Source: a virus. From it: DNA of 16,144 nt. The stretch is taken from the UHGV virus genome UHGV-0251712. The stretch is one strand, 5' to 3'. A program made the translations under genes and the position numbers. The notes below the pieces were generated by a model, which had not been told where the DNA came from, did no database searches, and saw only the letters and a program-made list of their open reading frames with translations. How positions within the stretch are numbered: position 1 is the stretch's first letter; each line of letters opens with the position of its first letter. Positions 1 to 16,144 of the stretch are shown here, in pieces.

Positions 1-463
1 CAGCCTCTATGAACTTCGCGGCGGTTTCCTGATTCAGCTCCTTCGGGATGATATGCCCACGGCACAGCGTGCTGAAATTGCTCTGCATCCGGTTACGCTC
101 CTTCGTCGTCTTGGTCAGGTAGAGGTAGCAGGTGTGCTTCAGGTACGGACGGACGGCAAAGCCGGACTGATAGAGCGTTACTTCTCGCTCATGCCCGAAG
201 GCGACACGACCTTGCAGGACATTGACCTCTCGGCGAGGGAAATGCGCATCGGCGACAACCGCCTGTGCCTGCACACCCTGTCCGACGCGGAAGACCTGAT
301 TAAAAGCGCTCATAACACATCTGTCGGCCAGAAGGCGCGCCTCTGAGTTATCCGACGGACATACCGGGAACAGTGTAATTTCCCGGCAGGAGCGAAAAAT
401 TTGAAAGGCGCATCTTACTCTTTTCGCTTTCAAAAAAAGAGTGGTCTTCGCGTCAACACACAT
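1..463 (-). CDS. hypothetical protein, N-terminal part only (gene continues past the window start); first in-frame ATG at 463-461
   Basis: Minus-strand reading frame open from 463 to position 1 (at least 154 codons) with E. coli-like codon usage (ctg/ccg/cgt/ggc rich). No family recognised. It sits about 100 bp downstream of the sbmC stop, where K-12 synteny would place yeeA, but the translation is not membrane-protein-like. An antisense plus-strand ORF (53..346, open back to position 2) also exists, so the coding strand is uncertain. Confidence 0.3.
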   Translation of the reverse strand, partial: MCVDAKTTLFLKAKRVRCAFQIFRSCREITLFPVCPSDNSEARLLADRCVMSAFNQVFRVGQGVQAQAVVADAHFPRREVNVLQGRVAFGHEREVTLYQSGFAVRPYLKHTCYLYLTKTTKERNRMQSNFSTLCRGHIIPKELNQETAAKFIEA

Positions 464-526
464 GTCCGTCGGATAACTCAGAGGCGCGCCTTCTGGCCGA
501 CAGATGTGTTATGAGCGCTTTTAATC
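298..526. repeat. 65-bp perfect inverted repeat (arms 298-362 and 462-526) with a 99-bp spacer
   Basis: The reverse complement of 298-362 (gattaaaagcgctcataacacatctgtcggccagaaggcgcgcctctgagttatccgacggacat) equals 462-526 exactly. Identity stops at both outer flanks. The left arm lies inside coding sequence on both strands. The right arm sits immediately upstream of the ATG at 463. Confidence 0.9.
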
Positions 527-545
527 TTCATTACGGAGTTTCTGC

Positions 546-687
546 GTGCGTGCCGATAAGTCATTAAGCCCGTTTGAAATCCGGGTATACCGCCATAACC
601 GCATTGTGCATGGTACTCGGGTCGCGCTGGCATTCCTGCTCACTTTTCTCATTATCCGCCTGTTTACTATCCCGGAAAGCACCTTCC
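546..687 (+). pseudogene. possible N-terminal fragment (about 46 codons, GTG start, GGAG 7 nt upstream) of an inner-membrane protein gene (yeeA-like?) running antisense into the sbmC 3' end
   Basis: The plus-frame translation [40 protein letters not shown] has a charged N-terminus followed by a clean TM helix. The minus-strand sbmC frame stops looking like a GyrI domain at the same position (about 688). The yeeA attribution rests on synteny only. Confidence 0.25.
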
Positions 688-1043
688 TGCAAGAGGCTAT
701 TAAAGAACTGATACCAGGGTTTAGCAAAATCATCACCGACTACACGAGCTACCGCCACCGCATACTGACCACCTGAAATTTCTGTCAAAATGACGCCCTC
801 ACTGTTTTCGGGAAGCGTAAAGTAACCCGGCACCGTCACGACGGTGTCGCAGCGTAATTTTTCGGCGGGTGTTTCATCTGGATTGTCGTAATAGACAGCA
901 ACCCACTCCTTCGGCACAATATTTTTGCTATCTACCCACATCATCAACTGCTCAAAGCCTTTCTTTACCGTCTGTTCCCACGGGCCAACGAGATGGAAAC
1001 CTGCAACGGTACGTTTCTCTTCCTGCTTAATCTCGTAGTTCAT
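564..1043 (-). CDS. sbmC: DNA gyrase inhibitor SbmC/GyrI (GyrI-like domain). Residues 1-118 are canonical; the last ~40 aa are aberrant (hydrophilic, lacking the terminal beta-hairpin)
   Basis: The N-terminus [47 protein letters not shown]... matches SbmC. The C-terminal [22 protein letters not shown]... does not resemble the conserved FEVYLNN...EMYV end of GyrI-like domains. It is instead the antisense of a TM-helix coding stretch. Confidence 0.75.
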
Positions 1044-1057
1044 GACGCCTCCATTAA

Positions 1058-1077
1058 TACTGTTTTTATATACAGTA
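1058..1077. promoter_or_regulatory. LexA (SOS) operator TACTGTTTTTATATACAGTA immediately upstream of sbmC
   Basis: Perfect CTGT-N8-ACAG palindrome with the TA-rich centre of the LexA box consensus, 15 bp upstream of the sbmC start. sbmC is a known SOS gene. Confidence 0.75.
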
Positions 1078-1161
1078 TAATTGCAAAATTAAAACCACAA
1101 GGAATGAGTGTTGATTATGCGAGCAGACTCGCACTCCTGCCAGTCTGCTGCAAAAGAAAGG

Positions 1162-2334
1162 TCAGGCCTTATGGTGGAAATAATCACTCAGGCGAGAAAA
1201 CATGCTGCCTTCCCCGACAGATTCCAGGGTAACCAGCGGCCAGTGCGCCACCTGTTTATCACGGTCGTAAAGTTCAATTTCCCCTACCCGCTGATGGGCG
1301 CTAATTGGCGCGGTGAGTTCTTTACCATCAAGGGTATATTTGGCTTTGATATGTGGAATTTCGGCTTTCGGTAGCACCATCCAGAACTCTTGTTCCGTTC
1401 CCAGGGCGATATTTTCTTTATCGCCATACCAGATGCGTTCCGTACCGACCTTTTTCCCACGGTGCAAAATTTGCACCGTAGTAAAGTTTTGTTGCCCCCA
1501 ACGCAGTAATTTTCTTGCCTCTTCCTCACGACCTTTTGCGCTGTCAGCACCCATTACCACTGCAATGAGACGACGCTGCCCATCTACAGCCGAAGCAATG
1601 AGATTAAACCCGGCACCAGAAGTATGACCCGTTTTCAGGCCGTCAACATTCATGGTTTTATCCCACAATAACCCGTTACGGTTTTGCTGGGTGATACCGT
1701 TCCAGGTGAGGCTTTTCTCACTGTACATATGATAAAACTCGGGCTCGCCGTGGATGATAGCACGAGAAAGCACAGCTAAATCATAAGCCGAGCTATGCTG
1801 GCCAGGTGCATCCAGACCATACACTGTTTCAAAATGCGTATCCTTGAGATGCAGCTTCTCGGCATAGTTGTTCATCATTTCAACAAACTGCCGTTGCCCA
1901 CCGGCAATATAGTCAGCCAGAGCAACACAAGCGTCATTTCCGGAATCCACAATTAAACCACGGCTTAAATCACGTACCGATACGCGATCGCCCTCTTTCA
2001 AAAACATCAGTGAAGAACCGACAAACACCGGATTATCTTTCGCCCACGCATCGCGCCCCACGGTGACAATATCGTCTGGCGTAATGCGATGACTATCGAT
2101 AGCGCGATCCACGACATAACCCGTCATCAGCTTTGTCAGGCTGGCGGGATTGCGCTGTTGATGCTCATTACCCGCGGTGAGGATCTGTCCGGTGGTGTAA
2201 TCCATCAGTACCCAGGACCCGGCATGAATCTCTGGAGGCTGAGGTGAAAAATGAATGTTTTCCGCCGCAAAACCAGACGATAAGTTAAAAACGAACAAAG
2301 AAGCAGCAATAATAAGACGGCGTTTCAACAGCAA
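1162..2334 (-). CDS. dacD: D-alanyl-D-alanine carboxypeptidase / penicillin-binding protein 6b
   Basis: 390-aa ORF with a signal peptide (MLLKRRLIIAASLFVFNLSSGFAAEN) and the SxxK (ASLTK), SGN and KTG motifs of class-C PBPs. Full-length match to E. coli DacD as remembered. The annotated start may be 2 codons downstream (MKRRL). Confidence 0.95.
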   Translation of the reverse strand: MLLKRRLIIAASLFVFNLSSGFAAENIHFSPQPPEIHAGSWVLMDYTTGQILTAGNEHQQRNPASLTKLMTGYVVDRAIDSHRITPDDIVTVGRDAWAKDNPVFVGSSLMFLKEGDRVSVRDLSRGLIVDSGNDACVALADYIAGGQRQFVEMMNNYAEKLHLKDTHFETVYGLDAPGQHSSAYDLAVLSRAIIHGEPEFYHMYSEKSLTWNGITQQNRNGLLWDKTMNVDGLKTGHTSGAGFNLIASAVDGQRRLIAVVMGADSAKGREEEARKLLRWGQQNFTTVQILHRGKKVGTERIWYGDKENIALGTEQEFWMVLPKAEIPHIKAKYTLDGKELTAPISAHQRVGEIELYDRDKQVAHWPLVTLESVGEGSMFSRLSDYFHHKA

Positions 2335-2536
2335 ACCCTCAGGAGTTTCAAATAGCTGTTCTTTTTACGGAAATACTTATGAACTGGCTGGAATAAAGTG
2401 CAAGAAAATGTGACTACCCTCGCATTTTTATCTGACATGATCTGTTGCCACTCGCTGTCAAATTGTTGCGCTAAAGCTGATTAGCACGGTGATATTTGAT
2501 ACTCTGGCAGACAGCAGAAATAACGGATTTAACCTA

Positions 2537-2599
2537 ATGATGAATGACGGTAAGCAACAATCTACCTTTTTGTTTCACGATTACGCGCAACACCCCTGA
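2537..2599 (+). pseudogene. sbcB: 5' remnant of the exonuclease I gene: MMNDGKQQSTFLFHDY (16 native codons), then junction and stop
   Basis: The translation matches the SbcB N-terminus MMNDGKQQSTFLFHDYETFG... through codon 16. From about 2585 the sequence no longer encodes ETFGTHPALD, and a TGA follows at 2597. Confidence 0.7.
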
Positions 2600-3205
2600 G
2601 AACCGCCATGAACAAGGGTTTCATGATTTGTGATTTTAGTTTGGTACGCAATTTGGTACACAACACAATTTTCACTTCAGCGGGTAGTCATCAAACTCAC
2701 CATAACGAGCATCGTTAATGATGTATGTGATCACCACAAACATCACATCTGGACTAGTTCCGCTTTCATGCGCAGGTATTTGTTCACGCCTCCCTTTCTG
2801 CAAATCATAAAGATGAGATTTTGGGGTTTTGGGATATCTTTTATCCGCAGTTCTCTATCCATTATGCAAACCAGTAATGAACCATCACCGTGTGATAGTG
2901 AGGCATCTGCCACGATAAGCGCAGAGAAATGATGCAGTGGTGGGCGGACTGGATTGATGAGAAGGTGGAGTGAACCACCTTAACCACTATCGAAGAGCAC
3001 AAAGCCTTGCAATCCAGTACAAAACTTTGTTTGTCTCATCAACTACCGCAAGTATCGATCGATGGAGCCTTGGATGATAGAATAAATTCGTAGCACTTTT
3101 TTTTAAAGTATCATCTCGCTCATGGTTACGTGATAGAAAAAGGACAAAATAATCTTAAATTTAAAAGCATATAAATCATACAAATAAAATTGTGGTGGGT
3201 GCGTA

Positions 3206-4204
3206 ATGTCTGATATTCGACAAAATAGAATAGAGTTAAATGAAGTGCATATAGCTCGCTCCATGGCTATATTTCTAGTTGTTTTACTTCATTCTTCAGG
3301 TGCTTTTTTTATGCAGTTTGGAGATCATTGGTGGATTGTTAATTTATACAGTTCTTTTTCAAGGCAGTGTATAGGTCTTTTTTTTCTTATCACTGGATAC
3401 CTATTTTATGAAAAAAACATAAACCCAACAGCACACCTAAAAAAAGGAGTGTCGAGATTGATAATACCATTCATATTTTGGTGGGTGGTATATTATATCT
3501 ACAATACAGAGATTAACAACAAATCATATAATTCTATATTTCAACCAAGTGAGGTACACCTTTGGTTTATGTATGCATATATTTGTATATATATGTTTTT
3601 ACCAATAATTTGCAACTCATTAAAACACATACCAACATATTACATTTTAATTATTGTAAGCATGCTTTTTTACTCAAATTCCATTGTCCCTGTAGTTGAT
3701 AAAACGATAATGAAGGTAACATGGTTTGATGTAAAACTAGTGTCTGAAAATGGGATATATATTCTTATTGGGGCAATAATAAGGAGATATAACGATAAAA
3801 TAAAAAAATGCAATGCAGTGATACCATTGGTGATTATTGTTATGTCGTGCCTGTTAACATCAATGGCATCTAGTTGGTGGTCTGAAATAACAGGCAGGCC
3901 TGAGCAGTTTTTCTTTAAAAATACATCTCCACTTGTATTAATATGTGTTATTTCTTCATTTACATTATGCATGTCATACTCAAAAATAATTAGCAAAAGA
4001 TTAATGAATTTATTTACATCAATATCAAATGTTTCATTTGGTATATACTTCGTCCATTTCTTTTTTGTTAGAGAAATTAGACTCGGGTATAATCAAGAAA
4101 ACGCATATTTCATGATACCATTGCTAACAATCATTTATTTTTTAATGTCATATTGCATATCAATAATTCTAAGCAAGATCCCTTTGCTTAGAAAAGTAAT
4201 ATAA
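3206..4204 (+). CDS. oac: acyltransferase-3 family integral membrane O-antigen O-acetyltransferase (Sf6 Oac-like), AT-rich serotype-conversion gene
   Basis: 332-aa polytopic membrane protein with very low GC (about 30%). The N-terminal ..IARSMAIFLVVLLHS.. motif is typical of acyltransferase_3. It lies stop-to-stop convergent with the tailspike gene, exactly as oac does next to gene 14 in Sf6. The symbol is given by context and size, not by verified sequence identity. Confidence 0.65.
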   Translation: MSDIRQNRIELNEVHIARSMAIFLVVLLHSSGAFFMQFGDHWWIVNLYSSFSRQCIGLFFLITGYLFYEKNINPTAHLKKGVSRLIIPFIFWWVVYYIYNTEINNKSYNSIFQPSEVHLWFMYAYICIYMFLPIICNSLKHIPTYYILIIVSMLFYSNSIVPVVDKTIMKVTWFDVKLVSENGIYILIGAIIRRYNDKIKKCNAVIPLVIIVMSCLLTSMASSWWSEITGRPEQFFFKNTSPLVLICVISSFTLCMSYSKIISKRLMNLFTSISNVSFGIYFVHFFFVREIRLGYNQENAYFMIPLLTIIYFLMSYCISIILSKIPLLRKVI

Positions 4205-6451
4205 TTATGGATTGTTAACCTTCCATCTTTTATCATAGTAATGCAAATATCCCTGAGACGTTAGTGTCATATGGACAATCGCTTGGGATATTTGCGCGTT
4301 CTGAAAATTAACTCTAATAAATACTTGAGTGCCAATTGTTATTTTTGATACAGATATCCCGTCAAGAGTCTTGTCTCCTTGTATTTTATTAACCCAAACA
4401 CCTGACGAAGACAAGGTTGCCTGATCCTTTCCGCTTATACTAAATATAATTTTACCTCCTGTTGCCAGTGAGGTGTTTACTCCATTTTGAGATATTGGAA
4501 TTATTGTAATTTCACCAGCAATGAAAACACCATTTTTGTATTTAGATACCTCACCTTGTTCACAAATTAAAATATCAATACATCTACCCCATGGTACTAG
4601 GATTGTTGCATTTTCAGTTTTTACTTGTGGATATACAGCTGAAACACCTGCAGATTCGAAATTTTTTGCTGATAAAACAACTCCGTCAGATCCATTTCTA
4701 AATCCCATTCCTGTATGATCACCGTATGTCCTTCCATGAGAGATGAATCCTCTTACATACTCTTCGGATACTGCGCTACCAGTGGTTTCCTTCTGAAAGA
4801 TAAATGTTTCACCAAAAGAAAAACCACGACATTGGTATTGGCTCTGATAATTTTCTGAGTTCTTAAAAAAGGAAATGCCTTTATATGCTGTTACATAGCC
4901 AGATCTAAATTGAACGGAAACAGGGGTTGTTTGTTCATCTGGAGGTAACTCCACAAAATGTGTAACATTTTGGCTGTTTGATTCCTGTAACCATACAGAA
5001 ACACCATCTATAATCATGGTTGAAAATCTACTGTTTATTTCTAACTCAGAAAAATCAAGAACATGATCACCTGTAACACCCTCAACTCCAAACCCATCAA
5101 TACTTAAAGACCTGAACTGATAGAATTTATGCGGTAACTCACAACCATCAGCTGCAATATTCATTGCGCTAGTGTACATTAATGGGTAAGGACTTATAAT
5201 TGGTTCATATGTTTCTCTATCTATTGCAGCCCCCCAAAGATACCCAACATTACAATGTCTTGCCCAGTTGGAAGAGAATGTAGTAGATGTGCCAGCCAAA
5301 CCGAAACCATAGATACAATCATATGCTTGGTTGTTTGTAACATTACTGACAAAGCATGATAAGGGAAGTGCAAATTTATAATGTAGAAATATGTTATTTT
5401 TAATATCATATTCACTACCCCCGCCAAAGGTTTGTGTTTGACCAGAAATGGCCAATGGGCTACCTGAATATTCATCGTCAGCGTTGCGAAAACACATATT
5501 CTTTACTTTAAGATTGTGCCCCCAACTTCCCATAACAAAACCACCACTTCCTGATGTATAAACAATACTTTTTTGTGGATTAATCCCATATAGATTTAGA
5601 CTAATCCCTTCCCATCTAAACTGGCTAATGTCAATTTGAGTGTTACCAATATATATAGGCTGGTCTATGAAAACAGGAAGTTTAGTTAGATAAGCTTTAT
5701 TAAGTGCTAATCCATCATTTGTTACACCTGTTAAATCAACGCCCCCCATGCTTGGCGCTCTAGGATACCCTGTGGCCTGAATAGTACTCCAGTCAATATA
5801 TGGAGCATCCATCCACGCTCCAAACATACGTGGTGTTACGTACCCCTTACCTTGAAGATCACGTTTCCAGCGTTTACCACCCACAGTGACAATGACCATG
5901 CCGTTATCATCTGCAGAAGTAGAATCTGTGAAATCGGCCACAAACAGACCACCACCAGTATCACCTGATACTGTCGGCTTCATGCCTGTAGTGTGGAAGT
6001 CGACGAAAATCTTTTGCTGATCTCGCTCAGGCTCAATTGTCCTTAACATTGCTATATCAGGGCATGTCCCGATGTATTTAAGACCGTCTTCCCCTGATAG
6101 AGATACTTTAAGCTGATCAGGATCATATTTAAGAACATTCGGAAAATAGAACTGCTGTGCACCATATGCATCATAAACAGCCATAGAATGGCCTTGCACA
6201 GTTACGAACTTGGCAATCTGTCCGTTATATACCGGATATCCAGCAGCGTTAATGATGATTGGTTGCGAAACAGGAACGCGAGAACCGTCTTCATTCTCCA
6301 CATAAACCTGAATCTGGTTTTCAGGATTTACCGGGTCAGTGTCAATTTTACCGATATAAATTTTGCCATTGGCTACGGCTTTAAAAGAACGAGCCATAGT
6401 GAAGAGTTGCGAAGGCATGCTTACCACAACATTTGCGGTGATATCTGACAT
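4205..6451 (-). CDS. tailspike protein: Sf6/HK620-type N-terminal head-binding domain fused to a distinct (unidentified) receptor-binding/depolymerase domain
   Basis: Residues 1-115 ([56 protein letters not shown]...VLKYDPDQ) are about 95% identical to the Sf6/HK620 tailspike N-domain and about 70% to P22 gp9. The true start is the second ATG (6451), which has a GGAG 7 nt upstream. The remaining ~630 aa do not match the Sf6 or P22 catalytic domains as remembered. Confidence 0.85.
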
Positions 6452-6572
6452 TTCATTGCTCCAGACGAATGATATGATGCAACCATGATGTGATTGCATA
6501 CCGAAATGGTACTATTGAGTATTTATCCAGTAGGTTACGATGCCATTCCACCCAACTGGTGAGGCATCAAGG

Positions 6573-6833
6573 ATGTACAGCAAATACGACGAGGCGCAGT
6601 TTCACTTGAGACTTCCGCATGAACTCCACGCGAAAATTAAGCAGCGTGCGAAGATGAATAACAGGTCGCTGAACTCAGAGATAATTGCAGCGATTGAAGA
6701 ATCATTGGCTAAACAAAGCTCTGCATCTGTTTACATTGACGATGCAGAGCGTATGGCAGAACAACAATCTGATATGGTTAAGAAAATTGTCTTTGATACG
6801 CTCAAGGAGCTATATAAAAAAGACAGCAGCTAA
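6573..6833 (+). CDS. mnt: Mnt-like ribbon-helix-helix repressor (P22 immI maintenance-of-lysogeny repressor family)
   Basis: C-terminal ..DDAERMAEQQSDMVKKIVFDTLKELYKKDSS matches P22 Mnt ..NDAERLADEQSELVKKMVFDTLKDLYKKTT. The N-terminal RHH region FHLRLPHELHAKIKQRAKMNNRSLNSEI matches FNFRMPMEVREKLKFRAEANGRSMNSEL. The start is chosen at the ATG aligning with the P22 Mnt N-terminus. Confidence 0.8.
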   Translation: MYSKYDEAQFHLRLPHELHAKIKQRAKMNNRSLNSEIIAAIEESLAKQSSASVYIDDAERMAEQQSDMVKKIVFDTLKELYKKDSS

Positions 6834-6852
6834 CCATCAGTTACGGAGGATT

Positions 6853-6933
6853 TATGCAAAGAGATATGCTGAACATTGCGTTCTACATATTTGGTTTTTG
6901 CACGTTCCTGGTGTTTGCGAAGCTATTCTGACA
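6853..6933 (+). CDS. possible 26-aa hydrophobic peptide MQRDMLNIAFYIFGFCTFLVFAKLF, overlapping the 3' end of the convergent ejection-protein gene
   Basis: ATG preceded by GGAGGA (4-5 nt spacer) directly after the mnt stop. The whole peptide is one TM-like helix. There is no other support. Confidence 0.15.
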
Positions 6934-9316
6934 ACGCATCAGACTTGGCACCCTGAGTAAGGGCGTTAATGGCCTTTTGCGCCTGCTGCATGGCTTTCTC
7001 AAACGCTGTTGATCCGCGTGGGGTGTTTGCCATTCGGAGCATTGCATTTCTGAATGGCTCGCTCTCATAGGCGCGAGTAAGAAGTCCGTAGCTTACTGCT
7101 GCGCCAGTTGTCGCCGGGTTCATTGCCGTCCCATATCCGATAATGAACGGGATGGTTTGCTGCCCTGTTGGTGTTGTTACTGCCGCTTTTGCTGCCTGCT
7201 GAGTGGACTGAAGGTAGTTTTTCAATCCTTTCAGATAAGCGGCTTCCTGACCTTTAAATGTGATGCCAGTCTGGTTTTGCAGGATGTTAAGCTGTCGAAG
7301 GAACTGGTCAGGTGAACCACCTGATTTCTCTATCGCCTTTCCAATAATGCCATTGCGCATTTGCGCTCTTCCAACGCGACCAACTGAGTTATACAGCGTC
7401 TTAATTTCCGATTTGTTCTTGCTGAATAGCATGTTGTTGACAACTTCCGGCGTCAGGTCGCCTTTCATGAGAACATTCTTCAGCCTGGTATTCTTTAGTT
7501 TCGCCGCTTCGTCAGCGTATACGGCATTGGCCTGCTGATATTTACGGAGAGTATCGTTGCCAAGATTCTGACCAATGGCACCATTGATATCGTCTGTCAT
7601 CGCCTTGTAAACGCGCTGAATGGCAGCATCGGAACGGTTTGGTAACACTGGTCGTTCACCCTTCACGTCCATTCTGAACTGGCTGCGCAGATCGCTTAAT
7701 TGCTTCAAATCCAGATTTACCGGACCATCAGGACCAGCATTGCGAACAAGCTCATCACGATATGACTGAAGTTTTGAAATAGTCTCGTTATCAGCAACCT
7801 TACCAAGCTTCTGCAGGTTAGATATTTCTGTATCAATCTGCTGAATTGCTCGCGCAGGCTGAATGTTTACTCCAGCCATAGCATTCTGAACCTGCTCCAG
7901 TCGATTACCGGCGGCACGACGAATTCCTGATGTTTTCGCTTTAAGGCTGTCAATAACAACAGATGGATCATACTCACCGAATTTATCAGCAAATCTCTGC
8001 ACCAACTGGCTTCTCGCTTCCTGTTGCGTTGCTCTCATTCCGCTTGTGCCAGCCAGAGGAATATTTTCTGCTGTAGTCTGCGCCATTTTTCCGACGCGGG
8101 AAGTAGGCTGTAACAGGTCTGTGGTGTGCAGAGGAACTCCTTCACGCTCTGCAAATCTGATAGCTTGCTGTGCTTCTGGCGCGATAGCACCACGAACGCC
8201 ACGATAAGCAGCACCTAATCCACGTCCGGCAGCGTTAATAGCACCGCCAGCAAGTACACCAACGCCTAAATCGGTGGCGAGTGCTTCCGCATCATCTTTC
8301 GCACTATTTGCAGCAAGTGATCCAACTGCGTTTTCTGCTAGAAGGCGAGTTGCCCCCTGAGCAATTCGACCAGCAAGTGTTGGTGCCTGTGCTGCCGCTC
8401 TCTCAACGCCAGCAGGAGTGAGGTAAGGCAATGCTTCAGCAAATACCCTTCCCTCTGTCGTTTGTGGAGTCAGCGCGCCTTGCCGAAGGCCAAAGTCCCG
8501 CTCTAATCCCTGCGTTGTTACTCGTGGTGCTGGTTGATATGTACCATCGCCAATGCCGAGTTTACCGCCAGCCCAAGCCGCCGCGCTTGTTACAGCATCA
8601 GTGAGTTCAGCAGGTATGTTCGCTACGTTGATTCCTGCCTGTAGTATGCCGCGCCCGGTTTCAGCAAGTCCATTACCAAGGTCAGACATTATTCCGCCTT
8701 GCTGCTGAACAGGTTTCGGTGCGACAGAACTTACGGGTTGAGGTGGCTGCTGACTGGCTGCCTGCTGCTCAATCTGAGCAAATGGATTATTTGGGTCTGA
8801 CTGCACACCTGATGCCGATACTTGTTCGGATGACTGTACTTCCAGTTGTGCAAACGGGTTGTTAGGGTCTTGCTGAGGATGTACCTTTGCAGAGGTGGCG
8901 CGCTGTTCGACTGTTGAGTCTGTCACCGGGTCACCCGCCCATTGAGCAAAGCGATCATCAACGTAACCGCGGCCTTCAGGTCCTGGCGTATATTCACCAC
9001 GCTTTGCCTTCATAACGTTGCCGGGACCGTCGTGATAAGCCTGAAGAGCGTCACGCCAGTTACCAAACTGCTGGTACATCTTTGCCAGATAGCGCGCGCC
9101 AGCGTCAGCCTGATATTCGGGGTTTTGCATTTGCTCATCGGTATAACCCATATCACGCCATGTCCCAGGCATGACCTGAGTCAATCCTACAGCCCCGGCG
9201 GAGCTTACTGCGGCAGGGTTGTAAGAAGACTCCTTGGCACCCAGTGCAGTCATCAACCCTTCTGGCACACCGTAACGTGCGCCAGCCTGCTCTAACAAAT
9301 CACGGTAATTAGCCAT
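6923..9316 (-). CDS. DNA ejection/injection protein (P22 gp16 / Sf6 gp13 position) with an N-terminal soluble lytic transglycosylase (SLT) domain
   Basis: 797-aa protein. Its N-terminus carries the SLT signature (..GAKESSYNPAAVSSAGAVGLTQVMPGTW...YLAKMYQQFGNW..AYHDGPGNV). It lies directly upstream of the tailspike in the Sf6/P22 late-operon order. The start is contiguous with the stop of the upstream gene (TAAATG). Confidence 0.65.
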   Translation of the reverse strand: MANYRDLLEQAGARYGVPEGLMTALGAKESSYNPAAVSSAGAVGLTQVMPGTWRDMGYTDEQMQNPEYQADAGARYLAKMYQQFGNWRDALQAYHDGPGNVMKAKRGEYTPGPEGRGYVDDRFAQWAGDPVTDSTVEQRATSAKVHPQQDPNNPFAQLEVQSSEQVSASGVQSDPNNPFAQIEQQAASQQPPQPVSSVAPKPVQQQGGIMSDLGNGLAETGRGILQAGINVANIPAELTDAVTSAAAWAGGKLGIGDGTYQPAPRVTTQGLERDFGLRQGALTPQTTEGRVFAEALPYLTPAGVERAAAQAPTLAGRIAQGATRLLAENAVGSLAANSAKDDAEALATDLGVGVLAGGAINAAGRGLGAAYRGVRGAIAPEAQQAIRFAEREGVPLHTTDLLQPTSRVGKMAQTTAENIPLAGTSGMRATQQEARSQLVQRFADKFGEYDPSVVIDSLKAKTSGIRRAAGNRLEQVQNAMAGVNIQPARAIQQIDTEISNLQKLGKVADNETISKLQSYRDELVRNAGPDGPVNLDLKQLSDLRSQFRMDVKGERPVLPNRSDAAIQRVYKAMTDDINGAIGQNLGNDTLRKYQQANAVYADEAAKLKNTRLKNVLMKGDLTPEVVNNMLFSKNKSEIKTLYNSVGRVGRAQMRNGIIGKAIEKSGGSPDQFLRQLNILQNQTGITFKGQEAAYLKGLKNYLQSTQQAAKAAVTTPTGQQTIPFIIGYGTAMNPATTGAAVSYGLLTRAYESEPFRNAMLRMANTPRGSTAFEKAMQQAQKAINALTQGAKSDALSE

Positions 9317-10648
9317 TTACTGCCCCAAAGATGGAAGATATCCGTAGCGATTAATGAAGTCGATTGACAGCTCGGGGTGCTGCTTCAGGTAATCTATAGA
9401 AGCCTGAGGCGCTTCCACTCGCTTGATACCGTTTTGCTGAACGTACTTACCAACCGCCTCATTACGCTTCTGGTTGAGCGTGTTCAGGATGACGCCAGCG
9501 TTGCGACGAAAGGACTCCTCGCTCTGCGAGTTCTGCAGCGAACCAACAGCCTGGTCGAGCTTTTTGCCCTCGGCATCAGAAAGTGCGCCCATGCCTCGCA
9601 TGGCCTGAACCGCTGTCAGGTATGCTTGGGATTTAAAGGTATCAAGTCGTGCCTGAGTGTCTGCAGCCTGTGAGCCTGGAACGTTGGGGATTACTCCACG
9701 TAAGCCTGTAATGCTCTTAAGTGAAGGAGAACTAACGATATCGTTCAGAGTGAACATGCTGGTTGTGAGGGTGTTGATGCCGTCTTTGTAGCCATCATTT
9801 AGCGCTTGCTGCTTCTGCTGCAACTGCTGGTTGTTGGCTGCTATGCGGCTCTGTATTTCCTGGCGCTTCAGGTCGTTAGTTTCTGCTGATAGCATCCGGT
9901 CAAGGCGCTTATTTTCGTTGTTAATGCGGTTTGTTTCTGCGTCCAGATTAATGCGCTGCTGACCTAAATTCGCCTGGATATCTTGCCCGCGCATTGTGAT
10001 TGCCTGATTCCGAGCGGCGGTTTGCGAATCCAGATCCTGACCGCGCATGGTAACCTGGCGACCCTGCATTTTATCCTGTAGGTCAAAGTATTTTTCGGGT
10101 CCGAGACTGTTCATCCCCAGGTGATCGACAAATTCGCCGAACTGCCGCGGGTTCTGTTGGTACATCTGAGCGACATCCTGAGGATTAACGCCAACACGAG
10201 CTAACTCACCGGCGTTGTTTTGCAGCCATGATTGCATTGCTTCTGGAGACGATGACGCAAGGCGTGCGCCAGCCGCTAAGGTGCCGATAGAATTACGCTG
10301 ATCTTCATCAATGAATCCCATGCCTTTACGAACGGATTCAATCTGTTCTGGATATTGAGTAGCCAACTGACGCAAAGCACCGCGATCACCAGACGCATAA
10401 GCATTAGCGTATGCCTGCTGAAATTCTTTCTGCCGCTGAGCCTGCTTTTCCTGCTGAAACACCCCCGCAATACCTGAAAGGCCTTGCAAAGCAGTCAGCC
10501 CAACATTGTTAGCGCCTGAACGCTCAATATCATTGTTCTGCCTGATAAGCTGAAGCGTATTGCCGATGTCATTTACGCTCGGAGCGTTTGAGTTGACGCC
10601 GCCGATACCAGCCAACAATCCGCCGTTTGTTCCTTGCCAAGTAGCCAT
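9317..10648 (-). CDS. DNA ejection protein (P22 gp20 / Sf6 gp12 position), Q-rich coiled-coil protein
   Basis: 443-aa protein, called by position between the gp7-like stub and the gp16-position gene. It contains internal near-repeats (TMRGQDLDSQ / TMRGQDIQAN). AAGGGG lies upstream of the ATG. Confidence 0.55.
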   Translation of the reverse strand: MATWQGTNGGLLAGIGGVNSNAPSVNDIGNTLQLIRQNNDIERSGANNVGLTALQGLSGIAGVFQQEKQAQRQKEFQQAYANAYASGDRGALRQLATQYPEQIESVRKGMGFIDEDQRNSIGTLAAGARLASSSPEAMQSWLQNNAGELARVGVNPQDVAQMYQQNPRQFGEFVDHLGMNSLGPEKYFDLQDKMQGRQVTMRGQDLDSQTAARNQAITMRGQDIQANLGQQRINLDAETNRINNENKRLDRMLSAETNDLKRQEIQSRIAANNQQLQQKQQALNDGYKDGINTLTTSMFTLNDIVSSPSLKSITGLRGVIPNVPGSQAADTQARLDTFKSQAYLTAVQAMRGMGALSDAEGKKLDQAVGSLQNSQSEESFRRNAGVILNTLNQKRNEAVGKYVQQNGIKRVEAPQASIDYLKQHPELSIDFINRYGYLPSLGQ

Positions 10649-10657
10649 GATTACCCC

Positions 10658-10835
10658 TTAAAACAACGAGCCAAGCAATCCGATACCAGCACCAATGCCA
10701 GCGCCCCAAGGCGTTGATGTTCCCAAAAGGCTGGCAAGACCTGCACCGGCAATCGCACCAGACGTGCCACCGCTAATTGCAGTCTGAAGACTTGATGGTT
10801 TAACCAAAGAGTAGTTGGCTTTGGGGTGACGTGAA
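10658..10835 (-). pseudogene. 3' terminal fragment of a gp7-like ejection protein gene (glycine-rich hydrophobic C-terminus), truncated by a deletion
   Basis: Only about 60 codons remain, ending ..GAIAGAGLASLLGTSTPWGAGIGAGIGLLGSLF immediately before the gp20-position gene. The frame runs upstream into the ssb fragment with no plausible start. P22 gp7 is about 229 aa. Confidence 0.35.
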
Positions 10836-11267
10836 GTGCAGCTGCACGACGGCAACCTGACAATAGCAACGTCAGAACAATGGCGAGATAAAAATACTGG
10901 CGAGCAAAAGGAATTGACTGAATGGCATCGTGTTGCTGTATCCGGGAAACTGGCTGAGGTCGTGGGGCAGTATGTGAAAAAAGGTGATCAGATTTATTTC
11001 GAGGGAATGCTGAGAACCAGAAAGTGGAAAGACCAGTCAGGGCAAGACCGTTACACAACCGAGGTTCATGTCGGAATTAATGGCGTGATGCAAATGCTTG
11101 GCGGCATTGGCGACAGCAAACAACAAGCAGCCAGCAGGCAATCACAGAAGCCACAGCAGCAATCATCACCAGCACAACACAACGAACCTCCGATGGATTT
11201 TGACGACGATATACCCTTTGCACCAGTAACTCTCCCCTTCCCTCGTCACGCTATTCACGCAATTTAA
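10836..11267 (+). pseudogene. ssb: single-strand DNA-binding protein gene lacking its first ~35 codons, with a 15-codon extension after the DDDIPF tail
   Basis: The translation ..[27 protein letters not shown]...[12 protein letters not shown]...MQMLGG...[12 protein letters not shown] aligns with E. coli SSB from residue ~36 onward. A TGA lies 3 codons upstream in frame and there is no ATG. DDDIPF is followed by [15 protein letters not shown] instead of a stop. Confidence 0.85.
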
Positions 11268-11280
11268 TCAGGAGAAAATC

Positions 11281-11577
11281 ATGCCAGCGCCTCAGTATGG
11301 TGCGGATGACCCGCGCCGCTGTTCCGGCAATTCCGTATCGGAGGTGCTGGATAAATTCAGAAAAAACTACGACCGGATAATGTCGCTACCGCAGGAAACA
11401 AAAGAGGAAAAGGAATTTCGCCACTGTATATGGCTTGCAGAGAAAGAAGAACGAGAGCGAATTTACCAGACATCAATCCGACCATTCCGCAAAGCCACAT
11501 ATACCCACTTCCCTGAATATATCGACCCGCGCCTGCGTAATTACCGCTCACGCTATGGCTCTATCAGTAATGACTGA
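11281..11577 (+). CDS. hypothetical phage early (PL-operon) protein, 98 aa
   Basis: Strong RBS (AGGAG, 5 nt spacer) before the ATG. It is co-oriented with ssb and the downstream ea-type genes. No family recognised. Confidence 0.5.
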
Positions 11578-11587
11578 GGAATTTACC

Positions 11588-11755
11588 ATGAGAGGACTTG
11601 CATACAATCCCGGCATTCTTCCGGCAGAAATGATTATTCGCCAACGCGTAAAGCCAATGCCATCGAGAGAGGAATTGCTTAAGAGAAATTCTTTTCCGTC
11701 AGTAAATCAAAACAAATATCTGAATGCGATGTGGCGTAAAGGAGGCAAGCAGTGA
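11588..11755 (+). CDS. hypothetical small protein (55 aa; an alternative start at 11567 is possible)
   Basis: GAGGA lies 8 nt upstream of the ATG at 11588. The ORF overlaps the previous stop (ATGA) and ends overlapping the next start. Confidence 0.3.
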
Positions 11756-12051
11756 GTGTATGTCTTATTGATAAACGTCGACGTGGGCAACAAATACCAT
11801 CTGTTGGAATGCCGAATCACACATGGTTTTGCGTACTTGATATCGATGGTATGGATGCGTTGGTTGACACTCGTCATTACTGCGATACCGCAACAGCTAC
11901 TCCGGCGAAAGCAAAGAAAATGGCTGCTCTGATAGAAAACTGGACTCCACCTGATGGTTGGTGCAATGGGAATGATCGAGATTGGCACGAAAAAATGAAG
12001 GGCTATATCTGCGATTTTTTACGTAAATGCAACGGATTCAGGGTGATGTGA
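11752..12051 (+). CDS. hypothetical protein, 99 aa, GTG start
   Basis: GGAGG lies 6 nt upstream of the GTG at 11752. Cys/His-containing (..[25 protein letters not shown]..). Its stop overlaps the next start (TGACATG). Confidence 0.45.
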
Positions 12052-12052
12052 C

Positions 12053-12742
12053 ATGAGCAAGATTGCCTATCAGGCACTGCGTGAAAAGGCAGAGAAAGCA
12101 ACGTGTGGTGTGTGGTCGCTCGAATATGGAGAGGGCCGATTTGATGGTGATGATGCGCTAATTCATCGTGAAGTTGCTGGATATATTCCCATTTGCAGAA
12201 TTGAAGGAGCGCATCCTGAAAGCGGTTTCGATGAAGATTTCCAAATGGAACAGCAGGCCAATGCTGAATTCATCGCAGCAGCCAGTCCAGCTACCGTGCT
12301 GGCACTACTGGATGAACGGGAAAGAAACCAGCAGTACATCAAACGCCGCGACCAGGAGAACGAAGATATTGCGCTAACGGTAGGGAAGCTGCGTGTTGAT
12401 CTGGAAGCCGCAGAGAAGCGCAACGCAAAATTACAAAGCGAGAATGCATACATCCGCAACAGGTACAAAGAACTGGACCTATTAATCGGGAAAAACATTC
12501 TGGTCATGCAGGCTGCCATTATCGAATGGCAATCTACTGGCGACGCTAAAAGCGGACTGGCATGGATTTATAACACACTGTTTGGCCCAGGCGAATTGCC
12601 GGACGAATCTGAGAAAGATGCTCAGGCCTACTTTAATCGCAAAAATGAACCGATTGACGAAAAGCTTATGGAGCTTCACAAGTGGTTTTGGGAACAAAGT
12701 GAAGCCGAGCGTGTCGCTGGCATTCGCATCAAAGGAGAGTGA
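12053..12742 (+). CDS. coiled-coil phage early protein, possibly Ead/Ea22-like family
   Basis: 229-aa protein with an acidic N-terminal half and a central coiled coil (..KRRDQENEDIALTVGKLRVDLEAAEKRNAKLQSENAYIRNRYKELD..). Resembles 'ead/Ea22-like' prophage proteins as remembered; not verified. Confidence 0.45.
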   Translation: MSKIAYQALREKAEKATCGVWSLEYGEGRFDGDDALIHREVAGYIPICRIEGAHPESGFDEDFQMEQQANAEFIAAASPATVLALLDERERNQQYIKRRDQENEDIALTVGKLRVDLEAAEKRNAKLQSENAYIRNRYKELDLLIGKNILVMQAAIIEWQSTGDAKSGLAWIYNTLFGPGELPDESEKDAQAYFNRKNEPIDEKLMELHKWFWEQSEAERVAGIRIKGE

Positions 12743-12743
12743 T

Positions 12744-12941
12744 ATGGATAAAAACACCACTGCTTACTGGAATCTGTCACTTGATACCGAATGCCCAAAA
12801 TGCGGTCACAATTTCGATCTGCTTTGTGACGCTGATTTCTGGGAGTTTTCTGGAGCTAAACAGGCATGTGAAGAAATAAAAGGTTACAAAACATGCTGTC
12901 CGGAATGTAACCATGAATTTAAAACAGATTTCATATATTGA
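12744..12941 (+). CDS. 65-aa C4 zinc-ribbon protein
   Basis: MDKNTTAYWNLSLDTECPKCGHNF...CCPECNHEF: two CxxC pairs. GGAGAG lies before the ATG, and the start sits 1 nt after the previous stop (translational coupling). Confidence 0.45.
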   Translation: MDKNTTAYWNLSLDTECPKCGHNFDLLCDADFWEFSGAKQACEEIKGYKTCCPECNHEFKTDFIY

Positions 12942-12951
12942 GGCATAACAA

Positions 12952-13398
12952 ATGACCACTATTACCAAAGAACGTATTGAATTGTTCATTAAAAATCCGC
13001 TTGAAAACGGGCTTACTCGTGGCGAACAAATGGAACTGGCACGAATTGCACTGGCATCACTGGAACGCGAACTGATTCGCCACGAGCATGCCAAATGGTC
13101 TGACTCCACATTTGGCTGCGTTGGCCCCATTGGTCCACTGAAACACCTCTCAAAAGAGACACTGGAAGCCGCAGCCGAACCAGACGATCTTAGCGAGTGG
13201 GCTGATATGCAGTTTCTGTTGTGGGATGCACAGCGCCGTGCTGGCATCAGCGATGCTGAAATTACCGCTGCTATGGAAGATAAATTGAAGATCAACATGG
13301 AGCGCCAGTGGCCTGAGCCAAAAGATGGTGAGCCTCGCTTGCACATTAAAGAACTCGGCAACTCTCCGGTAATTCCGGATGGTTCGGATGATGGTTAA
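12952..13398 (+). CDS. MazG-like all-alpha nucleotide pyrophosphohydrolase-type protein (prophage 'dATP/dGTP diphosphohydrolase' type)
   Basis: 148-aa protein with KETLEAAAE...DLSEWADMQFLLWDAQRRAGI, which fits the ExxE-(x12)-ExxD metal-binding pattern and helix arrangement of MazG/DUF550 proteins. GAGG RBS. Confidence 0.45.
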   Translation: MTTITKERIELFIKNPLENGLTRGEQMELARIALASLERELIRHEHAKWSDSTFGCVGPIGPLKHLSKETLEAAAEPDDLSEWADMQFLLWDAQRRAGISDAEITAAMEDKLKINMERQWPEPKDGEPRLHIKELGNSPVIPDGSDDG

Positions 13399-13547
13399 CC
13401 ATTTTTGATGTAAAAACATCCTTCTCTGAGGGCTTGCTCCTCAATAAGTTTGGTTTTATAATTACGCGCAATGAAGGTGGGCGGTTCGCTACTATACAAG
13501 AGGGGTGTACCCCGCGAACTTAACCCACCACCACTTTCCTCTCTACT

Positions 13548-14195
13548 ATGAATTGCAAATCAATGACCAGAAAATATGCCATCATGATCGATGCTGGTTT
13601 TTTGCGTGCAAAATTAGGCACAAAAGATAAGCCAATCGATGCGGAAGTAATCAAAGTATTTGTAGAAAAACTAACAAAAAGGCATGAACTAGAAGGCATG
13701 ATTTTGCACCGTGTTTATTATTACGATGCAGAGCCGCTTACCGGAATACAGACGCATCCGATTAGTGGAGAGAAAATTGACTTCTCTGAAACAGAAGTTT
13801 CTAAAAGAAATAAAGCCATGCTTGATGAGTTGAAAAGAACTCCTTTTTTTGCAGTAAGACTTGGAGAGACAAACTTTCGAGGATGGAAGGTTGACCCATG
13901 GGCATTAAAGAGCAGTGACTCTAAAACTTCTTCCATTAATGCCTACAATGTTAAGCCTAATGTTCAGCAGAAAGGCGTTGATATGCGTATTGCGTTAGAT
14001 ATGTCATCAATGTCATTAAAAAAACAGGCAGATATATATGCTTTGGTGACTGGTGATTCAGATTTTGTTCCAATTATAAAATTTGCTAGGAAAGAAGGCC
14101 GACAGATTTTTCTATACACACTGGGACATAGTGTCAAGCAGACGATGTATGAACATTCCGATTTGTTAGTGCCAGATACCATGGATAAATTGTGA
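13548..14195 (+). CDS. NYN-domain (LabA/PIN-like) predicted ribonuclease, low-GC cargo gene
   Basis: 215-aa protein with the N-terminal ..YAIMIDAGFL.. (first Asp), the central QQKGVDMRIALDM motif, and the GDSDFVP motif (ALVTGDSDFVPIIKFARKEGRQI) diagnostic of PF01936 NYN domains. GC is clearly lower than the flanks. It is preceded by a 150-bp non-coding leader. The start may be the internal ATG at 13563. Confidence 0.7.
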   Translation: MNCKSMTRKYAIMIDAGFLRAKLGTKDKPIDAEVIKVFVEKLTKRHELEGMILHRVYYYDAEPLTGIQTHPISGEKIDFSETEVSKRNKAMLDELKRTPFFAVRLGETNFRGWKVDPWALKSSDSKTSSINAYNVKPNVQQKGVDMRIALDMSSMSLKKQADIYALVTGDSDFVPIIKFARKEGRQIFLYTLGHSVKQTMYEHSDLLVPDTMDKL

Positions 14196-14374
14196 TTGGA
14201 GCTAGGAATAGGTTAGCCGCGCCTTAATAGATGATCCATTCTGGCAGAAAAAGAACACAAAGAAGTAGCCTAAGTGCCCCCAACTGCATTTACACCCAGG
14301 CCCTCATTGCGGGTCTTTCTATTTACAGAGATGGCTGAGCAGAACGCCAAGAACTGACAACCTGAACGAATACG

Positions 14375-14400
14375 AACCCGCCTAGTGCGGGTTTTCTTTT
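14375..14400 (+). terminator. rho-independent terminator (AACCCGC-CTAGT-GCGGGTT + TTTTCTTTT)
   Basis: 7-bp GC-rich stem followed by a T-run. Confidence 0.6.
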
Positions 14401-14405
14401 ATCTG

Positions 14406-14430
14406 AACTCGCTACGGCGAGTTTTGTTTT
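14406..14430 (+). terminator. second, near-duplicate rho-independent terminator (AACTCGC-TACG-GCGAGTT + TTTTGTTTT)
   Basis: Same architecture as the upstream terminator with one stem transition. The T-run ends 1 nt before the next ATG. Confidence 0.55.
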
Positions 14431-14742
14431 ATGGAGATGATTATGGCCTGTTCAACATTCAACCATTTAACGTTACAGAAATACCAGCCAGACCCTGAAG
14501 ATTTATGCTCACTGTGTGGCGGAAATCATGGTAAAGCCGCCATGATCGAATGTAAGGACAAAATCCACATTTGCCTTAATTGCGTTGATGTCCTCGTTGA
14601 TATCAAAAATGAGAGAGAAGATAAAAAGCGTAGCGAGGCTATTCGCGCATTAGATTCATGGATGCGAGATGGGTATAGTGCTGCGCAAATTTATGACTTC
14701 GCAATATCAAAAGGCGAAATACCAGGAGTGCGCATCGAATAA
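14431..14742 (+). CDS. small C4 zinc-finger protein (about 100 aa; probable start at 14443, MACSTFNHL..)
   Basis: CSLCGG...CLNC motif pairs. GGAGA lies 5 nt upstream of the ATG at 14443. It is followed by a terminator at 14784-14808. Confidence 0.5.
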   Translation: MEMIMACSTFNHLTLQKYQPDPEDLCSLCGGNHGKAAMIECKDKIHICLNCVDVLVDIKNEREDKKRSEAIRALDSWMRDGYSAAQIYDFAISKGEIPGVRIE

Positions 14743-14783
14743 GACGTAACCAATATTCGAATTGAAGAACTGAAAGAACACCA

Positions 14784-14808
14784 AGCCGCCTGATGGCGGT
14801 TTCTTTTT
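14784..14808 (+). terminator. rho-independent terminator (AGCCGCC-TGAT-GGCGGTT + TCTTTTT)
   Basis: Stem-loop plus T-run 40 nt after the stop of the zinc-finger gene. Confidence 0.55.
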
Positions 14809-14823
14809 GCCTGGAGAATTAAG

Positions 14824-14928
14824 ATGACCGATACCAGCCTGATTCCTGAGAAAGAAGTGATGAACAAGCTCGGTGTTTCATCACGTCAGACAATCTGGAA
14901 CTATACCAAACGGCACGGATGGATATAG
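14824..14928 (+). pseudogene. AlpA/TorI-family excisionase/regulator gene truncated after codon 32 (34-aa product ending ..KRHGWI*)
   Basis: GGAGA RBS. MTDTSLIPEKEVMNKLGVSSRQTIWNYTKRHG matches the N-terminal HTH of AlpA/TorI/Vis proteins (..LGVSRSTIYR..K.G.FP..). It breaks exactly where the 36-bp int-derived repeat begins (14917). Confidence 0.5.
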
Positions 14929-15189
14929 GTTACTGGCGAACACATGATTTCAGAAGAACGCTTGTTACACGTCTGTCCGAGATGAATGTCGAGCCTCATG
15001 TTACTGAGCGAATGCTCGGTCATGAACTTGGCGGGATAATGTCCGTATACAATAAACACGATTGGATAGAGGCTCAGCGCAAAGCGTATGAGCTTCACGC
15101 TGATAAATTGTTCTGGCACATCAGGAGCATTTCTGATTAACGCCACCGTTAAGTGAAATCATGTGTTCGCCAGTAACCTATATCCATCC
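14917..15189. repeat. 36-bp perfect inverted repeat (14917-14952 and 15154-15189) flanking a 201-bp segment
   Basis: GGATGGATATAGGTTACTGGCGAACACATGATTTCA is present on the plus strand at 14917 and as its reverse complement at 15154. The flanking bases differ. Each copy encodes GMDIGYWRTHDF of the integrase. Confidence 0.9.
14919..15140 (+). pseudogene. int: tyrosine integrase C-terminal catalytic fragment (73 codons: box II HDFRRT, LGH, catalytic Tyr in ..MSVYNKH..)
   Basis: MDIGYWRTHDFRRTLVTRLSEMNVEPHVTERMLGHELGGIMSVYNKHDW.. contains the HxxR, H and Y catalytic elements of phage integrases. There is no N-terminal DNA-binding or core-binding part on this strand. Confidence 0.8.
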
Positions 15190-16144
15190 CTCCCCTTATT
15201 CTATTTACGAATCGGTTGGCTGCAGCGATGCTGATCGGTTTGTTTATGTCTTCTCCAGGGAAAAGAACATCATTGTACGTTGTCATGGCCTTATCGAGGA
15301 AAGGCTTAATTTGTTCGAAGATTGGACGGCGGATAACATTACCCATCTTGCTATGCTCTTTCGGTACGGTCCATACGTTGTCCAGCAGGTCAAATTCTGT
15401 CTTTGTTGCCAGCCTAAGCTCTGAGAGCCTCGCCCCCCACAGCATAAGCATCTGATGAAGGAGCTTATTTGACGTAGACGCACGGCTTCTTTCAATAGCA
15501 AGCCAAATCTTAGCCAGTTCGTGATACGACAGTACCCGATCCCCTACCTCAGCGCGGGAGCCGAAGTCCCTTGGCTGGATGCTCATAATTGCGCAACTAT
15601 CTATCAACTGACGCCGCATGCACCAACTAATTGCTGATCTTAGTTGACTTAGCACCTGCCTTGCTCGGCGTGGATTATCTTTTTCTTCTTCGGTAAGCAG
15701 GTCAACCCATTGCTTAACCGTGATAGAAGATGCCGGACGATTAGGAAAGGCGTCATGCATGCGCTTCATAACCGTTGATCGGTAAAGTGCCTGGGTCTTT
15801 TCTCTGAGAGTTGTAGAGACGTAGTTGTCGAACCAGTAGTCGAGACACTGGGCGACCGTCATGGAGTTCTCCACCTTCTCTTCAAAATAAGTGCGTGGAT
15901 CCGTTCCTGAGAAATAGAGCTTTCGCAAGTCAGCAGTGATCTGTCTGGCATCCTTCAAAGACAGGGATGGGTATCGACCAAGCCCAAGTCGATTAGGCTT
16001 GCCATGCCAGCGATAGCGGTACTGGAACTGGATGACCCCCTTCGGTGAAATTCGTACGCTGAGGCCATCGGCATCAGCCACTTCTTGTGGGCCCGAATAT
16101 GGTTTACCATAAATAGTACGCAGTTTTGTGTCGCTTATAGCCAT
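15149..16144 (-). pseudogene. int: P4/DUF4102-type tyrosine integrase N-terminal 331 codons (arm-binding and core-binding/early catalytic region), ending ..GYWRTHDFT* just before the second catalytic Arg and the Tyr
   Basis: The N-terminus ..LSVRISPKGVIQFQYRYRWHGKPNRLGLGRYPSLSLKDARQ.. is typical of P4-like integrases (IntS/IntA family). The ATG is exactly at the window end. Together with the plus-strand fragment it would make a ~404-aa integrase if the 201-bp segment were inverted. Confidence 0.85.

Follow-up and report, generated by a model that had tools for sequence, protein, structure and literature searches.

The window, that is, the whole 16,144-nt stretch of the viral genome record UHGV-0251712 that was analyzed, begins with a short fragment of a Bacteroidota conjugative-transposon gene, continues with a segment of the Escherichia coli chromosome that carries the sbmC-yeeA intergenic region, most of sbmC, dacD, and the first bases of sbcB, and ends in a P22-like prophage. 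A perfect inverted repeat lies at its left end, close to the border between the Bacteroidota and the E. coli DNA. The pieces of the window were mapped by local BLAST against reference loci, with the following results.

1-151, minus strand: traG fragment A, 99.3% identical to Parabacteroides goldsteinii DSM 19448 (locus L015, 7220 to 7070), continuing past the left edge of the window
147-298, plus strand: traG fragment B, 100% identical to P. goldsteinii DSM 19448 (L015, 7296-7447)
298-461, forward: intergenic region of NCTC11476 (locus L002, 6001-6164), 100% identical
298-362: left arm of the repeat, native yeeA leader, 100% identical to Nissle 1917 (locus L001, 4001-4065) and NCTC11476 (L002, 6001-6065)
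363-461: spacer, the remainder of the intergenic region between sbmC and yeeA, which directly adjoins the left arm in all reference genomes
462-684, plus strand: 223-nt copy of the yeeA leader and the first 139 nt of yeeA (GTG at 546), 99.6% identical to the reverse complement of L002 (6065 to 5843)
462-526: right arm of the repeat, the initial 65 nt of the inverted copy 462-684
685-2585, forward: sbmC codons 1 to about 119, dacD, and the first bases of sbcB (L002, 6294-8194)
685-1043, minus strand: sbmC codons 1 to about 119 (forward alignment 677-2585 to L002 6286-8194, with the exact junction at 684/685)
14600-14920, forward: left flank of the int inversion (locus L006, 1400-1720, plus)
14909-15153, plus strand: inverted 245 nt of the int 3' end (L006, 2027 to 1783, minus)
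15154-16144, forward: right flank of the int inversion (L006, 1984-2974, plus)

The repeat search placed the arms at 298-362 and 462-526, in agreement with the preliminary description; they are 65 nt long each, complementary at 100% of their length (65 of 65 positions), and separated by a spacer of 99 nt. The spacer contains the TTGAAA hexamer reported earlier as well as the small hairpin (AGCGAAAA/TTTTCGCT). By our own estimate, random sequence of 16 kb is expected to contain ~(1.6e4)^2/2 x 4^-65, or ~1e-31, pairs of 65-nt arms, and thus a chance origin of the repeat is ruled out. The RNA corresponding to positions 290-535 has a predicted fold of -161.9 kcal/mol (z = -19.8 relative to shuffled sequences). 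No Rfam family was matched in a scan of the whole window, and a promoter and terminator scan of positions 250-1150 found no promoter-like or terminator-like site within the 229-bp unit formed by the arms and the spacer. The unit is flanked by AGACCT (292-297) on the left and by TTCATT (527-532) on the right, with no direct repeat between these flanks.

In the native context, represented by the annotated genomes of Nissle 1917, NCTC11476, and E2863, yeeA and sbmC share one strand and are separated by an intergenic region of 197 bp, measured from the sbmC stop to the yeeA GTG. The left arm, which keeps its native orientation relative to sbmC and dacD, had been taken for coding sequence on both strands; in every reference genome it is a non-coding stretch of the leader, located 20-84 nt upstream of the yeeA GTG. 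A single, unduplicated copy at the orthologous locus, as anticipated, is found in 5,419 of the 5,426 complete E. coli genomes, where the left arm together with the spacer (298-461, 164 bases) matches at 5,423 places (median 1), always between sbmC and yeeA. When the 229-bp unit is compared with the same 5,426 genomes, the matches cover only these first 164 bases; coverage of the unit reaches at least 80% in none of them, the whole unit is absent from 72,556 plasmids as well, and none of the 5,426 genomes has both arms or either junction.

The inverted copy 462-684 stands in for 129 nt of native sequence (L002 6165-6293), comprising 14 intergenic nucleotides and the last 115 nucleotides of sbmC. 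The right arm is not bounded on its outer side, since it runs unbroken into 158 further bases of inverted native sequence. The repeat is the overlap between two copied pieces, the inverted 223-nt copy and the forward piece next to it. As for the coding potential of the rearranged segment, the fused open reading frame 564..1043 spans only positions 1-121 of the 155 positions of a GyrI-like profile. The two genes previously assigned to the repeat are both chimeric read-through frames: the plus-strand frame 53..346 is the traG fragment reading into the intergenic region, and the minus-strand frame starting at ATG 463 stays open, according to hand translation, past the left end of the window across three unrelated pieces.

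The leftmost part of the window (1-297; G+C content 59%) has no match in any E. coli genome searched and encodes a part of the TraG-family conjugative-transposon ATPase of Bacteroidota. Homologues of its product, from Phocaeicola dorei, are named TraG, and the occurrences of a probe 35-mer are confined to Bacteroidota genomes. Fragment B matches positions 170-230 of the TIGR03783 profile (E = 4e-14), and the reverse complement of fragment A encodes ...KTTKERNRMQSNFSTLCRGHIIPKEL..., as in P0001, P0002, and P0036. In the native gene the two fragments share a strand, with B lying 75 nt downstream of A, and they are collinear at this distance in 10 Bacteroidota loci, namely, 9 of the 14 loci from the 35-mer search and the locus L004. 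Since the pieces are on opposite strands in the window, a further strand switch is implied at 147-151. The junction between traG and the E. coli sequence falls exactly at the outer edge of the left arm (298); it lies midway through the traG reading frame and shows no mobile-element end. If the record extends to the left of the window, a further inverted repeat of about 152 nt would be expected there.

A sister event was found in the prophage integrase gene, 14 kb away. The native xis-int sequence is followed up to position 1720 of L006, and its forward course is resumed at position 1984; by our own arithmetic, the native sequence loses 263 nt (L006 1721-1983) and has 233 nt in their place (14921-15153 of the window). 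The event creates a 44-nt repeat (14909-14952 and 15154-15197), removes 62 nt, and shortens the Int protein to 331 aa, versus 392 aa for the native protein in E2863. The same arrangement was found in no other genome: the best of 2,569 covers 84% collinearly, and the part missing from it is the inverted piece. The int repeat had been suggested to belong to the same class of events as the 65-nt repeat, and its mapping to L006 bears this out; the int rearrangement is of the same type as the sbmC-yeeA one. The remaining comparable parts of the window are collinear with the references.

In total, the window contains six junctions in 16 kb that are not shared with other genomes, and four of them lie within 700 nt.

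147-151: fragment A to fragment B of traG, overlap GGACG (5 nt)
298: traG to E. coli, overlap G (1 nt)
461/462: no overlap
684/685: no overlap, with AAGCAC shared 2 nt away
14917-14920: overlap GGAT (4 nt)
15153/15154: no overlap

Five of these junctions flip the strand, and one unites two phyla. The five strand-flip joins connect points that are 226, 99, 451, 307, and 201 nt apart, and the misplaced pieces measure 152, 164, 223, and 245 nt. Among the five strand-flip junctions, just two have an overlap of at least 2 nt (5 and 4 nt). The junction-spanning sequences have no match in genome, metagenome, or viral contig collections, and an exact-protein look-up for the SbmC fusion and the truncated Int likewise found no match.

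The P22-like prophage (2586-16144) is inserted between dacD and sbcB at a site common to 480 genomes. Its join with dacD was considered as a further chimera and rejected on account of these genomes, and the arrangement in which the prophage separates dacD from sbcB is natural by this comparison. The prophage is about 13.5 kb long here, and E2863 has a full copy of 42 kb. The DNA-ejection gene (9317-10648) adjoins genes of the early region, and the gene for the single-stranded DNA-binding protein (10836-11267) is short of about 26 profile positions at the N-terminal end; a natural deletion and another chimera are both candidate origins of the junction near 10650-10835. A similarly reduced prophage is present at argW in strain GPEC1292 (L003). 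In the early region, 13548-14195 encodes a 215-aa NYN-domain protein (PF01936, E = 1.6e-11), and the stretch that houses this gene (13396-14327) has no counterpart in the two reference prophages compared; the protein may be an accessory or defence cargo. At the other end, the region 2968-6108 differs from both reference prophages in its acyltransferase (PF01757) and in the part of the tailspike that binds the receptor, while the head-binding N-terminus of the tailspike is conserved in both. Such a serotype-specific exchange of modules is usual among P22-like phages. The last base of the window (16144) is the first base of the integrase ATG on the minus strand, and the window length is not a round number; this point may be the end of a whole contig or a cut at a gene boundary. 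If the window is the whole contig, the chimeric joins of the sbmC-yeeA region and of traG are at its left end.

The shape of the repeat, two perfect terminal repeats around a short core, had led to the proposal of a MITE-like non-autonomous element in which 65-bp terminal inverted repeats enclose a 99-bp core. The IS-derived MITEs of enterobacteria do have terminal inverted repeats, a short non-coding core, and a total length of about 230 bp. In contrast to them, the unit described here occurs once, with arms that belong to the normal intergenic sequence of a conserved locus. The search with the 229-bp unit revealed no dispersed copies in the 5,426 genomes and 72,556 plasmids, there is no target-site duplication at the flanks, and the continuation of the right arm into inverted native bases is at odds with an element end. 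As the arms are identical to the yeeA leader of all E. coli, a transposon origin is unnecessary, and by the copy numbers the MITE reading is refuted. A regulatory hairpin, in which an RNase III substrate would sequester a start codon, and a site-specific invertible switch were also among the earlier proposals; they are unsupported and hardly more credible. A transcript over both arms would indeed form a very stable predicted duplex; however, the two-arm structure is found in none of the other genomes, the start codon in question (ATG 463) is the first codon of a frame that combines three unrelated pieces, and the Rfam, promoter, and terminator scans gave nothing within the unit. For an invertible switch, both arms would be expected among strains, in either orientation, but no strain has two arms.

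Two further origins were considered and rejected. An engineering scar or transposon end of the familiar kinds (FRT, loxP, Tn5, Tn10, mariner), which had been brought up by a GGCGCGCC site, does not fit an arm that is 100% native intergenic sequence. A simple inversion between pre-existing repeats does not fit either, since the native loci are without a second arm and each of the events also deletes and duplicates sequence.

Given this context, the rearranged joins are most likely an amplification or assembly artefact of some kind, and a strand-switch chimera formed in vitro is the explanation that we consider somewhat more probable than all others together. The density of the junctions, the inter-phylum join in the middle of a gene, the switch inside the foreign fragment, and the identity of the arms argue for an origin outside the cell; from the identity of the arms at all 65 positions, the copy is very recent. 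Graph (de Bruijn) assemblers need long exact overlaps to join sequences. The overlaps of 0-5 nt seen at the junctions are too short for a k-mer graph misjoin, and hence the joins were probably present in the molecules or reads. We suggest that a DNA polymerase switched in vitro onto nearby displaced single strands, and once onto the DNA of another organism, while a mixed gut sample underwent whole-genome or low-input amplification, and that the chimeric molecules were assembled afterwards. Along the minus strand, the record proceeds forward through dacD and two thirds of sbmC, after which a jump of 451 nt ahead with a flip is followed by 223 nt copied backwards (the 5' end of yeeA and its leader). 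After a second flip, 164 nt of the intergenic region are copied forwards, and the two arms result from the re-copying of the 65-nt leader stretch in this forward piece. The next jump leads to Parabacteroides traG for 152 nt, with another flip inside traG.

The chimeras formed in multiple displacement amplification (MDA) with the phi29 polymerase offer the closest comparison. Of the published MDA chimeras, 85% are inverted with an intervening deletion, mostly between points less than 10 kb apart (Lasken and Stockwell 2007, PMC1855051), and the preferred distances are about 80 and 250-300 nt (review PMC9984789). Similarly, the segments of the window are joined in opposite orientations with intervening deletions (62 nt in int, 129 nt at sbmC), the partners are a few hundred nucleotides apart (99-451 nt), some junctions have short overlaps (5 and 4 nt), and one join is of the occasional intermolecular kind, to unrelated DNA. 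There are also differences. Over 90% of the proximal inverted junctions of MDA overlap by at least 2 nt, with a mode of 5-8 nt (PMC1855051, PMC9984789), whereas three of the five strand-flip junctions in the window have no overlap. In addition, the flips of the window are paired at 150-250 nt, three times over, and are denser than the reported frequency of roughly one MDA chimera per 20 kb of reads.

Alternatively, the joins may never have existed in any molecule: an assembler, a gap-filler, or a read-merging step could have inserted pieces of read length the wrong way round or strung reads together where a contig ended. This is possible, though clearly less likely than a switch in vitro. The misplaced pieces are indeed read-sized, three of the five strand-flip junctions are without overlap and the inter-genome join has a single shared nucleotide, the inverted piece of int fits its gap (263 nt of native sequence becoming 233 nt), and the joint presence of E. 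coli and Parabacteroides suggests that the data came from a metagenome or were contaminated. However, graph assemblers do not join on 0-5 nt, the microhomologies GGACG and GGAT at two of the junctions suggest a polymerase rather than software, and the partners are found 99-451 nt away on the opposite strand, which is what intramolecular strand switching would predict.

A real rearrangement in vivo would begin where a fork stalled or broke in the sbmC-yeeA region and was then repaired by serial template switching (MMBIR/FoSTeS-like) or by alternative end-joining, with at least ~300 nt of Parabacteroides DNA captured after uptake in the gut. Such an origin we consider improbable, and it is a shade more improbable still that the joins are real in the full sense, that is, that break repair in a gut E. 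coli captured a piece of Parabacteroides traG and that int of the same cell line was hit in a similar way. As in template-switch events known in vivo (quasipalindrome correction, FoSTeS/MMBIR), an inverted adjacent copy stands beside a small deletion, the microhomology is 0-5 nt, and the unduplicated ancestral form is present in related genomes. The disrupted genes sbmC, yeeA, and the prophage int are dispensable, so that the arrangement would be viable, and by what is known of palindrome stability a repeat of 65 nt with a 99-nt spacer should be tolerated by E. coli. On the other hand, three independent multi-switch events in 16 kb would be needed, one of them within the foreign fragment, and none of the 5,426 genomes shows any of the three. 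The foreign DNA corresponds to the interior of a Bacteroidota gene, matches it at 100% identity, and is devoid of a mobile-element boundary, and the arms have not diverged. Bacterial quasipalindrome events act on pre-existing imperfect repeats across tens of nucleotides, whereas here there is no pre-existing repeat and the pieces are 150-250 nt long; the pattern is seen here three times in 16 kb, with a partner from another phylum in one case. The template-switch inverted duplication put forward in the preliminary description thus holds with respect to the topology, an adjacent inverted copy, but probably not as a chromosomal event, the context favoring a chimera made in vitro or in silico. 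The mapping of the pieces, the junction positions, and the lack of these junctions in other genomes are observations; from the context we infer that the joins arose outside the cell and that strand switching by a polymerase was probably the process responsible.

Most likely, the organism itself does not carry the inverted repeat, which has no function. The main value of its analysis lies in quality control: a long, perfect inverted repeat noticed on visual inspection may represent the overlap left in a strand-switch chimera, and comparison of the arm flanks with orthologous loci exposes such chimeras quickly. Taken at face value, the record would lead to three erroneous conclusions, namely, a MITE, a regulator of the RNase III type, and a gene transfer from Parabacteroides to E. 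coli. Other records from the same source are due for screening for short inverted segments before structural or horizontal-transfer claims are based on them. Nothing in the data requires a repair event in vivo. If the joins were true, the window would represent a natural chromoanasynthesis-like repair with capture of inter-phylum DNA in a bacterium, an unusual repair outcome.

What the first reader, a model, noticed from the sequence alone, without database searches (positions are those of the whole stretch)
2537..2700. Prophage remnant junction lies inside the 5' end of sbcB (exonuclease I), leaving 16 codons
The translation from 2537 is MMNDGKQQSTFLFHDY, which is the SbcB N-terminus. It then departs from ETFGTHPALD.. 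at about 2585 into foreign AT-richer DNA that leads to the oac/tailspike end of the phage. Sf6-type phages normally use argW, so a junction inside a protein-coding DNA-repair gene is unexpected. It means either a novel attachment site or a secondary deletion or inversion that removed the flank. Loss of exonuclease I is itself phenotypically relevant: it is an sbcB-type suppressor of recBC and causes mutator or recombination phenotypes. About 50 bp inside the junction there is a tandem direct repeat TTTGGTAC-N4-TTTGGTAC (about 2639-2662) that could be an integrase arm-type site.
Basis: partly seen in the sequence, partly recalled or inferred. Interest (0 to 1): 0.5.

Follow-up and report, generated by a model that had tools for sequence, protein, structure and literature searches.

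The report
Known prophage attachment site in sbcB
The 16-codon sbcB stub is the ordinary tail-side junction of a prophage family already known to insert into the start of sbcB, and these phages bring a replacement gene start, so close relatives keep a full-length exonuclease I gene.

Summary
Window 2537-2584 is sbcB codons 1-16, and K-12 homology stops exactly at 2585.

- **Known site.** The last 13 bases of host homology (2573-2585, TTTCACGATTACG) are the published core of the "type 2851" attachment site, used by Stx2c phage 2851, Sf101, HK544 and mEp234. The DNA that follows matches the attP arm of those free phages. This is a native tail-side junction (attR), not a novel site or a secondary deletion.
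- **sbcB is probably not lost.** These phages carry a surrogate sbcB start (MTDTDKQPTFLFHDY) next to int. Integration therefore rebuilds a full-length gene at the integrase side. A genome 99.93% identical to the window has that 474-codon sbcB about 180 bp beyond the window's right edge. The same junction is in 582 of 5426 complete E. coli genomes.
- **Wide distribution.** Integrase relatives lie beside a full-length (or near full-length) sbcB in 24 species representatives, including Orbaceae, Photobacterium and Parendozoicomonas.
- **The repeat guess holds up.** TTTGGTAC-N4-TTTGGTAC (2640-2659) behaves like integrase arm-type sites, judged by conserved layout and a motif that co-varies between arms.
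- **The contig is suspect.** The prophage is a 13.8-kb P22-like remnant, and the contig looks partly misassembled.

The feature is already known and of low interest.

The parts
1162..2328 (-). dacD (D-Ala-D-Ala carboxypeptidase), the host gene to the left of the attachment site
   Evidence: Pfam Peptidase_S11 and PBP5_C. Collinear with K-12 dacD.
2335..2536 (+). Native dacD-sbcB intergenic region holding the host sbcB upstream region, now separated from the gene body
   Evidence: Near-identical to K-12 L002 6555-6756. No promoter was mapped here.
2537..2599 (+). Orphan host sbcB 5' fragment: 16 sbcB codons, then AQHP and a stop
   Evidence: Translation and alignment A1 to K-12 attB.
2573..2585 (+). 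13-bp att core TTTCACGATTACG, the crossover identity shared by attB and attP. It covers sbcB codons F13-H14-D15-Y16 and the first base of E17.
   Evidence: Single exact match in the window. Reverse complement of the published 2851/Sf101 core. Annotated as attP or insertion duplication in HK544 and phage 1717.
2586..2912 (+). Integrase-distal arm of the type-2851 attP, the phage side of attR
   Evidence: 90% identical to Sf101 attP and 95% to HK544 attP. Homology to argW-type Sf6-like prophages starts only at 2913.
2640..2661 (+). Two direct repeats, TTTGGTACGC and TTTGGTACAC, 12 nt apart and 57 and 69 nt from the core. Candidate arm-type integrase binding sites.
   Evidence: The block is 25/26 conserved against AST198 while the adjacent spacer is 23/53. 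SEN34 has the same layout with a co-varying motif. Int carries Arm-DNA-bind_3.
2675..2925 (-). Frameshifted, N-terminally truncated UmuD/HumD-like (S24 peptidase) pseudogene
   Evidence: tblastn with the intact homologue from E. coli YZ22PE165 gives two frames, E=4e-18 and 1e-7.
3206..4204 (+). Acyltransferase-3 family membrane protein. Its position suggests O-antigen modification. It is not Sf6 Oac or Sf101 OacB.
   Evidence: Pfam PF01757, E=5e-34. BLASTP against Oac and OacB.
4205..6499 (-). P22-type tailspike
   Evidence: Pfam Head_binding, E=5e-67. Called as 748 aa in L008.
6540..6833 (+). Mnt/Arc-type repressor
   Evidence: Pfam Arc and Repressor_Mnt.
6923..9316 (-). gp16-type ejection protein with a lytic transglycosylase domain
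   Evidence: Pfam SLT. PF26808 Phage_P22_gp16 on the identical protein.
9317..10648 (-). gp20-type ejection protein
   Evidence: Pfam Inj_translocase, E=4e-68.
10658..10802 (-). Last 48 codons of the gp7-type ejection gene. The internal deletion that made the prophage a remnant starts at 10802.
   Evidence: Homology to Sf101, L012, L011 and L007 ends at 10802 in every case. The virion head, terminase, lysis, replication and immunity genes are all absent.
10836..14742 (+). Early-left operon remnant: truncated ssb, abc2 anti-RecBCD, DUF2737, DUF7739, Ead/Ea22, a dATP/dGTP pyrophosphohydrolase, an NYN-domain protein and a hypothetical protein
   Evidence: Pfam hits. Same gene order in L008.
14917..15153 (.). 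Inverted 237-bp segment (int 3' end plus alpA 3' end) with a 36-bp inverted duplication (14917-14952 and 15154-15189) and 62 bp missing. Probably an assembly artefact.
   Evidence: BLASTN against AST198 and L008 and self-BLAST. Absent from all 5426 complete E. coli genomes and from the GTDB species representatives.
15149..16144 (-). Type-2851 tyrosine integrase, first 331 of 392 codons as assembled. Its start codon is the last base triplet of the window.
   Evidence: Pfam Arm-DNA-bind_3 and Phage_integrase. 100% identical to L008 int over 15154-16144. L008 Int is 99.0% identical to phage 2851 Int.

Best explanation
Positions 2573-2585 are the tail-side junction (attR) of a lambdoid, P22-like prophage. 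Its tyrosine integrase, of the 'type 2851' kind, recombines a 13-bp core (TTTCACGATTACG) in the phage attP with the identical sequence at codons 13-17 of the host sbcB gene.

Integration splits sbcB at that core. The host upstream region and first 16 codons stay beside dacD as a dead 20-codon stub.

The rest of sbcB is joined, at the integrase end of the prophage, to a phage-borne surrogate. This is about 180 bp of upstream DNA plus an in-frame start encoding MTDTDKQPTFLFHDY. The lysogen therefore keeps a full-length exonuclease I gene in which only residues 1-10 differ and the metal ligands Asp15 and Glu17 are retained.

The two TTTGGTAC(G/A)C repeats 57 and 69 nt inside the junction are most likely arm-type binding sites for the integrase N-terminal arm-binding domain. 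Three more copies lie next to the int start, beyond the window edge.

The prophage itself is a 13.8-kb remnant. An internal deletion joins the gp7-type ejection gene to ssb. The tailspike and acyltransferase cassette is shared with argW-integrating Sf6-like phages, so the unexpected site reflects mosaic exchange of the int/att module.

**Shown:** the junction position, core identity, collinearity with free-phage attP, and regenerated sbcB in relatives.
**Inferred:** that the surrogate region supplies a working promoter, that the regenerated ExoI is active, that the repeats bind Int, and that this particular contig has the intact sbcB beyond its edge.
For: **Junction and core**
- K-12 homology ends at 2585.
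- The core at 2573-2585 is an exact match to the published 2851/Sf101 attP core. GenBank annotates the same 13 bp as 'attP (type 2851)' in HK544 and mEp234, and as the insertion duplication in phage 1717.
- The seven-sequence alignment of attB, attP, attR and attL shows the window equals host sequence left of the core and HK544/Sf101 attP right of it (52/53, 26/26, 50/52 identities to HK544).

**Regenerated sbcB**
- E. coli AST198 has dacD, then the stub, prophage and int, then a 1425-bp sbcB.
- Contig JALDNO010000012.1 of GCA_024502405.1 is 99.93% identical to window 677-14920. It has an intact 392-aa int followed by a 474-aa SbcB that is 98% identical to K-12.
- 582 of 5426 complete E. coli genomes have this phage-type attL and 4841 have intact attB, accounting for all 5423 genomes with a match. 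In every row listed the region is annotated sbcB.
- Integrase relatives (40-99% identity) lie about 180 bp upstream of, and divergent from, an sbcB that aligns with K-12 SbcB from the first ten residues to the end, or near it. This holds in 24 species representatives, from Buttiauxella to Gilliamella, Photobacterium and Parendozoicomonas.
- Asp15, Glu17 and Asp186 are the ExoI metal ligands (PMC3675492).

**Arm-type sites**
- Int has Pfam Arm-DNA-bind_3.
- Three repeats with 23/24 and 11 nt spacing lie next to int in 18 of 21 diverse loci. Only 0.04% of other 70-nt windows have three or more GTAC.
- The motif differs between lineages (TGGTACRC, TGTACRC, TTGGACGCA).
- In Salmonella phage SEN34 both arms carry the same variant (TGTACT) at the same distances as here.
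- The repeat block is 25/26 conserved against AST198, where the spacer is only 23/53.

**Mosaic origin**
- Window 2913-10802 is 99.56% identical to a prophage next to tRNA-Arg(CCU).
Against: - The window ends at the int start codon, so the attL core and the regenerated sbcB are not visible for this contig itself. They are expected about 215-227 bp and about 182 bp beyond position 16144 respectively.
- As assembled, the window's int and alpA are broken by a small inversion, and the contig carries foreign Bacteroidetes DNA at its left end. The contig cannot be assumed faithful to any genome.
- No sigma-70 consensus promoter was found by the simple scan in the surrogate upstream region of Sf101.
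- No expression or activity data for the chimeric ExoI were found in the papers searched.
- Arm-site binding is not experimentally shown. I could not read the original phage 2851 paper (PMC2583581 is not held).
Confidence: 0.93

Rival explanations
1. The junction is a novel attachment site, or the product of a secondary deletion or inversion that removed the original prophage flank.
For: Sf6 itself uses argW, and the window's tailspike and acyltransferase cassette is 99.56% identical to an argW-integrated prophage. The prophage is a remnant with an internal deletion at 10802.
Against: The break falls exactly at the published 13-bp core. The phage side is collinear with intact attP of free phages. 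The same junction type occurs in hundreds of genomes. The internal deletion is 8 kb away and does not touch the junction.
Confidence: 0.02
2. The insertion inactivates sbcB, giving an ExoI-null (sbcB-type) host with altered recombination or mutator phenotypes.
For: The host upstream region and first 16 codons are physically separated from the gene body. The regenerated gene has a foreign upstream region with no consensus promoter found by a simple scan, and 8 of its first 10 residues differ from the corresponding K-12 residues. [quoted passage not shown]
Against: A full-length in-frame sbcB is regenerated in the near-identical genome. It is also regenerated across 24 species representatives in which the phage-borne start is conserved in frame, which argues for selection to keep the gene working. 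The catalytic Asp15 and Glu17 are retained.
Confidence: 0.05
3. The junction is an assembly artefact of a chimeric contig.
For: The contig carries Bacteroidetes TraG fragments at 1-297. It has two fold-back inversions with short inverted duplications that are seen in no other genome.
Against: The 2585 junction and everything from 677 to 14920 are reproduced at 99.93% in an independent isolate assembly. The junction type is common in complete genomes.
Confidence: 0.01

Closest known systems
Type-2851 att/int module (Stx2c phage 2851, Stx2 phage 1717, Sf101, HK544, HK140, mEp234)
   Same: Identical 13-bp core. The integrase is 99% identical to phage 2851 Int, measured on the near-identical L008 copy. 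The int-distal arm is 90-95% identical. The insertion point is the same, in the 5' end of sbcB between dacD and sbcB.
   Different: Here the module is attached to a deleted P22-like remnant. That remnant carries a different tailspike and a different acyltransferase from Sf101. As assembled, int and alpA are rearranged.
Shigella phage Sf6 and argW-integrating P22-like prophages
   Same: Gene order runs ejection proteins, mnt, tailspike, acyltransferase. Window 2913-10802 is 99.56% identical to an argW-side prophage in L012.
   Different: The integrase (385 aa) and the att site (tRNA-Arg CCU) are different, and in Sf6 int lies next to oac. The window's acyltransferase is unrelated to Sf6 Oac beyond family level.
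Lambda attP architecture (core plus arm-type Int sites)
   Same: A tyrosine integrase with an N-terminal arm-binding domain. Clusters of direct repeats lie on both arms, two on one and three on the other, tens to about 200 bp from a short core. The comparison with lambda rests on textbook knowledge.
   Different: The motif is different. The three-site cluster is about 165-205 bp from the core on the integrase side. No binding data exist. The target is a protein-coding 5' end, not an intergenic site.
Phages that integrate into genes and carry a duplicate of the displaced gene end (for example phage 21 and e14 in icd, or tRNA-targeting integrases)
   Same: The phage carries a diverged copy of the part of the target gene it displaces, so the gene stays whole after insertion. 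This is the general principle from textbook knowledge. Here it is shown.
   Different: Those cases replace the 3' end. Here the 5' end is replaced, so the phage must also supply the translation start and, presumably, the promoter.

Membership tests
Type-2851 attachment site (sbcB-integrating lambdoid prophages) | 13-bp core CGTAATCGTGAAA / TTTCACGATTACG at the prophage-host junction | tested here: met
   Exact match at 2573-2585, unique in the window. Core as published and as annotated in GenBank.
Type-2851 attachment site (sbcB-integrating lambdoid prophages) | Junction lies in the 5' end of sbcB, between dacD and sbcB | tested here: met
   K-12 collinearity through dacD and sbcB codons 1-16, ending at 2585.
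Type-2851 attachment site (sbcB-integrating lambdoid prophages) | Integrase closely related to phage 2851 Int | tested here: met
   Window 15154-16144 is 100% identical to L008 int. L008 Int is 99.0% identical to 2851 Int and 99.7% to Sf101 Int. The C-terminal 61 codons are displaced by an inversion in the window as assembled.
Type-2851 attachment site (sbcB-integrating lambdoid prophages) | Phage side of the junction is collinear with the attP of free phages of the type | tested here: met
   Alignment A1 and block identities to HK544 and Sf101.
Type-2851 attachment site (sbcB-integrating lambdoid prophages) | Second copy of the core at the integrase end, fused to the remainder of sbcB (attL) | not testable with these tools
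   It lies about 215 bp beyond the window edge. It is present in the 99.93%-identical L008 contig and in AST198. Exact look-up of the window's truncated Int found no source contig, and a breakpoint-specific scan of genome contigs found nothing.
P22-like (Lederbergvirus-type) prophage | P22-type tailspike head-binding domain and gp7/gp20/gp16 ejection proteins, with Mnt | tested here: met
   Pfam Head_binding, Inj_translocase, SLT, Arc and Repressor_Mnt. gp16 and gp7 families on identical or collinear proteins.
P22-like (Lederbergvirus-type) prophage | Complete virion, lysis, replication and immunity modules, that is, an intact prophage | tested here: not met
   Only about 13.8 kb lie between the att cores. 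Homology to complete relatives stops at 10802 and resumes in ssb. It is a remnant.
Shigella serotype-converting O-acetyltransferases (Oac of Sf6, OacB of Sf101) | Sequence similarity to Oac or OacB beyond the shared Acyl_transf_3 fold | tested here: not met
   BLASTP best E=0.20 against Sf6 Oac. Against OacB, E=7e-5 over 80 residues at 31% identity.
Arm-type integrase binding sites | Repeated motif on both attP arms, away from the core, conserved in position and co-varying with the integrase lineage | tested here: met
Arm-type integrase binding sites | Direct binding by the Int N-terminal domain | not testable with these tools
   Needs EMSA or footprinting. Only the presence of Pfam Arm-DNA-bind_3 in Int is shown.

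The most novel reading that the evidence does not exclude
Every member of this integrase family examined replaces the host's sbcB upstream region and first 10 or so codons with its own. Lysogeny may therefore hand transcriptional control of exonuclease I to the prophage, for example to tune ssDNA-end degradation, recombination or ExoI-dependent anti-phage systems, rather than merely preserving the gene. The conserved repeat-rich 180-bp int-sbcB spacer would then be a dual-purpose regulatory region. It holds three arm-type sites plus multiple TG(G/A)ACA repeats, which are expanded to about ten tandem GTGAACA copies in one Klebsiella genome. I found no paper that states this. The phage 2851 paper could not be read.
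Probability: 0.2. Interest if true: 0.45.

Novelty: already known. Interest (0 to 1): 0.12.

Why it matters
As flagged, it does not matter much. It is a textbook-style prophage junction at a catalogued insertion site, and it does not indicate an ExoI-deficient host.

Three practical lessons follow.
- A short orphan gene start next to a prophage should prompt a look at the integrase end before gene loss is called.
- P22-like late modules travel with interchangeable int/att modules, so the late genes do not predict the integration site.
- This contig has signs of misassembly and should be used with care.

Two modest by-products may help people who annotate prophage ends. First, the family targets the codons for the first catalytic motif of ExoI across several families of Gammaproteobacteria. 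Second, its probable arm-type sites can be read directly from comparative data. SbcB has recently been tied to control of a reverse-transcriptase defence system (bioRxiv 10.64898/2026.04.29.721553). This makes phage control of sbcB expression a reasonable question, but nothing here tests it.

Tried and rejected
**Finding the source contig**
- I scanned genome contigs for the int inversion breakpoint and got no hit.
- An exact look-up of the 331-aa truncated Int was not on record.
- Look-up of the 797-aa ejection protein did find a near-identical isolate contig, L008.

**Features tested and dropped**
- I tested for a terminator just inside the junction. Sf101 has a terminator-like hairpin there. 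In the window the hairpin is weakened, the scan finds none, and the fold is no better than shuffles (z=0.62).
- I looked for a sigma-70 promoter in the surrogate sbcB upstream region of Sf101. The simple scan found none, so the promoter remains inferred.
- I considered that the displaced host sbcB promoter drives the conversion gene. The gene next to the junction is on the opposite strand in AST198 and YZ22PE165, so there is no consistent arrangement.
- I tested whether the acyltransferase is Sf6 Oac or Sf101 OacB. It is neither.

**Literature and low-quality data**
- The original phage 2851 paper (PMC2583581) is not held.
- I searched for an explicit statement that sbcB is regenerated and found none.
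- The Shigella flexneri locus L046 and E. coli L047 are error-rich assemblies, 91-97% identical to K-12. They say nothing reliable about sbcB integrity there.

Full report
**1. The observation**

Window 2537-2584 translates to MMNDGKQQSTFLFHDY. This is identical to the start of K-12 sbcB. BLASTN of the window against the K-12 dacD-sbcB region shows 98.95% identity from 677 to 2585, and the match ends exactly at 2585. After that the frame reads AQHP and stops at 2597-2599.

**2. What the junction is**

The last 13 bases of host homology, TTTCACGATTACG (2573-2585), occur once in the window. They are the reverse complement of CGTAATCGTGAAA. The Sf101 paper reports that sequence as the attP core shared with Stx2c phage 2851. 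[quoted passage not shown]

GenBank records support this:
- HK544 and mEp234 annotate the 13 bp as 'attP; prophage attachment site (type 2851)'.
- Phage 1717 annotates them as the 'duplication due to insertion of stx2c phage'.
- sbcB is one of the four standard Stx-prophage insertion loci scored in O157:H7 (PMC8309913).

An alignment of K-12 attB, Sf101 and HK544 attP, three tail-side junctions (attR) and one integrase-side junction (attL) shows the classic pattern. The window is host sequence to the left of the core and phage attP to the right. Identities to HK544 in successive blocks are 52/53, 26/26 and 50/52. [quoted passage not shown] It is not a novel site and not the scar of a later deletion.

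**3. Is sbcB lost?**

In the free phages, the DNA between int and the core encodes an in-frame surrogate start. It reads ATG ACA G(A/G)C ACA GAT AAA CAA CCT ACC TTC CTC TTT CAC GAT TAC G, which translates to MT(D/G)TDKQPTFLFHDY. It is 21/33 identical to the host sequence just upstream of the core.

After integration this surrogate is fused to the body of sbcB. Three lines of evidence show this.
- E. coli AST198 has dacD, the stub, a prophage remnant and int, followed 181 bp later by a 1425-bp sbcB.
- An exact-protein look-up with the window's 797-aa ejection protein found contig JALDNO010000012.1 of GCA_024502405.1 (locus L008). It has the same remnant in the same place.
- L008 matches window 677-14920 at 99.93%, with 10 mismatches in 14,244 bp. 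It carries an intact 392-aa integrase and a 474-aa SbcB. That SbcB is 98% identical to K-12 ExoI and differs mainly in residues 1-10.

Two junction-spanning queries divide the 5426 complete E. coli genomes cleanly. 582 have the phage-type attL and 4841 have the intact attB, which together make all 5423 genomes with a match. In every row listed the region is annotated sbcB.

The window itself stops at the integrase start codon. Its own attL and sbcB should lie about 215 bp and about 182 bp further right and cannot be seen. By analogy with L008 they are very probably there.

**4. How old and how general**

A scan of one genome per species with the integrase returned 35 loci. In 24 species representatives the integrase relative (40-99% identity) lies about 180 bp upstream of, and divergent from, sbcB. 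In each case that sbcB aligns with K-12 SbcB from within the first ten residues to the end, or near it (to residue 433 in Parendozoicomonas). These genomes come from Escherichia, Buttiauxella, Erwinia, Pantoea, Serratia, Rahnella, Tatumella, Rosenbergiella, Chimaeribacter, Klebsiella, Orbus, Gilliamella, Photobacterium and Parendozoicomonas. In nearly all of them the junction again reads ...TT(T/C)CA(C/T)GA(T/C)TA(C/T)GA... in frame.

The core covers the codons for Phe13, His14, Asp15 and Tyr16. Asp15 and Glu17 are conserved metal ligands of ExoI (PMC3675492). The integrase therefore targets one of the most constrained pieces of the gene, which is a sensible explanation for its broad host range. 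That last step is inference.

**5. The TTTGGTAC repeats**

The integrase has an N-terminal Arm-DNA-bind_3 domain (PF13356, E=6e-18). TGGTACRC occurs only at 2642-2649 and 2654-2661 in the window. In Sf101, HK544, AST198 and phage 1717 it occurs as two copies on this arm and three copies just upstream of int, all in one orientation.

Four comparisons support a binding-site role.
- Between the window and AST198, the 53 columns separating the core from the repeats are only 23/53 identical, but the repeat block is 25/26.
- In 18 of 21 diverse int-sbcB loci, three GTAC-containing repeats lie within about 57 nt of the int start, spaced 23/24 and 11 nt. Only 0.04% of other 70-nt windows in those loci hold three or more GTAC.
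- The motif changes with lineage: TGGTACRC in Escherichia, Pantoea and Tatumella; TGTACRC in Erwinia, Serratia and Orbaceae; TTGGACGCA in Photobacterium.
- Salmonella phage SEN34 (Int 60.5% identical) has a complete attP. It carries three TGTACT repeats by int, a surrogate sbcB start, the same core, and two TGTACT repeats 59 and 71 nt after the core. The window's distances are 57 and 69 nt.

Conserved geometry with a motif that co-varies between the two arms is what arm-type sites should look like.

**6. The prophage and the 'Sf6 uses argW' argument**

Pfam identifies the following genes:
- an acyltransferase-3 protein (3206-4204);
- a P22-type tailspike (4205-6499);
- Mnt (6540-6833);
- gp16- and gp20-type ejection proteins (6923-10648);
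- then ssb', abc2 and other early-left genes (10836-14742);
- the integrase (15149-16144).

Homology to complete relatives stops at 10802, inside the gp7-type gene. The prophage is therefore a remnant of about 13.8 kb that lacks head, lysis, replication and immunity genes.

Window 2913-10802 is 99.56% identical to a gut-metagenome prophage (L012). That prophage sits next to tRNA-Arg(CCU) and has a 385-aa integrase. Window 2586-2912 is type-2851 attP arm. The unexpected site is thus a normal consequence of lambdoid mosaicism, with a joint at 2912/2913.

The acyltransferase is not Sf6 Oac or Sf101 OacB. Between the repeats and that gene lies a frameshifted, truncated UmuD/HumD-like pseudogene on the minus strand (2675-2925).

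**7. Problems with the contig**

- Bases 1-297 encode two pieces of a Bacteroidetes conjugative-transposon TraG, on opposite strands, at 58.9% GC. They are joined directly to E. coli yeeA/sbmC DNA.
- Positions 298-684 are a fold-back rearrangement of the yeeA-sbmC spacer, with a 65-bp inverted duplication and 121 bp missing.
- Positions 14917-15153 are an inverted copy of the int and alpA 3' ends, with a 36-bp inverted duplication and 62 bp missing. This cuts Int to 331 aa.
- None of 5426 complete E. coli genomes has the int rearrangement, nor does any GTDB species representative. L008 has neither E. coli-side rearrangement (the sbmC/yeeA fold-back or the int/alpA inversion).

These are most simply assembly or amplification chimeras. 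They do not affect the 2585 junction, which lies in the 14.2-kb block reproduced in L008.

**8. Verdict**

The feature is real and its anatomy is now clear, but it is an already known attachment site behaving as expected. The claims that would have made it interesting are not supported: a new site, a rearrangement, or loss of exonuclease I.

The small additions are comparative:
- the breadth of the int-sbcB association;
- the conserved phage-borne replacement of the sbcB start;
- a concrete arm-site model.

The open question is whether the phage-supplied upstream region changes sbcB expression in lysogens.

Noticed in passing
window 1-297: This 58.9% GC DNA encodes two fragments of a Bacteroidetes/Flavobacteria conjugative-transposon TraG ATPase (TIGR03783). 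Profile positions 170-230 are on the + strand and 97-154 on the - strand. The DNA is joined directly to E. coli yeeA/sbmC sequence at 297/298, so the contig is chimeric.
   Followed up: partly
window 298-684: A fold-back rearrangement of the yeeA-sbmC region. Positions 298-461 are in normal orientation and 463-684 are inverted. There is a perfect 65-bp inverted duplication (298-362 and 462-526), and 121 bp including the sbmC 3' end are missing relative to L008 and K-12. As a result the sbmC ORF (564-1043) has a foreign C-terminus.
   Followed up: partly
window 14917-15189: A 237-bp inversion covers the int 3' end and alpA 3' end, with a 36-bp inverted duplication and a 62-bp loss. It truncates Int from 392 to 331 aa and removes the C-terminal part of the catalytic domain. 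It is found in none of 5426 complete E. coli genomes nor in GTDB representatives, and is absent from the 99.93%-identical L008.
   Followed up: yes
window 2675-2925 (- strand): A UmuD/HumD-like S24 peptidase pseudogene lies directly after the arm repeats. It is frameshifted and lacks about 44 N-terminal codons. The intact gene occupies this position in AST198, YZ22PE165 and HK140.
   Followed up: yes
window 10802-10836: An internal deletion joint fuses the last 48 codons of the gp7-type ejection gene to a 5'-truncated ssb. The same joint is present in L008. AST198 has a different deletion that joins an ejection gene to an N antiterminator fragment.
   Followed up: partly
window 2912/2913; L012 8515-16416: A mosaic joint. 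Left of 2913 is type-2851 attP arm. Right of it, 7.9 kb (acyltransferase to gp7') is 99.56% identical to a human-gut metagenome P22-like prophage integrated next to tRNA-Arg(CCU).
   Followed up: yes
L016-L045, about 60-190 nt upstream of int (for example L016 3810-3940; L040 3860-3980): Besides the three arm-type repeats, the int-sbcB spacer is full of TG(G/A)ACA-like repeats. One Klebsiella sp. genome (L040) has about ten tandem GTGAACA copies there and only one arm-type repeat. These may be binding sites for the AlpA-type excisionase or for regulation of the surrogate sbcB promoter.
   Followed up: no
L052 (Klebsiella phage ST11-VIM1phi8.3) 660-905: A 61%-identical integrase with the same three-repeat arm (TGTACT) lies next to the 5' end of a different gene, annotated intracellular protease. 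The junction contains GATTACGAAAC, the same bases as the right half of the sbcB core plus flank. This hints at how target specificity shifts within the family.
   Followed up: no
L046 (S. flexneri SFBU1023) and L047 (E. coli ECMA0423) 3740-4322: The integrase is cut after 322 bp. The surrogate sbcB start is a phage/host hybrid (ATGACAGACACAGATAAACAA followed by TCTACCTTTTTGTTTCACG). This suggests recombination between the two diverged 5' copies upstream of the 13-bp core. Both assemblies are error-rich, at 91-97% identity to K-12.
   Followed up: partly
L028, L032-L034, L036, L037: Six integrase relatives (50-68% identity; Yersinia, Xenorhabdus, Ca. Erwinia dacicola, Proteus, a gammaproteobacterial MAG and a second Rosenbergiella copy) have no sbcB within the 4-kb upstream flank. 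The family therefore also has other targets.
   Followed up: no

Follow-up and report, generated by a model that had tools for sequence, protein, structure and literature searches.

Autoregulated ribonucleases act on stem-loops in their own mRNAs, as in the leaders of Escherichia coli rnc and rne, and the NYN/PIN-like RNase Regnase-1 (ZC3H12A) cleaves a stem-loop in its own 3′ UTR. The antitoxin RNAs of type III toxin–antitoxin (TA) systems are highly variable. Phage morons are promoter-gene-terminator insertions, among them bor and lom of lambda and the morons of HK97. We know of no characterized member of the NYN subfamily described here. Its closest described family is that of the LabA-like NYN proteins (PF01936; NYN.COG1432, Matelska et al. 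2017), with structures of VPA0982 (2QIP) and of the NYN domain of MARF1 (5YAA). The Pfam/PIN classification grades the group as of unknown function (PMC5499597), and a previous comparative study associated NYN genes of bacteria with genes for tRNA/rRNA maturation (PMC5499597). HEC-09, the sole NYN defense candidate to have been assayed, gave no protection (bioRxiv 10.1101/2024.01.29.577857). The literature on NYN proteins in connection with prophages, defense, TA, or structured RNA yielded no characterization of this family or of the RNA motif reported below, in agreement with the original prediction that the gene has no assigned function. Here, we analyze such a gene in the virus genome UHGV-0251712, of which the whole stretch of 16,144 nucleotides is referred to as the window.

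Results

The NYN open reading frame lies at 13548–14195 on the plus strand and encodes 215 aa as the longest reading frame, in which all three NYN/LabA motifs recognized originally were located: MIDAGF (aa 13–18), QQKGVDMRIALD (aa 140–151), and TGDSDFVP (aa 168–175). The probable start is the second ATG, at 13563, where homologues and the PGAP annotation begin, giving a protein of 210 aa. The profile HMM check that had been proposed for the gene placed it in Pfam NYN (PF01936, LabA-like; E = 1.6e-11, residues 129–191) with 45.3 bits, against a cut-off of 24.2 set by the curated gathering threshold, and PF01936 was present in 120/120 homologues listed. The match to the PHROG family phrog_5783 extends over the full length (E = 1.1e-53; residues 9–208 on positions 3–218 of 246), and the same profile is matched by homologues in ev099, Javan85, E. 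coli A14, and Campylobacter pTet. Residues D15, D145, D151, D170, S171, and D172 were invariant in an alignment of 49 homologues; the five aspartates likely form the metal-binding acidic set, a placement in the active site that draws on knowledge of the family. The predicted fold is PIN-like alpha/beta and nearest to solved NYN structures, and a PDB sequence search with the protein gave no match. The protein is under purifying selection (dN/dS 0.05). In PADLOC-DB 2.0 there was no significant full-length match to a defense model, the hits being partial core matches to the NYN model (E = 2.3e-5, residues 139–187) and to the HEC-09 model (E = 2.5e-4, 50 residues, 134–183). Judged by its sequence, this is a real NYN-family RNase gene, with RNase activity as the predicted function. 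The family is almost wholly single-domain, with proteins of ~200–240 aa in 405 clusters at E ≤ 1e-30. Start codons assigned by PGAP are wrong for several of its genes.

Comparison of NYN-bearing loci delimits a conserved unit and separates it from the adjoining phage backbone:

13357–14323, plus strand: mobile NYN cassette, the whole conserved unit of ~970 bp, defined as the segment shared across unrelated flanks
14298–14325, plus strand: the cassette's own terminator-like hairpin AGGCCCTCATTGCGGGTCT (14298–14316), then TTTCTATTT, from the terminator scan
14328–14441, plus strand: phage-backbone junction with two similar intrinsic terminators, outside the cassette, defined by E. coli matches without NYN

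The left edge of the cassette lies 37–42 nt within the 3′ end of the upstream ORF, and the right edge just past the hairpin terminator. The shared segment begins at 13357 in two E. coli loci (L003 and L004) whose upstream genes differ, and IMG/VR prophages L012–L022 share only 13357/13362–14323, at ~87–90% DNA identity, in flanks that are otherwise unrelated. The AT-richer island noticed previously is borne out by GC contents of 0.379 for the ORF and 0.406 for the cassette versus 0.47 for both flanks. The suggestion that the gene is variable cargo also holds: the cassette occurs in 7/5426 complete E. coli genomes, at attB-lambda/ybhC, argW/dsdC, and sbcB, and the slot is filled by a DNA polymerase III theta gene in other P22-like prophages. 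Three phage operons host the cassette: it sits in the ea region of PL, in the nin region with DnaB/ead on one side and NinB/NinG on the other, and in the gap that separates the DUF6246 tail chaperone from the tape-measure gene. More distant family members occupy lysogeny-type sites: the gene adjoins cI in phage ev099 and is flanked by int and the repressor gene in Streptococcus phage Javan85. The prophage assumed for the source DNA is a heavily deleted remnant in which an ejection-protein gene abuts a 5′-truncated ssb (~10650–10853), the integrase is rearranged, and PL has been lost, with the NYN cassette kept intact. Together, a predicted promoter and terminator, insertion between conserved phage genes, presence/absence polymorphism, and deviant GC are the marks of a moron. 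As far as shared boundaries reveal, the cassette is a self-contained, mobile unit, running from predicted promoter to predicted terminator, that appears to be exchanged en bloc among temperate phages.

Chromosomes of proteobacteria contain related units. The family is rare (227 of 185,579 species representatives), and the majority of its members are chromosomal and outside phages; others are carried by phages and conjugative plasmids, and a genome occasionally has two copies. A housekeeping gene was rejected as an explanation, since neither the 6 species of Arenicellales nor the 3 of Rariloculaceae that were compared show synteny at the locus.

The non-coding trailer downstream of the gene measures 235 bp, longer than the ~180 bp first given. 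The hairpin at its cassette end is kept, and is stronger, in L015 and L018 (GGCCCGC ATT GCGGGCC TTT), and in L019 and L020 the stop codon is followed immediately by another kind of terminator. The terminator scan found 9 terminator-like hairpin sites in the region versus 2.2 expected. Two of these, at 14374–14394 and 14405–14424, are the tandem terminators that had been described as near-identical and as closing the gene's unit. Both hairpins exist, but they are ~74% identical with a gap, TRF found no tandem repeat in 13300–14500, and both lie outside the cassette in the backbone. Of the 1074 E. coli genomes hit, most match the query solely in the interval 14328–14430; it adjoins the theta gene among the 30 matches listed and is absent from the IMG/VR cassettes. 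Sequence comparison thus marks the tandem terminators as a backbone junction common to alternative cargos. Their presence in most of the 1074 E. coli hits, those without NYN, also led us to reject them as an RNA-antitoxin repeat, and a fold z-score of +0.39 led us to reject the trailer as a structured RNA. The sole Rfam match in the region was Trp_leader (E = 0.76), on a backbone terminator.

The non-coding leader of the gene spans 149 bp (13399–13547), as expected from the ~150 bp originally reported. It contains a conserved, predicted promoter and a structured RNA that had been overlooked and are new here:

13434–13462, plus strand: sigma-70-type promoter, with −35 TTGCTC (13434–13439), a 17-nt spacer, and −10 TATAAT (13457–13462)
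13476–13529, plus strand: structured 5′ leader RNA element of 54 nt with three stems, identified by covariance model, covariation, and conservation
13476–13481 with 13524–13529, plus strand: stem P1 of the leader RNA
13483–13489 with 13514–13520, plus strand: stem P2 of the leader RNA
13490–13501, plus strand: asymmetric internal loop of the leader RNA, UACUAUACAAGA
13502–13505 with 13510–13513, plus strand: stem P3 of the leader RNA, with loop 13506–13509

Transcription is predicted to start at ~13469–13470. The −35 hexamer has only 3/6 consensus positions, and a stricter promoter scan overlooked the site. In L012, L018, L019, L020, and L023, the spacer differs in sequence, but its length and both hexamers are preserved. 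A promoter-like site, called at ≥8/12 hexamer matches, precedes the RNA element by an equal distance in 36/63 lineages versus 6/126 control segments.

The RNA element is nearly invariant even where CDS identity is just 76–79%. Compensatory changes occur in 14/17 pairs, 94.6% of alignment cells are paired versus ≤48% when the alignment is slid, and 0/500 shuffles attained the observed value; P2 and P3 were also recovered by RNAalifold from a structure-blind MAFFT alignment. P3 varies in length and often has a UUCG loop. The leader loop AU(A/C)CAAG hardly varies even where the proteins have diverged by >50%, which is the pattern anticipated if a conserved partner reads this site. On the sense strand, the pairs include ~45 G·U cells versus ~6–8 A·C cells (a hand count from the pair tables), indicating that the leader acts as an RNA transcribed in the direction of the gene. 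A U-run (≥6 U within 8 nt) immediately downstream of P1 is absent from the window and present in 35/80 motif copies elsewhere (~44%).

Several known identities were considered for the element and rejected. A search of Rfam 15 covariance models with the leader in the window and at six other loci gave no match at E ≤ 1 to a known RNA family. A leader peptide from the ATG at 13472 is incompatible with L019, in which a 1-nt indel shifts the frame yet the nucleotides stay, and with chromosomal leaders that have no ATG; conservation therefore acts at the RNA level. A tRNA or tmRNA mimic was dismissed because ARAGORN finds none and the CCA-like tail is not conserved. An integron attC site would lie 3′ of the cassette ORF, carry RYYYAAC/GTTRRRY cores, and fold from the bottom strand; the motif is always 5′ of NYN after the promoter, its strand and cores are wrong, and no GTTRRRY core is visible in the leader sequences.

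A covariance model of the element places it directly upstream of the NYN gene in 54/80 proteobacterial genome loci. All matches, at 50–65 loci, are on the plus strand and directly upstream of the NYN gene, with one copy per locus, and matches also occur in phage lineages whose NYN identity is at least 40%. In 2.9 million viral contigs, 16/16 exact-pattern matches precede NYN genes, and the E. coli leader occurs only with NYN genes, including the 61%-identical NYN of strain A14. The RNA element thus accompanies the NYN family across phages and bacterial chromosomes in a strict, covariation-supported association. It was undetected for family members below ~40% identity, including those of Firmicute phages, ev099, and Campylobacter plasmids, so leader-RNA control is not universal in the NYN family. 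A gene-blind metagenome pattern scan, which selects intact motifs, gave 31 matches, of which ~10 are chance partial matches, making the raw count unusable without the covariance model. About half of the genuine copies precede a 7–20-codon NYN remnant or no NYN, and some of these end in a perfect terminator. Orphan leaders with NYN truncated or gone amount to 7 independent cases, some of which adjoin vapBC-like and DUF4160/DUF2442 pairs; several leader copies were present in a single metagenome assembly. Such NYN-poor copies are equally compatible with decay and with an independent function of the RNA.

The genes around the NYN units are not shared. All-against-all clustering of flanking ORFs from 35 phage lineages found no conserved neighbor, the commonest clusters being integrase-like (6/35) and cI-repressor-like (5/35), identities assigned by appearance. 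A Pfam census of 148 neighbors at 37 chromosomal loci found 145 different families and no conserved partner; the neighbors are housekeeping genes of scattered kinds, apart from three DDE transposases and three PIN genes. These loci thus lack the conserved partner next door that a type II TA system would have.

Discussion

The strict association of a structured leader with an RNase gene raises the question of what the RNA does. We tentatively favor, as a plausible account that leaves considerable room for others, an autonomous, self-regulated RNase moron consisting of promoter, leader RNA, NYN gene, and terminator. The unit would combine a sigma-70 promoter, the 54-nt three-stem 5′ RNA, a stand-alone PIN-like, metal-dependent endoribonuclease, and a terminator. 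The leader probably controls the RNase, and by analogy with ribonucleases that act on their own transcripts we infer autoregulation, in which the NYN protein would most likely bind or cleave its own leader. Negative feedback may operate through mRNA stability or by blocking the start site; lineages in which a U-run follows P1 might instead use premature termination. We propose that such feedback would allow a potentially toxic RNase to be carried without a protein antidote. The cassette promoter would provide low constitutive expression in the lysogen, including this PL-less remnant, and the RNase would act on RNA in trans, the likeliest benefit to the phage being exclusion of superinfecting phages or competing elements. 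Against a moron of this kind, the P22-like context co-orients the NYN gene with the PL operon, so that NYN would also be made early in lytic growth.

A bolder interpretation, which we consider rather doubtful, is that the leader and NYN gene represent an unrecognized class of mobile RNA–protein module, either an RNA-antidote TA or abortive-infection system or an RNase switched by a sensor RNA. The first form, a type III-like module, is the main rival of the self-regulated moron but is unlikely. Here, the leader would neutralize the RNase in trans after being freed as a small RNA by termination at P1 and the U-run or by processing, and a stop in transcription, upon phage takeover or loss of the element, would let the RNA decay and unleash the RNase. 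The order of promoter, structured RNA, terminator where present, and RNase gene mirrors toxIN, and the U-run in 35/80 motif copies would supply the terminator, but the copy in the window has none. The orphan RNAs, some of them beside vapBC-like or DUF4160/DUF2442 pairs, are as expected of an RNA with its own role, although they may be mere decaying loci from a scan that favors intact motifs. Solitary units that are non-syntenic within orders and occasionally paired in a genome, carriage on phages and conjugative plasmids, and the lack of a protein antidote among conserved neighbors would all suit such a module. The RNA itself argues against it, as TRF finds no tandem RNA repeats, the covariance model finds a single copy per locus, and the loop is nearly invariant across distant homologues, and the NYN/PIN-like fold is not that of ToxN/AbiQ.

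Another alternative, in which the leader is a sensor read by a factor other than NYN (a riboswitch-like aptamer or host-factor site) and NYN is a physiological gene for RNA processing or turnover that the phage has borrowed, rather than a gene of conflict, is less likely again and in our judgment quite improbable. Conserved unpaired nucleotides in an asymmetric internal loop between covarying stems, together with a variable P3 that often has a UUCG loop, form an architecture typical of ligand- or protein-binding RNAs. The chromosomal copies amid housekeeping genes of diverse families, and the linkage of bacterial NYN genes to tRNA/rRNA maturation genes (PMC5499597), would be consistent with a physiological role. 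However, the gene is rare, and the lack of synteny even inside one order argues against a core housekeeping function. The motif is also bound to one gene family only, whereas metabolite riboswitches are seldom so restricted, and no alternative expression-platform structure was identified in it.

Returning to the self-regulated moron, its promoter and terminator also bear on whether the RNase instead serves the phage's own lytic cycle or counter-defense, degrading host or competitor RNAs or the RNA components or signals of host immunity, once expressed early from PL (in other phages, from PR or a late operon). In P22-like prophages, the gene does belong to the early-left operon, where it has Abc2 (anti-RecBCD) and a dATP/dGTP pyrophosphohydrolase as neighbors and runs in their direction; in all phage contexts examined, the cassette points the same way as the operon around it. 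A conserved promoter and terminator would be needless for a purely operon-driven gene, however, and the same unit in early, middle, and late operons implies no consistent timing. Most family members are chromosomal and outside phages, and the cassette is intact in a remnant that lost PL, which makes a lytic role a remote prospect. The proposal that NYN forms a two-component system with an adjacent partner or antitoxin is the least credible of all and is rejected on seven E. coli contexts and the IMG/VR copies: the candidates are adjacent here, but of the four E. coli contexts L001 and L002 have the MazG-like gene (12952) with the cassette and L003 and L004 the 103-aa zinc protein downstream (14431), so that each is absent from half of the contexts. 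No shared segment includes the 65-aa zinc-ribbon gene upstream (12744). The copies in IMG/VR, in the nin region, and in the tail region have none of the three, and no PADLOC model is matched by any of them. Annotation should not tie the MazG-like and zinc-ribbon neighbors to the NYN gene.

The LabA-like NYN proteins of bacteria form a large family to which neither a biochemical nor a biological role has been assigned, and one compact subfamily (405 clusters at E ≤ 1e-30) is now delimited and behaves as a mobile single-gene unit. A covariation-supported RNA that is absent from Rfam is tied to this subfamily in Gamma- and Betaproteobacteria and enterobacterial phages, and it offers a testable handle, distinguishing NYN binding or cleaving its own leader from RNA as antidote. 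If the RNase were an RNA-controlled toxin or defense factor, the locus would extend both phage-borne immunity and the range of TA types by a new architecture; if it belongs to a new module class, a single-gene cassette would be spreading among temperate phages, plasmids, and proteobacterial chromosomes.

Comparison with known systems

Relative to the minimal LabA-like domain of ~150 aa, the protein has ~60 extra residues, in beta-hairpin inserts, and its sequence identity to solved NYN structures is just 15–18%. Its subfamily stands apart from other LabA-like NYN proteins as a full-length family of its own (phrog_5783), on mobile elements and with a dedicated structured 5′ leader. HEC-09 (Hma-embedded; Payne et al. 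2024 preprint), proposed as defense from context, likewise has a NYN/MARF1-like domain, but it carries an extra N-terminal domain that this protein does not have. As with rnc, rne, and Regnase-1, a conserved structured RNA lies within the RNase's own transcript and is strictly co-inherited with it; the leader is unrelated in sequence to those RNAs, and its recognition by NYN is a proposal. The type III TA systems toxIN, cptIN, and tenpIN share with this locus the order of promoter, non-coding RNA, terminator where present, and endoribonuclease gene, as well as carriage by phages and plasmids without a protein antidote. They differ in having tandem RNA repeats versus a single RNA copy here, a fast-evolving RNA versus a conserved loop, and an RNase of another fold than NYN/PIN-like; the terminator, moreover, is present in ~44% of copies of this motif and absent in the window. 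In organization, the cassette resembles morons, with which it shares its own predicted promoter and terminator, deviant GC, presence/absence polymorphism, and insertion sites that include the classic tail-gene position. Unlike the morons of lambda and HK97, its cargo is a predicted RNase with a structured leader, and the unit is found in bacterial chromosomes as well.

An NYN nuclease gene under selection

The ORF at 13548-14195 carries all three of the NYN/LabA motifs quoted for it in the original prediction, and a profile search places it in Pfam PF01936 (E 1.6e-11, 45.3 bits vs a cut-off of 24.2). Its product aligns over the full length with phrog_5783 (E 1.1e-53), a PHROGs family of unknown function, and an AlphaFold model built with 49 homologues as input is confident (pLDDT 91.2, pTM 0.85). 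Across the same 49 homologues D15, D145, D151, D170, S171, and D172 do not vary, and neither do several basic and aromatic positions; dN/dS is ~0.05 in comparison with cassettes of 87% DNA identity. Together, the family matches, the model, the invariant residues, and the low dN/dS point to a functional NYN-type nuclease gene under selection, with RNase activity predicted. The protein is a new member of a known, uncharacterised family. Translation probably begins at the second ATG, which is the start in homologues and in most PGAP annotations. PGAP starts are inconsistent, at 203 aa in E. coli KTa005 (L001, 16186-16797) and 186 aa in strain A14 (L090, 4171-4731); in both cases alignment favors 210 aa, which puts the start of the L090 ORF at 4099. 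The gene lies in an AT-rich island, as had been noted, with a GC content of 0.379 vs 0.47 in its flanks.

Features of the window
564-2334, host sbmC/dacD, leftmost in the window
3206-4204, O-antigen acyltransferase (Acyl_transf_3), right of sbmC/dacD
4205-6499, minus strand, P22-type tailspike, right of the acyltransferase
Between the tailspike and the junction at ~10650, mnt/arc, then two ejection-protein genes
~10650-10853, deletion junction, an abrupt switch from ejection-protein genes to a 5'-truncated ssb
Between ssb and the NYN gene, in order, abc2, ead/Ea22, zinc-ribbon ORF, PF04447 dATP/dGTP pyrophosphohydrolase
13434-13462, plus strand, putative promoter TTGCTC-17 nt-TATAAT (hexamers and spacing kept, spacer sequence diverged)
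13476-13529, plus strand, three-stem hairpin RNA element, downstream of the promoter hexamers
13548-14195, plus strand, NYN-domain gene, 215 aa (210 aa from the probable start, ATG 13563)
14298-14316, the cassette's own terminator hairpin (terminator scan and cassette alignment)
14374-14394 and 14405-14424, backbone hairpin terminators (terminator scan)
14431-14742, phrog_3680 protein, 103 aa, downstream of the NYN gene
Right end of the window, truncated xis-like ORF and rearranged integrase

The surrounding prophage remnant

What had been described as a prophage is a remnant that has lost PL together with its immunity, replication, lysis, and head genes. At the junction (10649-10853), an ssb that lacks its first ~90 bases adjoins the start of a P22 gp20-like ejection-protein gene, which lies on the minus strand and ends at 10648. 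The region 3000-5700 is very AT-rich (GC 0.26-0.38), covers the acyltransferase and the receptor-binding part of the tailspike, and is probably a foreign module for serotype conversion or a foreign receptor module. Residues 118-214, the C-terminal half, of the Ead/Ea22-like protein (12053-12742) give a strong match to the PADLOC "DpdH" model (E 1.2e-36), which probably reflects a shared domain and not a Dpd system. The 103-aa protein matches phrog_3680 (E 6e-69), with a weak resemblance to ClpX-type C4 zinc fingers (E 0.015), and it is found just before xis in several P22-like prophages, with or without the NYN gene. The integrase region (14824-16144) is rearranged when compared with the prophage of E. 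coli H9Ecoli (L004), which is 98-99% identical elsewhere: positions 14917-15153 carry the integrase 3' end a second time in inverted orientation, a 36-bp stretch that encodes MDIGYWRTHDF is present twice as an inverted repeat, and ~62 bp are absent, among them the end of the xis-like gene. As a result, the integrase ORF (15149-16144, minus strand) is truncated ahead of its catalytic C-terminus. None of the complete E. coli genomes in the collection has this arrangement, which may be a genuine inversion or an assembly error.

A mobile cassette

Comparative genomics bears out the proposal of variable cargo. Among 5426 complete E. coli genomes only 7 have the 1032-bp finding, at 99% identity; in all 7 it lies in a P22-like or lambdoid prophage, and these prophages occupy three chromosomal sites (ybhC/att-lambda, dsdC/argW, and sbcB). 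Two of these contexts (L001 and L002) have 12952-14441 in common, with the MazG-like and NYN genes and a differing downstream gene; two others (L003 and L004) share 13357-14813/14920, with the NYN and 103-aa genes and a truncated ead gene upstream. IMG/VR prophages (L012-L022) have only 13357/13362-14323 in common with the window, at ~87-90% DNA and 96-97% protein identity. The shared segments thus delimit a conserved unit of 13357-14323. The neighbours that had been put forward as partners, the MazG-like gene and both zinc proteins, fall outside it, the 65-aa zinc-ribbon gene (12744) being outside all shared segments.

The cassette sits in the nin region, between DnaB/ead and NinB/NinG, in L015, L018, and the circular Klebsiella phage pCDI231-42.6, and between the DUF6246 tail chaperone and the tape-measure gene in L019, L020, L023-L028, and E. 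coli A14. A terminator hairpin closes every version compared. These alignments describe an NYN gene carried in an apparently autonomous cassette of predicted promoter, leader, gene, and terminator that moves among phage operons. The Klebsiella pneumoniae entry (L218, NZ_CP077781.1) is a 42.6-kb circle typed as a non-mobilizable plasmid; its nin genes, Q-type antiterminator, holin, and lysozyme suggest the genome of a circular lambdoid phage. A theta gene comes directly after its NYN cassette (95.7% aa identity), placing both E. coli slot cargos in tandem.

The leader (13399-13547) is non-coding; the non-coding trailer is 235 bp, not ~180 bp. The backbone terminators, called tandem and near-identical, share only ~74% identity, and TRF finds no tandem repeat. 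Of the whole query, only the segment containing both, 14328-14430, is matched by most of the 1074 E. coli genomes with a hit, and in the 30 matches listed a prophage DNA polymerase III theta gene precedes it in the same slot. This segment is a backbone junction common to alternative cargos.

A structured leader RNA

In the cassette alignment one leader block is nearly invariant even where coding sequences are only 76-79% identical. It contains an element of three stems (P1-P3) with an asymmetric internal loop, UACUAUACAAGA, and a freely variable P3 loop. The same element precedes the NYN gene of E. coli A14 (61% identical), where P2 (U-A to C-G) and P3 (G-C to A-U) differ by compensatory changes. 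In E. coli genomes the leader is found solely ahead of NYN genes, and each of the 16 exact-pattern matches among 2.9 million viral contigs belongs to an NYN cassette. R1, a covariance model built from phage leader copies, gives sense-strand matches that directly precede chromosomal NYN homologues of 43-53% identity, in hosts including Arenicellales, Pseudomonadales, Methylococcaceae, Nitrosomonadaceae, and Zoogloea; with the second-generation model, R2, the element turns up at 54 of 80 genome loci and in the phage lineages of at least 40% identity.

Among 46 distinct leader sequences, double compensatory changes occur at 14 of 17 pairs, 94.6% of cells are paired vs at most 48% with slid partners, and none of 500 shuffles reaches the observed covariation. 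RNAalifold recovers the helices from this alignment, and P2 and P3 from a structure-blind MAFFT alignment. Because sense-strand G.U pairs far outnumber A.C pairs and UUCG loops are common, it is the RNA of the gene's own strand that folds. Promoter-like hexamers precede the element at a constant spacing in 36 of 63 lineages vs 6 of 126 controls, which places the element at the predicted extreme 5' end of the mRNA. A U-run after P1 gives a terminator shape to 35 of 80 element copies and is absent from the window's copy. The comparisons thus describe a structured 5' RNA that appears strictly linked to the NYN gene. Since Rfam 15 holds no matching family and literature searches on the motif and its coupling to an RNase returned no description, both appear undescribed so far.

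Relatives and orphan leaders

The NYN subfamily is compact and single-domain (405 clusters at E<=1e-30, with almost every member 200-240 aa long). No conserved neighbour gene was found in phages or chromosomes, and the RNase gene appears, from its genomic surroundings, to have no protein partner. The phage cassette resembles units scattered in proteobacterial chromosomes; no synteny of these units was found within one order, and one MAG holds two NYN copies. Family members also adjoin cI in phage ev099, sit between int and repressor in a Streptococcus phage, and occur on 134 Campylobacter conjugative plasmids. In a proteobacterial MAG (L111), a DUF3800-IX RNA lies ~450 nt upstream and a fluoride riboswitch ~800 nt downstream of the NYN-plus-leader unit (3407-3469 and 5405-5467, both Rfam hits above gathering score).

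When metagenomes were scanned gene-blind for the loop consensus, 20 genuine motifs emerged, about half of them ahead of NYN genes; after the others (7 independent cases) comes just a 7-20-codon NYN remnant, or nothing. Some orphans have a perfect terminator, and some are multiple in one assembly. The orphan copies (L188, L189, L193, L194/L205, L195, L199, L201/L211, and L206) are full-length and score 54-74 bits with R2. A vapB/vapC-like pair follows the copy in L201 and L211, L189 has two copies 1.3 kb apart with a DUF4160/DUF2442-like pair in between, and L194 ends in a perfect T7 terminator.

Discussion

We infer that the leader RNA controls the NYN RNase, and we favor autoregulation, in which the NYN protein would bind or cleave its own leader, because the loop hardly changes even where the protein has diverged widely, the element lies in cis at the 5' end of the mRNA, and RNases, including rnc, rne, and Regnase-1, commonly self-regulate through their own transcripts. 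The main rival is a type III-like system in which the leader would be an RNA antidote for the RNase, a reading to which the terminator-shaped copies, the orphan RNAs, and the toxin-antitoxin-like scatter of NYN units lend support. However, its defining features fail at this locus: type III systems have tandem RNA repeats and a ToxN fold, whereas the NYN locus has neither.

A defence role in lysogens is plausible, given the moron architecture and the lysogeny-module placement of relatives. HEC-09, the one NYN candidate assayed elsewhere, gave no protection (bioRxiv 10.1101/2024.01.29.577857). With insertions in different operons and a terminal hairpin in each version, the NYN cassette has the anatomy of a moron.

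Follow-up and report, generated by a model that had tools for sequence, protein, structure and literature searches.

The prophage remnant that occupies most of this DNA carries an integrase gene (int) broken in two by a small inversion, and the sequence comparisons make it very probable that a private structural mutation inactivated int and destroyed the adjoining excisionase gene (xis) of a P22-like prophage, gutted beforehand or at the same time, lying between dacD and sbcB of E. coli. What remains of int is a two-piece pseudogene, neither piece of which has a complete active site; xis is dead, and the remnant is locked in the chromosome. The perfect 36-bp inverted repeat that now brackets part of the gene is a by-product of the mutation and not an evolved recombination site.

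Anatomy of the split integrase gene

Throughout, the window denotes the whole stretch of DNA analyzed, 16,144 bp in length. Near its right-hand end a repeat finder reports two inverted-repeat arms of 44 nt, 93% complementary and separated by a 201-nt spacer (14909–14952 and 15154–15197), within which lies a perfect core of 36 bp (14917–14952 and 15154–15189). The chance expectation for such a pair in 16,144 bp is about 3e-14. Of the two core arms, the right (15154–15189) is the original copy, in place within int, and the left (14917–14952) is an extra, inverted copy of int codons 320–330.

In the list of open reading frames, the N-terminal fragment of int lies on the minus strand at 15149–16144 (read 16144 to 15149). 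Its 331-aa product comprises residues 1–330 of the integrase followed by a single Thr before the stop codon, so that the C-terminus reads ...GGMDIGYWRTHDFT. Eight base pairs separate this frame from a second, on the plus strand at 14919–15140, that encodes the catalytic tail: 73 aa, beginning MDIGYWRTHDFRRTLV and carrying R331 (Arg II), H354 (His III) and Y363, the Tyr nucleophile. An earlier reading of the letters without database searches (hereafter the sequence-only reading) had described this split, together with the perfect 36-bp repeat around 201 bp, and both the repeat finder and the ORF list bear it out. That reading also held that inverting the segment would restore a full-length int. 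Flipping 14953–15153 in silico does indeed give a single uninterrupted ORF, although one of 392 aa, not the ~404 aa proposed; its length is that of the intact homologue, from which it differs at 3 residues. Both pieces are otherwise free of stops and frameshifts, which points to a recent rearrangement.

The division of the gene is mirrored in its domains. Arm-DNA-bind_3 (PF13356) is found on the N-fragment at 65.1 bits, against a Pfam cut-off of 27, whereas the Phage_integrase domain (PF00589) is shared out between the two frames, its first three quarters on the N-fragment (29.4 bits; profile positions 2–132 of 172) and its last quarter on the 73-aa tail (26.8 bits, just below the 27.1 cut-off; profile positions 126–169). 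The same profile scores 61.5 bits on the intact homologue. In phmmer searches the N-terminus of the integrase matches the solved arm domains of CP4-like integrases (3jtz, 3ju0), and the body matches lambda Int. The "P4-type" label given to the enzyme in the sequence-only reading is thus a reasonable one, in view of the Arm-DNA-bind_3 domain and the match to CP4-like arm domains.

Residue by residue, the N-fragment holds the arm-binding domain, the core-binding region, Arg I (R239) and His II (H328), and is without Arg II, His III and Tyr. The break falls inside the H-x-x-R motif itself, so that H328 belongs to the N-fragment and R331 to the tail. Aligned by phmmer with lambda Int, H354 and Y363 stand opposite H333 and Y342; the alignment runs one column off register at H-x-x-R, where the candidate arginines, R331 and R332, both lie on the tail regardless. 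The complete R-K-H-R-H/W-Y set is absent from each fragment, and is united in one polypeptide only after the in-silico flip or in the intact homologue.

A known int-xis module at sbcB

Judged by its similarity to described elements, the locus is the known int-xis module of P22-like and lambdoid phages that integrate at sbcB, among them Sf101, HK140, mEp234 and Stx phages. Identity across the module ranges from 98.4 to 99.7% among the matches listed, similar sequence is carried by 2,569 of the 5,426 complete E. coli genomes, and the same module is present in phages HK140, Sf101, mEp234, Stx2a_WGPS6/8 and others. In the ancestral layout, xis (plus strand, 192 bp, 63 aa) converges on int (minus strand, 1179 bp, 392 aa) with an overlap of 20 bp, and annotation of the complete E. 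coli genomes and phages inspected (HK140, Sf101, mEp234, Stx2a_WGPS6) shows the pair intact and convergent. The 63-aa helix-turn-helix protein is annotated in phage records either as AlpA family or simply as helix-turn-helix; when intact, it matches PHROG 66, "excisionase and transcriptional regulator", with E=1.9e-8.

The module forms the end of the prophage that adjoins sbcB, at a chromosomal site between dacD and sbcB. On the dacD side, the prophage att core CGTAATCGTGAAA, as published for Sf101 and phage 2851 (PMC4159516), is present as an exact 13-bp match at 2573–2585 on the minus strand. A complete prophage at this site (L003) has both copies of the core, the second of them 215 bp past the int start codon; here, the second copy would be expected some 215 bp past the end of the window, in the 5' end of sbcB. 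The sbcB-integrating phages (Sf101, phage 2851, HK140, mEp234, HK544 and Stx2a_WGPS6/8) accordingly resemble the present element closely, matching its int and xis at 98.6–99.6% of nucleotides and sharing both the 13-bp att core and the dacD–sbcB site. They differ from it in that theirs is one 392-aa int with an intact, overlapping 63-aa xis, whereas here 237 bp are inverted, 36 duplicated and 62–66 deleted.

The rearrangement at base resolution

Alignment by blastn to an intact module (L001, whose positions serve as reference below) resolves the region into three blocks. Window positions 14389–14920 correspond to reference 2689–3220, and 15154–16144 to reference 3484–4474, both on the same strand; the int N-fragment is 99.3% identical to the latter stretch. 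The block between them, 14917–15153, matches reference 3519 down to 3283 on the opposite strand at 99.6% identity. Listed on the plus strand, this inverted 237-bp block places int codons 320–392 and the stop codon on the wrong strand; it also contains the last 33 nt of xis, at 15121–15153 on the minus strand, and is 100% identical over its length to strain LR-50. Reference 3484–3519, a stretch of 36 bp, is duplicated, with one copy at each end of the inverted block, and these two copies are the arms of the repeat. At a position where C (Leu) is found in several relatives, both arms have A, giving an Ile codon; this agreement is what recent copying of one arm from the other should produce.

The cost to xis was a deletion of its middle 62–66 bp (reference 3217/3221–3282). 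A 5' remnant of the AlpA-like excisionase gene survives on the plus strand at 14824–14916, where the alignment to L001 accounts for nt 1–93 of 192, and the truncated ORF (14824–14928) runs on into the repeat to encode 34 aa, against 63 in the intact gene. By nucleotide, xis is cut after nt 93–97, nt 94/98–159 are deleted and nt 160–192 are inverted. The sequence-only reading had an alpA/torI-like gene broken at 14916/14917, and the helix-turn-helix, xis-like ORF does break there, within an ambiguity of 4 bp that arises because GGAT (14917–14920) matches both parents. The first junction (J1), between xis and the inverted block, accordingly shows 4 bp of microhomology (GGAT), with 9 of 12 positions matching around it; the second (J2, at 15153/15154) is blunt, with 0 bp.

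A flip of the segment leaves 62–66 bp of xis missing, and therefore does not recreate the ancestor. The flipped sequence would differ from the ancestral one in having an inverted 36-bp piece of int in place of those 62–66 bp. Its int frame is restored but its xis is not; in either orientation xis encodes a 34-aa stump.

Could the arrangement be an artefact of assembly or library preparation? The rearrangement would then be chimeric, or the orientation of the 201-bp segment would be an arbitrary choice by an assembler with k no greater than 36, and the real int would be intact. The joins between an arm and the inner segment are the same in both orientations, so only sequence spanning a whole arm is diagnostic (after the left arm, GAAGAACG marks the state in the window and CTTAACGG the flipped state) and the orientation is fixed only by reads of that span. 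The window, moreover, ends exactly at the int start codon. However, the overlap is 4 bp at J1 and 0 at J2, and a de Bruijn graph cannot invent such junctions; with overlaps of at most 4 bp, both must exist in the reads. A chimeric path would likewise not remove 62–66 bp of xis wholly, given normal reads, modern read lengths and k values exceed 36, and the remnant has other genuine illegitimate junctions. An assembly artefact is therefore unlikely, and we attach little probability to it.

Absence of the rearrangement from other genomes

The scar is private in the sense that it is absent from the collections searched. Among the 5,426 complete E. coli genomes, coverage never exceeded 64% for a 371-bp query across the rearrangement or 55% for one of 66 bp across J1. 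For the int-xis query, 228 genomes match 80–84% and none more. In a phage collection of 50,697 records, the best match covers 81% of the 1,445-bp int-xis query, none covers more, and J1 is absent; coverage of 81% is what is expected when the 237-bp block sits on the other strand. An exact 34-nt probe for J1, a sequence present in both orientations of the segment, found no match in species-representative genomes, viral contigs or metagenome contigs. Exact-product look-ups returned no record of the 331-aa truncated int product among indexed public assemblies, and none of the tailspike.

The sequence-only reading envisaged that other genomes carrying this int might have the same 36-mer in inverted orientation downstream of the gene; instead, it is single-copy in 8 of the 8 loci with this int that were fetched. 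Relatives sought through the NYN protein, the 103-aa ORF and the gp20-like protein proved to be mosaic only, at the same or other att sites, and none had this remnant.

The 73-aa tail does occur as a separate gene on three contigs (L004–L006). All three keep the collinear arrangement of the intact gene, with a frameshift in two, a truncation in one and an inversion in none. They are independent, ordinary routes to loss of this int.

A gutted prophage

The element around the scar spans ~13.8 kb, as against ~42 kb between the att cores of a complete prophage at the same site, a loss of ~28 kb. Gene content in the window begins with host sbmC and dacD, followed by the att core, an Oac-like acyltransferase, the tailspike, a Mnt/Arc-type repressor and two ejection proteins. 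The ejection genes run directly into early-left genes, namely abc2, ead, a dATP/dGTP pyrophosphohydrolase and the NYN protein, and then into xis and int. The immunity region (repressor/cro), N and the replication, lysis and head genes are absent from the remnant. With immunity, replication and head genes gone, there is no functional phage that an integrase switch could serve.

The site of the internal deletion is itself compound. An island of 56 bp at 10802–10857 (plus strand) is 100% identical to L003 37186–37241 and to L007 5798–5853, and originates just upstream of gene N, which is annotated in L007. It is flanked by the 3' part of a gp7-like ejection gene (~10802) and by the middle of the phage ssb, homology to which begins at 10854 and overlaps the island by 4 bp (10854–10857). 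Complete E. coli genomes contain no sequence that spans this compound junction. The deletion also took the whole region upstream of the surviving N-leader fragment, where one would look for PL. Besides the int-xis scar, the element has two further illegitimate joins of a similar kind, and no transposase domain was found among window ORFs of at least 80 aa. Degraded remnants at the sbcB locus of Shigella and E. coli offer a parallel, in that L004–L006 contain independent int pseudogenes. The decay of the S. flexneri sbcB remnants has been attributed to IS elements, whereas the joins here are illegitimate, with 0–4 bp of microhomology.

Possible inversion between the repeat arms

The second of the two explanations put forward in the sequence-only reading was a genuine recombinational switch: as a regulated or selected function, the segment between the 36-bp arms would invert back and forth, so that int is alternately split (off) and intact (on). 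The geometry is suitable, with 201 bp bracketed by perfect 36-bp arms and an intact 392-aa ORF produced by the in-silico flip, and arms of this length are above the minimum commonly cited for RecA-dependent recombination in E. coli. We nevertheless regard such a switch as very improbable. The repeat is private: the relatives examined carry the 36-mer once, and J1 is absent from all collections searched. Even the flipped state is still without 62–66 bp of xis, and so no excision module is restored; nor does the prophage retain immunity, replication or head genes to regulate. The arms, furthermore, are unlike the att core, which has its single match in the window at 2573–2585 and none in the arms within 2 mismatches. 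No domain of another recombinase, whether a serine invertase/resolvase or a second tyrosine recombinase, was found among the window ORFs, and the sole candidate enzyme, Int, is the broken gene.

Programmed invertible segments provide an instructive comparison. Those of fimS with FimB/E, the Hin/Gin/Cin/Pin systems (including pinE of e14) and the R64 shufflon with Rci likewise have an inverted repeat bracketing a short segment whose orientation decides coding contiguity. As described in one survey (PMC4272514), their repeats are conserved across strains, a dedicated recombinase is encoded nearby and both orientations coexist. Here, by contrast, the repeat is private, there is no working recombinase, and the window presents one orientation, while no other sequence in the public data has the repeat in either.

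A weaker version of the same idea dispenses with regulation. Having arisen as a scar by mutation, the repeat might undergo an accidental, low-frequency flip-flop, with homologous recombination between the arms giving rise to a rare subpopulation in which int is whole again. Only 201 bp separate the arms, which are identical, and as a single strand the DNA of this region folds into a stem of 36 bp (dG -69 kcal/mol, z = -9.3). However, an intact Int would still be without Xis. Precedent, too, is unfavorable: among the E. coli strains surveyed in PMC4272514, the variable loci given in the paper's text all lie at known or presumed programmed switches, namely fim and invertible segments in the e14, Mu and P2-like prophages (the invertase gene pinE being named for e14), and the micro-inversion reported there, in an evolved strain, is fixed and not variable. 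On balance, accidental flip-flop has a small but real chance of being correct. Only a slight chance attaches to the further claim that the repeat flips at a measurable rate, by a RecA-dependent route or by replication slippage, in which case a subpopulation with intact int in a Xis-less remnant would amount to a newborn, unselected "proto-switch".

Possible activity of the two fragments

Some tyrosine recombinases, such as Flp, build their active sites in trans. On this general ground, the sequence-only reading had suggested that the two-piece state is not necessarily inert, and one might picture the two int fragments assembling, or complementing one another in trans, as an active recombinase. 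Expression of the tail is conceivable through translational coupling, given a 10-nt overlap between the end of the truncated xis ORF and the start of the tail frame (ATG at 14919). The particulars of the locus nevertheless tell against such an enzyme. The break splits H-x-x-R between H328 and R331, and no AGGAGG-like Shine-Dalgarno motif is discernible by eye upstream of the ATG at 14919 (AAACGGCACGG). A consensus scan found no promoter-like site in 14300–16144, and three terminator-like hairpins lie upstream of the tail on the plus strand. The N antiterminator gene has been deleted, as has all that lay upstream of the 56-bp N-leader fragment, the expected place of PL. Xis is dead, and it is general knowledge that lambda-family integrases cleave in cis. 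Taken together, the split motif, the lack of a Shine-Dalgarno motif or promoter-like site and the loss of N would make an active two-piece enzyme very unlikely; as an account of the locus, it is barely credible.

Proposed origin of the scar

A mutational scar, the first of the two explanations in the sequence-only reading, is the one that the evidence favors: an inversion accompanied by a 36-bp duplication and a 62–66-bp deletion in xis, joined through microhomology at one junction and bluntly at the other, private to this element and situated in a gutted prophage. Its most likely origin, we infer, is one replication error in which the template was switched twice within the same fork. The nascent strand would have quit its template at int codon ~331 (reference 3484) and switched to the complementary strand at reference 3283. 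About 237 nt of the opposite strand would then have been copied, back to reference 3519, before a return to the original template at reference 3220, 62–66 nt further on, by way of the GGAT microhomology. The distances between switch points, 201 and 62–66 nt, fit within one fork.

Precedents for such events are at hand. Lin et al. (2011; PMC3161906) described complex E. coli rearrangements with two novel junctions, 3–30 bp of microhomology and inverted copies, which they ascribed to repeated template switching, including switching within a fork, and a template-switch model of the FoSTeS/MMBIR type was set out by Hastings et al. (2009; PMC2621351). The present scar shares with the rearrangements of PMC3161906 two non-recurrent junctions (here with 0–4 bp of microhomology), an inverted nearby copy, and a small duplication and deletion. 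It differs in scale, with 237 bp here, within the fork dimension of ~1.5 kb (PMC3161906), as opposed to kilobases there, and in that dependence on replication is in this case deduced from the product.

Other routes could lead to the same end. Inversion at staggered breaks, with fill-in and end joining, would yield the same product. So would two successive steps, in which a templated 36-bp inverted insertion at the xis deletion first left int intact and a flip between the arms followed later, although the one-step route is more parsimonious. The mechanism is reconstructed from a single end product, and J2 is blunt under the one-step and the two-step routes alike.

Implications

The rearrangement is an ordinary one, private and pseudogenizing, in a prophage that is decaying and belongs to a well-known family. 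Invertible integrase C-termini are not demonstrated by it. For annotation, the two int ORFs should be entered together as a single disrupted pseudogene, with the 34-aa ORF labelled a truncated xis, both in a locked prophage remnant; beyond annotation the finding has little importance. What the locus does provide is a base-resolved natural example, in E. coli, of a small inversion/duplication/deletion scar with microhomology, which may serve as a single data point for studies of template switching or of prophage decay.

Scars and gene loss in the remnant

A compound internal deletion of approximately 28 kb interrupts the prophage (window 10651-11267). Within it, a 56-bp island (10802-10857) has been retained, whose sequence in intact relatives directly precedes gene N and matches at 100% identity. 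On one side, the island is flanked by what remains of the 3' part of a gp7-like gene for an ejection protein; on the other, by the middle of the phage ssb. The second of its joins carries a 4-bp overlap. These joins and that at int/xis are illegitimate junctions of like kind, so that the scars may share a single cause or a single episode.

The fate of this integrase is not peculiar to the remnant. Inactivation of the same gene arose independently in L004, L005 and L006, contigs in which the 73-aa tail is called as a gene of its own; in two Logan assemblies, frameshifts split int into 250-aa and 73-aa ORFs, while in one metagenome contig unrelated sequence cuts int off. This integrase is commonly lost; likewise, the region upstream of sbcB is reported to be highly variable in S. 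flexneri (PMC4159516). The window stops at 16144, exactly where the start codon of int begins, and its sequence shows neither the promoter of int nor the att core on that side nor sbcB.

Early-left region

Just upstream of xis, three terminator-like hairpins occupy the plus strand (14374-14424 and 14783-14802). Terminator-like sites number eight in the 1.8-kb region, relative to 1.5 expected from shuffles, and in the record for HK140 the matching stretch carries a terminator annotation. In the intact phage, the hairpins probably gate read-through of the early-left operon into xis. The early-left region also houses, side by side (window 12952-14195), genes for a 148-aa dATP/dGTP pyrophosphohydrolase and a 215-aa NYN-domain protein (PHROG 5783, unknown function). 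Because prophages that use other att sites and have a lambda-type int encode the very same NYN protein, its gene is a putative mobile accessory ("moron"-like) cassette.

The retained O-antigen end

At the opposite end of the remnant (window 2573-10648), the ORFs look intact: an Oac-like acyltransferase (3206-4204), the tailspike (4205-6499), an Mnt/Arc-type repressor (6540-6833) and two ejection proteins (6923-10648). P22-like prophage remnants at a different att site are also present in several other E. coli assemblies (L015, L016, L018 and L022), where gp7-gp20-gp16-tailspike and O-antigen-modification genes directly adjoin early-left genes. A central deletion that spares the ejection, tailspike and O-antigen end seems to recur. 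In the present remnant, the retained acyltransferase could still bring about serotype conversion by modifying the O-antigen, a possible reason for the survival of this end of the prophage.
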